Virus record (IMG/VR): IMGVR_UViG_3300032312_001770 | Location: 1 to 64,000 of that record | Source: a virus | Lineage: Duplodnaviria > Heunggongvirae > Uroviricota > Caudoviricetes | Direction: 5' to 3' (one strand) | Length of the DNA stretch: 64,000 bases | Shown here: positions 1-64,000 of the stretch, in pieces | Position numbering within the stretch: position 1 is the first letter of the stretch | Layout of the letters: every line of letters begins with the position of its first letter | Position numbers and translations under genes: made by a program | Notes under the pieces: generated by a model | Databases searched by the model: none | What the model was told of the DNA's origin: nothing | The model's input: the letters and a program-made list of their open reading frames with translations, nothing else

Positions 1-5812: not shown

Positions 5813-6519
5813 ACTTCTTCATTATATTTTATATTAAAGTTCCAATCTCTTACAAATGATTCGGCCACTGGTAATAAATTTCCTTTATTGTTTATAAATT
5901 CTGCCTTATACCAACTATAATTTAGAAAATAAAAGTTTTGTTTTAATTCCCAAGATCTTTCAGTTCCTTGGCATTCGTTTTCATATGGTTCTTCACCTTT
6001 ATTTTGTATTCTTAATAATGAATCAATTTTCCAAAAAGCTGATTGATGATTATAATAAAAAGGAGAAGGAACTTCAAATTTCTTAACTCTTATACCATTG
6101 ATGTGGTAATTTGTATTTGATAGTATATAATTATACCAAGGTAAATACTCATTAATATGAATACAATCTACGTTATCAATATTCAAAAAGTTAAGACTTT
6201 CTTCAAATATTGATTTATCTACTCTGAATAAGGGCCAGAAATCATCTTGTGTGTATAATACAGAATTAAATCCTAAATCTTTTAGGTGATTTAGCGCCAC
6301 TACCATTCTTGTAGAAAAGTTTTTAGCTGGATTTTCTTCTTGACCAAAGAATCCAAAATTTAAAGTGGTAAACTTACCATATGGAAATATTTTATTTTCA
6401 GTTAAGATATAAATAGGCATATCTATATCCCAACACCAATTTATTTGATATGATAGTTTTAAACCTTCCCATAAATGTTCATATTTATCACAGGTTTGTA
6501 TTAAGATACATGTTTTCAT
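5809..6519 (-). CDS. hypothetical protein, possible glycosyltransferase (DDF/DxD-like segment TQDDFW)
   Basis: 236 aa; translationally coupled (ATGA overlaps) on both sides. Confidence 0.45.
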   Translation of the reverse strand: MKTCILIQTCDKYEHLWEGLKLSYQINWCWDIDMPIYILTENKIFPYGKFTTLNFGFFGQEENPAKNFSTRMVVALNHLKDLGFNSVLYTQDDFWPLFRVDKSIFEESLNFLNIDNVDCIHINEYLPWYNYILSNTNYHINGIRVKKFEVPSPFYYNHQSAFWKIDSLLRIQNKGEEPYENECQGTERSWELKQNFYFLNYSWYKAEFINNKGNLLPVAESFVRDWNFNIKYNEEV

Positions 6520-7631
6520 AATTGTTTAAGTATATTAAAATGAAAGTATTGAAAGTAATAATAAGCACCAAAATTTACCTTATTCATAAACTGGTTAATA
6601 TCATCAATTAAATTTTTTTCAACTTGTATAGTTATATGTTTTCTTGGATATATTGAACTCCATTTTAATTGTAAAACATCAATATCTTCTTTAGTTGATA
6701 TTTTAACAATTAGATAATCAAACTTTTCATCAGAATTAATAACAACATTATGATCAAAGTAAAGATTCTTTATTACTTCAATTTCTCTTGGATTAATAGA
6801 TGGTGAGAAGTAATTTATATGACAACAATCACCTTCTTTATTAAAAGGTGATAAGTAAAAAGGTGTTGTTTCATCAAAGCCTCTATCATAGTAATCTGAT
6901 ATAGAGTTTAAAGATTTTCTATCTACTCTAGAATTTGAAATCTGAAACATTCTATTAGTTTCTTCATTTATCTTATTTCCCTTTTCTGGAGTATGTGATA
7001 TAGAGTTTTCTCTATATGAATAACCATGTAAAGTTCTTGGTAGAAAAAGTACTTTTCCAATTTCTTCACAAGTTGTTATTTTAAGTACATCTTCAGCACA
7101 GTGAATCCATTCTTCTTTTTCAGAAAATTTATTAATATTATTTCTCCAAGCTCTGCAATCACCATAGTTATACTCATATGATTTATCTAGTGTTGATTGA
7201 TAGATATTGCAATTATTTTTATAATTTATATGTCTTGTAGCTCTTAAACTACCATTGACATCATTATTATAAATAATAGAATTAGTTGATATTAATTGAA
7301 CTTCTGGAAATTTTTCAAAGTTATGTTTATATACTTCCAATAACTTAGGAAACATAATATCATCAGAATCAAGAACCATAAAAATATCACCAGTTGACAT
7401 ACCAATAGGTGGGTTCCAATAGAATTCTTTTTTATAACTTGGTTTGGCCATTTTCACTTTTGGATTAGTAGAAGCTAACTCTTCTAGTTTTTTAGAAACT
7501 TCAGAGTTACTACTAAAATCATCAGATACTATCCATTCCCAATTTTTATAAGTCTGTGAGTTAACAGATTCTACTAATTGGTCAAAAGTATCTAAATATT
7601 CATAAAATCCAGTATAAATTGTAAATCTCAT
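6516..7631 (-). CDS. family-2 glycosyltransferase (GT-A fold)
   Basis: N-terminal SVNSQTYKNWEWIVSDDFS plus VLDSDD (DxD) motifs typical of GT2. Confidence 0.75.
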   Translation of the reverse strand: MRFTIYTGFYEYLDTFDQLVESVNSQTYKNWEWIVSDDFSSNSEVSKKLEELASTNPKVKMAKPSYKKEFYWNPPIGMSTGDIFMVLDSDDIMFPKLLEVYKHNFEKFPEVQLISTNSIIYNNDVNGSLRATRHINYKNNCNIYQSTLDKSYEYNYGDCRAWRNNINKFSEKEEWIHCAEDVLKITTCEEIGKVLFLPRTLHGYSYRENSISHTPEKGNKINEETNRMFQISNSRVDRKSLNSISDYYDRGFDETTPFYLSPFNKEGDCCHINYFSPSINPREIEVIKNLYFDHNVVINSDEKFDYLIVKISTKEDIDVLQLKWSSIYPRKHITIQVEKNLIDDINQFMNKVNFGAYYYFQYFHFNILKQL

Positions 7632-7645
7632 TAAATTAAATATTT

Positions 7646-7858
7646 TTATCCACCATAAGCAGAAGTCACATAACCACCACGAATAATAAAGTTAATTCTA
7701 TTTTGTTTTACATCCATTGTAAGCATTTTAGATTGACCATCAACCTCAACAACTCTTACTTCGAATCCACCATCTTTAGCATATTGTGTTGCTTCTTCTA
7801 AAGTTTTACCTAAGTATTCTCTTTCGGTAATCATACCATTATCTCTTAAATAACTCAT
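7646..7858 (-). CDS. hypothetical small protein
   Basis: 70-aa ORF. Confidence 0.35.
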   Translation of the reverse strand: MSYLRDNGMITEREYLGKTLEEATQYAKDGGFEVRVVEVDGQSKMLTMDVKQNRINFIIRGGYVTSAYGG

Positions 7859-7957
7859 AATTTAATTTTTCTTTTTATATAATAAAATTGATAATTTGTT
7901 TTTTAATAAAATTAGAAACATAGTTTTTAATATATACTTCAAACTATAAAACTTAAT

Positions 7958-8842
7958 ATGATAGATTTAAATTATAAAATTGGCGCCGATGGTCAGAAAA
8001 CATTAAGTGCTACGGGTAGTACTATACAATCAGCTTCTATAACAACAAGTGGATTTCCTGTTCAAGTAACTATTACTGGTGACGCTGAACCAGCAAGTGG
8101 TGGATGGCATAAATTACAAATCTATAGAGATTCAACAGCGATTGGTCAGATTTTACAAATAGAATCAAACGGTACTGGTAAAAACATGCCAGTTGCTATG
8201 GTTACAATTGACACACCAGTGGCTGGAACATATACATATTCTGTAAAAATGGTTGGTAGTACTGGTATGTCTGTTACATATAGTGAAAATGGTGAGTTAT
8301 CTATGATTGTTGAAGAGAAAGTTATTAGTTCACATAACTCTTTAAATTGGTTAAGAAGAGATATTAATTCGCCGGTTACTTATTATGGATATTCACATGA
8401 TGTGAATGCTGATGATACTGATGACAACTGGGCTATTAAAAAAGTAACTGTTTCTGGAACTGTTGAAACTGTTAAGTGGACTAATGGTGAATATAATACA
8501 ATTTCTAAATGGAGTGAGCGAGTTGCTTCTTTTGCTACACCTGCAGGGTCTTTAGGTTTAACTTGTAGTAGTAGTGGTTCATCTTTAAATGTTAGTTGGA
8601 ATCAATTAACAGGAGTTGATAATTATCAAGTTATCATTTCATCGAATAATATAATATATTCTGATTTAGGAACTCAACTTTATAATAATAAAAATTTCAA
8701 TTCTAGTCAAATAACTAAAGTAGTAACAAACAGCGGAAGCTATGCTTATTATCATGCCTCCGCTGGTAATACCTATACTATTACTCTAAATGCTGTTAAT
8801 GTTGCAGGTGCATCATCATCAACAGTTACTATTACTGCTTAA
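7958..8842 (+). CDS. Ig/Fn3-like structural protein; paralog of the N-terminal domain of gene 63079..>64000
   Basis: Shared segments LQIYRDSTAIGQILQIES / TIDTPVAGTYTYSVKMV versus LQLYRNSTPIGKIIQAENS / FIDTPSAGNYSYSMRTV. Confidence 0.55.
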   Translation: MIDLNYKIGADGQKTLSATGSTIQSASITTSGFPVQVTITGDAEPASGGWHKLQIYRDSTAIGQILQIESNGTGKNMPVAMVTIDTPVAGTYTYSVKMVGSTGMSVTYSENGELSMIVEEKVISSHNSLNWLRRDINSPVTYYGYSHDVNADDTDDNWAIKKVTVSGTVETVKWTNGEYNTISKWSERVASFATPAGSLGLTCSSSGSSLNVSWNQLTGVDNYQVIISSNNIIYSDLGTQLYNNKNFNSSQITKVVTNSGSYAYYHASAGNTYTITLNAVNVAGASSSTVTITA

Positions 8843-9239
8843 TAACTTCTTTGATAGATTCAGAAACCATTTTCTTGTCTGCTGGAAGAGTTGCAAATTC
8901 TTTCATGATAGCACCAATTTGAGTGATACCGGAATTAACAAGTTCTGTTACTTTAGCAGTAACTTCTTCTTTAGACATTTGTGTTGGAAGGTAAACTTCA
9001 ATAACTGACAACTCTACTTTAGACTTTTCGTCATTAGTTATAGCAATAGTTTCTTTTAGAGACTTAACAGTTTTTGTGAGAATTTTAGTTACCTCAACAT
9101 CTGAAAGGTTATCAGTACCAACATTCTTTTCTACAGTTTGAATTTCTCCTTTAACAACAGATAGTATACTTTTTGCTACCATGTTCTTAGACTTAAATGC
9201 TGTCATAAAGTCTGTGTTGATTTTTTCTTTCAGTGTCAT
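8832..9239 (-). CDS. GatB/YqeY-domain protein
   Basis: Full-length similarity to the YqeY family (MTLKEKINTDFMTAFKSKN...LSDVEV...YLPTQMSKEEV...). Confidence 0.6.
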   Translation of the reverse strand: MTLKEKINTDFMTAFKSKNMVAKSILSVVKGEIQTVEKNVGTDNLSDVEVTKILTKTVKSLKETIAITNDEKSKVELSVIEVYLPTQMSKEEVTAKVTELVNSGITQIGAIMKEFATLPADKKMVSESIKEVIKQ

Positions 9240-9706
9240 ATTATTTTATTTACTTATTTACAAATTAAAAAAAGAAGATTGTTGGAACGTCTGCCAAGTA
9301 TGGTCGAAATCCGAGAACCTTACCTTGACTTTTAGTGACCTCATCACTTAGGATTACCTTTTAATATGCTTTCGCCTCGGTTGAGCAGTGTTACCATTCT
9401 GCTCGTTTTAATCTTCTTTGAGTTGGGTTTATTTTTCTAATATTTTGAGACATCTATCACCAACACAACTTTGATATCTACACCCTTACTATTATCATAG
9501 TATATTTTACAAGGTAGTTCACTGGGTTTAACAAGGGTGTTAACTTATTTAACAGCTACTTACTACCATAATTTCGTTAAAACTCACACTTACTCATTAT
9601 ATAATGTGAAATCTTTCGACCTGCTACTAACGTAGCTTTTGTTTTGACGACTCTTTGCTAATTCTTATACAAATATAGTGACAAAGTTTTAAATTGGCAA
9701 ATTATT

Positions 9707-9718
9707 TTTAATATATAC
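9707..9718 (+). promoter_or_regulatory. TTTAATATATAC promoter-like element 3 nt upstream of the ATG (one of at least 9 copies)
   Basis: Recurs at 7926, 9707, 19038, 36550, 53548 (+) and 29218, 59296, 61014 (-). Confidence 0.45.
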
Positions 9719-9721
9719 AGT

Positions 9722-11359
9722 ATGTCAAACATGAAATATCTAATGTTATTTGAAGCTTTTGAAGCTAATGCTTTGTCAAAAATGATGGCATTTTTGACAA
9801 AAAAGACTGATAGTAATTCTAAAGAAAGATTCCGTGATAAACTAAAAACATTAATTACTAGATTAGATATTCCTATTGATAAAATTAAAGATAATGATAT
9901 TAAATATCTTAATAGAGCTCAAGCTCTTAAATTAAGGAGTGAAAGGGAATCTGATTCTATATTTTGTTTGAAGTTTTGGTTTTCAATAGATGAAGGTTAT
10001 TTAGGTTTTACTGGTACAGGTAATTTAACAATGGACTTTAATGAATATATTAGTGGAACTAGAAAAAGAAGTTCATCAGATAAAAATTCACCATTTACCA
10101 CAAGAGAATTAAATCATATTAAAAATGATTTAGATATTAATATTAAAACAGGATCTTTAGAACCAGTTAAAAACTATGAAAATTTACAACATGGTCAATT
10201 AGTCATGGGTATATTTTCAGATGATGAAGATTTAGATAGATTAGGAATAGCTAAAATTTGGAGAGATGAAAACAATTTATTTGCTATTCAAAATGTTACT
10301 TCTGGTGGAGAGCCTGGGTCTCAGATTGATGGTGTATCTTGGAGAGAATGGGGATATAGATATTCTTGGTCACTAGACAGTGTTTACTCACCCGGATCAG
10401 ACCATTGTAAGTTACATATTTATACACCATCTGATAAACCTATTCATGTAGTAGGTAATAAAAAAGAAGTTGAAGAAGTAGAAGTTAAGAGTCTATTTGA
10501 CTTTAATTTACCAGTAGATAGATATTATAGTTTAACAGAATGGGGTGATACTTCTTGGTCCATAGATAGTTATAAATCTGTTGAAAAATCAGACTTTGCA
10601 ATTGTCTTAATGATAGATGATGTTGTTAAATCAGTTGGAACTAAAGTCAGTAATGTCAGAAAATCTAGGGAAGAATCAAAAGAAGGCGCTACAAGTTTGA
10701 TGAGTGACCATCAAATTAAAGAAGCTAATATTAAAAGATATTTAATGGGATTGGTTTCTAAAATGGGTATTGCATTAGATACATCAAATCTTCAAAATCT
10801 ACAAAAGATGGTTATAAAATCTACTTGTGATGAATTTGCTTTTATTTCTATTTATAAAGAAAGACCAGATTTTGATACTTTAAATCAAATATCAAAAGAC
10901 ATTTATAACATGATGGATGTTAAATCGGAATCTGATAAAAAATATTATTTAGAAAGAGCAATATCATACTATCAAAGTTTAAATAGTATTTCTAATGATT
11001 ATAAGAAAAATTATGTTGAATCTTTAAAAGTTATTAAAAATTTTGATAATGAGCAAGTTAAAGAATTCTTTGATATAGCAATAAAAATGGGCAATAAAAT
11101 AAAAAAGTATTTACTATCTCAAAATATTCAAAGTATTGAAGATTTAAGAATGATTATTATTAAATTAAGAACTATTAAAACTATTTCAAGAGAAAACGAG
11201 TTTAGCTTTAGTGGTTTTATTAAAAGTATTTTAGATGAATTCCACTATAAAAGTGAAGTAGAATGGCTTTGCGCAAATGGCTATGGTGATAGAGATATAT
11301 CTAAAGAACTTACTAGAATTAAACACTTAGAAAGATATGTTGATTCTTTATTGAGATAA
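9722..11359 (+). CDS. hypothetical protein (N-terminal MKYLMLFEAFEA motif)
   Basis: 545 aa; promoter-like TTTAATATATAC 3 nt upstream of the ATG. Confidence 0.5.
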   Translation: MSNMKYLMLFEAFEANALSKMMAFLTKKTDSNSKERFRDKLKTLITRLDIPIDKIKDNDIKYLNRAQALKLRSERESDSIFCLKFWFSIDEGYLGFTGTGNLTMDFNEYISGTRKRSSSDKNSPFTTRELNHIKNDLDINIKTGSLEPVKNYENLQHGQLVMGIFSDDEDLDRLGIAKIWRDENNLFAIQNVTSGGEPGSQIDGVSWREWGYRYSWSLDSVYSPGSDHCKLHIYTPSDKPIHVVGNKKEVEEVEVKSLFDFNLPVDRYYSLTEWGDTSWSIDSYKSVEKSDFAIVLMIDDVVKSVGTKVSNVRKSREESKEGATSLMSDHQIKEANIKRYLMGLVSKMGIALDTSNLQNLQKMVIKSTCDEFAFISIYKERPDFDTLNQISKDIYNMMDVKSESDKKYYLERAISYYQSLNSISNDYKKNYVESLKVIKNFDNEQVKEFFDIAIKMGNKIKKYLLSQNIQSIEDLRMIIIKLRTIKTISRENEFSFSGFIKSILDEFHYKSEVEWLCANGYGDRDISKELTRIKHLERYVDSLLR

Positions 11360-11710
11360 TAAATCTATTTCTTTTTTACGCTCATCAATTTCATATATCA
11401 AAGCAAGACAATCTCTTTTTAATTTTTTAAGTTCTTTAGCCTCGGTGATACTAACTTTTTTTAATTCAGTTTCAATTCCTTGAATTTCAGTTTGTATAGA
11501 TTTGCTTATTTTATTCAACTCTGATTTTATAGTAGATTGTATATCCGGTATTAGTGATTTATAATATGGATTATCATATATAATTTCTTTGTATTGATTT
11601 GGTTCAAATTTCTTTACCAACTCAACAAGGTGCTTGAGTATATCTTCCTCAGTTAGAGAACTTTTTAATTTAATTAACAAAGGATTAATATCTTGATTTT
11701 TACGAGTCAT
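11348..11710 (-). CDS. hypothetical coiled-coil protein
   Basis: 120 aa, Lys/Glu-rich. Confidence 0.4.
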   Translation of the reverse strand: MTRKNQDINPLLIKLKSSLTEEDILKHLVELVKKFEPNQYKEIIYDNPYYKSLIPDIQSTIKSELNKISKSIQTEIQGIETELKKVSITEAKELKKLKRDCLALIYEIDERKKEIDLLSQ

Positions 11711-11711
11711 T

Positions 11712-12146
11712 TTATACTACACGACGGATCTCTCGATCCATATCTCTTTTTTTAATTGTTTCTCTTTTATCGTATAACTTTTTACCTTTAACAACACCTA
11801 ATTTAACCTTAACTCTGTTATGTGCTGTAAATATTTCTAACGGAACCATAGTTGTTCCTTTATCTTGAAGTAATTTTTCAATTCTATCAATCTCTTTACG
11901 ATTAAGAAGTAATTTCTTATCTCTATTTTCATCATGTGGTTGGAATGCGTGACTTTGTGAATATCTAGCCACTTTCATATTCTTAATCCAAATCTCACCT
12001 TTTTGTATATAAGCAAAACAATCAGCAATAGTTACATTACCAGCTCTAATAGATTTAACCTCACTACCTAATAGCATTACACCTGCGTCGAAGTTCTCCA
12101 ACACAAAGTATTCATAATAAGCTTTTCTATTAGTTGTTATTTTCAT
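11712..12146 (-). CDS. smpB: SsrA-binding protein SmpB
   Basis: Clear SmpB signature: YFVLENFDAGVMLLGSEVKSIRAGNVTIADCFAYI...KLLLNRKEIDRI...GTTMVPLEIF...VKVKLGVVKGKKLYDKRETIKKRD. Confidence 0.85.
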   Translation of the reverse strand: MKITTNRKAYYEYFVLENFDAGVMLLGSEVKSIRAGNVTIADCFAYIQKGEIWIKNMKVARYSQSHAFQPHDENRDKKLLLNRKEIDRIEKLLQDKGTTMVPLEIFTAHNRVKVKLGVVKGKKLYDKRETIKKRDMDREIRRVV

Positions 12147-12732
12147 AGTTACAAATATAGTTATAATCTTTTAATTTATCAAATGATACCAATATATCAT
12201 CACCGTTTTCACCAAATCTATTCTTTATTACTTTCATTGATTCTTCTTGCATCACAATAGCAACATCACTCAAAAAAATAGAATGACTACCACCAGAAAA
12301 ATTTGTAATACTGGAATCATCAGCATTCTTTACACTACTATTTAGTGATGTTAATATTAAAAGTTTGTAAGGCGGTGTTTGGGGATAAACACCAGAATAA
12401 TTTGAGTACATATCTTCTCTAATTTTATTTAAGATATTACCTATTTGTCTTTGTCGACCACCTAAATCTTTCCAATTATCAATTGATATATCATTCAAAT
12501 CTAAAACAAGATACTCTGGATTATTTACAGTATCTCCAGTTTCTAAAATTGATTTTAGTTTCAAATCTCTTAAAAAATATTTAAAAGAAAAAGACGAGTC
12601 TATTTCAGGAACCACCAAGTGAGGTAGTTTTGAAATAATCTCGTCTTTGAGTCTTTCCTGCTTAAATCTATATCCTAAAAGAGATATATTAGATTGGCTC
12701 AGTAGGTCAAAAAAATAACCAATATCTTTCAT
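12130..12732 (-). CDS. hypothetical protein
   Basis: 200 aa; overlaps smpB by 17 nt and abuts trx. Confidence 0.4.
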   Translation of the reverse strand: MKDIGYFFDLLSQSNISLLGYRFKQERLKDEIISKLPHLVVPEIDSSFSFKYFLRDLKLKSILETGDTVNNPEYLVLDLNDISIDNWKDLGGRQRQIGNILNKIREDMYSNYSGVYPQTPPYKLLILTSLNSSVKNADDSSITNFSGGSHSIFLSDVAIVMQEESMKVIKNRFGENGDDILVSFDKLKDYNYICNYENNN

Positions 12733-13055
12733 TATGATAAGTGACTATTGATAAGATCAGTTAATGCTTTTTTAGTTACAGCACCTTTTGTAGTCTCAAC
12801 AATTTCTCCATTTTTGTAAATGAAAATTGTTGGAATATTTCTAATACCAAGTTCCACAACTTTGTCTCTATTTGCATCTGCGTCACACTTACCAACTTTA
12901 AGTGTTTCGGAATAATCACTTGATATTTCATCAATAATAGGTGAAATTGCTTTACAAGGACCACACCAAGCTGCCCAAATGTCAACAAGTACTAATCCAC
13001 TACTAACGAACTCATCATAGTTTTCGCTGTTTAATTCTGTTATATATGCTACCAT
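12732..13055 (-). CDS. trxA: thioredoxin
   Basis: WCGPC active site (VDIWAAWCGPCKAISP) in a 107-aa thioredoxin-sized protein. Confidence 0.85.
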   Translation of the reverse strand: MVAYITELNSENYDEFVSSGLVLVDIWAAWCGPCKAISPIIDEISSDYSETLKVGKCDADANRDKVVELGIRNIPTIFIYKNGEIVETTKGAVTKKALTDLINSHLS

Positions 13056-13099
13056 ATTAATAATTTTTTTTTATTTTATATTTGAATATTGTGAAAAGT

Positions 13100-14413
13100 T
13101 TAGAAATACCAGACTTTTTCATTATTTTCATTATCAATAATCTCTTCTATATTTAATATTTTATTTACTTTACCTCTTGTATCATTAACTATTTTCTTTC
13201 TAACAGAAAGTTCTAATAACAACATTGTTTGTTCATCTAAAATAATATCTTTATCTACTTTAACACTTTCTAATATAGAAATTGCTACAATAGGATCTTC
13301 TTTAAACTTATCTAAAAACTTTTTAATAACCTCAATTTGTTCAGACATTTTTAATCCTTTAAGATTTTCAATAGAACCTGGAGCATATTTACTAAATCTT
13401 TGTAATAAATCCATATCTTCTTGGCTCACTTCACGGTCTATATAATGAACATTATCAAAAAAATAGTATAGTTTAGACCACATATCCTTTAGACCTTGGT
13501 CTTTACCGTAGATGTTTCTCATATAAAATAAAAAGTCTGTTGACTTAAATATTTTATTAAGATTATTATCTTCAAATATTTGAGGAAGATTACTGTAAAC
13601 TATTTTTTCAAAATCATCAGTCAGTGGAACCTCAGTCACTTCTGTTTTAACACCTCTAGCAACTAAATAGTAAAGTTCAACTTTCTCACCAGTTTTTCCA
13701 AATACAAATTCTTCAGCTTCTAAATCTCTTGACATTTGAAAATACTTAGAAAGCATATCTTTATGGTCCTTACACATTTCTAAATATCTATCTTTAAATC
13801 TTAATTTGATTCTATCAATGAATCTATAAGAAAGAGCATATTGAATAAGTTTGAATTCAAATTCATCAAGTTTGGCTTTTAATTCTTTAGATTTTTTAGA
13901 TATACGAACTGCTGTATGTGAAGGTGTCATTAAGTTAGAAACTTTTAACTCACCTGTTTTTAAGAAATCTTCAAATTCAGAAGTCCAGAATAACTTATCA
14001 TTATCAATATCATAGCCAATTCGAGTAGCATTGATATCAAATGACTTAATAATCAAAGAAGGATCTGATGTGTTTGATTTATACTTAATAGTATTGAACA
14101 TATCGTCTCTCTCAGACTCGACTATAGAATAGAAATCTTTAGTATAATTATTAAAATTCATACCATTGTAGTCTTCATAATACTTTGTTTCTTTTTCTTG
14201 GTAATTGAAAAGAGTTTTCTTATTGTTATCTAATTCTTTTTCAATACCGTCAAAAACAAAGATGTCAATGTCATTGACCACAGCTTTGTTACCTGATACC
14301 AATTCCCAAACAATATTTGCGATGGCGCCTCCAGCAACAAATCCGTGTAGAGGCAGACCCCACTTTTCTTTGATTCTATCTATAGCCTGTCTTCCTAGAG
14401 ATTCTATATTCAT
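13100..14413 (-). CDS. pol-beta-superfamily nucleotidyltransferase (possible tRNA nucleotidyltransferase/CCA-adding-like head domain)
   Basis: N-terminal GFVAGGAIANIVWE...NDIDIFVF matches the hGG...DxD nucleotidyltransferase motif (compare LVGGAVRD...DxD of CCA enzymes). Confidence 0.4.
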   Translation of the reverse strand: MNIESLGRQAIDRIKEKWGLPLHGFVAGGAIANIVWELVSGNKAVVNDIDIFVFDGIEKELDNNKKTLFNYQEKETKYYEDYNGMNFNNYTKDFYSIVESERDDMFNTIKYKSNTSDPSLIIKSFDINATRIGYDIDNDKLFWTSEFEDFLKTGELKVSNLMTPSHTAVRISKKSKELKAKLDEFEFKLIQYALSYRFIDRIKLRFKDRYLEMCKDHKDMLSKYFQMSRDLEAEEFVFGKTGEKVELYYLVARGVKTEVTEVPLTDDFEKIVYSNLPQIFEDNNLNKIFKSTDFLFYMRNIYGKDQGLKDMWSKLYYFFDNVHYIDREVSQEDMDLLQRFSKYAPGSIENLKGLKMSEQIEVIKKFLDKFKEDPIVAISILESVKVDKDIILDEQTMLLLELSVRKKIVNDTRGKVNKILNIEEIIDNENNEKVWYF

Positions 14414-14419
14414 AAATAA

Positions 14420-15187
14420 TTACATTAACATTTCATCGATAGCGTCAAACTCTTTCTTAGTCTCACGAACTAAGATAGCTCTTCCGTTACGAATTTGTGA
14501 TTTAACTGTTGATAGGTTTAGGTTAAGTTTATCAGAGATATCTTTATAAGACATTCTTTTTAACTCACGCATTTCGATTACATCACGATAAGGATTCTTT
14601 AATTTTTCAATGTGTTTCTTCATGATGTCAGCTTTCTTAGCATGAACCTCATACATAAAGTTGTCACCTTCATCTTCTTGAATGAAGTCTTTCATTGTTG
14701 TTCCTTCATCATCGAACTCAATATCTAATGACATTGTTTTCTTTTCGTTTTTAAGATCTTGTAATGCAAGATTTTTTGCTATTGTAAATAGCCAGGTGGA
14801 GAATTGAGATTTTTCTTTTTCATATTTCTCAATTTTCTCAAAAGCCGCCATGAATGAATCTGTTGAGATATCTTCTGCCTTTTGAGGATCATTAGTAATT
14901 TTAGCTGTAAAATAAACTAATTTTGGATAATACTTTGTGTACAATGAAGAGAAATCTTTACCCGTTCTTTCTCTAAATATTTTTTCTTGTTCACTGAATA
15001 GAATTGCCTTTTTAGGTTCCATATTTTGCCGTTTCTTTTTTTGTTGAAGAGTCATTAATTCATCCTCAATATTGCCTTCTTTTGCCGTTAATGGTGATTG
15101 CTCACCCGAATAATTTATATCATATATATCAGCAAAAGTTGCGCCTATTTCAAAGTTTTTTTCACTTTGATTTTTTATTTCTATCAT
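14420..15187 (-). CDS. RNA polymerase sigma factor, sigma-70/ECF-like family
   Basis: Region 2-like FSTWLFTIAKNLALQDLK and region 4 HTH MSYKDISDKLNLNLSTVKSQIRNGRAILVRE. Confidence 0.75.
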   Translation of the reverse strand: MIEIKNQSEKNFEIGATFADIYDINYSGEQSPLTAKEGNIEDELMTLQQKKKRQNMEPKKAILFSEQEKIFRERTGKDFSSLYTKYYPKLVYFTAKITNDPQKAEDISTDSFMAAFEKIEKYEKEKSQFSTWLFTIAKNLALQDLKNEKKTMSLDIEFDDEGTTMKDFIQEDEGDNFMYEVHAKKADIMKKHIEKLKNPYRDVIEMRELKRMSYKDISDKLNLNLSTVKSQIRNGRAILVRETKKEFDAIDEMLM

Positions 15188-15226
15188 AAAGTATTTTTTT
15201 CCATTGTTTTTATTATTAATTTATTA

Positions 15227-16198
15227 TCAGTTTTTAGTTGTTTTTGTTTTCCAAATTGATTTTACTTTTTTGTTTATATTATTAAAAGTATTATCAAGAG
15301 TCAATTGTAATGTATCTTTGTTTTGGTCTTCATCGCCTATTATTAGATTAGAAGTAATAAAATCATTAGGTCTAAGACAGTCTACTTTATCTCTGACTCT
15401 ACATAGCTCATCAGGCCAATTCAATCCGGATTGAGCAGTTCGACTAACATTAGTAATTTTAAGATTATGGTGATTTCTTGTTAGTGTTAAAATATCTTTA
15501 ACAACAGCATAAGTAAGTCCGAGATATTCTAAAGATCCTAAAAATTCTAAATCATCACATAGTGTCGATAAAGGTAAATCCTCATTTTTAATTGATTTTT
15601 TTCTAAAGCTATAAGATTGTAATAAACACATCTCATTTCCTTTAGAAGCATGTATTATTGAAGTATATGGCATAGCCTCATCATAGTAGTTATCTATCCA
15701 ATGATGAGGCTCAGACCATGGATTATTATTTGATATTGTATATGGAGCCCACGCTGATTTATTTTTAAATTCTAAAGGTGATTTATTATAAATAATATTA
15801 GATACTTTTTTAGATATATCATCAAATATACAGCAAGAGCCAAATGAAAAATCTATATTTTCATTATCTGAATAAATTTTAACCAACTTGTCAAATGTAT
15901 AACTAGGTAAAACATCATCATCATCAATTCTAAATATTATATCACCTTCCGATAAAAGACCTTGATAAAAAAAAGACTTCATAAACAAATCATATGCAGT
16001 AAATGATGTAATGTAAACCACTCTTTTATCTGGATGATGTTTCTTAAATAAATTAACAGATTCATGTACATCTAATTCACCACTATCATCAAATACAATT
16101 AGTTCCCAATTTTCATAAGATTGACATGATATTGAAGCCAAACATTCTTTAAGATAATCAACTCTCTTATAAGTTCTAACAATTGTTGTTACTTTCAT
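15227..16198 (-). CDS. family-2 glycosyltransferase
   Basis: VRTYKRVDYLKECLASISCQSYENWELIVFDDSG plus RIDDDD. Confidence 0.75.
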   Translation of the reverse strand: MKVTTIVRTYKRVDYLKECLASISCQSYENWELIVFDDSGELDVHESVNLFKKHHPDKRVVYITSFTAYDLFMKSFFYQGLLSEGDIIFRIDDDDVLPSYTFDKLVKIYSDNENIDFSFGSCCIFDDISKKVSNIIYNKSPLEFKNKSAWAPYTISNNNPWSEPHHWIDNYYDEAMPYTSIIHASKGNEMCLLQSYSFRKKSIKNEDLPLSTLCDDLEFLGSLEYLGLTYAVVKDILTLTRNHHNLKITNVSRTAQSGLNWPDELCRVRDKVDCLRPNDFITSNLIIGDEDQNKDTLQLTLDNTFNNINKKVKSIWKTKTTKN

Positions 16199-16199
16199 A

Positions 16200-16505
16200 T
16201 TAATTTATTATTTGTCTAATTTTTTTATCGCGCAGGTCAGCAAAGGTACCAAAATTAATCGGATTTACTTGACAAACTTTACCTTTGTTTTCATCATCAG
16301 AGCATATCCAAACACTTACTCGTTCAACATCATTTGACGGTGAATAAGAAGCAGTTCTTAACTCATATTCTTTACCAATAGTTATTCTAGAATCAATTTC
16401 ATCAGTCTCACCGCCTAAATAATATAAGGTTCTTTCTTCTACACTTTTTGATTGTATTTCAGAAATATATTTTATATGTGGGAATTTTATTTTATCAAAG
16501 TCCAT
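16200..16505 (-). CDS. hypothetical protein
   Basis: 101 aa. Confidence 0.4.
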   Translation of the reverse strand: MDFDKIKFPHIKYISEIQSKSVEERTLYYLGGETDEIDSRITIGKEYELRTASYSPSNDVERVSVWICSDDENKGKVCQVNPINFGTFADLRDKKIRQIIN

Positions 16506-16506
16506 A

Positions 16507-16890
16507 TTAATTTAATATCTCGTCAATTTTTTTGTTTCTTTTATCAGCATCAGTTGTAATCCAAGTAATATCATCAGAACTAACCCAAGTCTTATCAACC
16601 ATTTCTAATAATCTCTTTTTATTATATTCACTATTGTATTCAGACTGATCGGCTTTAAGTACAATTACTTCAATCTTTGATAACTTATCAGTTGATTCTA
16701 ATTCACCAATTTCATATTGGACATCAACACTTTTTGTTCTAGTTGTAAGTTCACCAGTAACAGAAAAATTCTTATGAAGTAGTCCACGTCTTGAATATTT
16801 TTCAACAACCGGCGTTGACTTTTTCTTCCACTTAATAAATCCAATTGGAAGACCTAAAATAAATCCTATTAAAATTCCTAAATATATCAT
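16507..16890 (-). CDS. hypothetical protein with an N-terminal transmembrane helix
   Basis: MIYLGILIGFILGLPIGFI hydrophobic start. Confidence 0.4.
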   Translation of the reverse strand: MIYLGILIGFILGLPIGFIKWKKKSTPVVEKYSRRGLLHKNFSVTGELTTRTKSVDVQYEIGELESTDKLSKIEVIVLKADQSEYNSEYNKKRLLEMVDKTWVSSDDITWITTDADKRNKKIDEILN

Positions 16891-16895
16891 TGTTA

Positions 16896-18725
16896 TTAAT
16901 TTAATAAACTTTCTAATTGCTCAACTGTAATAACTTCAACTCCTAAGTCAATAGCTTTCTTTTCTTTAGAAGAGCCACTACCAATTGCCTTCATTACAAG
17001 GTAAGTAGTTGTTTTCGATACACCAGAGCTAATCTTTCCACCACGAGATTCAATTGTAGCTTCTAAGTCTGGTCTACGAACTCCAGTAAAGACAAATGAT
17101 TTACCCTCAAGATCTGTACCAACTTTAACTGCTTGAACTTTTTCTACAATTGTGACAGGTAAATCTTTGATGAATTCAAAGAATGTGTCATATGAATCAA
17201 TATACGATTGAGCAGATACTTCAGCAAATCCTTCAATTGACATTACTTGGTCAACAGTTGGTTTAGTTTTGAAATCTTCTAAAAGAATTAACTTTTTAGA
17301 ACCTAATCCTTTGAAGATACCTGTAGCATGTTGTAGTTTAGACAACTGAACATCACTAACAGACTTTTGAATAGACTTATAAACAATGTCAGCTTTACGT
17401 TTACCAAAACGGTCAATCTTCTCTAAGTCAGAAGTTTTAAGAGTAAGAATATCTTTGATGGTTTTATAACCAGCTTCCCATAATTGAGTGATAACTCCTT
17501 CTGACACATTGTCTGCTTCTAAGATTTCAAAGAAAGCAACAATCTTTTTTAACTTTTGGTCGTCAGTTTCAGTTAAAGTAATTAACTCAATACCGGCTTC
17601 ATTCCAATCTACTTCAACACCTTCAATTGTTGGTTGAACAAATTCAACTGGAGTGATAACATCAGCAATGATTGGAATAACCATTCCAGAGCGTTTTACG
17701 ACTACTTTAGCTCCTACACCAAGTCCTAAGTCTTTTACAAATCTAGCGTTGTTACCAGTCACGTTAGACACAGTTACACCATCAAGTTTAACAGGATTGA
17801 TATGTAAGATTGGTTTTAATAAACCTTGTTTAGATATATTCCAAGAAATGCCGATAACATCAGTTTCGACAGATTGCTCAAAACTTGGATGTTTGAAGGC
17901 ACGAGCCCAAACTGGATTATTTGAAGAAGTTTCACGACCTAACTTATCTTGAAGTTTTAAGTTATTTAATTCGATAATCAAACCATCGATTTCATATTCA
18001 GTAGAGAACTTATGAAATAAATCAATAAGTAAGTCTTCTGATAAATCAGATAGTTGACAAATATAATATTGTACTTTTGATGCTTGTCCTTTATTAAGTT
18101 CGTTAATAACTTCTTGTTTAGTTAAAAAGTTTCTTTTACAAACAGCACCGTATTTAATATATTGACAATCTTTAAGAGAGTCACTTACAGTTTTAGAGTT
18201 TAACAAACCAGCGACTAAGTTGCGAGGATTTGCGAAATCAGCAGAGAATTTATCAATGAATACCTTTTTAGGTATCATTACTTCACCATAAGTAAAACTA
18301 AATGAATCTTCTTCTAAGTTTAAGTGATTTTGAATCAAAGCGTAATGTTCGCTTGACTTTTGACCAAACTCACCATCACCACGAGTCCAAGCCTCTGAAG
18401 TAGTTTCATTAACACATAATGAAAGACCGTCAAACTTTGGTGTGATAATAACCCATTCAGATTTTGAAATTCCTTTTAGGCGAGACCAATCATCAACATC
18501 ATTCATCGACTTGATTTTATTCATCGAAGCCATTTCAATAGGAAGACGAGATTTGCGTGTTTCATCAGCAATTTCAATACCTACTTTTGTAAGTAATTCA
18601 TCATCTGGTGATAATAAAGATAATTCGTCAACTAGTTGGTCATACTTAGCATCAGATATGATTGGTTGTCCCAATCTATAGGCATCATTTGCCTTAATAA
18701 TTTGTTCTTTTAGTTGTTCAATCAT
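16896..18725 (-). CDS. ligA: NAD+-dependent DNA ligase (LigA)
   Basis: Adenylation motif ITPKFDGLS (KxDG), 609 aa; N-terminal Ia-domain-like region, C-terminal HhH/BRCT-like region. Confidence 0.85.
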   Translation of the reverse strand: MIEQLKEQIIKANDAYRLGQPIISDAKYDQLVDELSLLSPDDELLTKVGIEIADETRKSRLPIEMASMNKIKSMNDVDDWSRLKGISKSEWVIITPKFDGLSLCVNETTSEAWTRGDGEFGQKSSEHYALIQNHLNLEEDSFSFTYGEVMIPKKVFIDKFSADFANPRNLVAGLLNSKTVSDSLKDCQYIKYGAVCKRNFLTKQEVINELNKGQASKVQYYICQLSDLSEDLLIDLFHKFSTEYEIDGLIIELNNLKLQDKLGRETSSNNPVWARAFKHPSFEQSVETDVIGISWNISKQGLLKPILHINPVKLDGVTVSNVTGNNARFVKDLGLGVGAKVVVKRSGMVIPIIADVITPVEFVQPTIEGVEVDWNEAGIELITLTETDDQKLKKIVAFFEILEADNVSEGVITQLWEAGYKTIKDILTLKTSDLEKIDRFGKRKADIVYKSIQKSVSDVQLSKLQHATGIFKGLGSKKLILLEDFKTKPTVDQVMSIEGFAEVSAQSYIDSYDTFFEFIKDLPVTIVEKVQAVKVGTDLEGKSFVFTGVRRPDLEATIESRGGKISSGVSKTTTYLVMKAIGSGSSKEKKAIDLGVEVITVEQLESLLN

Positions 18726-18753
18726 TTTACAAAGATAGTTAATTTTTTATTAA

Positions 18754-18996
18754 TTAAAGAATTTTATCAAGATTTTTATTACGATTATATGTTTTTTCAT
18801 CATAAACTTCAATTACATAACCTTCAATCTTAAATTCAGAAGCCCATTTGTCATATCCAGTTTTGTAACGAGGATTTTCTTCTAAAACTTTTTGAATAGC
18901 ATCTTCTTTGGTCTCAGAGACTACTTGATACTCCGGTCTTGATGTGTGCCAACCACCATCATTAAATGTAACTGTCCATATTTTTATCATAGACAA
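18754..18996 (-). CDS. hypothetical protein
   Basis: 80 aa. Confidence 0.4.
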   Translation of the reverse strand: MSMIKIWTVTFNDGGWHTSRPEYQVVSETKEDAIQKVLEENPRYKTGYDKWASEFKIEGYVIEVYDEKTYNRNKNLDKIL

Positions 18997-19077
18997 ATAT
19001 AAGGAATTAATTTATTAAAAACAAATATTAAAGAAATGAGTAGAATTTAATATATAAGAAAAATCAATAGATTAAAA

Positions 19078-22000
19078 ATGCCAATTCAAAGCTCATTTCC
19101 GACAGTCGCTGACCAGGTCATTTCTTCCAATAAGAATATTATAGAAATACTAGGTCAAATTAATAGTTTAACAACAACATCAGATCAATCAGTAAATATT
19201 AAAATTAATGATGAAAATGGAGTTCTAAGAACTTTTGCAGTTCCTTCATTCACATCATTAAAGGCAGATATAGATAGACTGAATAATAATATTAATTCAC
19301 TTTATAGCATTGATGCAAATGGCTCAATGATTTCAACATCTAGCCAAAATAAATATAAAAAAATAATTACTGTAGATTTAAATAGAGAACCAAATGCAGT
19401 CGGAACGCTTGGTGCGCTTACTAAATTCAAAGCTGTTAATAACTGGTTTTTTGACGGACTTATGAGTCCAATCATTTCTGTTGAATTGGATTTAACTAAT
19501 AAAGTAGAAAATAATGTAAGAAAAGTTTTAAGTAGAAGATATATTGTTGATTTTGCTTCTGATGCTTCAGGTAATTTAACGGCATTAGGTCAATCAGCAC
19601 TAAATAGCTTTAATACTCAATTTAGAGGAAACTCTTCAATATTGGTAACCGATTTTGAAAACTGGCACAATACAACACCTGGTGTTCTTTATCCTACAAA
19701 TCCTCAATTTGATGAACAAGTATTTGATTTAGATCCACATGACTTATTATATGATGGTCAGTTTTCTGTGATTAAAATACAAGAAGATAGAATTAATAGA
19801 AAGCTTTTTTACGTTTTAGACACTTTAACATATTTAGTTAGAAGTACTAATCAAACGGCTCAATTATCTATTGGCAGTGAGGTTATCATCAATTCTCCTC
19901 AAACATCAACAAGATATAAAGTAATTGAGGTATCAACTGCGGAATCTAGTCCAAGAGTTAGATTTGAAAGAGTTGAAGGTATGGAAGCTATTCCAGTTGG
20001 AATTGGAACTCTTAAAATCTACTCACCAGTTATTTATAATAAGAAAGTAAAAGTAAGTGTTGGATATAATGAAAGAAATGTAATCTTTGTTAAACCTATA
20101 AATGCAGATGTTAATTTATTAGCAAGAAATTGGAGTTTAGGTACAGGATTCTGGACAAATGATTTAACACTAGATTCAACAGCACCTGAGAACGGTCTTA
20201 CTATGGAACAATTCTATACAGATTATGTATATGACTATGGCACAGTTCTAAAAGATTTAGTTGCTAAAAAAACACCTAATTCTTTAGCTGGTACACCAGT
20301 ATCACCAACATTAAATGCTACTAACTTTAAAGTTGTTCAAATTAATAAACACTTAACAGATACGCCAAATTCTAATTTAATTAAACAAAAGCATAATTAT
20401 CAATTAACACTAAAATCTGAAATTCAACAAATTCAAGATGCTATTGTAGATAAAAATGCTAAATCTAAATTTGTTAAATTTAAATCAGAATCTGATAAAA
20501 AACAAGTTAGTTTAGAAATCGAAGAACTTTCAAGAAAGAAAGATAGTAAATCTAAATTACTCGGTACTACAACTCAAGAGATTATTCAATTATCTAATAG
20601 TCCTCAAACAAAGGTACAACCTAAATTCAGAATTAGAGGATTCTGGACTATACCATCTGCTGTTATAACAAGAGGTACAAGACCTCAAGAGATTGTACAA
20701 TTTAGAGTTCAATATAGATACTTGAGTAAAGATGGTTCTGAAGCTCCTATTGAAACATTTTCAATTGATGCTACTCAGAAAAAAGGTGCATTCTCAAACT
20801 GGAATGAATTTAAAACAGATGCTAGAAAAAGAACTTATAATCAAGGAACTGGCGAATACACTTGGGAAATTGAAGATGTTGAAAAGGCAGATACGCCAAA
20901 CATTAATCAATTAGACTTAGATATTCAAGCTAATGAGAAGATTGAAGTTAGAATTAAATCTATATCTGAAGTTGGTTGGCCCGAATCTCCAGTAGAATCA
21001 GATTGGTCTGAAATTTTAAGTATTGAATTTCCAGATGATTTAAATAACGTTTTAAATGAAAATGATTTCATATTAAAAGCAGCCACATCAGAAGATTTAA
21101 AAATTAAAATGAATCAAGAGTTATCAGCCAAGGGTTTAGATGACCATTTAGCTGACACTATTGTTGTTAATAATGTTACTTTTAATCACGATGCTAGTAG
21201 AATACTATCAGGATTTAAAGATGGTAATGGTGTATCACTTGATTTATTTACCTATTTAAAATCCTTACAAGATAGAATTGCCACACTTGAAGAAAGAATA
21301 CAAAGAGTTAAAGGTGAACTTGAAATTGTTATTCTTAGAAATAATCAAGAGTTTGTAGTTGCTAATGGTAGTGAAACTACATTTAATATTGATTGTGAGG
21401 ATTATCTTGATAGCTATACAGGATCTGGTATACCAACTGGTAGAGTTTATGCTAATAATATTTATGTAATTAAAGACTTTGTTGTTAGAGTTAGAAATAA
21501 ATCAACAAGTTCTGCATTAGGATTACTTTCTAATAGAACTTATTTACAAAATCCAAACGTTTATAACACAGGAGTTCCTCAAACATTCTGGGTTAATGAC
21601 CAGGATGAATTAATAACATCAGATGCTTCGGGTCAAACAAGAACACAATTAGATAATCAATTTATATGGACTATAAATTATGACTCGGTTTTAGAAACAT
21701 CAGTTACTAAATTAACAGAGAACATAGGAAATACATTCAACACAAACGCATCAAACTCTATTACTAACATTCTATCATCTAATGAATATAATGTTGGTTT
21801 TAACGAAACATCTATACTTTCATTTGTTAGTAATAATAAATCATTATTAGATCCATCTAAATGGATAGATACAAATATTTCAGTTTCTTCTACAACTAAA
21901 CTATTAACAACTATACATCCCGTTGTTCCTAACTTAGAAACAATTGTTGAAACAAACTCGGAAAAAGTAAAAACAGTAAATACTGGTGATGCTAACTCTA

Positions 22001-22245
22001 CTGTTATTCCAATTAACATTTATTTCAAAATGAACGCATTGGATAATAACCAACCTGCATTAAACTATAAATATATCAATCTAAATTCATCTAGACAAAC
22101 AGTACAACACGTTAAGAGGATTAAATTCTTTTTAGAAAATGAAGCTGAAAATAGACCATTTGTGTTTAGTATTAAATTTAACATAAATAGAAGTAAAGTA
22201 ATTGTTAGAAAAGTGACTCAAGCAATTAACACCTCTATCAGATAA
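19078..22245 (+). CDS. large virion structural protein (1055 aa)
   Basis: Long Asn/Ser/Thr-rich ORF with TTTAATATATAA upstream; first of three adjacent giant ORFs. Confidence 0.55.
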   Translation: MPIQSSFPTVADQVISSNKNIIEILGQINSLTTTSDQSVNIKINDENGVLRTFAVPSFTSLKADIDRLNNNINSLYSIDANGSMISTSSQNKYKKIITVDLNREPNAVGTLGALTKFKAVNNWFFDGLMSPIISVELDLTNKVENNVRKVLSRRYIVDFASDASGNLTALGQSALNSFNTQFRGNSSILVTDFENWHNTTPGVLYPTNPQFDEQVFDLDPHDLLYDGQFSVIKIQEDRINRKLFYVLDTLTYLVRSTNQTAQLSIGSEVIINSPQTSTRYKVIEVSTAESSPRVRFERVEGMEAIPVGIGTLKIYSPVIYNKKVKVSVGYNERNVIFVKPINADVNLLARNWSLGTGFWTNDLTLDSTAPENGLTMEQFYTDYVYDYGTVLKDLVAKKTPNSLAGTPVSPTLNATNFKVVQINKHLTDTPNSNLIKQKHNYQLTLKSEIQQIQDAIVDKNAKSKFVKFKSESDKKQVSLEIEELSRKKDSKSKLLGTTTQEIIQLSNSPQTKVQPKFRIRGFWTIPSAVITRGTRPQEIVQFRVQYRYLSKDGSEAPIETFSIDATQKKGAFSNWNEFKTDARKRTYNQGTGEYTWEIEDVEKADTPNINQLDLDIQANEKIEVRIKSISEVGWPESPVESDWSEILSIEFPDDLNNVLNENDFILKAATSEDLKIKMNQELSAKGLDDHLADTIVVNNVTFNHDASRILSGFKDGNGVSLDLFTYLKSLQDRIATLEERIQRVKGELEIVILRNNQEFVVANGSETTFNIDCEDYLDSYTGSGIPTGRVYANNIYVIKDFVVRVRNKSTSSALGLLSNRTYLQNPNVYNTGVPQTFWVNDQDELITSDASGQTRTQLDNQFIWTINYDSVLETSVTKLTENIGNTFNTNASNSITNILSSNEYNVGFNETSILSFVSNNKSLLDPSKWIDTNISVSSTTKLLTTIHPVVPNLETIVETNSEKVKTVNTGDANSTVIPINIYFKMNALDNNQPALNYKYINLNSSRQTVQHVKRIKFFLENEAENRPFVFSIKFNINRSKVIVRKVTQAINTSIR

Positions 22246-22260
22246 AATAAATTTTCAAGT

Positions 22261-25200
22261 GTGAAGAGCTTCGCTATATTAAGGACTAACGTAGGATTGA
22301 CAACGAATATCAAAGTAATGGTTGATAGTAGTTATAATTTATCACTTAGTAGTATTGAATCAAAAGATGAACTATCTAATAGTAAATTCAAAAAAGTTGA
22401 TTTTATTAAAAAGAACTATTATGATGAATTAGTTACTTATTTCTATGATGGTTTACCGTCAGATATTGCATTTTATATTAAATATGAAAATGACATAGAC
22501 TCAATGTCTAATGATTATTCGGTGCAGTATGATGAAATTTATCAATATGGTGCTAGAAATATAACTAATAATAAAAATTACAAAGAAGAATTTGAATATT
22601 TTGCACCACTTTATATTTCACCAAATAATCTACCAAAGAATTTTATTATTTTTAGAGTAGATGGTGCAGGTATTGATACAATAACTAAAGATAATTTTAA
22701 AAATAATATACTCAGTAAATTCAAAACAGTTAAGTTGTTTGATTTGACTAGAAATACAGGTATTGGTGAATGGTTAGATTTGAACTTTAATAAAAACTCT
22801 TTCTTTCCCTTGACTCCATTTGAAATGAGTTTTCAAAATTTAGAATTCTCTAAATGGAATGGTATAGATTATGAAACAGGTGGTTACACAAGTAAGTCTC
22901 AGTTCTTAGAATCAGTTTATGAAGAAGAAAAAGAAATATACGAACTTGAAAAGTTTGTTTTTGATGGATATCAAAATAATAAATTAGTATTTCCTAATAT
23001 TCTTAATATGTCATTTTTATTTGATGACATGCCAGCAAACTCTGATACCTTTAGAAAATGGTCTATAAATAGATATTACGGATTTTATCTAGAAGATATG
23101 ACTATGGTAAAATCAATTTCACCTTATATAACACCATTTATTAAATCCAATGTTATTATTCAAGAAGGTAATATACTTTACTCACCAACAGGTGACCCAT
23201 TTGTTGAAGGATTTTTAGACCATAAAGTATATTATGTTGAATACAATGGTGAGTATTATAAAGTTGAAAATTTTCAAGGTATAACACCAAATGTTTTACA
23301 ATCGGTTCAAAATGGAAATGTTGTTACACAACAATATACTAACAAAGTAACTGATAAGTATAGAATTATATCTGATATTGATTTAACAGGTAAACAATCT
23401 ATGTTAAATAAAGGATTTGGAACTATTGCTGGAGATGATACTGTTTATCCTAATAGATTATTAAACTATGATAATACTAACTATTTATTTGATGATTGGG
23501 ATTCTGCTGATATTTGGTTAATTGAAATTGATGGTATGTATCACAATTTAGTTAGAGAAAGTGGTCCAGAATTAGTAAATGGTGTTAAAACCAATACAAC
23601 AAGAATTAGAATCAATAGTGATTACTCATTCAAAGTAAATCAAAATGATTACATGTATTGGATTAATAAAACTGATTCAAATTACACTAAAAAAGTAAGT
23701 TTTGTAGTTGATAAAGACAATGCTCCTAAGAAGTTTAATATTTACAAACTTAAATTCACAGATATTAAAGATTTTGATGATAAAATTATTGATACTGAAT
23801 ATTCTAAATATGAGTATGAAAATAAATTTACATTAACTGATACAGATGAAACTAAGATGTATCTTACTAATTTAGATAGTAAAACTTTTCCAAAGAACTA
23901 TGATGACTTTACATATAACTCAGAAGTAGTTAATATTCCAGTTTCATCTGAATATACAGCTAACTATGAAACATTTAAGATAGATAGAGGTAATCTTTCG
24001 GAAATATGGAGAAAGAATGCTACCTATTGTAGATGGGGGTTTCAAAATTCATTATCAGCAAACGATGTTCCTTACTTATTAAATAATTCATTAATGTTTG
24101 AAGATTATAATAGAACTGCTAACCCTTTTGATCCTGATACAAAAAGAATTGAAAGAAACTTAGACTACTTCTATACTATTAACTCTTCTACATCATCTTA
24201 TATTCATCACACTTTACATGTTGAAAATCAAAAAACATCTGGAATAGATAGTACATTTAAGTTTGAAGTTAACAAATATTTGAACTTAGCAACCTACTCA
24301 GTAGGAACTGGCTCAGCAACTTATAGCTTTGACTATTTTTCTTATTTCTTTGAAAGAAATGCTAATTTTGATAATCTTAGAATAAATAAAAATGTTAAAA
24401 AATACTCAATATTTAATACAGGTAATAATTCTATACCAAACATATCACTATTTAAGGGTATTAAGTTTTTAATTTATGATATAGATGACATTAAAAAAGA
24501 TGAAACTGGAGCAATAAGTGTATTAAACTTGAAAACATCAAATAATTTTGATGGATATAAGTTTTCTATTTTATTATCTGATAATGACTGGTCAGTTGTA
24601 GATTCACCAAGTGGTAATAATATTGGCGTTTTAACACAATCTCAAAATTTAATGAACTGGACTATATTTGATGATTGGAAAATGGATAAAACTTATAAAT
24701 TAAATGATATAGTAGTAAAAGACGACATTTTATACAAATCATCAATTATAAATAATATAACAACAAACCCGGTAAGAGAATATGGATTGGCAAAAAAATC
24801 TATGTCGGCTCCTTATAACCAAGTTGGTTGGGTGCCTTACACAACAGTAAGTGGTAAATCTGTTTTTTGGAGCCCAATAGGTACTTACCCGGGCTCTGGT
24901 GTTGGTGATAATAATGATATTGTTTACAATAATGATGATTATTACTACTTTTATAATGCTGGTGGTACCAATGACTTTTGGAATCCAATTCAATCGGATT
25001 CTACTGCAGGTTACACACAAAGTGCGATTGTTTTATTTAAAGGTAAATATTACATGTCGATGACGGCTTCAAATCACTATAGACCAGACTATCAACAGCC
25101 TTATAAAATAACAAGATCTTATAGTTCAATTAGAAGTGGTTTGGAAGGTATATCTGTTTTTGAAAATGTAGGTAGTTATTATTGGGTAGAGACTCAACCG

Positions 25201-26364
25201 TCTAATCCAAAATGGAAAACAATAGGTGTTTGGAACCCAAGTGTTTCATATACTAATACTTACATTGTTCATAACCGAGTAGTTTACTCTTGTATTTCGT
25301 CAGCAACTGGAAATGAACCAGGCATATCAAATGATTGGAAAAGACAGTATAGTTTAGTACCGGATACTTCTATAGCTTACAACTCGTCAACAAATCCTAT
25401 AATTGAAATGAATGATTCTTATTATATGATTAACACCAATGCTTCAAATTCAACTTTAGAAAATGGAATTAACATTTATATAAATAAAAAATGGAAAAAT
25501 ATATTAGTTAATATAAATATTGCGGATAATACTATACCAAATATATCAGAAAGTGATAGAGATACTATGTATGGTGATCTTAATAAAAAATTAACAGCTA
25601 ATAATTTCATACAATGTATAAATGACTTATCAAATAAATTCGGATTTACAGATTATGTAAATTACATAATTATTAATGAAAATGGTAGTATTAAAAAATA
25701 TAACTATAATAATATAGAAGGTTTACCTTATCATATATCCTGTGAGACACCGGAAGAGGTTGTTATGAAACTTAATTCAATTATAAGAAAACCTATTGCT
25801 TTACCTAAGAAATTAAAGCCAATTAATATTCTATCATCTATTTCGACAAATTTATCGAATTTAAATTACTACAATAATATATCAGTAGCTGCTGAGATAT
25901 TAACAAATAAAGATACACCTAAACCAATAGCTAATTTACATGGTACCAAAAATATAACTGAAGAAGTAATTTATAGATTTAGTGGATTCTATATGCCTAT
26001 TTTTTATGATATACAGTTATTTAATAAAAATTCTTTTACAGCTTCTGTTGGTAATTACAAATTTGACACAACATTAACCGAATTTGGACTGATAAAAGAA
26101 AGAAAAGTAAGAAAAGTAAATCACAATGGTTCTGTTCTTAAATTAAAGAATGTAAAAGATGAAAAATCTATTTATCCAATGGTTCAGGAGTTTGGATATA
26201 CAACAATAAATACATTTATATTTAAGTCAACTTGGGATTTGAATTATCATTATATAACATCAAATAGTGATGTTGTTATTTCAAATTTAGAATCTAAATC
26301 AAGACTTGTTAGAAATCCTGGTTTAATAGGTGTTCAAAATCCAATTAAAAATATAAATTTATAA
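22261..26364 (+). CDS. large virion structural protein (1367 aa), GTG start
   Basis: Continuous ORF 16 nt after the previous gene. Confidence 0.55.
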   Translation: MKSFAILRTNVGLTTNIKVMVDSSYNLSLSSIESKDELSNSKFKKVDFIKKNYYDELVTYFYDGLPSDIAFYIKYENDIDSMSNDYSVQYDEIYQYGARNITNNKNYKEEFEYFAPLYISPNNLPKNFIIFRVDGAGIDTITKDNFKNNILSKFKTVKLFDLTRNTGIGEWLDLNFNKNSFFPLTPFEMSFQNLEFSKWNGIDYETGGYTSKSQFLESVYEEEKEIYELEKFVFDGYQNNKLVFPNILNMSFLFDDMPANSDTFRKWSINRYYGFYLEDMTMVKSISPYITPFIKSNVIIQEGNILYSPTGDPFVEGFLDHKVYYVEYNGEYYKVENFQGITPNVLQSVQNGNVVTQQYTNKVTDKYRIISDIDLTGKQSMLNKGFGTIAGDDTVYPNRLLNYDNTNYLFDDWDSADIWLIEIDGMYHNLVRESGPELVNGVKTNTTRIRINSDYSFKVNQNDYMYWINKTDSNYTKKVSFVVDKDNAPKKFNIYKLKFTDIKDFDDKIIDTEYSKYEYENKFTLTDTDETKMYLTNLDSKTFPKNYDDFTYNSEVVNIPVSSEYTANYETFKIDRGNLSEIWRKNATYCRWGFQNSLSANDVPYLLNNSLMFEDYNRTANPFDPDTKRIERNLDYFYTINSSTSSYIHHTLHVENQKTSGIDSTFKFEVNKYLNLATYSVGTGSATYSFDYFSYFFERNANFDNLRINKNVKKYSIFNTGNNSIPNISLFKGIKFLIYDIDDIKKDETGAISVLNLKTSNNFDGYKFSILLSDNDWSVVDSPSGNNIGVLTQSQNLMNWTIFDDWKMDKTYKLNDIVVKDDILYKSSIINNITTNPVREYGLAKKSMSAPYNQVGWVPYTTVSGKSVFWSPIGTYPGSGVGDNNDIVYNNDDYYYFYNAGGTNDFWNPIQSDSTAGYTQSAIVLFKGKYYMSMTASNHYRPDYQQPYKITRSYSSIRSGLEGISVFENVGSYYWVETQPSNPKWKTIGVWNPSVSYTNTYIVHNRVVYSCISSATGNEPGISNDWKRQYSLVPDTSIAYNSSTNPIIEMNDSYYMINTNASNSTLENGINIYINKKWKNILVNINIADNTIPNISESDRDTMYGDLNKKLTANNFIQCINDLSNKFGFTDYVNYIIINENGSIKKYNYNNIEGLPYHISCETPEEVVMKLNSIIRKPIALPKKLKPINILSSISTNLSNLNYYNNISVAAEILTNKDTPKPIANLHGTKNITEEVIYRFSGFYMPIFYDIQLFNKNSFTASVGNYKFDTTLTEFGLIKERKVRKVNHNGSVLKLKNVKDEKSIYPMVQEFGYTTINTFIFKSTWDLNYHYITSNSDVVISNLESKSRLVRNPGLIGVQNPIKNINL

Positions 26365-26365
26365 T

Positions 26366-27055
26366 ATGAGAAGAAGTTATATATCACCAGAATACACAGA
26401 ATCTTCAATATATGGAACTTTCAATATGATTGAGGAAAGTAATTTCTTTGGTGCTAAAATGTTAGAGGTTGAAGATACTATTAATATATCAAATCAAAAT
26501 ATAATTTATTATCAAAAATCAACAGGTGAGCAAATAGATATATCAATTGAATCGTCTTTACCATCTCAAGTTTATTCAGCTTCAGATAATATGAAGTCAC
26601 GTCAAAGTATTATTATGGATCCTACACAATTAGGCTACCAAAAAGAAGGTAATACTAAATGGGTGATAACAGTGGATTTGAAAAATATATTAGTAGATTA
26701 TCTTTTTGCTGTTATGAAAAGATATAGAACATTTGAGAGTATTAGTAATAACCTAACAAGAACTAATGATGTTAATACAGCAATTAGACAATACATATCA
26801 AGTAATGTTTTAAATAGATATAAATTTAGTAAGTTAGATCTTTATATTTCTTATAAAGATTTAATGCAACAAAATGTTTTAAGATATAAAAATACTTGGA
26901 ATCCTAATGCGGTGTCTGATGCTCATTTATTAAAAAAGGCTCAAAAGGATTTATCATTTGATGAATCTGAATTAAAGATTTTCTTTAGTCAAGAAAGATC
27001 ATCATCTCAATATAACTTTGAATACTACTTTAATATTTTATTTGAGAAAATCTAA
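26366..27055 (+). CDS. hypothetical protein (structural module)
   Basis: 229 aa, starts 2 nt after the previous stop. Confidence 0.5.
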   Translation: MRRSYISPEYTESSIYGTFNMIEESNFFGAKMLEVEDTINISNQNIIYYQKSTGEQIDISIESSLPSQVYSASDNMKSRQSIIMDPTQLGYQKEGNTKWVITVDLKNILVDYLFAVMKRYRTFESISNNLTRTNDVNTAIRQYISSNVLNRYKFSKLDLYISYKDLMQQNVLRYKNTWNPNAVSDAHLLKKAQKDLSFDESELKIFFSQERSSSQYNFEYYFNILFEKI

Positions 27056-27085
27056 ACAAGTGATGACTTATTCCATAAAAGTTAT

Positions 27086-27496
27086 ATGGAAAATGAAGAA
27101 TTATATCGTAGTTTAGTAATACTACTTAAAATGTTCAAAAATCGACCTTATCACTTAGCTAAGTATTTGGTAGAAAACTCTGCACTTACTGAAGAGTTTA
27201 TTAGAAAACTTAAAAATAGTGATAGACTAAAAGAACTAAATGAAGATGAAAAGTCTTCAGAACAAAAACTTTTACCAGTTCCGGTGCCTGTATATTTTGT
27301 TGATATATCTCAAATGGAGAATTTCTATAATTCCTTTGTTGATGATATTCAACAACTTTCTAAACAAAAAGGTATAGAAGAAGTCACTAAGGAACTAAAT
27401 AAAAAACTTGACGAACTAATCATAAAAGAAAAGTATGAAGAAGCGGCAAGAGTTCGTGATTACATGATGAGAAATAATATAAAAAGAAATTTATAA
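27086..27496 (+). CDS. UVR-domain protein
   Basis: C-terminal YEEAARVRDYM matches the UvrB/UvrC UVR motif. Confidence 0.45.
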   Translation: MENEELYRSLVILLKMFKNRPYHLAKYLVENSALTEEFIRKLKNSDRLKELNEDEKSSEQKLLPVPVPVYFVDISQMENFYNSFVDDIQQLSKQKGIEEVTKELNKKLDELIIKEKYEEAARVRDYMMRNNIKRNL

Positions 27497-27553
27497 TTTT
27501 TCTAAACAATTAAAGTAAAAACGAATATATTAACTTGTAACTCTATAAAAAAT

Positions 27554-28651
27554 ATGAATATGAATAATAAAACAATTGGAAATGAGGAAATGATGGACAT
27601 CTTTGATGAAACTATATTTACTCGCAAAGGCACTCGCAATAAAAGCACCAAAGAGTATCAAGAAATGATTAAACTTTATAAACTTGACGAAATCGCTATC
27701 CCTGAAGAAGGTCAAGTAGTATCAGCTAAATACGTTGGCATGTCAGCAGGTCAATTTGTGTTCAGTGTAGTTGGATACAAAGACGATGTAAGAGTTGATG
27801 ATAAAGTTGGTGAATCTAAATACTTCAAGAATTTAAACTTGAATGATATGATTGATGTATTAGTTACAGAAGTTAATCAAGATGCTTTTATGATTAAAGG
27901 AAGTGTTTCTTCTCTTTATGAATCAAGAGCTCATGCTAAACTTAAAGCACTTGTTGAAGGTGAATCAGTTATGGTTACAGTTAAGAGTCTTAACCCTGCT
28001 GGTTACGATGTTGAATTAAATCACGGTGGTGTTACACTTCCAGGATTTATGCCAAACACCTTAGCCGGAATCAATAAGTTACACGATACAATGTCTATTG
28101 TAGGACAGAAATTTAGTGTAATGATTGAGTCATATGCTCAAAACGAAGGAACGTATATTGTTTCAAGACGTAAGTATCTTCAAACACTTATTCCTGAGGC
28201 TGTTAAAGAACTTGAATATAATAAAATATATCAAGGTCACGTTACAGGAACTACACCATTTGGTGTGTTCGTAGAGTTTAATGAATGCTTAACTGGAATG
28301 ATTCACAAAGCAAACGTTAATCCAGATTGGGCAGAGAAGTTAACTTCAATCACACCAGGATTTGAAATTGACTTCTACATCAAAGAAGTGATTAAAGATA
28401 AAATTATCTTGACTCAAATTCTTCGTGAGACTCTTTGGGACAACATCAAAAACGGTCAAATCATTGAAGGTACCGTTAAAGACACCAAAGCTTTTGGTAC
28501 TTTAGTAAACCTTGATGATGAGACAGTGGGTCTTATCCACACTTCAGAAATGGAGAAACTTGGTAAGAAATTCACTTCGGGTCAACCGATTAAAGTGAAA
28601 GTTTTAAGTGTAGACCGCATGAGTAGAAAAATATTCTTAACCTTAGGTTAA
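27554..28651 (+). CDS. S1 RNA-binding-domain repeat protein (ribosomal protein S1-like)
   Basis: Four S1-like repeats, e.g. GQVVSAKYVGMSAGQFVFSVVG, GHVTGTTPFGVFVEF, GTVKDTKAFGTLVNL...GQPIKVKVLSVDRMSRKIFLT. Confidence 0.7.
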   Translation: MNMNNKTIGNEEMMDIFDETIFTRKGTRNKSTKEYQEMIKLYKLDEIAIPEEGQVVSAKYVGMSAGQFVFSVVGYKDDVRVDDKVGESKYFKNLNLNDMIDVLVTEVNQDAFMIKGSVSSLYESRAHAKLKALVEGESVMVTVKSLNPAGYDVELNHGGVTLPGFMPNTLAGINKLHDTMSIVGQKFSVMIESYAQNEGTYIVSRRKYLQTLIPEAVKELEYNKIYQGHVTGTTPFGVFVEFNECLTGMIHKANVNPDWAEKLTSITPGFEIDFYIKEVIKDKIILTQILRETLWDNIKNGQIIEGTVKDTKAFGTLVNLDDETVGLIHTSEMEKLGKKFTSGQPIKVKVLSVDRMSRKIFLTLG

Positions 28652-28673
28652 GATTAATTCTACCAGAAAAAGA

Positions 28674-28705
28674 AAAGCCTCAGATTTATCTGAGGCTTTT
28701 TTTAT
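28674..28705 (+). terminator. rho-independent terminator (AAAGCCTCAG-loop-CTGAGGCTTT then T7)
   Basis: Direct reading; immediately 3' of the S1 gene. Confidence 0.7.
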
Positions 28706-28721
28706 TTATATAGTTGTAATA

Positions 28722-29204
28722 TCATGATTTAACTTCAATTACATATTGACCGGGATAAGCTCTGAAATCTGGTTTAACCATTACCGTAATAACAGTTAAT
28801 CTAAACTCATTATCACCTGGTACTAATTGACAAACAACATTTAAGTTATTTGTTTTATTTTTAATTAAAAATCTATTAGGATCACCGGCTTTGACTCCTT
28901 TGGTTGGATAATTATCTTCCAATTGATAGATATTGAATTTATCTTGCATGAGAGCAATAGTCAATTCTTCAATTGCTAATTCAATTGTATCAATAATATC
29001 TTCGTCTTTAATTTGATTTTCTAAAGCACCGTGTCTGAATTGTCTATCACCAGCATGATTTACTTTCTCAACATCAATTCTGATTTCAACCGGCTCTTTT
29101 AAGTAAGCAATTTCCTTAGGAGGTCTACTAGCCGCAATTCTTCTATCAATATAAGGATTGTTAAAAGCTTCAAATGTTTTTAGATTTTTCATTAATATAC
29201 CCAA
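28722..29204 (-). CDS. hypothetical protein (MKNLKTFEAFNN N-terminus)
   Basis: 160 aa; TTAATATATAC element upstream on the minus strand (29218-29229). Confidence 0.45.
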   Translation of the reverse strand: MGILMKNLKTFEAFNNPYIDRRIAASRPPKEIAYLKEPVEIRIDVEKVNHAGDRQFRHGALENQIKDEDIIDTIELAIEELTIALMQDKFNIYQLEDNYPTKGVKAGDPNRFLIKNKTNNLNVVCQLVPGDNEFRLTVITVMVKPDFRAYPGQYVIEVKS

Positions 29205-29231
29205 TTTTTTGTATTGGTATATATTAATTTT

Positions 29232-29978
29232 TTATGCTAGTATTTTGAGAACAACATCTTCTGTAAACTCTTTCATATCGTTTACATTAATTGTGTCAAT
29301 AGTGTCTTTAGAAGAGTGACAATTATATAACATAGAGAAGTCTAAGTAAGTATTATCATCCCATTTAACTTGAGATTTCTTACCTTCATTCAAAGGTGGA
29401 ATAGGATTGATAACACAAGAGTCAATTCCATTCTTTCTAAAAGTAACAGAATCGTTATAAGGAGTATTTGTAATAGGACAATCAAAGATTGATTTAATAT
29501 GATTAGATAGTCGACCTGGATAATTACCAATAAAAAAATACTTACCACCTTTACCAGTTAATTCTAAGTTAAGAACCCAATCAATTTGACCGAAATAACC
29601 TTCATTAATCTGTTCTGAAGCTCTTTGAGAGCCTAAACCACCACATTCTTCACCATCTAAAAGAACAACGTTTATATGAGGCATTAGCTTCTTAATTGAT
29701 ATAGCATTAATAACAGATGCTGAGTTGTCGTTAGCATTATCAATGTTAGGATTACTAACATCGTGGTGAGCAACCACCATTCTATCAGATTCGCCTTTTA
29801 AGATAAGATTATAACAAGTAGTTCCTCTTGACTGATAAGTATCTAACTCATAGTCAATATTCTCAGACTGTAAAAGATCCATAAGAAATTGTACCCTTGG
29901 TGTAGGTTTATCTCCATTTGAGTAAACACTACCAAAGTTTCTTACTTTACAAAAATCATATATCTTATTATACAACAT
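29232..29978 (-). CDS. putative zinc metallopeptidase (M28/M20-like HxD...DGEE)
   Basis: VVAHHDVSNP and VVLLDGEECGGLGS segments. Confidence 0.35.
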   Translation of the reverse strand: MLYNKIYDFCKVRNFGSVYSNGDKPTPRVQFLMDLLQSENIDYELDTYQSRGTTCYNLILKGESDRMVVAHHDVSNPNIDNANDNSASVINAISIKKLMPHINVVLLDGEECGGLGSQRASEQINEGYFGQIDWVLNLELTGKGGKYFFIGNYPGRLSNHIKSIFDCPITNTPYNDSVTFRKNGIDSCVINPIPPLNEGKKSQVKWDDNTYLDFSMLYNCHSSKDTIDTINVNDMKEFTEDVVLKILA

Positions 29979-29980
29979 AA

Positions 29981-30550
29981 TTAAACTTTTTCATCAAAAA
30001 ATACTTCACAGTGGTCTTTAGAATAGATACCAGTAATTCCTCTTGGATAAATCTCACCGCCCATTTCTTTACTTCTACCCCATTTCATAATAGTAGACAT
30101 TTTAGAAAATGATTTAGCCCAAACTTTAATATCAGTTTTAACCCAAGAACCATTTCTTTGAAGTATATCTTTATGATCGGTGTATTCTTCTAGGTGGTGC
30201 CAGATTTCACCAGTATCTTTTCTGAATTCTTTTCTCATATTAGAGATAGATTTTTCATATCTTTTATTGAAATCATTCCATTGTTCTTCAGTCCAAGTTG
30301 ATGAATCTTTAGGATGTTTGGGAACAGTATTTGGTTGATATGAACTCATTCCACCTATTAAAAAAAATTCTTGAGCAATTTTAGGCATAGCATAAAACCC
30401 ACGACTAGCCGGTGGTTGATGATAAGTCTCTGGTTTTTTTGAGAAACCTTTTTGATTTTTCAAATCTAAACCACCAAATCTTACAAAAGTATATATGTCT
30501 TTACCTTTTAACATTATTCTAATATCTTTCTTAATTGAAATTCGCGCCAA
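29981..30550 (-). CDS. hypothetical protein
   Basis: 189 aa. Confidence 0.4.
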   Translation of the reverse strand: MARISIKKDIRIMLKGKDIYTFVRFGGLDLKNQKGFSKKPETYHQPPASRGFYAMPKIAQEFFLIGGMSSYQPNTVPKHPKDSSTWTEEQWNDFNKRYEKSISNMRKEFRKDTGEIWHHLEEYTDHKDILQRNGSWVKTDIKVWAKSFSKMSTIMKWGRSKEMGGEIYPRGITGIYSKDHCEVFFDEKV

Positions 30551-30807
30551 ATATCTAACGGCATAAAATGTTTATCATCAAATATACTAATGAATTCACC
30601 GGTTTTAACACTACTCACACTTACTAAATTCTTTTCAGACATTTCAATACAATCATCAATTTGATATTGTTCGCCAACTTCTAACAGGTATGTCATTCCA
30701 TACATCTTATCAGTTACACAAATTACAATATCTCCTTTTTTATATCTCAACACTTTACAAATGTAAGGAAAGTTTTTAAAATAAAAAAACTCTTTGAAAT
30801 TAATCAA
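30514..30807 (-). CDS. hypothetical protein (start uncertain; 5' end overlaps a terminator hairpin)
   Basis: 97-aa ORF. Confidence 0.3.
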   Translation of the reverse strand: MINFKEFFYFKNFPYICKVLRYKKGDIVICVTDKMYGMTYLLEVGEQYQIDDCIEMSEKNLVSVSSVKTGEFISIFDDKHFMPLDIWREFQLRKILE

Positions 30808-30817
30808 AGAGTTTTTT
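30787..30817. terminator. bidirectional terminator-like palindrome AAACTCTTTGA-loop-TCAAAGAGTTT flanked by an A-run and a T-run
   Basis: Direct reading; 3' of the minus-strand gene 30834..32756. Confidence 0.55.
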
Positions 30818-30833
30818 TATTAATAGAAGTTGA

Positions 30834-32756
30834 TTACTTCTTACCTTTTTTTGAAAGGTCTTCAACAGGCACATCAGTAGTAGGCACTTCTGATTTCACT
30901 GTTGTGTCGTTCATACCCTTACCAATTTGGTTACCCATCATGTTTAAGATTTGAACTCCCAATAATCCGTCTATTGCTCCGTTCCCGCTTTGTCCACCTC
31001 CATTGATTAACAAGTCTGGCATGATTTTCACACCGTTTTTACCAATCTCTTCGGTAACCTTAAATGTTGTAAAGTTTTCTTTACCCATCGCCTCAACGGC
31101 TAGCTTGTATGCTTCTGCTGTAGATTTACCCTTAGAAAGAATAGCCTCAGCTTCAGCATTACCAATCAATGATGTTCTTGTAGCATCTGCTTCTGCTTTC
31201 AACTTAGTAGACTCAGCACTAGCTTCAGCCGCAATTTTAACAGACTCAGCATCACCTTTTGCTTTCTTAACAGAAGCATCAGCGTGACGTTCAGCAATTT
31301 GAACACCTTGGTCAGCTTTTACAACTTCACCCTGCATATCCGCAATCGCAGTTTCTTTTTCAAAAGTTTGACGTGAGATAGCGGCTTTCTTTTGAGTTTC
31401 AAAAGTTACTTCTTGCTCTTGAGCAATCTTACGGTCAGTTAGTGTTTTCATCAACTCTTGTGGTGGTACGATATCACCAATCAAAGTATCAACAGCGTGA
31501 ACGTTATATTCATCTAATACTTTAGAAATGTGTTGTTTTGCCGAATCTTGGCGTTCTTTACGAGTAGTTAAGAAAGCAATAACGTCAGAATCCTGAGCTG
31601 AGTTACGGAAGTAGTTACCAATTGTTGGTTCTAGAACTTGAGATACCAAGTTATTCATATTACCAAATCGAGCAATCACTTTAGGTGCTTCTGTCATTGG
31701 AATGTGAATAATCTGTGATACATCTAAGTTGAATGGGAAACCATCTTTAGAACGAACAGTGATTGTGTTAAGTCCTTTATCTAAATTGTGAGACTCAGTA
31801 CGAGCGTTAGCCCAGTTAAGAACTAAGTTTGTTGTTGGTACTAACTCAATCTTATTTGTGTATTTATTGATTGGATATTTACCAGGTCCGAATGGTTCAG
31901 CCCAAACACCTTTCTGACCTTTACCAACTAAGTTACCGTGTTTAAAGTTAACACCAGTTACGTCAACTCCATCTTCACCAACGAAAGAGATAACAACACC
32001 AACGTGACCAATTGGAATCTCAGTCATTTGCACTTCTTCTACTTGAACAGCCCAAGGGTTTAAGTTATAAGTACCCGCTAAGATAGTTTGTTGTTGTAAA
32101 CCACGATTACCACCTTTTTCTAAGAACATATCAAAATCTTGGAAGTTATTATGTTCTTCAACATTTTTACCAGCGATTTGCCCATTCTCTAATGGCTCAC
32201 CATCTAATGTAGTAACAACACCAACCATATTCTCTTGAATAGTAGCTTGTTTAACAATAGATACTTCAAATAAGTAAGTATTGATTTTATAAACACCATT
32301 TGGAATAAAAGCTGCCTGACGACCTTTCTGACCACCGTTAGTTAAGAAGGTAACAGCATCTTGAAAGTTTTCACATTCTACTCTACGTCCTAAGATACGA
32401 CCTGTTTGTGGAACAGTACCATCTTTAGAAGAAACTAATCCAATATGACCTTCTGGAATAACTACGAAACCATGCATATCGATGTTATATTGCCAAGGCC
32501 ACATCCACCAACGAAGACCCGGAGAAAGCATTTCTGCTTGATAACCTGCTTCGCCATTTACCGCAATAATACGGTCACCTGTAAGTTCTTTGTGTTCTCC
32601 AAAAAGAACAAACTTTTTTGTTACTAAACCAATTTTGTCCTCAGGAACAATAACTAGTCCGAAAAATACTCTTAGGATGAACTTGTACATAACTAAGCAA
32701 AGTACAATTGCTCCAATCCACCAATAGTTTGCCATAAAATTTAAAATGTTACTCAT
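30834..32756 (-). CDS. SPFH/band-7 (flotillin-like) domain protein
   Basis: N-terminal transmembrane helix, duplicated SPFH-like regions, C-terminal Ala/Glu-rich flotillin-type repeats (AEADATRTSLIGNAEAEAILSKGKSTAEAYK). Confidence 0.65.
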   Translation of the reverse strand: MSNILNFMANYWWIGAIVLCLVMYKFILRVFFGLVIVPEDKIGLVTKKFVLFGEHKELTGDRIIAVNGEAGYQAEMLSPGLRWWMWPWQYNIDMHGFVVIPEGHIGLVSSKDGTVPQTGRILGRRVECENFQDAVTFLTNGGQKGRQAAFIPNGVYKINTYLFEVSIVKQATIQENMVGVVTTLDGEPLENGQIAGKNVEEHNNFQDFDMFLEKGGNRGLQQQTILAGTYNLNPWAVQVEEVQMTEIPIGHVGVVISFVGEDGVDVTGVNFKHGNLVGKGQKGVWAEPFGPGKYPINKYTNKIELVPTTNLVLNWANARTESHNLDKGLNTITVRSKDGFPFNLDVSQIIHIPMTEAPKVIARFGNMNNLVSQVLEPTIGNYFRNSAQDSDVIAFLTTRKERQDSAKQHISKVLDEYNVHAVDTLIGDIVPPQELMKTLTDRKIAQEQEVTFETQKKAAISRQTFEKETAIADMQGEVVKADQGVQIAERHADASVKKAKGDAESVKIAAEASAESTKLKAEADATRTSLIGNAEAEAILSKGKSTAEAYKLAVEAMGKENFTTFKVTEEIGKNGVKIMPDLLINGGGQSGNGAIDGLLGVQILNMMGNQIGKGMNDTTVKSEVPTTDVPVEDLSKKGKK

Positions 32757-32796
32757 TTGTTTTTGTTTTTTTTTATATTAATTGTTTATTTAATTA

Positions 32797-33285
32797 TTAA
32801 TCGTGTTCGTATTCGTCAACACTTACACCTTCTGGTGTTATTGTGATTTCAGCATGATCTCCAAATTGAGTCATAAAGAAATCTTCATCAAAGTTACTCA
32901 AAAATTCTTTAATTTCATCAGATGCTGATGCTAATTCTTTATCATAAATTAAATTCGGAACTTCTGTACGACCTTCATACTCTTTTTTCTCACGGTTCCA
33001 AGTACCATAGTTTGTAATTTTAGTTTCATTAATCCAATCAGATTCATCTACTGACTCACCATTGATATAAATGTAATCAGTATTTACTGAAAAGGTACAA
33101 CTGTCACCATCATTGAAGTAAGGCGTGTATTGATTCCAACCAAAGGATTTTACTTTAGGATGGTCTTCAAAAATTGTCTTTGTCAAATCTGTAAAGATTT
33201 TGTTAGAAGCTTCTAACATTTCTTTTTTTAACTTTTTAATTTCTTCTTGTTTCTCGCGAAGAACTGCGAATTTGTCGTTACTCAT
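32797..33285 (-). CDS. hypothetical acidic protein
   Basis: 162 aa. Confidence 0.4.
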   Translation of the reverse strand: MSNDKFAVLREKQEEIKKLKKEMLEASNKIFTDLTKTIFEDHPKVKSFGWNQYTPYFNDGDSCTFSVNTDYIYINGESVDESDWINETKITNYGTWNREKKEYEGRTEVPNLIYDKELASASDEIKEFLSNFDEDFFMTQFGDHAEITITPEGVSVDEYEHD

Positions 33286-33311
33286 ATTGTGTTTTTGTAT
33301 ATTAAGATTTT

Positions 33312-34037
33312 TTATTTTGTTTCAATTTTTTCAAGAATATCCTTTAATGACATATTCAACAGAGTCGTATAATCATCTGGTGTAATTCCTAAATTAGTAC
33401 CAGACTTTTGACAAGCCCAATCAATAATTGAAAGATGATGTCTATTTGGATCGATGACTGATTTAGACAACATACTCATTAGTTCTAATTCTTTATTAGC
33501 AACCAATTCAATTTTTCTAATATCTTTTGATTTTACAATTGCTGGCTCTTCACCGTGTAATACAGAGTTTAGTGAAATCTCACGAGCTTCTTGTGGAGAC
33601 AATTTTCTAAATTTCCAAGTAGAGAATTTTAGTGTACGAGGAATACCAACAAACTTAACTGTTTTTTCAATGCGTGTGTACGATTGTTTATTCCAACCCA
33701 TTTTTTGAGAAGATTTTGACTTTAATTCTTCAATTTGATACATACATCCTTTACCAAGTGTTTTATAACTATCTGAAGTACAAACAAGAATGTCACCTTT
33801 AGAAAGATCTTCAAATTTTAAATCTTCAATGTGTACTCTCGGAACAATAACATTTATCTTAGGTAAAGGATTTCCGTCAGTGTCAGTAAAATTATCAACA
33901 ACAAATCTACCTACTCCAAGAATGTCAACTGTGCCTTCTTGCCAACGTTGGTTAGTACCATCATTATAAAGACTACCTGTCTCATAACGAACACCTTTAA
34001 CTAATCTTTTAGTTGGTCTTTTACAAATTACTATCAT
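33312..34037 (-). CDS. hypothetical protein
   Basis: 241 aa. Confidence 0.4.
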   Translation of the reverse strand: MIVICKRPTKRLVKGVRYETGSLYNDGTNQRWQEGTVDILGVGRFVVDNFTDTDGNPLPKINVIVPRVHIEDLKFEDLSKGDILVCTSDSYKTLGKGCMYQIEELKSKSSQKMGWNKQSYTRIEKTVKFVGIPRTLKFSTWKFRKLSPQEAREISLNSVLHGEEPAIVKSKDIRKIELVANKELELMSMLSKSVIDPNRHHLSIIDWACQKSGTNLGITPDDYTTLLNMSLKDILEKIETK

Positions 34038-34038
34038 A

Positions 34039-34434
34039 TTAATCTAAATTTACTTTAATATTTCCTTTTTGTGAAAGTTTTTCAAAAGATGATGGATGAC
34101 CTTTAATACCATTTTGCATCCAATCCATAAACTCCATATTTTCAAGATAATCTTGTGGAGTTGGAATAAATCTCATGCCAAAGTCTTCTAATATATGTTG
34201 TTCACAAACATCTTTTACGGAGAATTCTTTACCTGCTGAGTTTTTCATAGTGTACCCAAAGATAGGTATCATTACTTCATGAATCCAAAAACTTGTATGA
34301 GTGAGTACTCTGTGTCTATTATCAGAAACATAAGCTTTAGAGCAATCCATCTTCATATGGATATGAAGATAATCTTCTGGTTCGCCTCCAAACTTTCGAG
34401 CAGAGGACTTTGAATGAATATAAGCGTTAGCCAT
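34039..34434 (-). CDS. hypothetical protein
   Basis: 131 aa. Confidence 0.4.
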   Translation of the reverse strand: MANAYIHSKSSARKFGGEPEDYLHIHMKMDCSKAYVSDNRHRVLTHTSFWIHEVMIPIFGYTMKNSAGKEFSVKDVCEQHILEDFGMRFIPTPQDYLENMEFMDWMQNGIKGHPSSFEKLSQKGNIKVNLD

Positions 34435-34887
34435 TTATAATTCTATATTTGTTTTATTAAAAATTTCTTGTAAATCTTCCTTAGATAATTTATCAAGTAC
34501 AAAGGTAAGGATATCTTCTGAATTGTCAAATTTATTTAAAATATAATCTTTCATAAATTCGATATAGTCAGGTTTATCAGCTATTCCAAGACTCAACATC
34601 TTTACATTTCGCTGCCATTGAATTCCACCGTTAACAACATATCTACCCTCAATATTTTTAATTTCAGTAGTAAATTTTATACGATAATCGGTTGTAGCTC
34701 CTGTATTATAATCATAAGTTTCCCAATCACGAATAGGCATTTCATGAACTCGTTCTGGATAATTATGTATATTGTCGCACAAATCCTTAGCTTCTTTTAA
34801 ACCAAGACCACTACACTCTTTTATCAACTTAACAAATGCTAACTTGTTAGGAGTTTTTTCGATTAATTTTATTTTAATAGTTTTCAT
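34435..34887 (-). CDS. protein with an N-terminal ribosomal L7/L12 C-terminal-domain-like module
   Basis: [36 protein letters not shown] aligns with the L7/L12 CTD ([36 protein letters not shown]). Confidence 0.5.
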   Translation of the reverse strand: [150 protein letters not shown]

Positions 34888-35555
34888 TAATAGTGTTTTG
34901 ATACAATTGATTGTTCAGATCTTAAATAAGAATCTATAACCATTTGGTCAATTTGATGAATTTGGTCTAATGGTCTGTGATTAAATCTACCTTCATAATT
35001 GTGAATTACGAAGTTAGCCATTCTATTTTTATCTAAATCATCAATTTCATTTCTCATTAGATAAGCAATATCTGAAACTTTATTTTTAGTTAATTCTCTA
35101 CATCTTTCCATTCGTGTAATCTTTGGACAAAAAACAACAATGCTTTTATCCATTAGTTTTTGCCAACTTCTTTCAAATAAGATAGATGAATGAAATATTG
35201 TGTAGATTGATCCTTTATTTTTTACCGAAAACTTCTCATATGCCATCATTAATTCATGTTGAGCAAAATCAATTATGATGTCAAAATCAGATTTAGCTAC
35301 TAATTTAGGATCTATATAACAAGACTTGTTATAAACATGTGGAAGTTTTCTTCTTATCTTGTCGGTAACTGTTATATCATGATTGATAATAAATTTCAAA
35401 ACGATATCTGCCTCAAAAACAGGAATTGTTAATTTTCTGAAAATATTACAAATCTGGTCAGTGCCAGAATATCTATTACCCGAAAGTCCAACTTTTATCA
35501 TTGTATAAAATATATTTAGAACTACAAATATATAAAACATTCTTAGAAAAAACAA
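34887..35555 (-). CDS. hypothetical protein
   Basis: 222 aa. Confidence 0.4.
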   Translation of the reverse strand: MFFLRMFYIFVVLNIFYTMIKVGLSGNRYSGTDQICNIFRKLTIPVFEADIVLKFIINHDITVTDKIRRKLPHVYNKSCYIDPKLVAKSDFDIIIDFAQHELMMAYEKFSVKNKGSIYTIFHSSILFERSWQKLMDKSIVVFCPKITRMERCRELTKNKVSDIAYLMRNEIDDLDKNRMANFVIHNYEGRFNHRPLDQIHQIDQMVIDSYLRSEQSIVSKHY

Positions 35556-35586
35556 CTTTATTTAAAAATCATATAAAAGTAATCTT

Positions 35587-36549
35587 ATGTACACTAACGA
35601 AGAACTTGGTTTTATCCTTTACAATAATCGCTCTGTTAAAGGTGTCGTTTCTAATTTCTTACCAAAATTAAATCCTATAAAACTTATGAAAATTGAAAAT
35701 CAATTCAATAAGTGCAAAGAGATTTTTAATAATGACAACAGAATGGTTGAAATCAACATTGATGAATTAGACACTGAAGCCGAAGATGTTATTATAACAC
35801 CTGAAGAGTTAGCATCACTTACTGACTTAATTACAGAAAATATAGGCTTATTGAATACTAATGAATTTGAGTATTTAGAAAAAAGAGGATTTGGTGAAAA
35901 AACAATTTTAGATTGGGATATATTAGGTTTATCTAATATTAAAGAAATAAGACACCATGAGATATTAGGCTCTACTTGTCATCCAGTTCTTAAAACCATA
36001 ATGACTGATGGTATTGAAAATGGTGGTATATTAATTCCACTTTTTAAAGATGGCGTTTTAGTTAATTGTGCTGTTAGAAAGATAAATTCTTCTAAGTCAT
36101 TAAAATATTCATTGGCTTGTCCTGATATTCCAGTTTGGGGATTAGATAAGTTTGAAAAAGGCAAAGAGATTTGGATTGCTGAGGGTATATTTGATACAAT
36201 AGCTCTTTTTAATTTAGGTAAAAAGTCTGTTAGTTGTTCATCTGGTATGTGGTCTGGTTTACAGCTTTATCAAGTTCTAGAAAAAGAACCAAGTTCAATT
36301 GTGGTATTTGCTGATAATGATTCGGTTGGTTTAAGAACATCAGCTATTCTAAAAGAATTCTTTACAATGAATCACATTCCAACACGAATAGTTATCAGTA
36401 AAATTGCTAAAGATCCGGCAGAACATTATTTTCAAAAAAATCAAACATTAGATAATCTTTTGGAAATTGATGTAACTCTTGATATGATTGAAGAACACAA
36501 AGATGATGTTTTTAATTTTCTCAGACATATGAAAAATAGAAAGTATTAA
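35587..36549 (+). CDS. Toprim-domain protein (primase/topoisomerase-like fold)
   Basis: IWIAEGIFDTIAL (E..D) and VVFADNDSVG (DxD) spaced as in Toprim. Confidence 0.45.
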   Translation: MYTNEELGFILYNNRSVKGVVSNFLPKLNPIKLMKIENQFNKCKEIFNNDNRMVEINIDELDTEAEDVIITPEELASLTDLITENIGLLNTNEFEYLEKRGFGEKTILDWDILGLSNIKEIRHHEILGSTCHPVLKTIMTDGIENGGILIPLFKDGVLVNCAVRKINSSKSLKYSLACPDIPVWGLDKFEKGKEIWIAEGIFDTIALFNLGKKSVSCSSGMWSGLQLYQVLEKEPSSIVVFADNDSVGLRTSAILKEFFTMNHIPTRIVISKIAKDPAEHYFQKNQTLDNLLEIDVTLDMIEEHKDDVFNFLRHMKNRKY

Positions 36550-36693
36550 TTAATATATACTTTACAAAAAATTTCTAATATTTTATGCCTAATAAATTAC
36601 AATTTTATAACGACAGTGATATCGGTTACGATATTGAATGGCACACAGATGAGTTAATGGATGAAGTTGAAATAGAAGAACAAATAGAACAAG

Positions 36694-37656
36694 ATGAAGA
36701 AGAACTTAAAAAAGTATAACGATTTTATTAATGAGTCTTTAGTTGCTAAGCCAAAATTAACTAAGCCAGAATTGGATACTATTATAAGTAAAATTATTTT
36801 AAAAGTACCTGGAAACTGGAAAGAAAAGATATCTGATTTAAGAGATGAATTTGAAGAATCAGTAGTCAATATGGCTGATTTTTTTCCTGGTTGGTTTTCT
36901 GATATGTGTAAAAGAAAAGATGCTAATCCTGAAGGTGATTACCAAGAAATGCAAAAACTACTTGATAAGAAAGGTTGGAATTTTGAATCAATTAAAAATC
37001 TATTCAGTGAAGAAGTTAATAAATTAGTTGATAAAGATTTTACTGGCTGGTTTAATAGTTATGGTCAAATAGGAAGTAAAAATGGTCATTGTGACGTTTA
37101 TCTTTATTTTACTGCTAAAAATTTAGGATTAAATACAGATATTGTTTCTTTAGGTGGTGATGGTTGGGCCAATTATAACGAAGGTGATGAGATGTATATA
37201 AGATATAGATATGGTTATCATCAAACTAAATATGGTCAATTAATGCTAGACCAAATAGGTTATACAGTAGAACAATTCAGAGAAGAAGCCTTAGTTTATT
37301 TACAACAAGATATTGAAGATAATTGGAATAATATGATTTCATCAAGTGTTATGCGTAATGGTGTAATTAATAAAGTTCCTGTTAGAAGATCTGACTTAAA
37401 TGATAATACGATAAAAAATTTAACTTCTTTTTTAAAATCTTCAATTCAAATAGAAGAATATACTTTAGTTGAAGATGATAGAATGATTATATACTCAAAT
37501 GAGATTGCTAATGATATTAATAAGGCTTTTCCAGATACAACAACATCAGAAGAAATATCATCTGGTATAGTTAAGTATTTAGAATGGGCTGGAACTGATA
37601 TTGAAGTTGTTGATGGTGATGTTATCATCTGGGGTAAATTCAAAGTTGACTTCTAA
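36694..37656 (+). CDS. hypothetical protein with a T4 internal-protein-like N-terminus (MKKNLKKYNDFINES)
   Basis: 320 aa; TTAATATATAC element at 36550-36560. Confidence 0.5.
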   Translation: MKKNLKKYNDFINESLVAKPKLTKPELDTIISKIILKVPGNWKEKISDLRDEFEESVVNMADFFPGWFSDMCKRKDANPEGDYQEMQKLLDKKGWNFESIKNLFSEEVNKLVDKDFTGWFNSYGQIGSKNGHCDVYLYFTAKNLGLNTDIVSLGGDGWANYNEGDEMYIRYRYGYHQTKYGQLMLDQIGYTVEQFREEALVYLQQDIEDNWNNMISSSVMRNGVINKVPVRRSDLNDNTIKNLTSFLKSSIQIEEYTLVEDDRMIIYSNEIANDINKAFPDTTTSEEISSGIVKYLEWAGTDIEVVDGDVIIWGKFKVDF

Positions 37657-37703
37657 ACTTATAGTTTATTAGATTGTATAAAATACAAATTAAATTAATT
37701 TAA

Positions 37704-38819
37704 ATGATAATAAATCTTAAATCGGAAACAGAACTATCTGGTTTCTACGTTGTGTATGAAGGTTCAACTAATCTTGAGAAAAAAGGTTGGTTTGGCATCT
37801 CTCACTTAATGGAACACTTAATGTGTAAAAATTTTGACCATCTTCAAGAAGATTTTGATAAAGATGGTATTGATTGGAATGCTTACACAAGTTCAAATGA
37901 AATCGTTTTTTATCTAACAGGTTTAGATGAAAAAGTAAATAAGTGGAAAGGTGAGTTTATGGACTTACTTGGCGAGTTCAATGTTACTAAAGAACAGTTT
38001 GAGAATGAAAGAAACATTGTACTTGAAGAGTATATGGATTGTTTCAACGATCAAACTCAAACACATATGTTAAATCTTAGTCGTAAATTATTTGGAGATT
38101 ATGATCCAATTGGATTAAAAGAAGATTTAGAAAAATTAAAGTATATGGATTGTTTGAACTTCTTTGAACTTCAGTATGCTAAACCTACTAAAATTATCAA
38201 CGTATCTAAAAATAAACCTTACAAAAATAATAAAATTGATTTTGCTAAGAGAGATATTAAAAAAACTATTGAGTTTGGTAATAATGATGTTGCCTTGGAA
38301 CTAAGTAATGAGTTCAAAGATAAAACATCTATTGCTATTCTTTCTCCAATAATTGAAGAAGATTTTGCTTATGTGCATTTTATTAATGCGATGTTATCAT
38401 TAGGATTAAAATCTCCTTTATATCAAGAAATTAGAGAGAAAAAAGGATTAGTTTATTATGTACATTGTTATCAATCAAGAGTTAATAATCAAGGTATTAA
38501 TACTATTTCAACTCAAACATCTAATAAAAATTACAATGGTGTAGTTGATGCTGTTAAAGAAGTAATTACAAATCCTGATAAGTATTTAACTAAAGAAAGA
38601 TTTGACTTAGTTAAAGATTACTACAAAGTAAGAATGGCTAAAGATGAAATTCTTAGATATAAAAATGTTAATCAATATATCAATCCAGAGGGTTGGTCAG
38701 TATATGAAATCTTAGATAAAGTCAATATGAAAAAGATTAAAGAAGTCTATAAAAAATATTATAATTTTGACAACTTCTATGTTTCTAATGATAAAAAAGA
38801 ATTTAAAAAGTCCAGTTAA
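37704..38819 (+). CDS. M16 (pitrilysin/insulinase)-family zinc peptidase-like protein
   Basis: Inverted zinc motif HxxEH in GWFGISHLMEHLMCKN, followed by NAYTSSNEIVFYL as in M16 N-terminal domains. Confidence 0.6.
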   Translation: MIINLKSETELSGFYVVYEGSTNLEKKGWFGISHLMEHLMCKNFDHLQEDFDKDGIDWNAYTSSNEIVFYLTGLDEKVNKWKGEFMDLLGEFNVTKEQFENERNIVLEEYMDCFNDQTQTHMLNLSRKLFGDYDPIGLKEDLEKLKYMDCLNFFELQYAKPTKIINVSKNKPYKNNKIDFAKRDIKKTIEFGNNDVALELSNEFKDKTSIAILSPIIEEDFAYVHFINAMLSLGLKSPLYQEIREKKGLVYYVHCYQSRVNNQGINTISTQTSNKNYNGVVDAVKEVITNPDKYLTKERFDLVKDYYKVRMAKDEILRYKNVNQYINPEGWSVYEILDKVNMKKIKEVYKKYYNFDNFYVSNDKKEFKKSS

Positions 38820-38859
38820 TCTGGACTTAAACTTTTTAAAATATTATTATATAAATAAT

Positions 38860-39108
38860 ATGGAAGAAAAATCAAAAAAATCACCAGTTATGAAATCTAA
38901 GACTTCTACAGGTGTAACAAGAAAAACAAAAGATACTACAGCAGAAACTGCTACAGTAACAGCTGTTTATCCAGTTAGTGAAAAAATGAGCAAATTAGAG
39001 ACTGCTTATATGGCAGCAATTAGCGGTGAAATGAAATTTGGAGAAGTTAAATCTATCTTCAAAAAACTTCACAAAGAGATTAAGAGCTCTGTGAAGTCAA
39101 AAAAGTAA
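38860..39108 (+). CDS. hypothetical Lys/Thr-rich small protein (start trimmed to avoid overlap with the upstream gene)
   Basis: Track ORF 38767..39108; Met at 38860. Confidence 0.3.
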   Translation: MEEKSKKSPVMKSKTSTGVTRKTKDTTAETATVTAVYPVSEKMSKLETAYMAAISGEMKFGEVKSIFKKLHKEIKSSVKSKK

Positions 39109-39115
39109 TCATTAA

Positions 39116-39838
39116 ATGCTTATACCTTATTTAGGCGAGAAATCTAAATTTGCGAACTTTATAGTACCAAATATTCCCACGAATATTTCTACTTATGTAG
39201 AGCCATTTGGTGGAATGTTTGGTATTTTTTTTGCCTTAGATTTTACTAAGTTTAAGGATGTTAGTTTTATCTATAATGATAAAAACAATCTAAATTATTT
39301 ACTTTTCAAAAATCTAAGAAATCCAAATTTTATTAAATTGTTTAAGAAAACTGAAGTAGATGAAGATTACTACAGGAGTTGTTTGAAGAGTATGATAACT
39401 GAGAAAGATGAAATGTTACTTTCACTTTATTGGTTAGTTGTGCTTTGTTGTTCATCTCCTTATGAAATAGGTAAAGATTCTTGGAGAGATAATACTGAAT
39501 TTAATATACTCAAAATGAAGCATCGAGCTTATGAGTATCATTTAGATAAAATTGATAAAACACACAACTACGATTATAAAAAAGTAATTGAAATGTATGA
39601 CTCTAAATCAACATTCTTTTATGTAGATCCGCCTTATATGGGAAAAGAAGAGTATTATATCAATCATGATTTTAATAAAGATACTCATAAAGAACTATCT
39701 GAAGTTCTTAATAATATTAAAGGTAAATTCTTATTAAGTTACTATTATTTTGATGGAATAGAAGACCTTTATCCTAATTGTAAATTTGATTCTAAGATAA
39801 CTATAATGGGTACAGAATTAATAATTATGAATTATTAA
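39116..39838 (+). CDS. dam: DNA adenine N6-methyltransferase, Dam (D12 class)
   Basis: N-terminal PYLGEKSKF...YVEPFGGMFGIFF (SAM-binding) and catalytic FYVDPPY (DPPY) motif. Confidence 0.8.
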   Translation: MLIPYLGEKSKFANFIVPNIPTNISTYVEPFGGMFGIFFALDFTKFKDVSFIYNDKNNLNYLLFKNLRNPNFIKLFKKTEVDEDYYRSCLKSMITEKDEMLLSLYWLVVLCCSSPYEIGKDSWRDNTEFNILKMKHRAYEYHLDKIDKTHNYDYKKVIEMYDSKSTFFYVDPPYMGKEEYYINHDFNKDTHKELSEVLNNIKGKFLLSYYYFDGIEDLYPNCKFDSKITIMGTELIIMNY

Positions 39839-40314
39839 TTATTATATTTATTTTTGTCTGTTTTTTTAATTATTTTAGGTGTGTTTTCATCATGAATTAC
39901 TAAACCAGTTACTCCCTCACTTACTAACTTATCAAAATATCTACCTGGTTGAACTAAATCATCATCAAACCAGTGACCTATTGGGGTGTTTCTAATCTCA
40001 ACATTGACCTCTGATATTACTATTAATGGAACCTCAGGTAGAAATTTATCTAATAAACCTCTACAAAAAGAAATTGACTCTTCAAGATTTGTATCTAAGA
40101 GTACCTGAACTGATAACCCTCTATGATGAGCACTTGATATTTCAACACTTGTTGGAAACTTTATAGTTCTTAGAATCTCAACACATTTTATCCAATTAGG
40201 ATTCATATTTAATGTCCCTATTGGAAACTCTCGTCTACAAATAAACATGTTCATTATGACTTTCTTCTCAATTTTACCTTCGTTTACAAAAGTACCCCAA
40301 TTCTTTATATTCAT
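39835..40314 (-). CDS. hypothetical protein
   Basis: 159 aa. Confidence 0.4.
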   Translation of the reverse strand: MNIKNWGTFVNEGKIEKKVIMNMFICRREFPIGTLNMNPNWIKCVEILRTIKFPTSVEISSAHHRGLSVQVLLDTNLEESISFCRGLLDKFLPEVPLIVISEVNVEIRNTPIGHWFDDDLVQPGRYFDKLVSEGVTGLVIHDENTPKIIKKTDKNKYNN

Positions 40315-40315
40315 T

Positions 40316-40873
40316 TTAGTAGTTAGTTTTTACCCACTCAATTAATTTAAGTAAGTTCTCAGTATTGTGGGGATATTTGTCTAATAAAGATTCTAAGAAT
40401 TTTAATCTACCTTCTTTGTATAGATTACCATAAGCTTTGAATTCTTCGTGAATACCATTTTCCCACTCTAATAATTGGTCAAAGTCTCTTTCTACGATAC
40501 TCATATCATAGTAATTAAACGACTCTGAAAGGTTTGTTGTAGCTTCGTGAGTCTTTGTATCTAAAATCATTTGTTTTACTTCTAAAACGTCTGTATTTGA
40601 TTTATCAGAGCAACATTCCATAAAGAAGTCAGCTGACTTTTCTTCGTTATCACTTTTCATTGGATCGTAAACACAATCGTGAAAGAGAGCAGTTAACATT
40701 AACTTTTCATATTCTTTTTCAGAATATTTTGATTTACTTTCATTGATTTGGTCAATCACATCATTTAAGTGATTTAGAGTGTGATAAGCTCTGTGTGATT
40801 CATTCCACATAGATAGTAATGTATTAACATCACATTTGATATTCCATTTGTTAAGTAATTCTTGTAAATTCAT
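40316..40873 (-). CDS. HD-domain phosphohydrolase
   Basis: H...HD metal-binding pattern: AYHTLNHLNDVI ... LTALFHDCVYDP. Confidence 0.55.
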   Translation of the reverse strand: MNLQELLNKWNIKCDVNTLLSMWNESHRAYHTLNHLNDVIDQINESKSKYSEKEYEKLMLTALFHDCVYDPMKSDNEEKSADFFMECCSDKSNTDVLEVKQMILDTKTHEATTNLSESFNYYDMSIVERDFDQLLEWENGIHEEFKAYGNLYKEGRLKFLESLLDKYPHNTENLLKLIEWVKTNY

Positions 40874-40896
40874 AAAGTTTATTTCTTTTTGTTCAG

Positions 40897-41157
40897 TTAT
40901 ATATTAAAAAGTCGTTTTATGGTTTCTTTCCTTAGTCTTGCTCTCTCATATTTACTATGAAGGTGTTTCCAAGCCATTAAAGAAGCTGTGGCACTTGATT
41001 TACCAGTTTGTCTACCTTTCAAAATCATAATTTGTTTACTACTATTTAGGTATCTACTAAATAAATCAATAGCTTCCTTATTTGTATTCATATAATCTTT
41101 TAATTTTTTCTTTTCGTCTTTCAATTTTGCCTCTATACTTACGAACATTCTTAACAC
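40897..41157 (-). CDS. hypothetical protein
   Basis: 86 aa. Confidence 0.3.
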   Translation of the reverse strand: MLRMFVSIEAKLKDEKKKLKDYMNTNKEAIDLFSRYLNSSKQIMILKGRQTGKSSATASLMAWKHLHSKYERARLRKETIKRLFNI

Positions 41158-41240
41158 GGATATTAAGTCTTTCTAAAATATCAGGATCAACTTTAGTAGA
41201 ACTTATCATACTGATATGGTCTACTATTACAATCTCTCTT

Positions 41241-41795
41241 TTAATCATTCAACAAGGCATTAAGTTTATCTTCTCTTTTGATAGAAGTTATTTCACTATT
41301 TAATAATTGATTCAAATTTTCAACATCACCAAGTTGAACAGATTCTTTCATAAGATTATCAACTTTCTTTTGAAATCTATCATTTAGAATTTGAGTAAAT
41401 AAACAATTGTTAGTTTTTATCTCAACTATATTATTATTCCAGTTATCATTTTCATGTTTACAATATTGAATATGTAATGTATTGAAAGGACCTTCTTTCT
41501 TATTAAGAACTAATAAATTATCTTTATTAATAACTATTGGGAAAAAATGATTAGTTTCAACTTGTGTAAATTTTTTTGGATTAACACCGGTATAAGAATA
41601 AACTTGATTATTTGTTACTTTGTGACCAGTTGATATTTTCTTCAAAATTGTTTTAAGGAGTACCAATTGTTCAACATAAGCTTTGAATCCAAGTTTATAC
41701 ATAGAAACAAAACTTGGAATTGAAATAAGTAGAGCAAACAAAGGAACGACTATTAAAAAAGCCGTAATCCAATCAACAATCGATATCTGTGACAT
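41241..41795 (-). CDS. hypothetical membrane protein
   Basis: N-terminal hydrophobic helix IVDWITAFLIVVPLFALLISIPSFV. Confidence 0.4.
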   Translation of the reverse strand: MSQISIVDWITAFLIVVPLFALLISIPSFVSMYKLGFKAYVEQLVLLKTILKKISTGHKVTNNQVYSYTGVNPKKFTQVETNHFFPIVINKDNLLVLNKKEGPFNTLHIQYCKHENDNWNNNIVEIKTNNCLFTQILNDRFQKKVDNLMKESVQLGDVENLNQLLNSEITSIKREDKLNALLND

Positions 41796-41796
41796 A

Positions 41797-42042
41797 TTAT
41801 TCTCCTAAAATTTGGTCAATAGTAGTATTTCTTTTTTGAGCTTTTTCTTTAGCCTCACGAATAGCCTTTTGTTCTTTGGATTCTTCAGTGAAGGATGTTG
41901 AGTTATAGTAAGTACTCAGTTGATTAATCAAATCAGTGTAGTCACTAATATCATATTTTGATTCAGATTTATCTAAACCATAAACCATATACTCACCGTA
42001 TTTTTTACCACCAAATATGTCTTTGTAATATTCTTCTTTCAT
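41797..42042 (-). CDS. hypothetical protein
   Basis: 81 aa. Confidence 0.35.
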   Translation of the reverse strand: MKEEYYKDIFGGKKYGEYMVYGLDKSESKYDISDYTDLINQLSTYYNSTSFTEESKEQKAIREAKEKAQKRNTTIDQILGE

Positions 42043-42043
42043 A

Positions 42044-42778
42044 TTAAATATTTTTTAAATTGTTTTTAACTTTTTCCATGCCAGTTGATGCCAATTCTTG
42101 ATAATGAGTAAATAGATGTGTCCTATATTCTGGTACATAGAAATCAGGATCTGATAAATCTACATAGTATAACTTAGCACTTTCTTTAGTCAAAAATGGA
42201 ATTGTATTAGCCGGTGATACTTTCATTGAAGTTCCAACAACAATACAAACATCACATTCTTTAGCCGCTTCTGTAGCCATATCAACAAAATCAGGATCTA
42301 GATTTTCACCAAACCAAACAATATGAGGTCTTAGTTGAGAACCACTTGTTGGACATTTATCTCCAATATTAATTGGATTATATCCCACATCAACAACTGT
42401 GTCTAATGGTGATGTTTTATGTTCATACATACAGCCTCTAGCTTTTGTTAGTTCACCATGTAAGTGAATAATATTAGTTGAACCTGCTCTTTCGTGTAAA
42501 TCATCAACATTCTGAGTTACAACAGTTACATCAAAATCTTTTTCTAATTCAGCAATTATTTTATGCGCCAAATTTGGCTCAACATCTTTCATTTGAGCAC
42601 GACACATATTGTAGAAATTAAGAACTTTTTCTTTATCTCTACGCCAACCATCAGGTGTGGCAACATCTTCAATTTTGTGATTAAACCAAAGTCCATCATC
42701 ACCAGTTCTAAAAGTAGCAACGCCACTTTCAGCTGAAACTCCTGCTCCAGTAAAAATCAATACTTTTTTCTTATCCAT
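42044..42778 (-). CDS. Sir2-family NAD-dependent protein deacylase
   Basis: VLIFTGAGVSAESGVATFR NAD-binding motif, HG motif (IIHLHGE), zinc ribbon Cys pairs; 244 aa. Confidence 0.8.
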   Translation of the reverse strand: MDKKKVLIFTGAGVSAESGVATFRTGDDGLWFNHKIEDVATPDGWRRDKEKVLNFYNMCRAQMKDVEPNLAHKIIAELEKDFDVTVVTQNVDDLHERAGSTNIIHLHGELTKARGCMYEHKTSPLDTVVDVGYNPINIGDKCPTSGSQLRPHIVWFGENLDPDFVDMATEAAKECDVCIVVGTSMKVSPANTIPFLTKESAKLYYVDLSDPDFYVPEYRTHLFTHYQELASTGMEKVKNNLKNI

Positions 42779-42865
42779 ACTATTTTACAAAGTTAATTAA
42801 ATAAAGTTTAATAACAAAGAAAGTCTTAATAAATAATATATACATAAAATCTCTTTGTTAAATAG

Positions 42866-45800
42866 ATGGCAACATATTCAGTCGATATAAATGTTAGAAA
42901 GAAAATATTTAATATTCCAATAGATCTTATTGGTGTTAGTTATACTGAACCTCGTAGTAATGTTCCTACTTTAACAAATTCAAGTATTAGCGCTATTGCT
43001 AATGTAATATCAACAAAGCCACAGTTAATAACTAGAGCTCAATTACAAAATCTTGGTAATAATATTAATCTTGTTGGTTATGATCCATTAATTGGACTTG
43101 TTACAAATTCAAATAAAACATTTAGTCCTAAATTACTAAACTGGGTTGAGCCTTATGATTTAAACGCGAGTGGTACATACAAAACTACTTTCTATACAGA
43201 AGTAAACACTGGGTTAAAAGTTGGAGATAAAGTATTTATATTAAATGGTAACTATGATAGTGATTTATTAATTCAAAATAATAAATATAAAAAAGGAAGA
43301 GATGGTTATAAAGTTCTATATGTTGATAATTGTAAAATTACCTTAGATATAGATTATACCGGAGTTCTTCCTTATAAGTCAAGTATTGATGATGATTTTA
43401 TCAAAGTATATTATATTAGAAATCAGTCAGAGTTTTTACATGCTAATAGGTCAGTGACTACAAAAAGTGGTAAGTTTGAAAATAAGTTTAGTTATTACAA
43501 CAATAATATAATTTATGTTGATGCCGTTTATTCAACATCTGAATTTTGGGGTAGAAATACAGGTGTTGCTGGGCCAGGATTTTATGTAAGAAGTTCATCA
43601 GCAACTTGGACAAGTATTACATCACCATTTACCACAACCGGTTCTTATTCATATTCAACACAATCAAATGCAAATAAAGTAAAAATAATGAACGGTGACT
43701 TTACTTATAATGGTAAAGAATACAAAGAAGGATTTATTTATAAATGGTTTGTTGGTCCAACTCAATCTGAGTGGATAACTGATGTGACTTATTTTCCACC
43801 TTACATATCTAAAAGTAATTTTAGAGATGGTGTTTTTAATGGGGAATTAAATTCAGGTATATTTGGTCAATATTATAAAAAAATTAACTGGTTTGGTAAT
43901 GGCTCTGTTTGGAACACAGGAACACTTATTAACACAAATTGGCAAAAAGGTACTTTAGATTCTTTATATACCGCCTCTCAAAGTTATTTTTCCAGTTTTG
44001 ATAATAATGGTTTACCATACCAAAAAGCTAACTCACCTAACAATGCTGGTAGAGGTTACAATTTTGTTTTAAATTCTAACATTAATCAATCAACAGTTGT
44101 TAATGGATCTATTTATTCAACAATATTTGGAACACATTCTAATGCAACTTATTCAATTGTAGAAAATGAACTATTAGAATATAGCACAACTTATTTAAAT
44201 ACTATCAAAAGTGCTTTTTTCAATAAATGTGAATTTAATAATTCATTTATTGAAAATTCAGAATTAAAAAATACAATATCTAATAACTCTAAGTTTGAAA
44301 GAGTAAAGTCTATAAACTCTTATTTTAATAAATCTGTTTTAAAAGACTCAAGCTATAATAGTGATAATATTATAAAAATATTTGCTTATGATGAATTAAC
44401 CGCATCTGAAAGTTCAAGTTTACCTGGTTTAACATACAGTAACATAAATGATGTAGTTCAAAAAGTTTATAAATTCTATATTGATAAAAATGGATATGAG
44501 AGACTTAGAACAGGTGATGCTTTTTATCTAAAAGGTATTAAAATTAATAACAATAGTAAAAATGTAATTAATTTCTTTGATAAAAAGTTTAAAATAGGTT
44601 CTTGGACGGAATACATTGAGAGTAATTTTGGAACAGTAGCAAATGGCAAAAGAGGATATCAATATTCTGCTTTTTTATCATCACCATTAGATAACAATCT
44701 CAAATTTACAAGTGCTACATTTTCAGAGACTTCTGGTCTAAAATATCAAACAATTGCTTATTCTAATAATGTTAATAGTAACTACTACTCAATTGATTTA
44801 TGGGTAAGTAATTATGATATAAACAATAATAATACTGCAGGTGAAAATTTAAACTTCAATTCAGATATGTCTGTTTATGATGCTAATTCACTACAAGGAC
44901 CAAATAGTTTAGGAAATATAATTGATGTAACATCAGCTTATATTGTTGATGCTGATTTTGATAGTGGTTTAATTGAGAACTCTGATTGGAATAGTGGATC
45001 TCACATAGAATCAAATAATGATAATAATATTACAATACCATCACTATCTGGTGGTACCTATAGTCTTTCTATTAATAGTTCTAATTATATTGTTGCAACA
45101 ACATCATATAATTCTAATTACTCTGAATCTAATTTAATAAGTATAGGTGATATTGTTTTCTTAGACTCTGTTGACTTTCAACCATCTCCAAAAATTATAA
45201 CAACCACTAGTAGTTTGTTTCCAGATACACAAGTTGGATTTACAACGTTTTTTACTTTTACTCAATCGTATGATAATATTTTAATAACCGGTTCTTCGTC
45301 TACAACATCATTTGATGGTACTTTTGATTTATTTTATGAAAGTGGCACTTATCCAACCTCAACATTAATAGATAATCTATTAGGTAAATATATGGATTAT
45401 AACACCACATATAACTTTAGCATACCACTTTCCGGTGTTAGTGCTAGTAATTCTATACGTTTTTATATTAGTGATGGTGGTTTAGATAATTTGAATTTTC
45501 AAATAATAAATTTAAATGATTCTTCAAGAATTCCAGACACTTACAAAGTTATGTCAAATACTAATGGTGTTTATCAATTAAAAGAAATAGGAACTGTTAG
45601 TAACATAATTAGTTTATCTGCTTCTAATGGTTCTTTTTATACAAAGAATGCTCAGAACAGATATGGTCATATTAAAAAGTTAAAAATTGACAAAACAAAT
45701 ATTAAATCAGGATTTTTAAGAAGGTCTTATATAACAGGTTCATTAATACAAAATATAGATTTGAACTACTTAGATAAAGATTTAACTAATTTAGAAAATA

Positions 45801-48424
45801 TTAAAAGCTTAGTTGTAACTGATTCAATATTCTCAGATAACGGAAATATATTATCTAATGCAACATATGAAAACTCTTTCTTCTTAAATGATGGATCAGA
45901 TATATGGAATAGTGGTATTATACAAAACTCTATATGGGTTAATGGTACATTTAGTAACGGTGTTATTAGAGATTCAAGATGGATTAACGGTAAATTTTTA
46001 AATGGTTGGTTCTATAATTCAAGAACATTTAATGGTAATGCAAATGTTTCAAATCCTTATTACTATTCAGAAAATATAAACTCTTATTATAAAAATGGTG
46101 GATTGCCTAATAATAGAAATTCTTGGCAGAATGGTACTTTTGTTGATGGTGAGTTTTACAAGAGTGATTGGGAGTTTGGTACATTTAGTAATGGTAGATT
46201 CTACTATTCTAATTTCTATAACGGTTATATTAACAATGGTGTTCTAGGAAATAATCAAGTATCAACATTAGATACCAGAATATACAACGGAACGGTAAGT
46301 TATGCTACTGTTGATAATGCTACATTATATGCAGTTGATACAAGTTATCCTAAAAATGTTAGTCAGAACATATCTTGGTTAAATGGTAATTTTAATAATG
46401 GTGTATTTGGTTCTGATATAACACAAGGCATTACTCACTCGGCTATTTGGTACAATGGTTCATTCTTTGGTGGTCAATTTATAAGTATGGCTAAATGGAA
46501 AAATGGTACTTTTAATGGTGGTAAGTTTTTATCAGCGTATGGTTGGTCACAAAGTAATTCAACATCTCAATCAGATTATGGTTGGGAAAATGGTGTATTT
46601 AATGGTGGTGAATTTGGTAATGCTAATGGTTTAACTAACTCAACTTGGTATAAAGGCGAGTTTGATGGTGGTATATTTAGAGGAAGAGTTTGGAATGATG
46701 GTGTTTTCACATATGGTGAATTACAAGGCAGTGGTGTAAGTAGTCCAGTATCTGGATTGATTTGTGCAAATGCTAATGCCTTTGTTGATACATTTACCTA
46801 TTCATATTGGGGTCTTTGGAGAAATGGTTTAGTAACCAATACAAAAGACAGACTTATTAAAGATAGAAAGTTTTTTACAAAACAACTTAGATCTGTAAAC
46901 TTAGAAAGATTTAATGCACCACCTAAAACAGCAAAAATTAAAAATGCTTTATGGTTATCAGGTACATTTAGTCACACAAATGGAGAAATGAATAATTCAG
47001 TTTGGTTAGATGGTGCTTTTGAAAAAGGTAATTTTGTTAGTAGTTCATTTAACCCTTATGTCGAAAGAAGTCAACTTAATATATCTCCTACTTTATATAG
47101 TTCAGAATTATTATATAATGGTGGATTTAATCAGGGAACTACGGTATCTAGTGTAGGATGGGCTACTTCATCAGGAATTGGCGTAACCGGACCCTTAGCA
47201 AGTATAAAGTTAAAAATACCATATCTACCGACAGATGCTTTTTTTGGTGAAAATTATTTTGATGCTGGTTTTTGGTTTAATATAACTACATCTGGATTTG
47301 GTAATTTAAGTTTTACTTTTTCTTCAAATACACCAAGTGGACCTGGATTTTTAGATGCAATTTTTCTAGCTATACCAGTGATAGAATCAAGTTCTATAGG
47401 AACCTATTATAATTTAAGTTCTGGTAATGATGGAACTTATGATTATATTTTATTTGAAGCAGCTAATAGTGGATCGGCTTATAATATAACTTCTTTTAAC
47501 TCAAGAACTACAAGCGCTGATCCAGGCGAAGCAAATGGATTTTTTGATAATAATACAAGTGCTATTCCTTCTGCTGTATCGTCTGCTTTTAGTGCTGGAT
47601 TTGGATCTCCAACATTTAGTTTAGCACATTATATTGGTGGATCGGCTTCACCAGGATTATACTTATATAATACAGTTACTAGATTGAATCCAGGTAAATA
47701 TGAATTTGATTTAAATGTACTAACACATTCATCTAATATAAATCTAAAAGTAAATATAGGAACATATTCATATTTTAGTTCATCCGCTCCATTAACTTTA
47801 GGTTCAAATATATTTGAAGCCAAAACAACTACAGGTGGTAGTGTATCAATATATGTTGATACTAATGGATTAGGCGGATCGATATCTATTGATTCTCTTT
47901 CTATAAAAGAAAAGATGAGAACATTTAATTTAAATGATGATACTTGTTATTGGGAAAATGGTACTTTGAATAATAGTGATTTCTATATTTCTCAATGGAA
48001 AAACGGTAAGTTTATTATAGGAACAGCAACCGGTATGATTTGGAAAAATGGTATTTCTAACTATATGAATGCGTTTAATGTTTTCTGGGAAAATGGTACT
48101 TGGAGAAATGGTAACTGGTATGGTTCCTCGTTTGTGTATAATGGTTCAATTACAGAAGACTATGTTTTGCAGATATTAGATAGAGGTGAAGATTGGAGTG
48201 GAACATCATCAGCACATATTTGGAATATATTTTTACAACCTGGTGATTTTGAGGCATCTATATCATCTGTAATAGCCGCTACACCATCTTATGGAGCAAC
48301 CGATGCTGTTTTAGATATAACAGGCTGGGTATCAAGTGGATATGATCCATATTCTATACAAACATTGCCTGTTTTTGAATATGTGAGTATTGAAGATGTG
48401 AGTCCGCCTATATTATCAGGGTAA
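42866..48424 (+). CDS. giant (1852 aa) fibre/structural protein with NG-rich beta-helix-like repeats
   Basis: Repeats of WxNGxFxNGxF / SxWxNGxF between roughly aa 1000-1300; Asn/Ser/Thr-rich. Confidence 0.6.
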   Translation: MATYSVDINVRKKIFNIPIDLIGVSYTEPRSNVPTLTNSSISAIANVISTKPQLITRAQLQNLGNNINLVGYDPLIGLVTNSNKTFSPKLLNWVEPYDLNASGTYKTTFYTEVNTGLKVGDKVFILNGNYDSDLLIQNNKYKKGRDGYKVLYVDNCKITLDIDYTGVLPYKSSIDDDFIKVYYIRNQSEFLHANRSVTTKSGKFENKFSYYNNNIIYVDAVYSTSEFWGRNTGVAGPGFYVRSSSATWTSITSPFTTTGSYSYSTQSNANKVKIMNGDFTYNGKEYKEGFIYKWFVGPTQSEWITDVTYFPPYISKSNFRDGVFNGELNSGIFGQYYKKINWFGNGSVWNTGTLINTNWQKGTLDSLYTASQSYFSSFDNNGLPYQKANSPNNAGRGYNFVLNSNINQSTVVNGSIYSTIFGTHSNATYSIVENELLEYSTTYLNTIKSAFFNKCEFNNSFIENSELKNTISNNSKFERVKSINSYFNKSVLKDSSYNSDNIIKIFAYDELTASESSSLPGLTYSNINDVVQKVYKFYIDKNGYERLRTGDAFYLKGIKINNNSKNVINFFDKKFKIGSWTEYIESNFGTVANGKRGYQYSAFLSSPLDNNLKFTSATFSETSGLKYQTIAYSNNVNSNYYSIDLWVSNYDINNNNTAGENLNFNSDMSVYDANSLQGPNSLGNIIDVTSAYIVDADFDSGLIENSDWNSGSHIESNNDNNITIPSLSGGTYSLSINSSNYIVATTSYNSNYSESNLISIGDIVFLDSVDFQPSPKIITTTSSLFPDTQVGFTTFFTFTQSYDNILITGSSSTTSFDGTFDLFYESGTYPTSTLIDNLLGKYMDYNTTYNFSIPLSGVSASNSIRFYISDGGLDNLNFQIINLNDSSRIPDTYKVMSNTNGVYQLKEIGTVSNIISLSASNGSFYTKNAQNRYGHIKKLKIDKTNIKSGFLRRSYITGSLIQNIDLNYLDKDLTNLENIKSLVVTDSIFSDNGNILSNATYENSFFLNDGSDIWNSGIIQNSIWVNGTFSNGVIRDSRWINGKFLNGWFYNSRTFNGNANVSNPYYYSENINSYYKNGGLPNNRNSWQNGTFVDGEFYKSDWEFGTFSNGRFYYSNFYNGYINNGVLGNNQVSTLDTRIYNGTVSYATVDNATLYAVDTSYPKNVSQNISWLNGNFNNGVFGSDITQGITHSAIWYNGSFFGGQFISMAKWKNGTFNGGKFLSAYGWSQSNSTSQSDYGWENGVFNGGEFGNANGLTNSTWYKGEFDGGIFRGRVWNDGVFTYGELQGSGVSSPVSGLICANANAFVDTFTYSYWGLWRNGLVTNTKDRLIKDRKFFTKQLRSVNLERFNAPPKTAKIKNALWLSGTFSHTNGEMNNSVWLDGAFEKGNFVSSSFNPYVERSQLNISPTLYSSELLYNGGFNQGTTVSSVGWATSSGIGVTGPLASIKLKIPYLPTDAFFGENYFDAGFWFNITTSGFGNLSFTFSSNTPSGPGFLDAIFLAIPVIESSSIGTYYNLSSGNDGTYDYILFEAANSGSAYNITSFNSRTTSADPGEANGFFDNNTSAIPSAVSSAFSAGFGSPTFSLAHYIGGSASPGLYLYNTVTRLNPGKYEFDLNVLTHSSNINLKVNIGTYSYFSSSAPLTLGSNIFEAKTTTGGSVSIYVDTNGLGGSISIDSLSIKEKMRTFNLNDDTCYWENGTLNNSDFYISQWKNGKFIIGTATGMIWKNGISNYMNAFNVFWENGTWRNGNWYGSSFVYNGSITEDYVLQILDRGEDWSGTSSAHIWNIFLQPGDFEASISSVIAATPSYGATDAVLDITGWVSSGYDPYSIQTLPVFEYVSIEDVSPPILSG

Positions 48425-48477
48425 CTAATCAGAATGAAAACAGATAATAAAAATATATAATAAAAATAACTTAAAAA

Positions 48478-51400
48478 ATGACATCATTCATCAGAAGATC
48501 AGGTAGATTAAGTTTACCAGTATCAACCGCACCTACATTTGCACTGGATCCATCCCTTTTTACCAATGCGTTACTTGATTCTGGTTATAGCTATTGGGTA
48601 TATGACGCATTACCGACTCCTGGTAGATTACATGTTGATTCAACTGCTATTGATGGAAGAGCACCAGGTGGAACTGGCGGTGTTAGAGGTATATTTATTT
48701 TAAAACATAACAATCCAAGCGCATATACTTATTCTCCTGATAAAACATATCAAATTATAACTAATACAGTTAATGTTTATGCGACAGCCGCTTCTTTTTC
48801 AGTTAGTTTTAATTGGGGTGACCAATTAAACTATTCAAGAGGAATGACAGCCGCTTATGGCGCTCCCGGCACTGCCACTCAAAGTTTTGTTCATTACTCA
48901 ACACCTCCTGAAAGATTGACAACAAGAAATGATGTTATTTATAAAGCCAATGGTACTTTTAGTAATGCCGGAACTACTCAGAATAATAGAGGGATAGTAA
49001 GCTATACGGTCAATGAACTAGATTTTAGGATTTTAGGATTCTCTTATTATAAAATGCAATACTTTGAATTATCAAGAGAAGAGTTAAAAAATTCACTTGG
49101 TTGGTATTACGATAAACCAAGTGATATATATTTTTGGTATGATAGAGTATCATCAACATCATCAAATGATTCTTTAGGTTATTTTCCAGTTGGTGGTAAC
49201 AATAATAGTAAGGTGGCTAATAAAGGTTATAGACTTAATAACGCAATATATAAATTTGTACCATATACTTATTTTAACTTGAATTTTAACTATCAAAATA
49301 CAACATCTTCACCTTTAAGAGTTTATTTATCACCATCACCACCATCAACATTGATACCTTCTGCTGCAAACTATAATGCCGGTATTTACACACCACCAAA
49401 TGGTAGTACTTTAATAGCCACAATAACTCAGAGTTCTTATGGTACATTCTCTTCTACAGATAGTTCTGTGCCAGTTGGATTTTATGGAATAAGAGGTAAT
49501 CAATATTTAATATTTGTTGGTCCGTTTATGGGCGCGACTTCTTCTTCTAGTGCAACAGCATCTGTATATTTACAAAATATAATAGTTGATGGTGCCTATC
49601 ATCCGGGTAATAACAGACAATATGTAATGACATCTGGACTTACTTACTCAACAACGGTTACTGGTTTAACAGGAGCAACTTACGCAACAATTGTTGGCAA
49701 TGGAAATACTATTAACGCAACATCATCCTTATCAATTGGTAGAATATTTTCAAAAATTGGAAACGGTAGTTTCAAAGCAGGTATATGGGAAAATGGAGTT
49801 TGGAATAGTGGTTGGAGAGTTGATGATGGAATGTTTGAGTTTTATAATGTTACTAGCTTTTTTAGTTATAACAGAAATAAAAGATGGAGAGTTCAAATAT
49901 CGGGGCCTTCTGAATCTGTTTCTAATTTCAATATTGGTGATAATGTCGCCATAGGCAATATTATTGCAATTGATATAAATGAGGATAGAAAATTATTAAA
50001 AGGATATTATACTATTATTAATAAAACATATAATAGTATAGTTGTTGAGTTTGATAATAATTTTCCTATAAGAAGAATTGAAAAAGATTCGGATAATCAT
50101 AGAATCTTTATAACTAAAAATGTTTGGTTGTCTGGTGCATTCTTAAACGGTTATTTCAAAGGAGTTTGGAACTATGGATTATTCAAAGGATATCCTTTAA
50201 TTACTGAGATGTATGATTCTCATTGGATTGATGGTATATTTGATGGTGGACATTTTGTATCAGATCCTTATATACTTCCTGATTTTATAGATACCTTTTT
50301 TAACTCTGGTGGTGTTGGTTTACAATTTGCAACAAATAGCACACCTCACGGTTTAGTGGTTGGTGATTTAATTACTGTTGATAAAAATAACAAATCATTA
50401 AATCCTCAATACGATGGCGATCACAATGTTTTAGAAGTTATTAATAATTACCAAGTAGTAATAGATGTTGATTATGGATCTGATTCAACTTTAGAAGGTG
50501 GTAAGGTTTATATAGATAAGAACAAAGGACTTTTACAAAGAGTTGATTTTAAATCAAATAACGTATCAAAAATAACATCTGCTAATTCCACAGATTCAGG
50601 ATCGGTTTTTGTTTATAATTCTTGGATGGATGTAAATTATGATCCTTCTTATGCCACAAATATTGGAAAACCTCAATCCACATTAAATCCATTATCGAGA
50701 AAATCTTTCTCTGAAAATAATTTATATGGTTATACAACAAATGATGTTTTAGAAAGTAATTCAACATTTAGAGATAGTTTCTCAACAACAATTAGAAGAT
50801 ATAAATTAGGAACAAAGTATAAAATATTTGCTGATTTTATTGGAGATGCTGGTAAATTTGAAGACGAGTTTGGTGGAACATTTAGTGATGCGGAGAGTAC
50901 ATTTTTAAAAGAAGGTTGGACTTTCTCTAGAACAAATATATCATCATTAACATTTTCTAGAACAACTCCTGCTGATAATGAACCATTAATAACTGGTGAG
51001 GAACTAATAGTACAAGCTAGAAATAGTGGAGGTATATTGGATATTACACCATTTAGTGATGATTATATAGCAAACAGAACTTATGAAGAGGTTCAAAAAT
51101 TAAGATATACAAAAGTTGAATTTGATGTAATTACTTTCTCAGGTCCCATAACAACATATGGTGATAATTATAATTATTTATTTACATTTAATAATTTTTA
51201 CAGACAGCCACCTATACACTTCAATAATTTAAACTTAATCATAAGACAGGTTTACACATCTGGTATTAGCTACCGAACAATAGATTATGCTAAATTTTTA
51301 CCGGTATATGAAAATGTGAATCACTTGAATACTAGAAATAAAAAGAAAGTAGAGTATTTCTATAATAAAAGAAATTTAAGTATGAATTTTGCAGGTTTGA

Positions 51401-52104
51401 ATTATCCTCTAAATGGCGATACTTCAGCATCTGAGTATGTAATAGATAACTTACACTTTTATGAGATTGATATGATACCATTTTTTCAATATTTTACAGA
51501 TAATAATATCAATAAAAGTGTTCAAGTTCCATTTCAAGGAATATCACCATTTATTGATTATTCAAATGTTGGATTTAACTTTGTTGATAATCTTACAATT
51601 GGACTAGATAGTATTAGAACAGAGAACTCTAATGATATAGTCAGTGGAGTTGGTGCGGGTATTGGTAACATAGGTAGAGCTACTTCGGGATCTATCGGAG
51701 GAGGAAGTATTTTTACTTCACCCGCAATCGAAGCACCATTATCATCATTAGTAATTGAACCGGGTGGATTTGCTCCACTATTACCATATACAATATTTGG
51801 CGACACATCAACAACTTCTGCTACTATAACAGGTACTATAACAGTCAATACAGCACCAGTTACTATTAATTTAACTTCATCAGCGAGCGGAGGCTCTATT
51901 TTTAGTATCAGATTCACTACGGCTACTTTAGTTATAGGTGGTACTGGAACTATTACGGGTGTTGGTAGAACAATGGTACATAACTCTAATAGTGTGTCAT
52001 CATCAATATCTACTACAAGAACGTTAACACAGAATACAACATACCCTTATACTTTAAGTATAACAAGAACCGGAACAGGATTAGCATCGTTTTCTTTATC
52101 TTAA
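48478..52104 (+). CDS. large (1208 aa) structural protein sharing the same WxNGxF-type repeats
   Basis: FKAGIWENGVWNSGWRV, VWLSGAFLNGYFKGVWNYGLFKGY. Confidence 0.55.
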   Translation: MTSFIRRSGRLSLPVSTAPTFALDPSLFTNALLDSGYSYWVYDALPTPGRLHVDSTAIDGRAPGGTGGVRGIFILKHNNPSAYTYSPDKTYQIITNTVNVYATAASFSVSFNWGDQLNYSRGMTAAYGAPGTATQSFVHYSTPPERLTTRNDVIYKANGTFSNAGTTQNNRGIVSYTVNELDFRILGFSYYKMQYFELSREELKNSLGWYYDKPSDIYFWYDRVSSTSSNDSLGYFPVGGNNNSKVANKGYRLNNAIYKFVPYTYFNLNFNYQNTTSSPLRVYLSPSPPSTLIPSAANYNAGIYTPPNGSTLIATITQSSYGTFSSTDSSVPVGFYGIRGNQYLIFVGPFMGATSSSSATASVYLQNIIVDGAYHPGNNRQYVMTSGLTYSTTVTGLTGATYATIVGNGNTINATSSLSIGRIFSKIGNGSFKAGIWENGVWNSGWRVDDGMFEFYNVTSFFSYNRNKRWRVQISGPSESVSNFNIGDNVAIGNIIAIDINEDRKLLKGYYTIINKTYNSIVVEFDNNFPIRRIEKDSDNHRIFITKNVWLSGAFLNGYFKGVWNYGLFKGYPLITEMYDSHWIDGIFDGGHFVSDPYILPDFIDTFFNSGGVGLQFATNSTPHGLVVGDLITVDKNNKSLNPQYDGDHNVLEVINNYQVVIDVDYGSDSTLEGGKVYIDKNKGLLQRVDFKSNNVSKITSANSTDSGSVFVYNSWMDVNYDPSYATNIGKPQSTLNPLSRKSFSENNLYGYTTNDVLESNSTFRDSFSTTIRRYKLGTKYKIFADFIGDAGKFEDEFGGTFSDAESTFLKEGWTFSRTNISSLTFSRTTPADNEPLITGEELIVQARNSGGILDITPFSDDYIANRTYEEVQKLRYTKVEFDVITFSGPITTYGDNYNYLFTFNNFYRQPPIHFNNLNLIIRQVYTSGISYRTIDYAKFLPVYENVNHLNTRNKKKVEYFYNKRNLSMNFAGLNYPLNGDTSASEYVIDNLHFYEIDMIPFFQYFTDNNINKSVQVPFQGISPFIDYSNVGFNFVDNLTIGLDSIRTENSNDIVSGVGAGIGNIGRATSGSIGGGSIFTSPAIEAPLSSLVIEPGGFAPLLPYTIFGDTSTTSATITGTITVNTAPVTINLTSSASGGSIFSIRFTTATLVIGGTGTITGVGRTMVHNSNSVSSSISTTRTLTQNTTYPYTLSITRTGTGLASFSLS

Positions 52105-52135
52105 AAAATCCACTTATTTAATAAGTGGATTTTTA
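52103..52135. terminator. bidirectional terminator palindrome AAAAATCCACTTA-loop-TAAGTGGATTTTT between convergent genes
   Basis: Direct reading of the sequence. Confidence 0.65.
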
Positions 52136-52858
52136 GGTTATAATTAAATTTTCTTTTTTTAATAAAAGATAACCAACCATTCCGGCTACATCTTTAGAGC
52201 AATTTCCCATAGATTCAATTTTAGTTTCATCACCGGTTAATTTAATACCTGATAGTTTTTGTTTACCTAAAATTCGTTTCTCGCCATTACATTTTTTACA
52301 AGGTGTTAAACCTATTTTACCTTTACCGTTACAAAAGTTACAAGAATCACCTTTGTAGTCTTTTCCAGAACCTTCACAGAAGTCACATCCATCATCAGCA
52401 TCAAATGTTCTTAGAATATTACCATCATTGTCTTTAATAATAATTTTAGCAGAAAGGTCTTTACCCGTACCATCACAAGTTTTACACTTAACCCATCTTT
52501 CATATTCCAAAGTACCATCAAAGTCATCATCTATAGTAAGATAAATATCTAAAACTTCATTCTTTTTAAATTTCTCAAAATTAGATTTTTCTTTATTATA
52601 ATCAAAATCTATGTTAATATCAAATAATTCAAAATATTCATTATAGTTTTTACCAAACTTACTTTTAACATCATAGTCTTTTCTTTTCTCACCGCAAAGA
52701 ATATCGTAAGCTTCAGTCATTTCACCAAAAACTATAGGATCGCCATTCTTATCAGGATGATGCGTAAATGATAATTTATAATAAGCTTTTTTAATAGTCT
52801 TTTCATCAGAGTTATTATCAACTCCAAGAATTGAGTAATAGTTTTTATTCAAATTCAT
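52133..52858 (-). CDS. DnaJ-like protein: N-terminal J domain plus CxxCxGxG zinc-finger repeats
   Basis: YYSILGVDNNSDEKTIKKAYYKLSFTHHPDKNGD (HPD motif); CKTCDGTGKD, CDFCEGSGKD, CNFCNGKGK, CKKCNGEK. Confidence 0.65.
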   Translation of the reverse strand: MNLNKNYYSILGVDNNSDEKTIKKAYYKLSFTHHPDKNGDPIVFGEMTEAYDILCGEKRKDYDVKSKFGKNYNEYFELFDINIDFDYNKEKSNFEKFKKNEVLDIYLTIDDDFDGTLEYERWVKCKTCDGTGKDLSAKIIIKDNDGNILRTFDADDGCDFCEGSGKDYKGDSCNFCNGKGKIGLTPCKKCNGEKRILGKQKLSGIKLTGDETKIESMGNCSKDVAGMVGYLLLKKENLIIT

Positions 52859-53060
52859 AGAATCCTACTTCTTTCAGTTTTTGTTTCATCTCTTGTTTGT
52901 TCTTTATTTCGCTAATAATATTACAAACTTGGTGAGATATACCATCACACTCTATAATAAGAGCATCAGGTTTTGTTACATATCCAATTAAATAGTCTAA
53001 TCCATTAGAAGCGGCTGATAATAAACTACTTTTACTTATAAATCTTTTATTGAAACTCAT
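52845..53060 (-). CDS. hypothetical protein
   Basis: 71 aa. Confidence 0.3.
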   Translation of the reverse strand: MSFNKRFISKSSLLSAASNGLDYLIGYVTKPDALIIECDGISHQVCNIISEIKNKQEMKQKLKEVGFYEFE

Positions 53061-53370
53061 CTAATATTTGATTAATTTTTTTCTCTCTAAGTAGTGATTT
53101 GTTTGTTTTTTCAAACTCACCTCTTTTATCTTTATATCCACAATCTTTACAAACTGATATACTGTCTTGAGTTGGTTTGGAACCATCTACCGGTATAAAG
53201 AACTTCCAAGATATGTTTTTACTTTTACAATTAGGACAACCCGATAAATCCTCTAAAGGTTTTATAAAGCCGACCTTTTGTAGTTTTCCTAAATCATATG
53301 TTTTATTACTTTGATTTGGAAATAAACTAAGTAACTTATTAATCATTATTTCTGTATTTCTCTTGAACAT
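53047..53370 (-). CDS. zinc-ribbon protein (CPNC...CKDC)
   Basis: Two CxxC pairs. Confidence 0.4.
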   Translation of the reverse strand: MFKRNTEIMINKLLSLFPNQSNKTYDLGKLQKVGFIKPLEDLSGCPNCKSKNISWKFFIPVDGSKPTQDSISVCKDCGYKDKRGEFEKTNKSLLREKKINQILDEFQ

Positions 53371-53527
53371 ACTTAGCTTTATTAATCTCAGCTCTTCTTT
53401 TTACAGATCTTTTAGTGAACTCTTTTCTATCTCTTAATTCTCTAAGAGTTTTAGTTTTGTCCCATTTTCTTTTAAGGGTTTTAAGAGCTTTCTCAATTGT
53501 TGTTCCTTCTACTTTTACTAATAGCAT
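53339..53527 (-). CDS. rpsU: ribosomal protein bS21 homolog
   Basis: 62 aa; MLLVKVEGTTIEKALKTLKRKWDKTKTLRELRDRKEFTKRSVKRRAEINKAKYV parallels the bacterial S21 pattern (MPVIKVRENE..ALRRFKR.CEK.G.L.E.RRR.FYEKPT..RKR). Confidence 0.7.
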   Translation of the reverse strand: MLLVKVEGTTIEKALKTLKRKWDKTKTLRELRDRKEFTKRSVKRRAEINKAKYVQEKYRNND

Positions 53528-53591
53528 ACTAAAATCTTTTTTTGTATATTATATATTTAATATATAGTTATATCAATAAAATATAACATAG

Positions 53592-55118
53592 TTGAAAATG
53601 ATTAAAAAATATTCAGACTTCTTAAAAGAAAACTTAGAATTCATCATAGAATCTAATGTTGTTTTCTCTGATAACTTCAGAAAAGCAATGACCAGAATTG
53701 AACATCCAATGGCTAAAGCTATTTTAGGTGTTGAAAACAATGATATCACAGTTCAGGCTAACTACCTTGATATTGAATTTTCAAAAAACGATACAATTAC
53801 TTTTACTCCTGATAGAAAAGCTCAAGAGATTTTAGGTGATACTAAAGAAGTAGTTAGATTCACTGGTTCAGGTGGTGGTTGGTTAAAACACAAAGATTCA
53901 AATGCTAAATTATTTACTCGTCTAGGTTATACATTTGAAGAAGGTTCTAATCCTTACCAGCCTAATTCTAGAGATTTGGGTGAAATAGTTGCTAAAGTAA
54001 CATCTGAAACAAGTGGTAAAGTTTATGCTTGGGTTAAATTTAAAGACCAATCAGGAAATGAAGTTGGTGAAGGTGTTTATAATAATGAAAAACTAAGAGT
54101 TGTTGATGAAAGAATTAAAAAGATTTGGTCATCTAATAGACAGGAGATTAAAGTAGGTAGAGCAATGAGAGCACTTTTGAAAGCGGCTGGTGCTGAATTT
54201 GCTGATAAAGACTTTGAACAATTTGTTAATTTATATAAAGCAACTATTGATAAGATGAATGATAAGTTTTCTTATATTGAAGTTGTTAGAGGTTCAGATA
54301 TTGCTCACTGGTATCACAATGAAAATTACTTTCAAAGAAGTGGCACTTTAGGTTCATCTTGTATGGCTAGTGCTCCTGAGAGTTGGTTAGAAGTTTACAC
54401 TGCTAATCCAGAAGTTGGTTTAGTTATTTACAAATCAATTGATGATACTGAAAAAATTATTGGTAGAGCCTTACTTTGGAAATTAAAAGATGGTAAAGAA
54501 TACTTGGATAGAATCTATACAGTAAATGATTCTGATGTTCAATTATTTAGAGATTATGCTAAAGAAAATGGTTGGTACTATAAAGAAAATAACAATAGCT
54601 CAGATAGTAGTAATGCTATAGCACCAGATGGAAGTAGAGTTAACTTAGACTTAATTGTTAATTTAACTGATGCTAGTATGGATAATTTTCCTTACTTAGA
54701 TACACTTAAATATTTTAATCCAAGAAGAAAAACAATTTCAAACTTTGATACTGGTGGTTGTTACTTCTTAGAAGATACAGGCGGTGATTATGTCAGACCT
54801 TGTGATACTTGTGGTGGATCAGGTAGAACAGAATGTCCCGATTGTGATGGAAACGGTGATTATCAATGCGGAAATTGTGATGGTGATGGAGAAGTTGACT
54901 GTAATGAGTGTTATTCTGGTAAAGTAGAGTGTGATAACTGTAGTGGCTCAGGTGAAGTAGATGATGAGCCTTGCCGCGATTGTGATGGCGAAGGTAAAGT
55001 TAACTGTTCAGATTGTGGTGGAAGTGGTAAAGAACAATGCAGTACTTGTGATGGTGACGAAAGAGTAAAATGTGATAACTGTAGTGGTAGAGGACAAGTT
55101 GACTGTTATGACTGCTAA
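53592..55118 (+). CDS. hypothetical protein with an MKMIKKYSDFLKEN N-terminus and a C-terminal array of about 8 CxxCxGxG/CxxCDGDG zinc-knuckle repeats
   Basis: Residues ~405-508: CDTCGGSGRTECPDCDGNGDYQCGNCDGDGEVDCNEC... Confidence 0.5.
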   Translation: MKMIKKYSDFLKENLEFIIESNVVFSDNFRKAMTRIEHPMAKAILGVENNDITVQANYLDIEFSKNDTITFTPDRKAQEILGDTKEVVRFTGSGGGWLKHKDSNAKLFTRLGYTFEEGSNPYQPNSRDLGEIVAKVTSETSGKVYAWVKFKDQSGNEVGEGVYNNEKLRVVDERIKKIWSSNRQEIKVGRAMRALLKAAGAEFADKDFEQFVNLYKATIDKMNDKFSYIEVVRGSDIAHWYHNENYFQRSGTLGSSCMASAPESWLEVYTANPEVGLVIYKSIDDTEKIIGRALLWKLKDGKEYLDRIYTVNDSDVQLFRDYAKENGWYYKENNNSSDSSNAIAPDGSRVNLDLIVNLTDASMDNFPYLDTLKYFNPRRKTISNFDTGGCYFLEDTGGDYVRPCDTCGGSGRTECPDCDGNGDYQCGNCDGDGEVDCNECYSGKVECDNCSGSGEVDDEPCRDCDGEGKVNCSDCGGSGKEQCSTCDGDERVKCDNCSGRGQVDCYDC

Positions 55119-55135
55119 AAATATATTAAAATAGA

Positions 55136-55167
55136 AAAAGCCTCTGATTTCTCAGAGGCTTTTTTTA
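55136..55167 (+). terminator. rho-independent terminator (AAAAGCCTCTGA-loop-TCAGAGGCTTTTTTT)
   Basis: Direct reading of the sequence. Confidence 0.7.
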
Positions 55168-55455
55168 TATTCCTAAGTCATTTAATCTTTTCTGTCTAAT
55201 AATTTGTGTTAGTGAATGAGTGTCATAAATACTAACTTCATACTTACTCATACAGTAGTCATCAATCATTTTATCAAATTTATTATAATCAAAAGCTTCA
55301 ACTTTATCACCAATTAATAACTCATATAAATTAACTGAGTATTTACGTTCTTCATCTCTAGCATTAGCCGCTTTCTCATAAATCTGGCGACTAACGGCGT
55401 CCTTCTTTTCTTTCTTAGCGTTAAGATATAACTCTAATATGTTATCAATTTCCAT
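55165..55455 (-). CDS. hypothetical protein
   Basis: 96 aa. Confidence 0.4.
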   Translation of the reverse strand: MEIDNILELYLNAKKEKKDAVSRQIYEKAANARDEERKYSVNLYELLIGDKVEAFDYNKFDKMIDDYCMSKYEVSIYDTHSLTQIIRQKRLNDLGI

Positions 55456-57193
55456 AATTAAGATTAACTTCTTCTATTGATGAAAACACTTCTTTATTAA
55501 TCTTTAATATTCTATCAAACATCTCTTGGTTCAAAATAGCATGGTGAACAACAAAGATATTAATGTTATAATCATTTGCGAATGATTTTAAGAGCGCCAA
55601 AATAGAATCTATACCTTCGATATCAATTGATGAGAAAACCTCATCTAAGAAGAGTATATTGATATGACGTTTAGTTCTGATTAATTTTAAGTAAGCAATT
55701 AAGATACTAATATTTACTTTCTTAGTTTCACCAGTTGATAAAGAATCGTGTTCAATTTGAGAACCTAATTGTTTAATCTCGGCTGTGAAAGTCTCATCTA
55801 ATTTCACCTCAAATGGTAAACCCATCTTTTTAATATTCTCAGCAATAAAGTGATTGATTGGTTTGATAATACCAGATATGATAGATTTTTTAACGCCATC
55901 TTCACCAAAGATTCGATTTAACTCTTTGTAGTAAAGTTCTTTTTCTTTACAAACTGTGATATTATCAGTACTAACTACTTTCTTTTCTTGAAGTTCTTCA
56001 ATAGTATCTTGAAACTCTTGAATATTGACAGAAGGTGCTGTATTAACTGGAACAGTTTGACTTGCTTTCTTTTGGTTTAATTTATCAATTTCTGATTTAT
56101 AGTTTTTTAATAAGTAACTTAAATCATTAAAAGTAGTAGTTGTAGTTTCGGATAAACCTTTTAGCTTAACTTGTCTTTCTCTAACTTTAGTAACATTAGC
56201 TTCAATTTCAGCTTTGATATTTTCAAATCCTAATTTCTTTTCTTCTAAAGCTGTTCTTAAATTAGCAAAGTGAACTGAATCAAAATCTGTTTTACAAGTT
56301 GGACACTTACCAGAATCATATAAATCTAATTCTCTTTGAACATTCTTAATATCATTCTGACAATTAATAAGTTGTCTTTTTTCTTTATCCATTTCATCAG
56401 AAAGTTCAGAATCCTTTTCTTTGATTCTATCTATCTTTTCTTTCAAAGATTTATAATCATCTTTTCTAGAATTCATCTCACCAGTGATTCTATCAATCTC
56501 TGCTTGAATATCTTCTTTCTCTCTTTCTAAGGCTAATCTAGCCTCTTCTTTTTGTCTTTCAATGGCTTTATCAATAGACCTTTGAATAGATAAAATTGAG
56601 TCATCTAAGGTTCTAATTTCAGCGTCAAAAGAAGCGGCTCTAGTTTTATTGTTTTTTGCGATATCTTTTAAGATACCATTTAAGATATTGATAACTTCTA
56701 AGTTAAACAACTTGTCTAAAAGAAGTTGTTTTTCTTCATTTGATAAAGAGATAAAGTTTTTGAAGTCATTGATAGACATTGAGATAAATGATTTGAAAGT
56801 TTCGATATCCATACCGATATACTTTTCAATCTTTTCATCAATGTTGCCTTTACCGGCTCTTTCATTGACTACTCCATTTTCGGTAAGTTCTAAGACACCA
56901 GGTGATATGCCTCGTTTAATTTCAACATCGGTACCTAAAGAATTAAATTTAATTCTATTAAGTAGTTCACCGTTAATTCTGTTTGGAAGTGTTGATAAAG
57001 TGGCCCATTTCTTTTTACGACCTCTAACTTTACCATAAAGTGTGTAATCGAAGGAATCTAACAAAGATGATTTACCTGCTCCGTTATTTCCAACAAGAAG
57101 AATCAATTCTCCTTTTTCTGTATTTAATTTTAAGACTTGTTCGTTATTACCATAACTTTTGAATCCTCTAATTCCTAATTCACTAATAAGCAT
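55445..57193 (-). CDS. SbcC/Rad50-like recombination ATPase (T4 gp46-like)
   Basis: Walker A LLVGNNGAGKSSLLD, long coiled coil with a CPTC zinc-hook-like motif, C-terminal LFLDEVFSSID (Walker B/D-loop). Confidence 0.65.
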   Translation of the reverse strand: MLISELGIRGFKSYGNNEQVLKLNTEKGELILLVGNNGAGKSSLLDSFDYTLYGKVRGRKKKWATLSTLPNRINGELLNRIKFNSLGTDVEIKRGISPGVLELTENGVVNERAGKGNIDEKIEKYIGMDIETFKSFISMSINDFKNFISLSNEEKQLLLDKLFNLEVINILNGILKDIAKNNKTRAASFDAEIRTLDDSILSIQRSIDKAIERQKEEARLALEREKEDIQAEIDRITGEMNSRKDDYKSLKEKIDRIKEKDSELSDEMDKEKRQLINCQNDIKNVQRELDLYDSGKCPTCKTDFDSVHFANLRTALEEKKLGFENIKAEIEANVTKVRERQVKLKGLSETTTTTFNDLSYLLKNYKSEIDKLNQKKASQTVPVNTAPSVNIQEFQDTIEELQEKKVVSTDNITVCKEKELYYKELNRIFGEDGVKKSIISGIIKPINHFIAENIKKMGLPFEVKLDETFTAEIKQLGSQIEHDSLSTGETKKVNISILIAYLKLIRTKRHINILFLDEVFSSIDIEGIDSILALLKSFANDYNINIFVVHHAILNQEMFDRILKINKEVFSSIEEVNLNYGN

Positions 57194-57242
57194 TTAATAC
57201 TGACTATTTTTTATTTATATCTAAATAACCAATAATAGTTTA

Positions 57243-57599
57243 TTATTCTTCTTTAATATCGTCTTCGTTTATGTCTTCGGCTTCTGTTGATTCTATACTA
57301 GCTTCAGTATATTTACTAATATCAATTTCATCTAAACGATTGATAATCTCGTTATAAGGTACAACTTTTTTAAGTATTGAAATAATTAAATTTCTATATC
57401 CATCCCAGAATTCAATTTTCATACCTAAATCTTGTTCAATACTTTCATCAACAGTTAAAGCTAGTGCTTCGTTTGAATAATAAATAGTACCTTCGGTAAA
57501 GTCACCTTTATAACCAATAGTTAAAAGCACAAGAACACCATTCTCGTATTTACCAAGATAGTCTAAAATATCAGCCGTTATTTCAAGTTGATTTTCCAT
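57243..57599 (-). CDS. hypothetical acidic protein
   Basis: 118 aa. Confidence 0.4.
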   Translation of the reverse strand: MENQLEITADILDYLGKYENGVLVLLTIGYKGDFTEGTIYYSNEALALTVDESIEQDLGMKIEFWDGYRNLIISILKKVVPYNEIINRLDEIDISKYTEASIESTEAEDINEDDIKEE

Positions 57600-57600
57600 A

Positions 57601-57879
57601 TTAAATTTTTTCGTTTACTAGAAATTCTAATTTTTTAAATTTATCATCAGTATCTGTAAAAATGATTTGAATCTTATCAATATCTACAAATTCTTTGGAT
57701 TCACCTGATACTTCATTTACCATTACATCTTTTTTGTAAACAACTTCAATTCCTGGTTCCTCACCTAAAAATCTACGCATTTCTTCTTTAATTTTTGGTA
57801 GTTTCCAATCATCATTTTTAAAATCAATCTTGGAGACGTATTCTCTAATTGCCATTTCTTTCATTGAACTCATATTCAA
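57601..57879 (-). CDS. hypothetical protein
   Basis: 92 aa. Confidence 0.4.
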   Translation of the reverse strand: MNMSSMKEMAIREYVSKIDFKNDDWKLPKIKEEMRRFLGEEPGIEVVYKKDVMVNEVSGESKEFVDIDKIQIIFTDTDDKFKKLEFLVNEKI

Positions 57880-57908
57880 AAGTTTATTTTTTATTTATAT
57901 TCTATTTA

Positions 57909-58244
57909 TTAATATAGTTTACCAGTTTCTAAGTAGTAAGTATTATGTGTAGTTATCATCTCTAAAGTATCATGTGATAATCTACATTTTTCAATAAATG
58001 ATTTTACATCATCATCTGTTAAATCAAACCACTCGCCATTTATTTTTTTACTTTTGAATGTTCTGTGTAACTGTGATTCTATTTTAGTTCCCCATTTTGA
58101 CTTAAAATAATCAATAACATACATCTCAGAACCGTTACCAGTTTTCAACTCTTTTACTCTTTTAGAGACATCTCTTCTTGTATAACCTATTTTATACAAT
58201 CTTCTTCCTTCAAATTCGGCGCATATCAAATAAACATTTATCAT
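57909..58244 (-). CDS. hypothetical protein, possibly GIY-YIG/T5orf172-like (YLI..YKIGYT)
   Basis: Weak motif match only. Confidence 0.3.
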   Translation of the reverse strand: MINVYLICAEFEGRRLYKIGYTRRDVSKRVKELKTGNGSEMYVIDYFKSKWGTKIESQLHRTFKSKKINGEWFDLTDDDVKSFIEKCRLSHDTLEMITTHNTYYLETGKLY

Positions 58245-58274
58245 TAGAGTATATATTACTCTAACATGTTTTCA

Positions 58275-58520
58275 TCACCAGATTTGTGGAAAGTTTGCGG
58301 GTCCTCCTTTTGGAGTAGAAGTTATAATAATATTAGAAACATCTATATCAAATATTTTACCTATTTTTATTCTTCTTGAATATCTTTTAAAAAAAATTTG
58401 TCTAACAATAGATATATCTACTTCTTTAAGAAAAACTCCTGGACTTTTATATACTGCCATTTCTCTTCTTCTTTTTACTTCTTCTTGTTTTCTTGTGAGA
58501 TTTAGATGACTCATCACCAT
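58275..58520 (-). CDS. hypothetical protein (overlapping ORF; real start may be downstream)
   Basis: 81-aa ORF. Confidence 0.25.
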   Translation of the reverse strand: MVMSHLNLTRKQEEVKRRREMAVYKSPGVFLKEVDISIVRQIFFKRYSRRIKIGKIFDIDVSNIIITSTPKGGPANFPQIW

Positions 58521-58932
58521 ATTTATAATCTAAATAGAATAAAGTACCTGATGGACCAGACATTGGAGTTACTCCTTTTTTCATCAACTCTTTATATTCT
58601 TCATCATCTTCTAACTTCTTTTCACTAAATTCACCGCCTTCAATAATAGCTTCAATTTTACCATCACGATTTTCAGATTGTACTTTCTTTTTAACCTCAT
58701 CAATTTCTTCTTTTGTAGCAAATATTAAATCATTTGATATTGTTCTAGCGGCTACTTTCATAGCTATTGGTAATAATGTTGAAAAATCTTCTGATTTAGA
58801 TTCTTCTAATATTTGATTTGATTGATTTTCAGCTAACTGTGATAAATTATCTAATTGAGATCCAGTCATACCCATAGACCCTAAGATGGAAGTCCACTTT
58901 TTCGTTATATCTTCTTTATTTGTTTGTTTCAT
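58447..58932 (-). CDS. hypothetical protein with a Lys/Arg-rich C-terminus
   Basis: 161 aa; overlaps ORF 58275..58520 by 74 nt. Confidence 0.4.
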   Translation of the reverse strand: MKQTNKEDITKKWTSILGSMGMTGSQLDNLSQLAENQSNQILEESKSEDFSTLLPIAMKVAARTISNDLIFATKEEIDEVKKKVQSENRDGKIEAIIEGGEFSEKKLEDDEEYKELMKKGVTPMSGPSGTLFYLDYKYGDESSKSHKKTRRSKKKKRNGSI

Positions 58933-58938
58933 AAAATA

Positions 58939-58972
58939 AAAAAACTTTTCTTGTTATAGAAAAGTTTTTATT
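58939..58972. terminator. A-run plus hairpin AAAACTTTTC-loop-GAAAAGTTTT plus T-run (bidirectional-terminator-like)
   Basis: Direct reading of the sequence. Confidence 0.55.
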
Positions 58973-58977
58973 TTTGT

Positions 58978-59292
58978 TTAGTAGTTAAAGTTTAAGAACT
59001 CATACTCTTTTAGTATCAATTGTTTAACTTTCTCAAAGTTTTCATCAGATAAAGAATAATACTTTTTCTGAAACCAACTAATCATATGATTAATAATAAC
59101 ATCCTCTGCCTCACCGTTTCCAGTTCTTGAATAATATTCGGGATCTTCTTCATCTGGTTTCCATTGATTAATTTCATCATTTAACATATCTTGTATTTCA
59201 GATTGGTCTGGAAATCTTCCTTTAATTTTAGCAATAGCAAACTCAGGATCTTGTTGTTCTTGATTTTCGTTATATTTTTTTAAGTATTTCAT
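58978..59292 (-). CDS. hypothetical protein (MKYLKKYNENQ N-terminus)
   Basis: 104 aa; GTATATATTAA element immediately upstream. Confidence 0.45.
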   Translation of the reverse strand: MKYLKKYNENQEQQDPEFAIAKIKGRFPDQSEIQDMLNDEINQWKPDEEDPEYYSRTGNGEAEDVIINHMISWFQKKYYSLSDENFEKVKQLILKEYEFLNFNY

Positions 59293-59307
59293 AATGTATA
59301 TATTAAT

Positions 59308-60051
59308 TTATATTCCAAACATATCTTTCATCTGAGAAAGAAAATTATTAACAAAATTTTTATCTTTTTCAGAACCATCTTCAAGTATATTTTTCACCCA
59401 TTCTTTGTTCTCAATATATTGATAAGCTTGTAGTTTATCCGAGTAATCAAAATCATCCATTTTCTTTCCAATATATGATTCAATATCCTTTTCAAATTCT
59501 TCTTCAGAAATCCACATGTCATCTGTTTCTTTTGACAATCTATCGTCTAGACCAGCAATAGCATCATCAATATCACTTATATCAATATCAGAAATACTAA
59601 GATTAGATTCATCAGAAGTATAAATCCAAGTCTCATCCATCTTATTTAAGATATGGTTAGCTTCTTTTCCTAATCTCATAATATCTTCTTCATCTCTTTC
59701 CTCATTATCTAATAAACTATTAAAACAAGATATCAAATCATCTAAATGACTAAAAATAGATTCTTCATAAGAAGAAAGTAAATCTTTACCATAAACTTCT
59801 TTTTCAAATAAATTAATTACAGATAAGTATTCTTCAGTAATTTTATATTCACCTTTAACAGCACTATCAATTAAATCATTCAATGAAGCTTTAAATCTTT
59901 CATAAGATGATAGTTTATTATCATCATAACACTTTTTCTCATGAAGTTGAACTATTTTAATAATAGCTTGTTTCATTTTACCAATGTTTGCTAAAAAATC
60001 AAAATCAAAATCATTTGACTCTAAAAATAATTTATAGTTTTTAATTTTCAT
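59308..60051 (-). CDS. hypothetical acidic protein (MKIKNYKLFLESNDF N-terminus)
   Basis: 247 aa. Confidence 0.45.
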   Translation of the reverse strand: MKIKNYKLFLESNDFDFDFLANIGKMKQAIIKIVQLHEKKCYDDNKLSSYERFKASLNDLIDSAVKGEYKITEEYLSVINLFEKEVYGKDLLSSYEESIFSHLDDLISCFNSLLDNEERDEEDIMRLGKEANHILNKMDETWIYTSDESNLSISDIDISDIDDAIAGLDDRLSKETDDMWISEEEFEKDIESYIGKKMDDFDYSDKLQAYQYIENKEWVKNILEDGSEKDKNFVNNFLSQMKDMFGI

Positions 60052-60053
60052 TA

Positions 60054-61010
60054 TTATTTTAATTTTATATGTATGTAAACATAATATGATGTTGGTTTAA
60101 CACTAATTAAAACTCTACTGCTCCATTTCTTAGTAAGCAACCAAGTTGTGAAGTTATTTTTAATATTCATAAATTCACCTTCATCAAATTTACCATTATC
60201 CCATTTACCTAAACCTTTATATCCAAAAGATATTATCTTATCTTGAATTTTCACAACATCTTTTGATTCGTGATAACCAGGATTAAATCCTTTCATATCT
60301 GATTTAATCTTACCTAATGTCATTACATCAGCTAAACTTAGATTAACTAACTCTTTCTTTAATGAGTGAGCTGATTTAGATTCAATTTGACAAATCCATT
60401 TAATAACAGATTGATTCAACTTAAATTGACCAATTGGTGTTAGTACATCATAATGTAAACCATATTCAAAACTACCATCACATTTGATACCAAAGTATAA
60501 ATCAACTTCATTCTTTTGATAATCAACATGGTCTAAGTATCTACTTAAAGACTTGAATCTTGAAAATACTTGTTTTACATGTTCTGATTGTAGATTAGGG
60601 TAGTAATAGTATAATAAAAAGTCATCTGGAGATTTAGACCAGTTTGGTCCTAATTCTTTTTGACCTAAACTGGTTAAAGCTTTTAGGAAAGAAGTAAATA
60701 TACCTTTTCCAGCAACTGTAATTTCTGATTCAGTTAATTCTTCTAAATCAGTTGAAACTAAGAACTCAGGTTCTTTTTCTTCAATACCATTTTGTAAGTA
60801 ATTATCAATTTGATATTTAATTTCATTTTTAGTATTATCATCTAAGATATTAATAGCATTTGATAAGTCAATAGAAGCGTCAGAATCTTTTGTATAACGA
60901 GCTACTATGTTTCTAACATACTCATCATCTATAAGAGATTCAATCCACTCTCCAAGTGAATTAAAACCATTGAGATTTTCTTTTATAAATTCTAAATATC
61001 TTTTAATCAT
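60054..61010 (-). CDS. hypothetical protein (MIKRYLEFIKENLNGF N-terminus)
   Basis: 318 aa; GTATATATTAAATT upstream at 61014-61027. Confidence 0.45.
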   Translation of the reverse strand: MIKRYLEFIKENLNGFNSLGEWIESLIDDEYVRNIVARYTKDSDASIDLSNAINILDDNTKNEIKYQIDNYLQNGIEEKEPEFLVSTDLEELTESEITVAGKGIFTSFLKALTSLGQKELGPNWSKSPDDFLLYYYYPNLQSEHVKQVFSRFKSLSRYLDHVDYQKNEVDLYFGIKCDGSFEYGLHYDVLTPIGQFKLNQSVIKWICQIESKSAHSLKKELVNLSLADVMTLGKIKSDMKGFNPGYHESKDVVKIQDKIISFGYKGLGKWDNGKFDEGEFMNIKNNFTTWLLTKKWSSRVLISVKPTSYYVYIHIKLK

Positions 61011-61028
61011 AATGTATATATTAAATTG

Positions 61029-63077
61029 TTAAATTTCATAAATGTCTCTATCAGCTTCAAAGTTTTTAGAAACATCAGAAGCACTTAAAGCAGAACTATA
61101 CAATCTCACTATACCCATTTTACCACTAAACCATTGTTGAAATGTAGCACCTCCATTATATGATCCTATATGTAAATTTGTAGATGTATTTTGTAAGCTT
61201 GTATAAGAATGTGTTGTTGTTGATGAGAATTGACCATTTACATACGAAATTATATTATTATTTGATACATTATTAAACACATAAGTAAATTGATACCAAG
61301 TATTTAATGTTAAAGCATAGTTTAAGGTACTTACTGCCGAAAAGGCACCACTATTAAAGTCAGCTCGAATATTACCATTTAATATTCTAATAGCATATGA
61401 TATATCTGAAGAGTTACCACCGGGTGCAATTTTTCCCAAAACAACTCTACTACCTGTGTAGTTGGATACATTTATCCAAACTTCCATAGTCCAGTCCCCT
61501 GAGCCCGGTTCTAATAAAGAATTATCAGTAATAGTAATTTGTGAACTAGTTCCATTAAAAGTTAGATATGGTGCCGTAAATGTGTTATTTGACAAAGTAC
61601 CATTTAGAGAATTACCACTTAAATCACTAATATAATTTGGATAATTTAAATCTCTATTAGGGTTAAAATAAAGTACTAAGTTAGTATCTACAAAATTAGA
61701 ATATCTGTTCTTAACACTATTGTGATTTTGTAATATCTCAGAAGATGATAAAGCGACTTTATAAACAGAAGCCAAACCAATTCTACCATCCCAAAAATTA
61801 TCAGCAACACCAACATTCTCAGTACTTCCTGATAAATATTGAGAAAAGGTATTAGTGTCAGTTCCAACTGGCTGACCATTAAAGTAATAACTTACTAAAT
61901 TACCGGTAGTATGTGTTACAGCGGCAGTGAACCAAGTGCCTGGTGTAAAAGTTAAATTACTACTAAATCCACCTTGACCACCAGCAGAATAATGGAGTTG
62001 ATAATTACCGATATTATCTCTATATAAATAAAAGTTAAAATTTCTACTACCAGCTGAAGAACCCAAAATTGCTCTAAAAGTACTATTAATCATGTTACTT
62101 GATAGATAAGCAGTGACAAATACAGTTTTACCAGAGTAAGTCACATTATATTTAGCGGATGTTAATAATCCTTTACTATTTATAGTACCATTAAATGTAA
62201 AATAACCACCATTTACACTAGTATATGTTGTGTTTGACATTGTAGCATAATTATCTTGTACACTTAAATCATACCAAACACTACCAGAACCTGGATAAGA
62301 TGACGCAGATCCAGCATCTAAATAAAGTATTGTGTTATTTGTAATAAATGTATCATATGCCTCTCTGTTTGTGTTATAATTTAAAAGAATTTCAGTGTTA
62401 TCAAGAGGACCATCCCATATTCTCCAAACGCCTATATAACCTTTAAAATGACCTGTTGAACCACCAAGGTAATTAGTAGCCAAACCTGGTCTACCTAAAG
62501 ATAAATAAGTACTTGATGGATTTGACTTAACACCAATACTACTACCAACTGAAACACCATTAACATATTCTATCAATGTATTACCATCATATGTCATTAC
62601 TATATTATACCATGTATCAACCAAGAATGTAGGACCTGTAATATAATTAGGTGTGAAGTCATTTGGATCGAATAATCCTACATTAATTTTATTTGAAACA
62701 AAAGCCATTTGATTATCATTCCAAAGACTACTTGTTGCTGCTTGTCCGGTTTCTAATAAAAGAACTCCATTTGATGAGGTACCTGGGCGAGCCCAAACTT
62801 CATAAGTAAACCCTGTGTCTAAAATATTACCAAATCCATTTGTTGGAAATATGTATTCATTTACACCATCTAATGAAAGAACAATTTCACCATTTATGGA
62901 ATCCGTAACAACTGAACCATAAAAACTAGCGTCGTTATTATATGATGATTGGTCTTGCCAAGTTATTTCAGATAGTCCAATTTTTGATCGTAAATCTAAA
63001 ATCAAATTATTTTGGTCTAAATTTCTTTTGAATAGAATTGATAAAGGTCCTGAAAAATTACTAATTCTTGATAACAT
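61029..63077 (-). CDS. structural protein with three concanavalin-A/LamG-like jelly-roll repeats
   Basis: Three repeats of the pattern (F/Y)T(F/Y)EVWARPG / WTMEVWINVSN / WFTAAVTH...YFNGQPVG. Confidence 0.45.
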   Translation of the reverse strand: MLSRISNFSGPLSILFKRNLDQNNLILDLRSKIGLSEITWQDQSSYNNDASFYGSVVTDSINGEIVLSLDGVNEYIFPTNGFGNILDTGFTYEVWARPGTSSNGVLLLETGQAATSSLWNDNQMAFVSNKINVGLFDPNDFTPNYITGPTFLVDTWYNIVMTYDGNTLIEYVNGVSVGSSIGVKSNPSSTYLSLGRPGLATNYLGGSTGHFKGYIGVWRIWDGPLDNTEILLNYNTNREAYDTFITNNTILYLDAGSASSYPGSGSVWYDLSVQDNYATMSNTTYTSVNGGYFTFNGTINSKGLLTSAKYNVTYSGKTVFVTAYLSSNMINSTFRAILGSSAGSRNFNFYLYRDNIGNYQLHYSAGGQGGFSSNLTFTPGTWFTAAVTHTTGNLVSYYFNGQPVGTDTNTFSQYLSGSTENVGVADNFWDGRIGLASVYKVALSSSEILQNHNSVKNRYSNFVDTNLVLYFNPNRDLNYPNYISDLSGNSLNGTLSNNTFTAPYLTFNGTSSQITITDNSLLEPGSGDWTMEVWINVSNYTGSRVVLGKIAPGGNSSDISYAIRILNGNIRADFNSGAFSAVSTLNYALTLNTWYQFTYVFNNVSNNNIISYVNGQFSSTTTHSYTSLQNTSTNLHIGSYNGGATFQQWFSGKMGIVRLYSSALSASDVSKNFEADRDIYEI

Positions 63078-63078
63078 A

Positions 63079-64000
63079 TTAATTAAATGAATTTATTTGA
63101 CCTAAAACTTGAGTAGGAATACCACTATTTGTATAGATAAAACTAAATCCAATTATATCAACCTTATTAGCACTACCAGAAGCTGTACCACCAGCCCACT
63201 TAATAGTAGAAGAAGTTCCATTAATTCTCACAGCTGTTGGTATATAAGCAGTTCCACCTTGAGCAATAACAACAGTTGTAGTTATTGTTCTAAAGTTTGT
63301 AGTAGGTACATTTATAAAGTTTGCTGTATAATTCTGTGATGCGGTTCCATGATACCAAATATTACCACCCGAAAAATCATAAATTACCGTTGAAGCAGTG
63401 GCTCCAGATGGTGTTGGATTTATAACTTCTGTTACTTCTGTAAATGTTGATTGACCATTAACAATTAAATTACCACTTAATGTTAAGTCAGTTGAAGGTG
63501 ATGTACCAGATGTGCCAGCAGAACCTGATGTTCCAGATGATCCACTTGTACCAGAAGAACCTGATCCAGTTAATTCAATCATTGTTAAAGTTGGTCCATC
63601 AACTTCTCCAAAGTTCATAGTACCACCTATAGTGCTAACAGTTCTCATACTATATGAGTAATTTCCAGCACTTGGGGTGTCAATAAAATGTAGACAATAT
63701 GGTACGTTCAAGTTTGAACTATTTTCAGCTTGTATAATCTTACCAATTGGTGTTGAATTTCGATATAATTGTAATCTCACAAAAGATGTAGCACCACTTG
63801 GATTAGCATCACCAGTAACTGTAACACTTATTGGACCACCAGTAGTAGATATAGTACCACTAATAATAGTTGTACCAATTGTAGTAACACCATTTAATAT
63901 TGATCCTAATACTTGAACATAGTTTTGGCGAGCTGTTGGAGTAGTGCCACTTGTGCCGGATGTTCCTGAACTACCTGATATACCGCTCGATCCAGATGTA
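63079..64000 (-). CDS. collagen-like plus Ig-like fibre protein, 5' partial (frame stays open upstream to the window edge)
   Basis: GSGSSGTSGSSGTSGSAGTSG collagen-like triplets; N-terminal domain homologous to 7958..8842; the reverse-complement translation continues without a stop beyond 63780. Confidence 0.55.
   Translation of the reverse strand, partial: TSGSSGISGSSGTSGTSGTTPTARQNYVQVLGSILNGVTTIGTTIISGTISTTGGPISVTVTGDANPSGATSFVRLQLYRNSTPIGKIIQAENSSNLNVPYCLHFIDTPSAGNYSYSMRTVSTIGGTMNFGEVDGPTLTMIELTGSGSSGTSGSSGTSGSAGTSGTSPSTDLTLSGNLIVNGQSTFTEVTEVINPTPSGATASTVIYDFSGGNIWYHGTASQNYTANFINVPTTNFRTITTTVVIAQGGTAYIPTAVRINGTSSTIKWAGGTASGSANKVDIIGFSFIYTNSGIPTQVLGQINSFN

Follow-up and report, generated by a model that had tools for sequence, protein, structure and literature searches.

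A modular, pseudoknot-rich minus-strand RNA between smpB and yqeY in huge phages

Closest described RNAs

The RNA described here resembles tmRNA (ssrA; RF00023 and the permuted alpha, beta, and cyano forms) in that several lineages have it directly 3' of smpB, on the smpB strand. It also shares the size range of 130 to 400 nt and a body of consecutive H-type pseudoknots whose number varies with the lineage, and it occurs in phage genomes that carry SmpB yet no recognizable tmRNA. Unlike tmRNA, it has no tRNA-like domain, tag frame, resume codon, or pairing of its ends, and it shows no sequence or covariance-model similarity.

A second point of comparison is given by T-box and other autoregulatory leaders, which likewise form the 5' untranslated part of the transcript of a tRNA-related protein and, like most copies of this RNA, end in a last helix followed by a U-run. 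Stem II and the IIA/B element of the T-box also combine an S-turn/loop-E motif with a pseudoknot. In contrast to T-box leaders, the RNA has no Rfam T-box match, specifier loop, T-box sequence, or antiterminator pairing. It differs from leaders in general in that its downstream gene is inconstant and parts of it stand alone with their own terminators.

The 6S RNA of Escherichia coli is a stable noncoding RNA that is cotranscribed with the protein gene immediately downstream, ygfA, and then processed out. It forms a long imperfect hairpin and not an array of pseudoknots, without structural or sequence similarity to the RNA described here. The 6S-ygfA arrangement shows that cis-regulation cannot be deduced from a 30-nt gap before the next ORF alone.

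GOLLD and ROOL share with this RNA that they are phage encoded, large, rich in pseudoknots, located near tRNA or translation genes, and of no known function. The RNA is much smaller (∼400 nt or less), however, has a different architecture with no Rfam GOLLD/ROOL match, and is tied to smpB plus yqeY instead of tRNA arrays. The GOLLD and ROOL covariance models have no match in the region or in the window, which is the whole stretch of 64,000 nucleotides of phage DNA that was analyzed; a bona fide GOLLD elsewhere in the relative LR745206.1 (287 bits) serves as a positive control. Among the motifs named in the article text of Fremin (2023; PMC10690425), none is linked to smpB or yqeY. In the study of Al-Shayeb (2020; PMC7162821), tmRNAs were called with ARAGORN only.

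The locus and its conservation

The region comprises positions 9240 to 9721 (482 nt), in which an ORF scan finds no ORF of at least 80 amino acids on either strand. As the sequence-only reading had pointed out for positions 9240 to 9720, the gap is real and of noteworthy length; it is the second-longest ORF-free stretch of the window, after the longer tRNA array (2602 to 4921). With a GC content of 0.312, and of 0.348 within the RNA itself, the region exceeds both other intergenic DNA (0.253) and the window as a whole (0.300), so that "relatively GC-rich" is a correct description with respect to other intergenic DNA. The region is a divergent intergenic spacer with conserved AT-rich boxes at 9666 to 9718.

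This spacer is almost certainly the gene for a new, modular, and highly structured minus-strand RNA of ∼397 nt (∼9663 to 9267) that is found only in phages. About 90 homologues, which carry compensatory base changes, are found among contigs of viruses and metagenomes; they come from lakes, marine water, and activated sludge. DNA identity with one relative amounts to 80% in the region and 67% in the flanking yqeY coding DNA, and a conserved block of 310 nt lies downstream of the promoter. A structured noncoding RNA with a promoter had been anticipated by the sequence-only reading, and both are present; the features were read on the plus strand, however, and the RNA strand is the minus strand. 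As to the points on which that reading had made its case depend, the region is conserved in the homologues and holds no coding ORF in place of the RNA. Two of the checks that it proposed were also run: comparative alignment with related phages yields covarying helices across the homologues, and Rfam covariance models reveal no known family at the RNA, either at the gathering threshold or at an E value of ≤10.

The Rfam scan of positions 9100 to 9850 at an E value of ≤10 gives just two noise matches, both outside the RNA, and includes no covariance-model match to T-box, known riboswitches, RNase P, SRP, or 6S RNA. Candidate assignments to RNase P (AAAGUC and ACAGAA), T-box (UGGN in the P2 loop), hammerhead or K-turn (UGAUGAG), SRP, and 6S RNA were rejected, with no model match and the wrong topology. 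The RNA belongs to no catalogued RNA family. Among 185,579 bacterial and archaeal species genomes, the 3' pattern has 0 matches and the 5' pattern has 83, about the estimated chance level, none of which was confirmed by nhmmer; an origin from cellular genomes was rejected on this basis. The RNA is restricted to huge Bacteroidota-type phages.

The strand follows from a G·U pair in helix S1b that is present in 51 of 58 sequences, because such pairs would read C·A on the opposite strand. The minus-strand minimum free energy fold recovers most of the comparative helices. The single-sequence folding energy is not better than that of shuffled sequences (z = −0.9), and thermodynamic z-scores are uninformative for both strands. 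It is extremely improbable that the region lacks a functional RNA structure and instead represents an ordinary divergent promoter, another DNA-level element, or a short protein-coding gene. The divergent position, the AT-rich boxes, and the enrichment of promoter-like hexamers (9 found, 3.0 expected) fit a DNA-level element, but compensatory changes with strand-specific G·U pairs across ∼60 base pairs need RNA, and the conserved block is located beyond the promoter. A coding gene is opposed by the minus strand, which contains no ORF of at least 30 amino acids, and by a tiny AUG frame whose length is not conserved.

The promoter scan shows a minus-strand TTGCCA-17-TATATT with 10 of 12 matches, which also fits the Bacteroidota −33 TTTG/−7 TAnnTTTG type. 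Diverse homologues have the conserved box AAACTTT..CTATATTTGTATAA ahead of the RNA, and from the sequence, we infer a transcription start at ∼9663. Three stacked motifs had been listed before the ATG at 9722, and all lie at the positions given for them (TATACAAATATAG at 9666 to 9678, AAATTGGCAAATT at 9691 to 9703, and TTTAATATATAC at 9707 to 9718). Those at 9666 and 9691 had been taken as plus-strand signals for this ATG; they are actually the −10/−7 and −35/−33 boxes of the minus strand.

Structure of the RNA

The features of the locus are compiled in Table 1.

Table 1. Positions of genes, promoter, and RNA elements at the locus
Feature	Position	Strand	Description
smpB	11712..12146	-	PF01668, full length with C-terminal tail; 181 bits; conserved upstream neighbor
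RNA promoter	9670..9700	-	TTGCCA 9700-9695, 17-nt spacer, TATATT/TATATTTG 9677-9670
Domain 1	9575..9651	-	Helix A GUCGUCAAAAC 9651-9641 / GUUUUAACG 9583-9575
PK-I pseudoknot	9481..9567	-	S1 (S1a + S1b) crossed by S2
PK-I S1a	9567-9562 / 9518-9513	-	GGUAGU / ACUACC
PK-I internal loop	9561-9557 / 9520-9519	-	AAGUA / GA; loop-E/sarcin-ricin-like
PK-I S1b	9556-9553 / 9524-9521	-	GCUG / CAGU
PK-I S2	9539-9533 / 9487-9481	-	CACCCUU / AAGGGUG; crosses S1
PK-II pseudoknot	9422..9479	-	S3 crosses S4
PK-II S3	9479-9473 / 9454-9448	-	AGAUAUC / GAUGUCU; 87.6% paired; 7/7 pairs changed on both sides
PK-II S4	9464-9460 / 9426-9422	-	GUUGG / CCAAC; 91.3% paired
3' domain	9271..9419	-	Closed by P1: AAAGAAGAUU 9419-9410 / AAUCUUCUUU 9280-9271
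P2	9404-9383	-	Invariant loop AAUGGUAACA, covarying stem
P3	9376-9368	-	GNRA-capped, variable
P4	9348-9334	-	
P5	9329-9324 / 9298-9293	-	GUCAAG / CUUGGC
P6	9319-9302	-	Loop holds PK-III strand
PK-III pseudoknot	9308..9355	-	AAUCC 9355-9351 / GGAUU 9312-9308 (P6 loop)
GUUCC	9284..9288	-	Invariant; possible partner GG(N)AAC in P2 loop, 9396-9391
U-run	9267..9273	-	Terminator-like RNA end; overlaps or directly follows P1 3' strand
yqeY	8832..9239	-	PF09424, tRNA-binding-domain protein; 58 bits; conserved downstream neighbor

Helix A of domain 1 encloses three hairpins (9636 to 9623, 9621 to 9610, and 9609 to 9584). Its compensatory variants, noted by eye and without a formal count, are CAUUAAAAC/GUUUUAAUG, CGUUAAGAC/GUCUUAACG, and CAUUGAGAC/GUCUCAAUG. 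The architecture of this domain varies with the lineage, and simpler stems are found instead in L037, L081, and L016. The helices of PK-I are 97 to 100% paired, with many pairs changed on both sides, and the covariance model R1 scores 87 bits at PK-I of this locus. For the two 5' pseudoknots together, 94.5% pairing is observed, compared to 34 to 47% in slid controls, and 19 pairs (198 cells) are changed on both sides. This covariation in the aligned sequences supports PK-I and PK-II. The number of pseudoknots differs between lineages.

The 3' domain contains four hairpins and a third pseudoknot inside P1, a helix of 5 to 12 bp that is found in 78 of 78 copies with many sequence variants. Here, 99.2% of cells are paired, compared to 20 to 40% with the partners slid; 13 pairs are changed on both sides, and none of 500 shuffles reaches the observed values. 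PK-III is 100% paired, with the pair types UG/UA/GC/AU and CG/AU/UG and the variants AAGCC/GGCUU, AAACC/GGUUU, and AAUACU/AGUAUU, as well as AAGUC/GGCUU in independently found copies. Loop lengths led to the rejection of a small H-type knot (CCU/AGG) that would span P4.

Two elements of this domain had been given other roles on the plus strand. The segment GGTCGAAATCC, described as T-arm-like, does occur, at 9302 to 9312 and thus 19 nt away from the ∼9283 to 9293 assigned to it, but on the minus strand it reads GGAUUUCGACC, in which GGAUU is one strand of PK-III and has AAUCC, 40 nt upstream, as its partner. The hairpin GAGCAG-N10-CTGCTC is likewise present, at 9383 to 9404 with GTTTTAAT following at 9405 to 9412 (9383 to 9412 overall, in place of 9390 to 9420). 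It is not a plus-strand terminator but helix P2; the terminator scan is silent, and no plus-strand gene ends there. The P2 loop measures 10 nt, compared to the 3 to 8 nt of the intrinsic-terminator criterion, and is invariant in the minus-strand sense.

The strands GUUCC and GG(N)AAC are invariant in 75 of 75 sequences, including copies found without the DNA pattern. From these strands, between which there is no covariation, we infer a possible fourth pseudoknot. Together with the single-stranded, A-rich joiners AUUAAAAGG and CUAAAAGU, also invariant, GUUCC and GGUAAC suggest a precise tertiary core. Such a core, along with the intercistronic position in an operon-like array and a UGAUGAG in P4 that superficially resembles the hammerhead core, would fit a ribozyme or an RNase target that cuts the smpB-RNA-yqeY cotranscript into separately stable mRNAs, with the fold serving cleavage. 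This role is improbable: no Rfam ribozyme matches even at an E value of ≤10, nothing marks a cleavage site, and the UGAUGAG, part of a covarying hairpin, is not constant (UGGUAAG and UGAUUAG).

The modules of the RNA also occur separately, the 3' domain alone in LR756502 and L046 and PK-I alone in L114 and L132. In view of this, the notion of one RNA with one function may be too simple.

Relationship to tmRNA

The proximity of smpB had made tmRNA an obvious candidate in the sequence-only reading, a proposal that the search for tmRNA features does not bear out. ARAGORN finds no tmRNA and no T-arm in the region in the standard, permuted, or relaxed (-ps80) mode, and the Rfam tmRNA models RF00023, RF01849-51, and RF02544 are silent there at an E value of ≤10. 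The canonical phage tmRNAs of L156 (171.7 bits) and L172, used as positive controls, are both detected, and nhmmer shows no similarity between them and the RNA.

The ends of the RNA do not pair, and there is no terminal helix with a G3·U70 pair that could serve as an acceptor stem. P1, the only long-range closing helix, is internal in the long forms; it shows no positionally fixed G·U pair, and what comes after it is a U-run and not NCCA. GGAUUUCGACC resembles a D-loop analogue of the GGAUUCGAC type but sits in the P6 loop, where it pairs via GGAUU, and on its 5' side lies a segment whose length differs by up to 30 nt. CCA is not a required element: the base after GUUCC is A in most copies and C in L001, L002, and L049, and GUUCC continues with UCUUU in L010 and with UCUCC in L035. 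Inspection of all frames by hand across the homologues reveals no conserved tag ORF or resume codon. The apparent stops UAAGUAG and AAUAA are structural and belong to the loop-E motif and to a pseudoknot loop between covarying stems; a short AUG-GUA-GUA frame shifts in length and register among the homologues, and the AU-rich loops vary in length. Placing tmRNA parts by hand gave P1 or P5 as the acceptor stem, GGUUCUCGGAUUUCGACC as the T-arm, GUUCCA as the site of CCA, and, with every frame considered, the tags ADVPTIFFF*, (A)NEIMVVSSC*, and VAVK*; all were rejected, since in the homologues these segments either show helical covariation or differ in length and register. A separate acceptor piece among the tRNAs was rejected as well; three long Rfam tRNA matches are insert-containing tRNAs with normal arms and no G3·U70.

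A highly derived but functional tmRNA would be a processed RNA that, alone or with a separate acceptor piece, is aminoacylated and carries out trans-translation with the phage SmpB. It could account for the slot directly 3' of smpB that ssrA also takes, for the serial H-type pseudoknots and tmRNA-like size, and for a complete relative genome without a recognizable tmRNA. It is nonetheless very unlikely, since every defining feature tested fails (acceptor helix with G3·U70, T-arm, CCA, and open frame), L010 and L035 are devoid of CCA, ARAGORN and all Rfam tmRNA models are silent, similarity to the L156 and L172 tmRNAs is missing in nhmmer, and the long tRNAs of the array are ordinary. Membership in the tmRNAs is rejected, and a functional analogy alone is possible.

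Gene neighborhood

The order smpB, RNA, yqeY on one strand is found with smpB in 17 of 21 loci, where it lies within 3.7 kb upstream, and with yqeY in 65 of 74 loci. The group forms a translation-gene island in which an aminoacyl-tRNA synthetase or IF-3 gene may come after yqeY on the same strand. The RNA directly adjoins smpB in L010, L023, L049, L092, and L132, and in at least six lineages overall; in several lineages, it starts right after the smpB stop codon. Forms that consist of PK-I only and have their own terminators are located 2 nt after the smpB stop in L132 and after smpB and one ORF in L137 and L146. In canonical phage loci, ssrA occupies the same slot 3' of smpB. YqeY-type domains bind tRNA (PMC1865053 and PMC2811023).

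The complete relative genome LR745206.1 (635 kb) carries one smpB, one copy of the RNA, and 59 tRNAs, with no tmRNA detected by ARAGORN or any Rfam tmRNA model. A universal companion of phage smpB was rejected: of 50 other phage smpB loci, just L114, L132, L137, and L146 give a PK-I match with R1, and both this RNA and a tmRNA are missing from Lak phage. Most of the other loci likewise show neither within 3 kb, which indicates that smpB does not need the RNA. The phage SmpB looks canonical.

Proposed function

The RNA looks like a new translation-linked phage RNA. Its gene neighborhood tentatively suggests, at somewhat less than even confidence, a stable RNA that acts in trans as a partner of the phage tRNA-binding proteins. 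The RNA would be transcribed at the head of the yqeY unit or, where adjacent, together with smpB, and it would be freed by termination at P1 and the U-run or by processing. It could then accumulate as a compact, nuclease-resistant species that serves SmpB, YqeY, or both as a scaffold or partner and thereby modulates the rescue of ribosomes or the handling of tRNA during infection of the Bacteroidota host. In this way, it may fill the niche of tmRNA (beside smpB, as a string of pseudoknots, in tmRNA-less genomes) without tRNA-like or mRNA-like domains.

The main rival of this trans model is a cis-acting 5' leader or attenuator of the yqeY-led unit, which is possible but rather unlikely. P1 and the U-run would terminate transcription or mask initiation ∼30 nt downstream, and the signal that stabilizes or disrupts the 3' domain would be translation related (autoregulation by YqeY or SmpB, a tRNA, or a small molecule). 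A codirectional gene always follows closely. The yqeY ATG (9239) lies ∼30 nt past the RNA end at this locus, which is also the median distance from P1 to yqeY, and a promoter box fits in just 4 of 66 of these spacers. Because the spacer leaves no room for a promoter, most phages have the RNA as the physical 5' portion of the mRNA that continues downstream, a position that counts against a trans role insofar as it fits a cis-acting leader equally well. Where yqeY is lost, the next gene takes up the same spacing of 30 to 45 nt, and LR756502 has the 3' domain alone, with the same promoter, ahead of yqeY. The bacterial yqeY is part of a leader-regulated rpsU-yqeY unit (PMC13374519).

Against a leader, ∼400 nt with at least three pseudoknots far exceeds known protein-binding leaders, and no conserved alternative (antiterminator) pairing is seen. 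The downstream gene varies between yqeY, an ORF of 67 to 70 amino acids, methyltransferase-like inserts, and IF-3, the last located 210 to 250 nt downstream with its own promoter box. The PK-I/PK-II forms of L137, L146, and L132 end in ordinary terminators with no gene to regulate. A dedicated yqeY riboswitch is weakened by the persistence of the RNA where yqeY is lost or displaced (L010, L023, L026, L092, L013, L062, and L079), and this independence from yqeY also speaks for the trans role. The U-run bears on both models: a run of at least four U residues follows P1 in 50 of 78 copies (64%), as a leader would have it, but 36% of copies are without one, and a clear U-run in just 64% also speaks against the trans role. 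A canonical-looking phage SmpB could, moreover, simply use the host tmRNA.

A more specific form of the trans model, which is unlikely on present grounds, has the RNA as the natural partner of phage SmpB in place of tmRNA, in a pseudoknot-only rescue or hijack ribonucleoprotein with no tRNA-like domain and no tag. Such a particle would free or capture stalled host ribosomes without tagging or would sequester SmpB and YqeY from host tmRNA and tRNAs. SmpB might dock on the irregular, loop-E-like helix of PK-I, which would replace the irregular helix 2a of the tRNA-like domain of tmRNA. If true, this would be a new mode of SmpB function and a new route for the takeover of translation by huge phages.

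Significance

Large complements of translation genes are a feature of huge phages. An abundant, well-folded family of ∼90 copies, absent from cellular genomes, sits between two tRNA-binding proteins at the very position of tmRNA in bacteria and some phages, and annotation with ARAGORN and Rfam alone misses this conserved RNA gene. The RNA is a compact addition to the short list of ornate phage RNAs, and with its covariation-supported pseudoknots and its loop-E module, it lends itself well to structural work. It provides a testable handle on the role of phage SmpB when a phage tmRNA is absent.

Structure of the RNA

Positions 9240-9721 of the window (482 nt) separate a yqeY-like gene from a divergently oriented ORF of 545 aa. 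The sequence-only reading described this gap as long, ORF free, and relatively GC rich, and these properties hold: with an ORF cutoff of 80 aa, it is the second-longest ORF-free stretch in the window after the tRNA array, and its GC content is 31% (35% in the RNA itself), compared to 25% in other intergenic DNA. The structured RNA and the promoter proposed for the gap are also borne out, by covarying helices and by a conserved promoter upstream of a minus-strand RNA. The plus-strand orientation of that proposal is reversed. In 51 of 58 sequences, one pair within the pseudoknots PK-I and PK-II is G.U; read from the opposite strand it would become C.A, which fixes the strand of the RNA. All motifs listed earlier are present, apart from a misplaced position of GGTCGAAATCC, which lies at 9302-9312 and not at about 9283-9293. 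This supposed T-arm is the opposite-strand reading of GGAUU in the loop of helix P6, a strand of pseudoknot PK-III, and the supposed terminator hairpin is helix P2, whose loop AAUGGUAACA is invariant. TATACAAATATAG and AAATTGGCAAATT are promoter elements as suggested, but those of the minus-strand RNA read on the other strand.

Features of the RNA locus in the window (helices written for the minus strand)
Feature	Position	Strand	Description
smpB	11712-12146	minus	PF01668, 181 bits
120-aa ORF	11348-11710	minus	directly after smpB
545-aa ORF	9722-11359	plus	no Pfam family
Promoter	TTGCCA 9700-9695, 17-nt spacer, TATATTTG 9677-9670	minus	conserved; sigma-70 pattern match
Domain 1	9651-9575	minus	leader helix around three hairpins
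PK-I	9567-9481	minus	H-type pseudoknot
PK-II	9479-9422	minus	second H-type pseudoknot
3' domain	9419-9271	minus	closed by P1
yqeY-like gene	8832-9239	minus	PF09424
67- to 72-aa ORF	7646-7858	minus	weak PASTA and potato-inhibitor-I matches only

The promoter boxes also fit the Bacteroidota -33/-7 pattern, and their position would place the transcription start near 9663. In domain 1, covariation is seen by eye, and the architecture varies among lineages. Its hairpin 1, read on the opposite strand, is the sole terminator-like site called by a scan of the region (9623-9645 plus, GCTACTAACGTAGC followed by TTTTGTTTTG). This site could stop transcription bidirectionally, from the yqeY side; no plus-strand gene precedes it.

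In the first stem of PK-I, pairing is broken by a conserved internal loop (AAGUA/GA) of the loop-E/sarcin-ricin type, and the hairpin loop CACCCUU pairs with a downstream AAGGGUG. In a MAFFT alignment of 62 sequences, the 29 pairs of PK-I and PK-II are 94.5% paired, compared to 34 to 47% in controls with pairing partners slid along the alignment. Changes on both sides occur in 19 pairs (198 cells), and the observed values are attained in no more than 2 of 500 shuffles.

Within the 3' domain, P1 is present in 78 of 78 copies in many sequence versions and encloses P2, a variable P3, P4, and P5, which in turn encloses P6. The GGAUU of the 10-nt P6 loop pairs with AAUCC 40 nt upstream to form PK-III, with the compensatory variants AAGCC/GGCUU, AAACC/GGUUU, AAUACU/AGUAUU, and AAGUC/GGCUU. 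The 31 pairs of this domain are 99.2% paired in 78 sequences, compared to 20 to 40% in slid controls, with P6, GUUCC, and some of the 3' strand of PK-III imposed by the search pattern used to collect the copies. Thirteen pairs are changed on both sides, and none of 500 shuffles reaches the observed values. GUUCC and GGUAAC are kept in independently found copies; a GG(N)AAC/GUUCC pairing, which shows no covariation, is conceivable. The folding energy of the single sequence is not better than that of shuffles (z = -0.9 for the minus strand and -0.5 for the plus strand), and the minus-strand minimum free energy fold recovers most of the comparative helices. A plain DNA-level or coding explanation of the region is exceedingly improbable.

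Distribution and gene neighborhood

The window belongs to an AT-rich huge-phage genome whose closest database relatives are the uncultured phages LR745206.1 (635 kb) and LR756502.1 (642 kb). Genomes of >634 kb group within the Mahaphage clade, with Bacteroidetes as predicted hosts (PMC7162821). Between LR745206.1 and the window, the noncoding block 9236-9586 is 80% identical, compared to 67% for the adjacent yqeY coding DNA.

Pattern scans returned matches in 9 viral contigs and at 80 metagenome loci, from which 88 distinct 3'-domain cores were extracted and 86 kept, a GC-rich chance match and a chimera being set aside. Additional copies outside the search pattern (L103 to L106) were reached independently via smpB. 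Among 185,579 bacterial and archaeal species (one genome each), the 3' pattern has no match, and a looser 5' pattern has 83, about the estimated chance level, none extending past the pattern. This limits the family to phage and metagenome sequences. Contig titles that name a source give only marine and activated-sludge metagenomes.

When each locus is read in the direction of the RNA, 17 of the 21 loci with enough upstream sequence have smpB no more than 3.7 kb upstream in the same orientation, and in 65 of 74 a yqeY of that orientation starts at most 300 nt downstream. In loci L010, L023, L049, and L092, the RNA begins exactly at the smpB end. In the window, the 120-aa ORF and the oppositely oriented 545-aa ORF separate the two. 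The latter keeps this position in most family members (29 to 88% identity) and appears to have been inserted into what was ancestrally a smpB-RNA-yqeY unit. TTTAATATATAC (9707-9721 plus), conserved in LR745206.1, ends only 3 nt before ATG 9722, and the mRNA of the 545-aa gene may therefore be leaderless or nearly so, or the gene may start at the downstream ATG 9731.

Other neighbors are translation genes: IF-3 (L010), a class II aminoacyl-tRNA synthetase (L001), and tRNA arrays. IF-3 (PF05198 and PF00707) lies behind the RNA in L010 (9835-10380 plus) and L023, and the synthetase, of the Asp/Asn/Lys type, follows yqeY in LR745206.1 (L001:1539-2903 minus). The 67- to 72-aa ORF (also in L002, 2759-2977 minus, L026, L092, and L079) is conserved in the RNA-yqeY transcription unit, usually just after yqeY or, where yqeY is missing, directly behind the RNA.

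Shorter relatives consist of PK-I and an ordinary terminator, starting 2 nt past the smpB stop (L132, 3446-3575) or lying immediately ahead of yqeY (L114, 5596-5760), or of PK-I, PK-II, and a terminator (L137, 3957-4230, and L146). The terminators of L132, L114, and L137 are classical GC-rich hairpins. LR756502 and L046 carry the 3' domain without PK-I. Since the modules occur separately across lineages, the RNA is modular, and the short forms with PK-I or PK-I and PK-II may be ancestral. A PK-I covariance model finds nothing in 50 other phage smpB loci beyond L114, L132, L137, and L146, and a Lak phage smpB locus contains neither this RNA nor tmRNA; the link to smpB is clade specific.

Relationship to tmRNA and other RNAs

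ARAGORN finds ten tRNAs and no tmRNA in the window, and none in the gap region at relaxed thresholds. Rfam 15 at the gathering score returns only tRNAs for the window, and scanning 9100-9850 with a permissive threshold (E ≤ 10) gives two noise matches, both outside the element. The RNA belongs to no known family. Literature searches found no description of it, although PMC10690425 may include it as one of its unnamed candidates.

Three unusually long tRNA-like genes called by Rfam (112 to 141 nt; 3104-3231, 3298-3438, and 3451-3562, all minus) are missed by ARAGORN unless introns are permitted; with that setting, 3451-3562 is called as tRNA-Thr(AGU) with a 22-nt intron. The acceptor, D, and T arms of the three genes are normal, but inserts of 40 to 70 nt sit within or close to the anticodon arm, an oddity in an array of phage tRNAs. 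Four tandem tRNA-Lys genes (one CUU and three UUU) lie at 3568-3924 minus; three of these measure 84 to 88 nt and have additional variable-region nucleotides.

tmRNA, suggested by the sequence-only reading, is the closest analogy, with a smpB-adjacent slot, H-type pseudoknots strung together in variable number, and a similar size. Canonical viral smpB loci have a normal tmRNA ∼30 nt past smpB (L156 group) or nearby (L172). Membership is rejected, as every testable defining feature fails: an acceptor stem with G3.U70, a T-arm, CCA, a tag ORF, and recognition by tmRNA models. The complete LR745206.1 genome has one smpB, one copy of the RNA, 59 tRNAs, and one GOLLD RNA, and no tmRNA is found in its 634,780 bp by ARAGORN (default and relaxed) or any Rfam model. 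A derived yet functional tmRNA is quite unlikely. GOLLD and ROOL are nearest in kind, as ornate phage RNAs of unassigned function near translation genes, but their models do not match and their architecture differs. The bona fide GOLLD RNA of LR745206.1 (RF02032, 287 bits, L272:24875-25280, ∼420,875-421,280) lies beside tRNA genes; additional matches in this genome are a DUF805b motif (L264:17639-17673) and, at the borderline, a tRNA-Sec-like sequence (L270:47031-47115, 47.4 bits with a cutoff of 47). T-box-type leaders likewise have an S-turn and a pseudoknot and lie in the 5' UTR, but their diagnostic sequences are missing here.

Possible function

YqeY-type domains are tRNA-affinity modules (PMC1865053, PMC2811023), and Francisella yqeY sits in a leader-regulated rpsU-yqeY unit (PMC13374519); each of these observations is compatible with a trans-acting RNA as well as with a cis-acting leader. 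A leader or attenuator, the possible but second-ranked reading, agrees with the median P1-to-yqeY ATG distance of 30 nt and with a promoter box fitting in only 4 of 66 P1-yqeY spacers, so that transcription of yqeY must pass through the RNA; a U-run of at least 4 follows P1 in 50 of 78 copies. A dedicated leader is less compatible with other observations: the RNA persists where yqeY is deleted or displaced and other genes fill its position, the PK-I and PK-II forms finish in ordinary terminators, and the RNA is larger and more complex than known protein-binding leaders. A stable RNA acting in trans is therefore ranked first, tentatively; it would be a partner of phage tRNA-binding proteins. 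A processing or ribozyme element is improbable, and some other explanation takes up the remaining weight. In huge phages, the RNA forms a new family that is modular, rich in pseudoknots, and linked to smpB and yqeY.

What the first reader, a model, noticed from the sequence alone, without database searches (positions are those of the whole stretch)
11712..12146. Phage-encoded SmpB without an obvious partner tmRNA in the window
The ORF is an unmistakable SmpB (trans-translation cofactor). It sits in a minus-strand operon with thioredoxin, a pol-beta nucleotidyltransferase and a sigma factor, 7 kb from the tRNA array. SmpB works only with tmRNA (ssrA). No canonical tmRNA (5' GGGG, tag ORF ending ..AA-stop, 3' T arm-CCA) could be recognised by eye. 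The phage may therefore use the host tmRNA, or a divergent or permuted ssrA lies elsewhere, for example the 480-bp ORF-free region 9240-9720.
Basis: partly seen in the sequence, partly recalled or inferred. Interest (0 to 1): 0.6.

Follow-up and report, generated by a model that had tools for sequence, protein, structure and literature searches.

The report
Huge-phage SmpB gene lacking its tmRNA
A giant bacteriophage carries an intact, well-conserved copy of the bacterial ribosome-rescue protein SmpB but no detectable gene for its RNA partner tmRNA, so it most likely borrows the host's tmRNA; phage SmpB genes of this kind have been reported before, so this is a modest refinement, not a discovery.

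Summary
Window 11712-12146 (-) encodes a full-length SmpB (PF01668 1.6e-53; TIGR00086 and NF003843 above their cut-offs). No tmRNA is found in the window by ARAGORN, Rfam or a 25-sequence tmRNA profile.

The window covers 64 kb of a 110-kb metagenomic scaffold. The scaffold comes from a huge phage related to LR745206.1 (635 kb) and LR756502.1 (642 kb). I scanned both complete genomes. Each has the syntenic smpB and 46-59 tRNAs, but no tmRNA.

The phage SmpB clade has at least 120 clusters and is at most 51% identical to any cellular SmpB found. It is under strong purifying selection (dN/dS 0.07-0.19). It keeps the C-terminal tail motifs that trans-translation needs.

Best reading: a working SmpB, part of a translation-support gene set (tRNAs, S1, S21, YqeY), that uses host tmRNA.

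The proposed hiding place for ssrA (9240-9720) holds a different thing: a conserved, covarying structured RNA leader of yqeY.

SmpB and tmRNA in huge phages were reported in 2020, and a sister phage reportedly has both. Novelty is therefore low. The new element is that tmRNA is missing from complete genomes.

The parts
11712..12146 (-). smpB: a full-length 144-aa SsrA-binding protein with an intact C-terminal tail (G121-K122-K123, D126-K127-R128, I131-K132)
   Evidence: PF01668 1.6e-53. TIGR00086 and NF003843 score above their cut-offs. PDB alignments run through the tail. Tail motifs are invariant or nearly so in 24 sequences. dN/dS is 0.07-0.19.
12130..12732 (-). 200-aa ORF of unknown function whose stop overlaps the smpB start by 17 nt. 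It is not an obligate partner of SmpB.
   Evidence: No Pfam or PHROG family matches it. It is 31-75% identical in L017, LR745206 and LR756502. In L016, whose SmpB is the closest relative (87%), it is essentially absent.
12732..13055 (-). Thioredoxin gene in the same minus-strand gene string
   Evidence: PF00085 2.5e-28. It is syntenic in all four relatives.
13100..14413 (-). 437-aa protein with only weak nucleotidyltransferase or Gad2-like similarity
   Evidence: PF06042 scores 19 bits, below its cut-off. PF26128 Gad2 is a weak hit. It is conserved at 48-85% in relatives.
14420..15187 (-). Phage sigma factor at the head of the gene string
   Evidence: Sigma70_r2 1.3e-15 and r4_2 2e-11. phrog_1740 matches.
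11348..11710 (-). 120-aa ORF of unknown function (no family match) starting 1 nt after the smpB stop codon
   Evidence: ORF listing. No family matches it. Conserved at 36-66% in relatives.
9262..9600 (-). Conserved structured RNA leader directly upstream of yqeY. It is not a tmRNA.
   Evidence: 80-87% nucleotide identity to relatives. Found upstream of yqeY in 9 further phage contigs or genomes. 14 of 48 consensus pairs show compensatory changes. No Rfam family matches at E<=10.
8832..9239 (-). yqeY (GatB/YqeY-domain protein), a translation-associated gene between smpB and the tRNA array
   Evidence: PF09424 1.3e-15. phrog_1460 matches.
2472..4493 (-). tRNA array (Ser, Arg, four Lys, Trp, Phe, His, Phe, plus aberrant tRNA-like genes). 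None has the G3:U70 alanine identity expected of a tmRNA tRNA-like domain.
   Evidence: ARAGORN. Rfam tRNA hits. G3:U70 screen.
27554..28651 (+). Ribosomal protein S1-like protein (translation-support context)
   Evidence: PF00575 1.3e-21. 65-66% identical in LR745206 and LR756502.
53339..53527 (-). Ribosomal protein S21 (translation-support context)
   Evidence: PF01165 5.6e-11. Gene call.

Best explanation
The ORF is a functional, phage-adapted SmpB. It belongs to a huge (Mahaphage-type, probably >600 kb) phage that does not encode its own tmRNA. After infection the phage protein most likely binds the tRNA-like domain of the host's tmRNA. Together they would enter ribosomes stalled on broken or stop-less mRNAs, with the SmpB C-terminal tail probing the empty mRNA channel. 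This would keep trans-translation, and so the supply of free ribosomes, running through a long infection.

SmpB would then be one item in a translation-support kit that also includes tRNA arrays, ribosomal proteins S1 and S21, and YqeY.

Shown here: SmpB identity, an intact tail, purifying selection, conserved synteny, and absence of a detectable tmRNA gene in the window and in two complete relatives.

Inferred, not shown: binding to host tmRNA, and any benefit to the phage.
For: 1. SmpB identity is at equivalog level and full length.
2. The tail residues align with E. coli G132-K133-K134, D137-K138-R139 and I142-K143. They are invariant or nearly so across 23 phage-clade sequences, and the protein is as long as T. 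thermophilus SmpB. A decoy would be expected to lose them.
3. dN/dS is 0.07-0.19 with synonymous sites near saturation.
4. At least 120 clusters at 67-94% identity lie on contigs up to 630 kb. The best cellular SmpB found is only 51% identical. This is an old, phage-resident lineage.
5. The gene order sigma, 437-aa protein, trx, (orf200), smpB, then yqeY and the tRNA array is conserved in LR745206, LR756502 and two IMG/VR contigs.
6. No tmRNA is found in the window or in 9 kb of the scaffold beyond the window.
7. No tmRNA is found in complete LR745206 by ARAGORN, all Rfam families at gathering threshold, or nhmmer.
8. No tmRNA is found in complete LR756502 by ARAGORN or nhmmer.
9. The detection tools work on E. 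coli ssrA and on 24 tmRNAs beside bacterial smpB genes.
10. Other translation genes lie in the window: S1, S21, an L7/L12-like protein and YqeY.
11. In Lak-A2 and the 735-kb phage, smpB also sits beside tRNA arrays with no tmRNA within 20 kb.
Against: - Only 73 kb of this phage's own genome could be examined, so a tmRNA may lie elsewhere.
- The sister megaphage Mar_Mega_1 is reported to carry both a tmRNA and an SsrA-binding protein. Loss of tmRNA is therefore not universal in the wider group.
- Nothing here shows that the phage SmpB binds any tmRNA.
- The host is unknown. A Bacteroidota host is predicted in PMC7162821 for the five genomes above 634 kb, which include the two relatives.
- A very divergent, intron-split or coding-frame-less tmRNA could escape all three methods.
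Confidence: 0.55

Rival explanations
1. The pairing is ordinary. This phage has its own tmRNA gene somewhere in the roughly 500+ kb of genome not in the window, and SmpB works with that.
For: The window is 64 kb of a 110-kb scaffold from a phage whose relatives have 635-642-kb genomes. Huge phages with tmRNAs exist. Mar_Mega_1, in the sister family, is reported with one tmRNA plus an SsrA-binding protein. In the relatives most tRNA arrays lie outside the region homologous to the window.
Against: The two closest complete genomes carry the same syntenic smpB but have no tmRNA by ARAGORN (default to -ps90) or nhmmer. LR745206 was also negative with every Rfam family at gathering threshold. A screen for conserved non-coding stretches between the two genomes gave no tmRNA-sized candidate.
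Confidence: 0.13
2. The phage SmpB interferes with host trans-translation instead of supporting it. It would sequester or re-direct host tmRNA so that phage proteins are not ssrA-tagged, or so that a stalled-ribosome signal used by the host is blunted.
For: A phage-encoded mini-tmRNA (mycobacteriophage DS6A) is reported to inhibit endogenous tmRNA, so phage interference with this pathway has a precedent. The phage clade is far from any cellular SmpB, at most 51% identity. E. coli W147 aligns with M, I or V in the phage clade.
Against: The tail motifs required for tmRNA accommodation (GKK, DKR, IK) are conserved under strong purifying selection. From my own knowledge of the SmpB literature, mutants that block tagging are tail-truncated or tail-mutated. 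A simple sequestering protein would not need the tail.
Confidence: 0.12
3. SmpB works with a non-canonical phage RNA, such as one of the aberrant tRNA-like genes or another structured RNA, or has a tmRNA-independent role.
For: The adjacent tRNA array holds tRNA-like genes with 22-65-nt insertions and other oddities. Coding-frame-less mini-tmRNAs of about 65 nt exist elsewhere. A conserved structured RNA lies 2.1 kb away.
Against: No tRNA-like element in the window has G3:U70. The insertion-bearing elements have no ARAGORN-called counterparts at that position in the relatives' arrays. The structured RNA is always attached to yqeY, ends in a U-run just before its start codon, and lacks every tmRNA tRNA-like-domain feature. 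In LR745206 the only extra Ala-like element (367082-367156) has a normal UGC anticodon loop.
Confidence: 0.07
4. The gene is bacterial, not viral: a mis-binned host fragment or a host flank, as with prophages integrated at ssrA.
For: Many 'phage' records that contain smpB are temperate phages with smpB at the very end of the record. These are host flank next to the ssrA attachment site.
Against: Here smpB lies 12 kb inside a 110-kb scaffold. The scaffold is collinear with complete 635-642-kb phage genomes.
Confidence: 0.02

Closest known systems
Bacterial SmpB-tmRNA trans-translation system (E. coli, T. thermophilus, M. tuberculosis structures 5zey, 1p6v, 1j1h)
   Same: Same protein family at equivalog level, same length class, and the same tmRNA-binding core and C-terminal tail motifs.
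   Different: No ssrA gene accompanies it. In 24 of the 80 bacterial loci sampled, ssrA lay within 3 kb of smpB. It is at most 51% identical to any cellular SmpB found. It is encoded by a virus.
SmpB and tmRNA genes reported in huge phages (Al-Shayeb et al. 2020, PMC7162821), and marine megaphage Mar_Mega_1 with one tmRNA plus an SsrA-binding protein (PMC9723777)
   Same: Same kind of phage, since the closest relatives LR745206 and LR756502 come from that study. Same gene, and the same setting among translation genes.
   Different: Those papers list SmpB and tmRNA together. In this lineage two complete genomes have SmpB only.
Phage-encoded tmRNA without a reported SmpB (phage G; mycobacteriophage DS6A mini-tmRNA)
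   Same: Half of the two-component rescue system is carried by a phage, and the other half is presumably supplied by the host.
   Different: It is the opposite half. Here the protein is phage-encoded and the RNA would come from the host. That those phages lack smpB was not checked here: the phage G paper simply never mentions SmpB.
smpB at the ends of temperate-phage records (for example StauST398-5, CP-1639, Klebsiella ST15-OXA48phi14.1)
   Same: The same annotation, 'SsrA-binding protein', in a phage record.
   Different: Those copies sit at the record termini and are 35-38% identical. They are host flank from prophages integrated at ssrA, not phage genes.

Membership tests
SmpB (PF01668 / TIGR00086) | Scores above the curated family cut-offs over the full length | tested here: met
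   PF01668 180.9 bits (cut-off 27), profile positions 1-140 of 143. TIGR00086 174.6 bits (cut-off 119.1). NF003843 181.4 bits (cut-off 130).
SmpB (PF01668 / TIGR00086) | Basic C-terminal tail with GKK and DKR motifs, needed for A-site accommodation | tested here: met
   G121-K122-K123, D126-K127-R128 and I131-K132 align with E. coli G132-K134, D137-R139 and I142-K143. They are invariant or nearly so in the clade. The tail aligns with solved structures.
SmpB (PF01668 / TIGR00086) | Binds the tRNA-like domain of tmRNA and supports tagging | not testable with these tools
   Needs binding or complementation assays.
SmpB-tmRNA pair encoded in one genome | An ssrA gene present in the same genome | tested here: not met
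   None in the window or in 9 kb beyond it. None in complete LR745206 or LR756502. This phage's own full genome is not available.
tmRNA (RF00023 and permuted forms), tested on window 9240-9720 | Match to the tmRNA covariance models or to ARAGORN | tested here: not met
   No tmRNA-family hit at E<=10 in that region. ARAGORN finds none down to -ps90. nhmmer finds none.
tmRNA (RF00023 and permuted forms), tested on window 9240-9720 | 7-bp acceptor stem with G3:U70, a T-arm with a T-loop, a 3' CCA context, and a resume codon with a tag frame | tested here: not met
   The consensus structure of 9 homologs has none of these. The element ends in a U-run about 25 nt before the yqeY ATG.
Coding-frame-less mini-tmRNA (tRNA-like domain only), tested on the aberrant tRNA-like genes at 2472-4687 | Alanine identity pair G3:U70 on a tRNA-like body lacking an anticodon arm | tested here: not met
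   None of the 22 ARAGORN tRNA-like calls in the window (permissive settings) has G3:U70.

The most novel reading that the evidence does not exclude
A whole lineage of >600-kb phages has dropped tmRNA but kept a fast-evolved, phage-specific SmpB. This protein would capture the host's tmRNA, or an unrecognised phage RNA, and so put ribosome rescue under viral control. It might be re-tuned, for example to rescue ribosomes without condemning phage proteins, or to counter host defences that cleave tRNA or mRNA.
Probability: 0.12. Interest if true: 0.6.

Novelty: new member of a known kind. Interest (0 to 1): 0.3.

Why it matters
Trans-translation is close to universal in bacteria, and from prior literature (my own recollection, not checked here) some phages need it to grow. 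A virus that supplies only the protein half of the system would show that ribosome rescue becomes limiting during very long infections by giant phages. It would also show that SmpB, and not tmRNA, is the limiting part.

This gives a simple, testable handle: complementation of a smpB deletion, and pull-down of the bound RNA. That would show how huge phages take over translation. It does not open a new class of system.

Tried and rejected
1. Hidden tmRNA in the window. ARAGORN at relaxed thresholds gave hits only at -ps80: 7 permuted calls in the window and 44 in LR745206, which is noise.
2. The single -ps90 permuted call in LR745206 (367066-367509). Its 'tag' lies inside a 246-aa ORF, so I rejected it.
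3. A mini-tmRNA among the odd tRNA-like genes. There is no G3:U70 in the window. In LR745206 there is only the true tRNA-Ala plus one weak Ala-like element with a normal anticodon loop.
4. A tmRNA-sized conserved non-coding region shared by the two complete genomes. The best candidate (LR745206 344989-345397) is a conserved 66-aa ORF.
5. A sequence profile of 25 tmRNAs. The best hit in any phage sequence was E=0.2, over a 30-nt T-arm-like stretch.
6. blastn of a Muribaculaceae tmRNA against all phage records gave no match.
7. orf200 as an obligate SmpB partner. It is absent from the closest relative, L016.
8. Mar_Mega_1 could not be fetched, because it is not in the collection.
9. The supplements of PMC7162821 held no per-genome tmRNA or SmpB table that I could search.
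10. A 'GGATTTCGAC' stretch in the yqeY leader recalls, from memory, the tmRNA D-loop motif GGAUUCGAC. I treated it as coincidence because no other tRNA-like-domain element is present.

Full report
**Observation**

The ORF at 11712-12146 on the minus strand is 144 aa with an ATG start. It matches Pfam SmpB (PF01668) at E=1.6e-53 over essentially the whole profile. It exceeds the curated equivalog cut-offs of TIGR00086 and NF003843.

phmmer against PDB sequences aligns it from residue 3 to 142 with solved SmpB chains (5zey_C at 3.8e-36, then 7ljp, 1p6v, 1j1h). The alignment includes the C-terminal tail.

- Thioredoxin and the sigma factor are confirmed.
- The 'pol-beta nucleotidyltransferase' rests on a sub-threshold hit.
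- The nearest ARAGORN-called tRNA of the array ends at 4493, 7.2 kb away.

**Where the window comes from**

The exact protein is on ENA scaffold KRAE22-1_SAMEA4981829_METAG-scaffold_29, which is 110,473 bp long. The window is the reverse complement of roughly positions 46,216-110,215. The scaffold therefore ends about 260 nt past the tRNA array and continues 46 kb past the other end of the window.

The nearest phage records are LR756502.1 (642,428 bp) and LR745206.1 (634,780 bp). Their SmpB proteins are 64-67% identical to this one, and about 75% DNA identity extends over parts of the region. These are the 'Mahaphage' genomes of Al-Shayeb et al. 2020. That paper already states that huge phages encode tmRNAs and SmpB.

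The window is therefore about a tenth of a huge-phage genome. Absence of ssrA from the window proves little by itself.

**No tmRNA in the window**

- ARAGORN finds 10 tRNAs and no tmRNA. It still finds none at -ps95 and -ps90. At -ps80 it gives only scattered 'permuted' calls, which are noise.
- Rfam 15 gives only tRNA hits at gathering thresholds.
- Rfam at E<=10 over the whole window, and over 1-10,000 with laxer filters, gives no tmRNA family hit. The one exception is RF04321 at 16.5 bits, E=5.8, lying over ordinary tRNAs.
- Nine kb of the scaffold beyond the window (L112) is also empty.
- ARAGORN found E. coli ssrA as a control. It also called a tmRNA within 3 kb of smpB in 24 of 80 bacterial loci from many phyla.

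**No tmRNA in two complete relatives**

I fetched LR745206.1 in full.
- ARAGORN finds 59 tRNAs and no tmRNA.
- Every Rfam family at gathering threshold gives tRNAs, one GOLLD RNA and a DUF805b motif, but no tmRNA of any form.
- The single -ps90 'permuted tmRNA' call has its tag inside a 246-aa ORF.

I fetched LR756502.1 in full. ARAGORN finds 46 tRNAs and no tmRNA down to -ps90.

An nhmmer profile built from 25 tmRNAs found nothing better than E=0.2 in either genome, the window, or the IMG/VR relatives.

A screen for non-coding stretches conserved between the two genomes found:
- tRNA-array leaders;
- GOLLD RNA;
- the yqeY leader;
- a few short elements.

It found no tmRNA-sized candidate. The best one is a small conserved ORF.

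Against this, the marine megaphage Mar_Mega_1, placed as sister group to these two, is reported with one tmRNA. Its annotation table also lists an SsrA-binding protein. I could not fetch that genome.

**Is the protein functional?**

- The database holds at least 120 clusters at 67-94% identity, all 144-150 aa, on contigs up to 629,742 bp.
- The best cellular SmpB returned from a scan of representatives of 185,579 species is 51% identical. The top hits are spread over several phyla, including Spirochaetota, Chloroflexota, Bacteroidota and Firmicutes, so no donor lineage stands out.
- In an alignment of 23 clade members with E. coli SmpB, the core motifs (N6, the GxEVKSxR block, RxKLLL) are invariant. 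The tail motifs aligning with E. coli G132-K133-K134 and K138 are invariant, and D137 and R139 are nearly so (D or N, and R or K). I142-K143 is also invariant.
- E. coli W147 aligns with M, I or V in the phage clade.
- Pairwise dN/dS between five phage copies is 0.07-0.19, with synonymous sites near saturation.
- From my own knowledge of the SmpB literature, tail mutants bind tmRNA but do not support tagging. A conserved tail therefore argues for a working factor and against a decoy.

**Context**

The gene order is ligA, GT2, sigma, 437-aa protein, trx, orf200, smpB, orf120, then a divergent 545-aa ORF, then yqeY and the tRNA array. This order is collinear in LR745206, LR756502 and two IMG/VR contigs.

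orf200 overlaps the smpB start. It is missing from the closest relative, so it is not an obligate partner.

The window also encodes an S1-domain protein, ribosomal protein S21, an L7/L12-C-like protein, YqeY and DnaJ. No ArfA, ArfB, release factor or Clp/Lon protease was found among the 59 ORFs of 110 aa or more.

Lak-A2 and the 735-kb phage have SmpBs only about 41% identical to this one. There too smpB sits within a few kb of large tRNA arrays, with no tmRNA within 20 kb.

Many other 'phage' records with smpB are temperate phages in which the gene lies at the record terminus. That is host flank at the ssrA attachment site.

**The region proposed as a hidden ssrA (9240-9720)**

This region is 80-87% identical at the DNA level to relatives whose flanking proteins have diverged much further. 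On the minus strand it forms a structured RNA of about 340 nt. The RNA runs from about 9600 to 9262 and ends in a helix plus a U-run about 25 nt before the yqeY start.

The same element lies directly upstream of yqeY in LR745206, in LR756502 (3' domain only) and in seven IMG/VR huge-phage contigs.

In a nine-sequence alignment, 14 of 48 consensus pairs keep pairing through changes on both sides.

It has no acceptor stem, G3:U70, T-loop, CCA or tag frame. No Rfam family matches it. It is best read as a cis-acting leader of yqeY, not as a partner of SmpB.

**Mechanism**

The best-supported reading (about 0.55) is that the phage makes its own SmpB, which loads host tmRNA and sustains ribosome rescue during infection. 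It would act as part of the translation-support set.

The rivals are:
- an own tmRNA elsewhere in the unsampled genome (about 0.13);
- an interfering or re-tuned SmpB (about 0.12);
- a non-canonical RNA partner or a tmRNA-independent role (about 0.07);
- bacterial contamination (about 0.02).

**Novelty**

Phage-encoded SmpB is published for exactly this group of phages. What I add:
- Two complete genomes of the family lack any detectable tmRNA.
- The phage SmpB clade is large, old and under selection.
- The suspected ssrA region is a different RNA.

That makes this a new member of a known kind, with a modest twist. Interest is about 0.3.

Noticed in passing
window 9262-9600 (-): A conserved structured RNA of about 340 nt lies directly upstream of yqeY and matches no Rfam family at E<=10. 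It is present upstream of yqeY in LR745206, in LR756502 (3' domain only) and in 7 IMG/VR huge-phage contigs. 14 of 48 consensus pairs show compensatory changes. It ends in a helix plus a U-run just before the yqeY ATG, so it may be a new attenuator or riboswitch-like leader.
   Followed up: yes
window 2925-3054 (-): A leader-peptide-like mini-ORF (2980-3054, MKTIKTSSKSSSRSSKMSEVRLCS) is followed by an intrinsic terminator (about 2925-2955). It sits immediately upstream of tRNA-Arg(ACG) and four tRNA-Ser genes. The ORF is conserved, with synonymous Ser-codon changes, in L016, L017, LR745206 and LR756502. Its Ser and Arg codons are the ones read by the downstream tRNAs. There are weak Rfam hits to His_leader and trpB. 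It may be an attenuator controlling phage tRNA genes.
   Followed up: partly
window 2472-4687 (-): The array holds several atypical tRNA genes. Three tRNA-Lys genes of 84-88 nt have long variable arms and sit beside a normal 74-nt one. Three tRNA-like genes carry 22-65-nt insertions in the anticodon region (3103-3231, 3297-3438, 3450-3562). One tRNA-Sec-like fold (2752-2834; 8-bp acceptor stem, 6-bp D stem, 46.5 bits to RF01852) has a Ser UGA anticodon. There is also an 83-nt tRNA-Trp with an extra arm (4103-4185). Long-arm Lys tRNAs recur in LR745206, LR756502 and L017.
   Followed up: partly
window 4753-4865 (-); LR745206 near 342.27, 387.59, 406.61 and 419.74 kb: An element of about 115 nt recurs at the upstream edge of separate tRNA arrays in the relatives and once in the window. 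It is probably a shared promoter or leader of the tRNA operons.
   Followed up: no
L011 19875-20280 (LR745206 420,875-421,280); LR756502 about 434.6-435.1 kb: LR745206 carries a GOLLD RNA (287 bits in Rfam) next to tRNA genes, and LR756502 has a homologous stretch by blastn. None is in the window.
   Followed up: no
window 27554-28651 (+), 53339-53527 (-), 34435-34887 (-): The phage encodes a ribosomal protein S1-like protein, ribosomal protein S21 and an L7/L12 C-terminal-domain-like protein. All three have homologs in LR745206 and LR756502.
   Followed up: partly
phage-collection hits H77-H97 (for example KC595279.1 positions 37-453, MK433578.1 positions 33375-33800): In many temperate-phage records smpB lies at the extreme end of the record. 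It is probably host flank from prophages integrated at ssrA and not a phage gene. Counts of 'phage SmpB' from databases are therefore inflated.
   Followed up: partly
L121 (Lak-A2, smpB at 20001-20420) and L122 (LR756503, smpB at 20001-20414): In two distant SmpB lineages of huge phages the gene again lies within a few kb of large tRNA arrays (19 and 27 tRNAs within 20 kb). No tmRNA is within 20 kb.
   Followed up: partly
LR745206 367082-367156 (L010 15082-15156): A weak tRNA-Ala-like element with G3:U70, a 4-bp D stem with a 4-nt loop, and a normal UGC anticodon loop. It scores below the Rfam tRNA threshold and sits in a gap inside a tRNA array.
   Followed up: partly
window 1062-2018 (+): A collagen-like Gly-X-Y repeat protein (PF01391, 4.6e-22) lies next to the tRNA array.
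   Followed up: no

Follow-up and report, generated by a model that had tools for sequence, protein, structure and literature searches.

The minus strand of the window, the 64,000-nucleotide stretch of viral DNA analysed here (positions 1–64,000 of IMG/VR record IMGVR_UViG_3300032312_001770), encodes a 150-residue, two-domain protein whose N-terminal head is a genuine homologue of ribosomal protein bL12's C-terminal domain (CTD). The head is followed by an acidic four-helix domain, and the two form one obligate unit. The protein carries a bL12 head domain and is not ribosomal protein bL12 itself. Among the huge phages of one clade, with genomes of up to about 640 kb, its gene belongs to the syntenic core. 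The function tentatively preferred for this L12-like protein, at somewhat less than an even chance, is that of a stalk-independent adaptor, in which the head would bind translational GTPases and the C-terminal domain would hold a second partner.

Domain architecture and relationship to bL12

Only one open reading frame (ORF) occupies window positions 34435–34887; it lies on the minus strand and its product has 150 residues. Comparison with the closest relative (81% amino acid identity) gives a dN/dS of 0.14 overall and 0.08 for residues 1–52, and the region is a real, constrained protein-coding gene under purifying selection. Its features are:

34435–34887, minus strand: gene for the 150-residue two-domain protein, from the ORF list (stop codon at 34435–34437)
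34627–34887, minus strand: complete bL12-CTD-like domain (ClpS/L12 fold), residues 1–87, in the order strand, helix, helix, strand, insert, helix, strand
34768–34872, minus strand: residues 6–40, the part that matches the bL12 CTD in sequence (strand 1, helix 4 and helix 5)
34687–34731, minus strand: lineage-variable insert, residues 53–67, between strand 2 and the last head helix
34624–34629, minus strand: Gly87-Gly88, a near-invariant di-glycine domain junction
34438–34623, minus strand: acidic, family-specific four-helix domain, residues 89–150 (about 62 residues)

The full-length protein was modelled with AlphaFold2 from a 34-sequence alignment, with a mean pLDDT of 78.9. The predicted head consists of a strand (residues 2–10), two helices (15–26 and 30–42), a second strand (47–52), the insert (53–67), a third helix (68–78) and a final strand (82–86), forming a two-layer α/β structure with the β-α-α-β-α-β order of the L12 CTD. 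The insert has a lower pLDDT (66–71), and its alignment columns are gapped in most homologues. Beyond Gly87-Gly88, four helices are predicted between residues 89 and 145. When the C-terminal domain was modelled alone (93 sequences), the pLDDT was 93.6 and the pTM 0.73, compared to a pTM of 0.56 for the full-length protein; this difference suggests that the head and the C-terminal domain fold independently and that their mutual orientation may not be fixed. The junction glycines (G87 in 130 of 167 sequences, G88 in 131 of 179) are therefore a putative hinge. The mean net charge is +2 for the head and −4 for the C-terminal domain.

The assignment of the head to the bL12 family is supported by three comparisons, which place the similarity well outside what chance would produce. 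The Pfam profile Ribosomal_L12 (PF00542) matches with 31.1 bits, above its gathering cut-off of 25.9 (E 3e-7), aligning residues 6–40, which include the motif KLxFVKxIK...GLGLKEAKD, with profile positions 3–37 of 67. In phmmer searches of the Protein Data Bank (PDB), bL12 chains rank on top (Thermotoga maritima 1dd3, E 1e-3; E. coli 1ctf, E 2.6e-3) and other proteins match only at E values of 0.2 or above. A 34-member family profile aligns by hhalign with residues 58–91 of E. coli L12 at a probability of 94% (E 1.5e-7). The 25-residue segment that a previous, sequence-only reading of this gene had singled out as a near match to the L7/L12 CTD core (residues 15–39) is indeed identical to the E. 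coli segment at 13 positions, and the two checks named in that reading, a PF00542 match and a predicted α/β L12-CTD fold, both came out in its favor. The sequence match covers half of PF00542, the remainder of the domain having diverged past sequence recognition. The same reading had described a 40-residue L12 mimic joined to an unrelated C-terminal part of about 110 residues; the homology is real, but the fold extends over residues 1–87, and the foreign part is reduced to the 62 or so residues that follow the junction.

The protein starts at strand 1 of the CTD, without the N-terminal dimerisation/uL10-binding domain or the hinge of L12. Even at E≤10, the profile of the L12 N-terminal domain (NTD; Ribosomal_L12_N, PF16320) finds no match in the 150 residues, in agreement with the earlier observation that the L10-binding region is absent, and the bL12 equivalog model TIGR00855 scores 27.7 bits, well under its cut-off of 84.4.

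ClpS and the L12 CTD share a fold. The protein might accordingly be imagined as a ClpS-like proteolysis adaptor that acts with the peptidases encoded nearby (see below). However, identity to ClpS is only 7–10%, compared to 24% for bL12, and the ClpS family (PF02617) gives no match at E≤10 while PF00542 exceeds its cut-off. The protein conserves the L12 signature motif and has no relationship in sequence to the ClpS N-degron adaptor, and a ClpS-like role is highly improbable.

The two-domain family and its conserved surface

Full-length homologues (135–167 residues) number 87 in a collection of 5.8 billion proteins, most of them carrying a precomputed PF00542 match. A profile of the C-terminal domain, searched against 1.84 billion representative proteins, recovered about 127 clusters whose members have 127–170 residues, with the exception of fragmentary genes and of three proteins that are repetitive or longer. 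In every cluster within this size range except P0106, the C-terminal domain comes last and the motif KLxFVKxIK...GLGLK[ED][AS]KD first. The family is diverse, with over 120 clusters at 50% identity, and among the 127 clusters the C-terminal domain was found without a head only in gene fragments.

The C-terminal domain itself has no recognizable relatives in the collections searched: its profile finds nothing under E 0.3 among PDB sequences, and Pfam searches with 24 family members return only sub-threshold matches for it. Seven of these 24 members match Pept_tRNA_hydro (best E 7.5e-4, below cut-off). Those matches to a translation-related family arise through an LGIG..DY..F motif in a region that is predicted to be helical here, and are probably due to chance. 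An internal duplication, in which the helix-LGIG-helix segment would be a degenerate copy of helix 4-GLGL-helix 5, was unsupported by profile comparison with L12. Matches of the 150-residue protein to a PAV1-137 bromodomain-like family (17.5 bits, cut-off 27), FRP and Mre11_C were likewise below threshold.

These comparisons bear on the idea that the protein is a surrogate stalk, whose C-terminal domain would dock on uL10, uL11 or rRNA, giving phage-modified ribosomes a bL12 head of phage origin. The architecture does parallel that of L12, with the domain order reversed, and in the only published experiment on a phage protein with a bL12 domain, Mizuno et al. found the protein in 70S fractions (PMC6375957). 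That association was based on one peptide, however, and affinity purification failed, the tagged protein being unusable for purification of ribosomes (PMC6375957). Moreover, the C-terminal domain does not resemble the L12 NTD (hhalign probability of 0.1% against E. coli L12 including its NTD, in addition to the missing PF16320 match), its acidic character (−4) makes rRNA binding unlikely, and neither uL10 nor uL11 homologues, nor EF-Tu, were found in the window or in the related loci examined. A surrogate stalk is thus quite unlikely.

Conservation was measured as column entropy across 181 aligned family sequences. The lowest-entropy positions of the head are L16, V19, K20, K23, G29, L30, K34 and D38, together with K15; those of the tail are R93, which is invariant, K96, L98, L100, G101 and Y108, and D107 is also conserved. 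The C-terminal domain is conserved to the same degree as the head. With the offset of +50 obtained from the phmmer alignments, head residues K15, L16, V19, K20, K23, G29, L30, K34 and D38 correspond to K65, V66, I69, K70, R73, G79, L80, K84 and E88 of E. coli bL12, and K31 matches K81, such that the helix 4/5 surface is conserved. Mutations of V66, I69, K70 and R73 are those said, in work attributed to Kothe (2004) and Diaconu (2005), to slow EF-Tu recruitment most. The lysines K65, K70, K81 and K84 are conserved in bL12, and mutation of K65 or K70 reduces EF-Tu binding (PMC10602876). IF2, EF-Tu, EF-G and RF3 share the CTD as their binding site (PMC10931766; Helgstrand 2007). Since the conserved head residues match the factor-contact surface of bL12, a decoy or recruiter of GTPases is a reasonable hypothesis, although these residues could instead serve folding or another partner.

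In its simplest form, this hypothesis is a pure decoy or competitor: a free head would titrate host GTPases, or block the bL12-binding site, and damp host translation, with the C-terminal domain merely stabilising or dimerising the protein. The conserved factor-contact surface and the absence of the uL10-binding NTD would fit, as would the 98-residue stand-alone L12-CTD protein encoded in the early, host-takeover region of the T7-like Ralstonia phage RSB3. On the other hand, the phage itself depends on these factors. The extreme abundance of EF-Tu and the low affinity of the CTD for factors make stoichiometric titration implausible. A decoy would also leave unexplained the obligate, equally conserved second domain with its invariant arginine. 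Head-only proteins do exist in phages, as in RSB3 ORF10, whereas the present family never lacks its second domain, and a simple decoy is for this reason disfavored and considered unlikely.

Operon, synteny and huge-phage context

Within a closely spaced minus-strand operon extending from about 35555 to 28722, the L12-like gene comes second. Its start codon overlaps the stop codon of the preceding CoaE-like gene (TAATG at 34887), and its own stop codon abuts the next ATG. The genes and signals in and around the operon are:

34887–35555, minus strand: CoaE-like P-loop kinase of the dephospho-CoA kinase family (PF01121, E 2.5e-12)
34039–34434, minus strand: DUF6915 gene (Pfam PF21866), optional in relatives
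33312–34037, minus strand: gene for a conserved 241-residue protein, recognized by synteny
30834–32756, minus strand: 640-residue SPFH/Band-7 protein, same operon
29232–29978, minus strand: M28 peptidase, same operon
28670–28703, both strands: bidirectional terminator-like hairpin closing the operon (15-bp stem, T-run on both strands)
27554–28651, plus strand: 365-residue protein, S1 RNA-binding domain at its C-terminus (PF00575, E 1.3e-21)
37704–38819, plus strand: M16 peptidase, near the operon

The true start of the CoaE-like protein, whose homologues measure 198–218 residues, is probably Met19 at 35501, the listed TTG start being over-extended. The 241-residue protein has no match in Pfam, PHROG, NCBIfam or the PDB. 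A scan for sigma-70 promoters returned fewer sites than in shuffled sequence.

The order M16 peptidase, (Toprim), CoaE-like, L12-like, (DUF6915), 241-residue protein, (162-residue protein), SPFH, M28 peptidase, with the optional genes in brackets, is kept, together with the opposite-strand S1-domain gene, in relatives whose L12-like proteins range from 81% to about 36% identity. The S1-domain gene, about 6 kb from the L12-like gene, is syntenic in all related phage contigs. The SPFH, M28 and M16 genes form a conserved proteolysis or membrane-associated set.

Such linkage raises the possibility that the L12-like protein is a partner or regulatory subunit of the CoaE-like kinase or of the 241-residue protein, its helix pair being repurposed for a non-translational NTPase. 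In six of seven related contexts, across 36–81% identity of the L12-like protein, the CoaE-like gene directly precedes the L12-like gene (a 100-residue ORF intervenes in the seventh, L006), and in the window the two overlap at the stop and start codons; the gene for the 241-residue protein always follows, in the window after DUF6915. Nevertheless, close packing and synteny are general in the core block of this clade (M16, Toprim, SPFH, M28, S1), and a protein in such a role would not be expected to keep the bL12 factor-contact residues so exactly, so that this explanation appears improbable.

The window is AT-rich (about 30% GC) and contains a Toprim/primase-like gene as well as the following:

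1062–2018, plus strand: collagen-repeat protein
2472–4493, minus strand: cluster of ten tRNA genes
14420–15187, minus strand: sigma-70-family factor
16896–18725, minus strand: NAD-dependent DNA ligase with a BRCT domain
55445–57193, minus strand: SbcC/Rad50-like ATPase
22261–26364, 42866–48424 and 48478–52104, plus strand: giant ORFs of 1367, 1852 and 1208 residues

The sigma factor, ligase, SbcC-like ATPase and collagen-repeat protein are a typical huge-phage repertoire. The tRNA cluster includes four tRNA-Lys genes (three UUU and one CUU), three of which are unusually long (84–88 nt), suggesting introns or odd arms. The 1367- and 1208-residue ORFs have no Pfam match at E≤1e-3, and the equivalent of the 1852-residue ORF in relatives shows only a faint pentapeptide-repeat match.

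Megablast with the region as query matched none of 50,697 phage records. The best annotated phage relatives are on two assemblies labeled 'uncultured phage', LR745206 (634,780 bp) and LR756502 (642,428 bp); closer relatives come from metagenomic contigs (481 kb and 383 kb) and from IMG/VR UViGs. The hosts of this clade are probably Bacteroidota, as indicated by a Por_Secre_tail domain in one relative and by the Bacteroidia affinity of a phage-encoded EF-G. Among the 'uncultured phage' entries of the 50,697-record collection, matches to translational GTPases occur only in LR745206 and LR756502, both of which carry the L12-like gene:

Locus L010, 4980–6944 (reverse complement of LR745206.1, 26586–36960): EF-G of LR745206, 654 residues, with an adjoining MetRS-like ORF
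LR756502.1, 584221–584595: EF-G match of LR756502

Members of this phage EF-G clade have 651–659 residues and are 57–59% identical to Bacteroidia EF-G. They keep the G' domain, which is the docking site for the bL12 CTD, and have deletions at the junction of the G domain with domain II and in the C-terminal tail. On a related 46-kb contig (L011), the EF-G gene has RNA ligases and fragments of tRNA synthetases as neighbors. A distance of about 14 kb separates EF-G from the L12-like gene on IMGVR_UViG_3300015608_003375, and the two probably also occur together on an 86,216-bp ENA scaffold. No EF-G was detected within the window or on the 476-kb contig closest to it, which implies that the pairing is not general. 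The co-occurrence is nonetheless real on several assemblies and suggestive, but it stands outside the core of the preferred explanation.

Proposed function and comparison with known systems

The adaptor preferred here would have originated as a phage-captured bL12 CTD that lost the uL10-binding NTD and the hinge and gained the acidic four-helix domain behind the Gly-Gly junction. The outcome would be L12 in reverse order, with the factor-binding head first and a partner-binding helical module second. Helices 4 and 5 would bind the sites used by host bL12, namely helix D of EF-Tu and the G' domain of EF-G, and also IF2 and RF3, the targets being host factors or, in lineages that have one, the phage's own EF-G. 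Meanwhile, the C-terminal domain, through the patch around the invariant Arg93, may grip the ribosome or a phage protein, or may self-associate, such that factors would be redirected or locally concentrated during infection and not merely titrated. GTPase binding, C-terminal anchoring and the direction of the effect on translation are each steps that we infer. The existence of stand-alone L12-CTD proteins in other phages suggests that the C-terminal domain contributes an added function and is not just a scaffold.

A more specific version, to which only a low probability is given, is a 'reverse L12', in which the hinge-linked head would engage EF-G, which in some lineages could be that of the phage, or other translational GTPases, and the four-helix domain would tether them to a phage-specified site: a subset of ribosomes, a phage mRNP with the nearby S1-domain protein, or a non-ribosomal machine. 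The S1-domain protein and the ten-tRNA cluster are translation-related genes co-located with the L12-like gene in the window, but the operon neighbors (CoaE-like kinase, DUF6915, SPFH and M28 peptidase) are not translation genes, which weakens the adaptor reading. Additionally, the isolated bL12 CTD is said to bind factors weakly (a result ascribed to Helgstrand, 2007), and a monomeric adaptor might for that reason be ineffective without oligomerising.

The bL12 CTD is the universal landing pad of translational GTPases, and a virus-encoded free CTD with a partner domain would expose how huge phages re-wire host translation, a theme of 2019–2020 without mechanistic follow-up for L12. A 'reverse L12', if true, would amount to a system for factor recruitment built by the virus and running alongside the ribosomal stalk; if no translation partner is bound, the protein would clearly exemplify the reuse of a ribosomal domain for a new purpose. 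The protein is short and its family well defined and diverse; clear mutational targets are head residues K20, K23, L30 and K34 and tail residue R93.

Compared to bacterial bL12 (TIGR00855; PF16320 plus PF00542), the head is homologous, with the same fold and the same helix 4/5 surface. The L12-like protein differs in that it lacks the NTD and the Ala/Pro-rich hinge, the second half of its CTD is diverged and carries an insert, and an extra C-terminal domain is present.

Phage proteins with a bL12 CTD, alone or fused, are already known, and the earlier suggestion that such a fusion had not been described went too far. Mizuno et al. (2019, Nat Commun 10:752; PMC6375957) reported phage bL12-CTD domains that make up a whole protein or are embedded in proteins of up to 724 residues, found that they retain the contact residues for uL11, EF-G and EF-Tu, and proposed that such proteins offer interfaces to translation factors. 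Examples are ORF10 of Ralstonia phage RSB3 (BAN92321), proteins of RSJ5 and N4-like phages, and AGF88397 of Salmonella phage FSL SP-076. The L12-like protein shares with these a viral PF00542 domain, the absence of the L12 NTD and the retained factor-contact residues, and on these grounds belongs with them. The family aligns to the 98-residue RSB3 ORF10 with an hhalign probability of 96.8%, and the top structural match of the protein in BFVD is the RSJ5 protein. In contrast to these proteins, similarity ends near residue 50, the family has its own obligate 62-residue four-helix domain and variable insert, and it resides in phages of >380–640 kb, whereas the cultivated phages with Mizuno-type proteins are podoviruses of less than 80 kb.

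UniProt and BFVD also label several phage proteins, including crAss-like ones, as 'bL12 C-terminal domain-containing'. Al-Shayeb et al. (2020, Nature 578:425; PMC7162821) listed rpL7/L12 among the translation genes of huge phages, the same ecological and genomic setting as that of the gene described here, as a gene category only, with no account of its domain layout, of how the family is defined or of synteny. The present analysis newly defines a widespread two-domain family, together with its reversed-L12 architecture, its synteny and the map of its conserved surface.

Follow-up and report, generated by a model that had tools for sequence, protein, structure and literature searches.

The S21 locus

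The DNA analysed here, a stretch of 64,000 nt hereafter called the window, carries on its minus strand a small ORF which an earlier note had read as a phage-encoded ribosomal protein S21. The ORF and the features around it are the following.

52133-52858, minus strand: DnaJ-like co-chaperone with a J domain and a CXXCXGXG zinc finger (PF00226, 61.7 bits)
52845-53060, minus strand: 71-aa protein, overlapping both adjoining genes by 14 nt
53047-53346, minus strand: 99-aa zinc-ribbon protein (CPNC...CKDC), recognised from the sequence
53339-53527, minus strand: bS21 homologue of Bacteroidota type, 62 aa, ATG start, TAA stop (Pfam and TIGRFAM matches)
53544-53551, minus strand: TAATATAC motif, 16 nt ahead of the S21 start codon, a candidate element of a phage promoter or start site
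53548-53576, minus strand: sigma-70-like site TTGATA-17-TATAAT, 11/12 matches, overlapping the TAATATAC motif
53598-55118, plus strand: divergently oriented gene for a 506-aa protein with C-terminal DnaJ-type cysteine-rich repeats (weak DnaJ_CXXCXGXG match)
55445-57193, minus strand: SbcC/Rad50-type ATPase (Pfam SMC_N, AAA_23 and SbcC_Walker_B), a conserved upstream neighbour

S21 opens a compact unit of genes in the order S21, zinc ribbon, 71-aa protein and DnaJ. The ATG of the zinc-ribbon gene overlaps the S21 stop codon (ATGATTAA), and because of this overlap the zinc-ribbon protein is probably translationally coupled to S21. The zinc-ribbon gene is kept at the equal position in two related loci (L089, 86% aa identity; L090, 78%), is absent from L001-L008, and was recovered by independent gene calls on contigs with an identical S21; its product gave only sub-threshold matches in Pfam and none in PHROGs or PDB. 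The 71-aa protein is conserved in L001-L004, L089 and L090 (76-87% aa identity), with no family match in Pfam or PHROGs and nothing informative in PDB. Both genes are variably present within the clade. DnaJ, the final gene of the unit, adjoins S21 in all 12 clade loci examined and in the phage genomes LR756502 and LR745206, and no terminator-like site was found between S21 and DnaJ. On the other side of S21, the 506-aa protein is conserved in L001-L004, L089, L090 and LR756502, and the SbcC/Rad50-type ATPase shows 74-96% identity in the relatives. Besides DnaJ and SbcC, the surroundings of S21 hold two very large proteins without family matches in Pfam or PHROGs.

Identification of the ORF as bS21

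The ORF translates to MLLVKVEGTTIEKALKTLKRKWDKTKTLRELRDRKEFTKRSVKRRAEINKAKYVQEKYRNND, a basic protein with a calculated pI of 10.4 whose 62 aa compare with an expected class size of about 55-71 aa. The HMMER comparison with PF01165 (Ribosomal_S21) gave a significant match of 42.4 bits (E 5.6e-11, gathering cut-off 27), in which residues 7-54 align to profile positions 6-53 of 55. The NCBIfam equivalog TIGR00030 scored 35.2 bits (cut-off 28.95), with residues 6-57 on profile positions 5-57 of 58. Both scores lie above the cut-offs and confirm that the basic ORF follows S21 along its length, as the earlier note had claimed. A search of 5.8 billion proteins returned 210 homologues, every one of them with PF01165, and the identical protein occurs on at least 16 public contigs from several metagenomes, always in equal gene order. 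A PHROGs match to phrog_21469, 'ribosomal protein S21', was weak (E 0.002) and was set aside as evidence.

The AF2 model (mean pLDDT 82.7) predicts a helix at residues 11-33, a loop, and a helix at 40-58; structure-library searches with this model were uninformative, the protein being too small. The start of the ORF aligns to residue 1-2 of cellular bS21, so the protein has no N-terminal basic or aromatic extension; there is no in-frame start codon upstream of the ORF, and no additional domain or extension elsewhere in the protein. The protein is bS21 over its full length, and it is of the Bacteroidota type, as set out below.

Affinity to Bacteroidota bS21

The best match among solved structures was chain 7jil_z (48.4 bits, residues 2-56 aligned), which is bS21 of the Flavobacterium johnsoniae ribosome (PMC9976891). 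Chain 9i5v_9 scored 43.3 bits, and the remaining bacterial bS21 chains 20.6 bits or less. A scan of 185,579 species genomes gave 485 cellular loci, the best 80 of which were all from Bacteroidota with 46-61% identity to the phage protein, i.e. no more than 61% for any of these 80. The nearest cellular loci have the chromosomal context rpsU-xerC-hpf, which is absent from the window. We therefore rejected the idea that the adjacency to DnaJ was inherited from Bacteroidota rpsU loci.

Tyr53 and Val54 of the phage protein align to Tyr54 and Ile55 of F. johnsoniae bS21, which stack on A1534 and guide the 16S rRNA 3' tail, i.e. the anti-Shine-Dalgarno (ASD), into a pocket of bS21, bS18 and bS6 (PMC7797042, PMC9976891). 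For comparison we defined a clade sub-family of 119 distinct sequences with at least 60% identity. The equivalent of Tyr53 is present in all 119 of these, in 30/30 other viral sequences and in 72 of 74 cellular sequences, and the position after it is Ile or Val throughout the clade (119/119). The same position is a lysine in bS21 of both E. coli and B. subtilis.

The KPS hinge reads K39-R40-S41 in the window, so that the Lys and Ser on either side are retained. Its proline is missing from 116 of the 119 clade sequences, and 69 of the 74 cellular Bacteroidota sequences have it; it should be noted that the KPS/T hinge is a conserved bS21 motif and not a formal criterion of the family models. This proline (Pro40) is one of several fixed differences of the clade from cellular Bacteroidota bS21: Pro5 is lost as well, Phe22 is Trp and Gly26 is Lys or Arg, and in the C-terminus Leu57 is Lys and position 58 is aromatic. 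Lys57 and Tyr or Phe58 are found in 119/119 clade sequences, whereas the cellular proteins have Leu57 (63/74) followed by Gln or Arg. The clade C-terminus ends KKYRxND, and other IMG/VR lineages have K-K-Y/F...N-D tails as well. Past the hinge, the window protein has a net charge of +4 and the clade one of +4.8 on average, against a mean of +1.8 for the 74 cellular Bacteroidota sequences, in a comparison that treats related sequences as independent. The C-terminal part of Bacteroidetes bS21 has been described as unusually weakly basic (Jha et al. 2021), a feature which the phage protein does not have.

The phylogeny against host S21, which the earlier note had proposed as a check, was computed by neighbour-joining from 62 residues of sequences sampled through peptide patterns, and is given without support values. 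It placed the phage bS21 in a viral clade apart from the 74 cellular sequences; the protein is of Bacteroidota type, yet separate from the cellular proteins. A recent capture from the current host was rejected, given the identity of at most 61% to any cellular match and the grouping with viral bS21. The dN/dS values of S21 between the window and its relatives were 0.22 (L001), 0.10 (L089) and 0.11 (L090), and those among the three relatives were 0.06-0.15; the phage gene is under purifying selection.

Upstream elements

The TAATATAC element upstream of S21 is shared with nine other genes of the window and is followed by an A-rich leader without a Shine-Dalgarno (SD) sequence. The window has 19 copies of the pattern TAATATA(TA)C (8.5 +/- 3.0 in simulations), ten of which lie on the coding strand 3-22 nt upstream of a gene start, where the simulated mean was 0.17 and the maximum 3. 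As the motif is only 3-22 nt from the start codon, the leaders would be very short. Upstream of S21 the motif is partly conserved in the relatives.

Two other promoter candidates were rejected. Sigma-70-like sites showed no excess over chance in this AT-rich DNA (16 sites in 3.4 kb, 17.5 expected), and the -35 of the site upstream of S21 is unconserved in L001, L089 and L090. The Bacteroidota-type -7 motif TAnnTTTG was found 109 times in the window against 105.8 expected, and just upstream of only about four genes; being unenriched, it was not counted as evidence on the host.

For the S21 leader of the window the ASD pairing energy is -0.2 kcal/mol; with L001-L008 included, the values run from -0.2 to -3.3 kcal/mol. 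Many cellular rpsU leaders pair at about -7.1 kcal/mol, and four at -11.6 to -11.7 kcal/mol (L018, L023, L024 and L028, from Flavobacteriaceae or uncultured Bacteroidetes). A strong rpsU SD typifies Flavobacteriales and not Bacteroidales, and the autoregulation of rpsU in Flavobacteriales rests on it (PMC9976891). Across the window, one gene of 59 reaches an ASD pairing energy of -6 kcal/mol or better, the mean is -0.07 kcal/mol versus -1.43 for random 25-mers, and the upstream regions are 50-66% A against a background of 34%. Hence the phage genes of the window have A-rich leaders and, with that single exception, no SD.

Phage origin and relatives

A module of SbcC/Rad50, S21, DnaJ and a protein of about 1200 aa is common to the window and to LR756502 (642 kb) and LR745206 (634 kb), with aa identities to these two of 75-78% for SbcC, 67-69% for DnaJ and 54-57% for S21. 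IMG/VR viral contigs, the longest of them 476 kb, have the same SbcC-S21-DnaJ module. Two window proteins matched phage-only PHROG families, phrog_29329 (308 bits) and phrog_8510 (virion structural protein). Together with the viral bS21 clade, the shared module and the PHROG matches substantiate the claim that this S21 is encoded by a phage. The window belongs to the 'Mahaphage' clade of 634-642 kb genomes, and the phage carrying it is probably larger than 450 kb. It is not itself a deposited phage genome, as megablast gave only 3-8% coverage at about 75% identity. At the phylum level, the phage probably infects a member of the Bacteroidota; for Mahaphage the predicted host phylum is Bacteroidetes, and S1, L7/L12, SmpB and tRNAs occur alongside (PMC7162821).

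Other translation genes in the window

Four further features concern translation.

2472-4493, minus strand: tRNA gene array (10 genes by ARAGORN, 13 by Rfam)
11712-12146, minus strand: SmpB, the tmRNA-binding protein (PF01668, 180.9 bits)
27554-28651, plus strand: 365-aa bS1-like protein of S1 domains (PF00575, 77.1 bits, two matched stretches)
34435-34887, minus strand: 150-aa L12-like protein (PF00542, 31.1 bits, cut-off 25.9, profile positions 3-37 of 67)

The S1-domain protein, SmpB and the tRNA set listed in the earlier note were thus all recovered by Pfam, ARAGORN and Rfam. The best PDB matches of the bS1-like protein were bS1 proteins, with residues 26-364 aligned; in one of these, residues 26-362 align to a bS1 of 591 aa. 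Neither ARAGORN nor Rfam detected a tmRNA gene in the window. The supposed L7/L12 C-terminal-domain protein does match that domain above the cut-off, but only over part of it: the similarity lies in the N-terminal 35-40 residues or so, which correspond to the first half of the C-terminal domain of bL12, and the PDB matches to L7/L12 were weak (best E 1e-3). The genes behind the description of the repertoire as unusually rich are present, but the L12 part is fragmentary, and the set is nothing out of the ordinary for such a phage: S21, S1, L7/L12, SmpB and tRNAs are just what Al-Shayeb et al. (2020, PMC7162821) describe as typical genes of huge phages. A phage bS21 of this type accompanied by S1, L7/L12, SmpB and tRNAs has already been reported (Al-Shayeb 2020; Chen 2022).

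Comparison with known bS21 proteins

Phage-encoded S21 is indeed known from marine and other phages, as the earlier note had stated (PMC6375957, PMC7162821, PMC9723584), and the same three papers put forward the hypothesis that it biases ribosomes toward phage mRNAs. Closest to the window are the Mahaphage proteins of LR756502 and LR745206, which likewise have no SD upstream and K-K-S in place of KPS. The window sub-family is tighter and differs from them in Trp22 and the tail Y-V/I-Q-E/K-K-Y/F-x-x-N-D. The N-terminal extension stressed for S21 of huge phages (PMC7162821) is absent here.

The freshwater Bacteroidetes phages of Chen et al. (2022, PMC9723584) encode a Bacteroidetes-type bS21 with the equivalent of Tyr54 kept, as in the window. 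In both cases the C-terminus is conserved among phages and unlike that of the hosts, and there is purifying selection or conservation across distant samples. A substitution of the protein into host ribosomes was proposed there, and we propose the same for the window protein. Those phages are at most 331 kb and have bS21 among terminase, capsid, protease and portal genes, a setting of virion structural genes that goes with late expression; the window bS21, unlike theirs, heads an operon ending in DnaJ, near SbcC and with no recognisable structural gene adjacent. DnaJ is unmentioned in PMC9723584, and we found no description in the literature consulted of the S21-DnaJ partnership or of the loss of the rpsU SD.

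The phage protein shares the two-helix architecture of F. johnsoniae bS21 (PDB 7JIL chain z; Jha et al. 2021, McNutt et al. 2023), but it does not have Pro5, Gly26 or the KPS proline, has Trp for Phe22 and is more basic in its C-terminal part. Likewise its gene has neither the strong SD on which rpsU autoregulation rests nor the rpsU-xerC-hpf context. The bS21 of Pelagibacter phage HTVC008M (Mizuno et al. 2019, PMC6375957) is also phage-encoded, under purifying selection and acquired from the host lineage. Its origin is alphaproteobacterial, from a host with a different initiation regime, and it was not among the tblastn matches to the window protein in the phage collection. No other phage bS21 has been shown by experiment to enter 70S ribosomes, in this case those of E. 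coli, and it is also the only one tested functionally, the ribosomes carrying it having about 5% activity in vitro (PMC6375957), a result that fits inhibition as well as incompatibility.

Possible role in host ribosomes

Taken together, we consider it fairly probable, from sequence and by analogy with the studied proteins, that the ORF encodes a working bS21 of a very large Mahaphage-clade phage infecting Bacteroidota, and that it acts in host ribosomes. Most likely the protein would slot into the host ribosome during infection, binding to 30S subunits whose bS21 site is vacant or open to exchange. The ribosomes would then be kept in, or restored to, an ASD-sequestered and fully equipped state that initiates best on mRNAs without SD, with sustained translation of phage messages as the result; the A-rich leaders of the phage, free of SD, are the kind of mRNA that ASD-sequestered ribosomes translate. 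The more basic C-terminal part (+4 against about +2) and the altered hinge may help the protein to compete with host bS21 for the 16S rRNA. As the phage S21 mRNA has no SD, its synthesis would be independent of bS21-free ribosomes, on which synthesis from the rpsU of a Flavobacteriales host, by contrast, would depend. By filling bS21-free ribosomes the phage protein may therefore turn off the rpsU feedback loop of the host, and host bS21 would progressively be replaced. This last step would apply to some of the possible hosts only, since the strong rpsU SD is a matter of Flavobacteriales and not of Bacteroidales. The geometry of the 30S subunit with phage bS21 could differ, and sequestration of the ASD is not guaranteed.

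Instead of sustaining the host mode of initiation, the protein might create a strictly specialised ribosome, altering mRNA choice through its diverged N-terminal helix and KKY-R-x-N-D tail, close to the mRNA exit and the ASD, in favour of short A-rich leaders behind TAATATA(TA)C. The literature favours this hypothesis (PMC7162821, PMC9723584), which agrees with the clade-fixed residue differences from cellular Bacteroidota bS21, with a tail conserved across several viral lineages and likewise in Chen et al. (PMC9723584), and with the motif common to ten genes including S21, which implies very short leaders. Moreover bS21 supports the ASD beside the mRNA exit path, and its absence alters the handling of leaderless mRNA in E. 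coli (PMC10491246). We still regard it as unlikely: we found no feature separating phage from host leaders, both being SD-less and A-rich in Bacteroidota, the leader lengths were deduced from sequence with the S21 motif only partly conserved in relatives, and the retention of Tyr53 and Val54 argues for a basic mode of action like that of the host. Those residues, preserved under purifying selection, also speak against a protein that poisons host 30S subunits or generally blocks initiation on host mRNAs. Such a shut-off could draw on the low activity of E. coli ribosomes with pelagiphage bS21 (PMC6375957) and on tight, non-productive binding by the more basic C-terminal part. Yet the E. coli result may be a mere heterologous mismatch according to its authors (PMC6375957), and a phage that depends on those ribosomes to make its own very large proteome and carries other pro-translation functions (tRNAs, SmpB and the bS1-like protein) makes shut-off improbable.

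Very improbable, in our judgement, is a role off the ribosome, as an RNA chaperone or regulator, as a protein packaged in the virion, or as a partner of DnaJ and the zinc ribbon on another target. The bS21 fold is conserved throughout, as is the tyrosine that contacts the rRNA, with no domain or extension added, and the operon neighbours vary, the zinc-ribbon and 71-aa genes coming and going; only the partnership with DnaJ is conserved clade-wide, which would suit such a role. Encapsidation was raised as a possibility by Chen et al. (PMC9723584), and bS21 has been proposed to be part of the OLE ribonucleoprotein of Bacillota (PMC12054373). Finally, the window might not be phage at all, and the ORF an ordinary or duplicated rpsU on a bacterial chromosome or giant plasmid. 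The 64-kb window yielded no capsid, portal or terminase gene, and some large putative plasmids have similar translation gene sets (PMC7162821). Against this stand the module shared with LR756502, LR745206 and IMG/VR viral contigs, the two phage-only PHROG matches including the virion structural protein, the absence of the context of real Bacteroidota rpsU, and a viral bS21 clade apart from the cellular proteins, the best 80 cellular loci being at most 61% identical; we therefore give this explanation almost no weight.

Returning to a working bS21 in host ribosomes, we speculate on a further step, which we think rather doubtful: phage bS21 might be a tool to take over the bS21 feedback of the host, with the S21-DnaJ operon (and the zinc ribbon in some genomes) as an exchange machine. 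With its ASD-sequestering tyrosine and its higher basicity than the host protein, and made from an mRNA without SD that fully equipped ribosomes can read, the protein would load on bS21-free or exchanging 30S subunits, possibly aided by the co-translated J-domain protein. The strongly SD-dependent rpsU mRNA of the host would be silenced and host bS21 never replenished, until the whole ribosome pool was phage-marked and tuned to very short leaders behind TAATATA(TA)C.

The gene for bS21 is the commonest ribosomal protein gene in viruses, and the role of the protein is mechanistically understood in one bacterial group, through ASD sequestration and rpsU autoregulation in Flavobacterium johnsoniae. 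As a discovery the present locus is one more example of a phenomenon already known for the same phage clade; its value is that of a sharply defined case, in which the tyrosine is kept, the hinge proline lost, the tail more basic, the phage copy without SD and DnaJ a fixed partner. These contrasts suit mutant and reporter tests in the existing genetic and in vitro system. Phage bS21 genes have been found to be transcribed in lakes (PMC9723584).

The S21 gene and its product

The earlier note had predicted a 62-aa basic ribosomal protein S21 (bS21) at 53339-53527. The finding is confirmed with the position exact and both curated models passed, and its interpretation as a phage-encoded homologue is supported.

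53339-53527, minus strand: S21 ORF, ATG to TAA, 62 codons

The product, MLLVKVEGTTIEKALKTLKRKWDKTKTLRELRDRKEFTKRSVKRRAEINKAKYVQEKYRNND, has a calculated pI of 10.4. It scored 42.4 bits (E 5.6e-11) with Pfam Ribosomal_S21, for which the cut-off is 27 bits, and 35.2 bits with TIGR00030 (cut-off 28.95 bits), nearly the whole model being covered in both cases. AlphaFold2, given an alignment of 21 relatives, predicted a helix at 11-33, a loop and a helix at 40-58 (mean pLDDT 82.7). The S21 domain was present in all 210 homologues found, dN/dS against close relatives was 0.06-0.22, and at least 16 public contigs, drawn from several metagenomes, encode the identical protein in a constant gene order. 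The gene is real and maintained.

That a phage encodes it was also borne out. The window has a G+C content of ~29%, no recognisable cellular core genes were found in its 64 kb, and two of its proteins match the phage-only PHROG families phrog_29329 (308 bits) and phrog_8510 (virion structural protein). The S21 neighbourhood recurs on metagenomic contigs (the longest 527 kb), on viral contigs in IMG/VR (the longest 476 kb) and in the curated uncultured phage genomes LR756502 (642 kb) and LR745206 (634 kb). Amino acid identity to the latter two is 75-78% for SbcC, 67-69% for DnaJ, 54-57% for S21 and 39% for a 1208-aa protein. Both belong to a set of five genomes larger than 634 kb that Al-Shayeb et al. 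2020 (PMC7162821) assign to the 'Mahaphage' clade, with Bacteroidetes as the predicted hosts. Megablast against deposited phage genomes gave only short matches of ~75%, hence we regard the window as a new relative and not as one of the deposited genomes.

Origin of the phage bS21

When all solved structures were searched by sequence, the best match was Flavobacterium johnsoniae bS21 (7jil_z, 48.4 bits), followed by the bS21 chain 9i5v_9 (43.3 bits); the remaining bacterial bS21 chains (Lactococcus, Staphylococcus, Bacillus, E. coli, Pseudomonas, Acinetobacter and others) reached at most 20.6 bits. A scan that took a single genome from each of 185,579 species confirmed 485 cellular relatives, and the best 80 of these were all from Bacteroidota, at 46-61% identity, including Flavobacteriales, Bacteroidales, Lentimicrobiaceae and Prolixibacteraceae. 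Downstream of the nearest ones, which are true chromosomal rpsU genes, lie a XerC-type recombinase and HPF. The comparison with host S21 was run as a neighbour-joining tree, which has no support values, covers 62 residues and draws on sequences sampled by peptide patterns. The 119 distinct sequences of the window's family and two IMG/VR members formed one clade with other viral bS21 as its sister, and the 74 cellular Bacteroidota sequences grouped apart in a clade of their own. The pattern points to a gene taken from Bacteroidota long ago that has since evolved within phages.

The S21 of LR756501 (735 kb, 6001-6201), another 'Mahaphage' group genome, is different and more host-like. It has kept the KPS hinge and an acidic tail, and its gene has a strong Shine-Dalgarno (SD) sequence upstream (AAAGGAGGATAA, -10.9 kcal/mol); all three are missing from the window's clade. 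This suggests a separate acquisition in which the host regulatory signal was retained.

Residues kept and changed

In F. johnsoniae bS21, the 3' tail of 16S rRNA is contacted by Ile55, and Tyr54, a residue unique to the Bacteroidota phylum, is stacked on A1534 (PMC7797042, PMC9976891). Tyr54-Ile55 correspond to Tyr53-Val54 in the window protein, and the tyrosine is present in 119/119 clade, 30/30 other viral and 72/74 cellular sequences. The clade's fixed differences from cellular Bacteroidota bS21 are loss of Pro5, Phe22 to Trp (115/119), Gly26 to Lys or Arg, Gln35-Lys36 to Lys-Glu and changes in the hinge and the tail. The proline of the KPS hinge, present in 69 of 74 cellular proteins, is lost in 116 of 119 clade sequences, and the tail reads K-K-Y/F-x-x-N-D instead of Q-L-Q/R-x-x-E-E. 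Mean net charge C-terminal of the hinge is +4.8 in the clade against +1.8 in the cellular proteins, the sequences compared not being independent. As a weakly basic C-terminal part is a hallmark of Bacteroidetes bS21 (Jha et al.), the phage proteins have reverted in this respect.

The protein is a phage bS21 of known type, and these details leave that category unchanged; in smaller freshwater Bacteroidetes phages, a kept Tyr54 and a conserved C-terminus peculiar to phages had already been reported (Chen et al. 2022, PMC9723584). In the cited papers on phage and Bacteroidota bS21 we found no description of the clade-wide S21-DnaJ operon, the hinge-proline loss, the more basic C-terminal part despite the kept tyrosine, or the missing rpsU-type SD on phage S21. 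The operon, proline loss, basic C-terminal part and SD absence are useful experimental handles in the F. johnsoniae system.

Translation signals

An SD-like sequence was detected upstream of only 1 of 59 window genes (41241-41795). Between the 25 nt preceding each gene and the anti-SD (ASD) tail of 16S rRNA, the predicted pairing averaged -0.07 kcal/mol, weaker than the -1.43 of random window 25-mers, and the A content upstream is 50-66% against a background of 34%. Bacteroidota and S1-carrying huge phages show this SD-less, A-rich pattern. The phage S21 gene has no SD (ASD pairing -0.2 kcal/mol; relatives -0.2 to -3.3), whereas many of the sampled cellular rpsU loci have one (AAGAGGT, -7.1; in Flavobacteriaceae AAGGAGGT, -11.6). 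The strong cellular SD agrees with the published autoregulatory loop in which rpsU is preferentially translated by bS21-free ribosomes (PMC9976891).

The single SD-bearing gene, on the minus strand, encodes a 184-aa protein for which no family match was found; with its AGGAG (-7.3 kcal/mol) it would, in a Bacteroidota host, be best read by bS21-free ribosomes.

Proposed role

Substitution is the best-supported reading for the phage bS21. What the sequences show directly is a bS21 of the Bacteroidota type that has kept the key residues, in a set of SD-less genes. We infer that the protein occupies the bS21 site on host 30S subunits, where Tyr53 and Val54 would keep the ASD sequestered; ribosomes maintained in this state should initiate well on SD-less mRNAs, as the phage needs. 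In the work of McNutt et al. (PMC9976891), ribosomes from which bS21 or its C-terminal region was missing were ~two-fold poorer at translating an SD-less reporter and several-fold better at translating SD-bearing rpsU. The changed hinge and the additional positive charge may plausibly aid in competing with host bS21 for rRNA. As the phage gene lacks an SD, its synthesis would be independent of bS21-free ribosomes, and by filling these the phage protein might damp host rpsU translation as well.

True selectivity for phage transcripts is a rival reading that we consider unlikely; the phage genes share their SD-less pattern with Bacteroidota. Shut-off of the host by phage bS21 seems highly improbable to us. 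Slightly less credible still is a role off the ribosome, given that the rRNA-contacting tyrosine is kept. The only functional data on any phage bS21 show it entering E. coli ribosomes, with ~5% residual activity (PMC6375957).

The S21 gene unit and an upstream motif

A compact unit on the minus strand begins with S21; every junction in it overlaps, and no terminator-like site was found inside.

53047-53346, minus strand: zinc-ribbon protein, 99 aa, with an ATG overlapping the stop codon of S21, ATGATTAA
52845-53060, minus strand: 71-aa protein, third gene
52133-52858, minus strand: DnaJ-like protein with J domain and zinc finger, end of the unit
53598-55118, plus strand: divergent 506-aa gene on the other side of S21, with a long CXXCXGXG repeat run at the C-terminus

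S21 is paired with DnaJ in LR756502, in LR745206 and at every one of the 12 clade loci whose flanks were long enough; only subsets have the zinc-ribbon and 71-aa genes. Chen et al. 2022 (PMC9723584) report Hsp20 and Clp genes near phage bS21 and do not mention DnaJ. Proteins with DnaJ-type CXXCXGXG cysteine-rich repeats lie on both flanks of S21. The only terminator-like hairpin in the neighbourhood (55135-55164, 13-bp stem), probably bidirectional, sits where the 506-aa gene and a 96-aa UVR-motif gene converge.

The sequence TAATATAC lies 16 nt upstream of the S21 ATG (53544-53551, minus). The motif TAATATA(TA)C has 19 copies in the window against 8.5 +/- 3.0 simulated; further examples are 9709-9718(+), 42834-42843(+), 59296-59305(-) and 61014-61023(-). 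Of the 19, 10 are on the coding strand of a gene and precede its start by 3-22 nt, where simulations gave 0.17 on average and 3 at most. We suggest the motif as a candidate phage promoter or start-site element, which would imply very short leaders and near-leaderless mRNAs. Upstream of S21 it is only partly conserved in relatives.

TAnnTTTG, the Bacteroidota-type -7 promoter motif, occurs directly upstream of four minus-strand genes; over the whole window it is not enriched (109 matches, 106 expected).

12152-12159, minus strand: before SmpB
18730-18737, minus strand: before NAD-dependent DNA ligase
42788-42795, minus strand: before the Sir2-family gene
30579-30586, minus strand: before ORF 29981-30550

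Other translation and auxiliary genes

27554-28651: S1-domain protein, bS1-like over most of its length
11712-12146: SmpB, unambiguous match
34435-34887: L7/L12-like protein
8832-9239, minus strand: YqeY/GatB-like protein
14420-15187, minus strand: sigma-70 family factor
42044-42778, minus strand: Sir2-family protein (162.7 bits)
30834-32756, minus strand: SPFH/Band 7 protein, 640 aa
34887-35555, minus strand: dephospho-CoA kinase

The S1-domain protein, SmpB and tRNA set named in the earlier note were all recovered; its L7/L12-CTD protein is L7/L12-like, with about half of the domain only. Its description of the repertoire as unusually rich did not hold, the set being characteristic of the clade and typical of huge phages (Al-Shayeb et al. 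2020, PMC7162821). ARAGORN and Rfam detected no tmRNA gene in the window. In the tRNA array (2472-4493, minus) ARAGORN found 10 genes and Rfam 13; in the three additional matches, an unusual length (3104-3231, 128 nt; 3298-3438, 141 nt; 3451-3562, 112 nt) suggests introns or insertions. Four tRNA-Lys genes lie in tandem, and three of these measure 84-88 nt, an odd length for a class I tRNA; the array adjoins a collagen triple-helix repeat protein (1062-2018, plus; PF01391, 78 bits).
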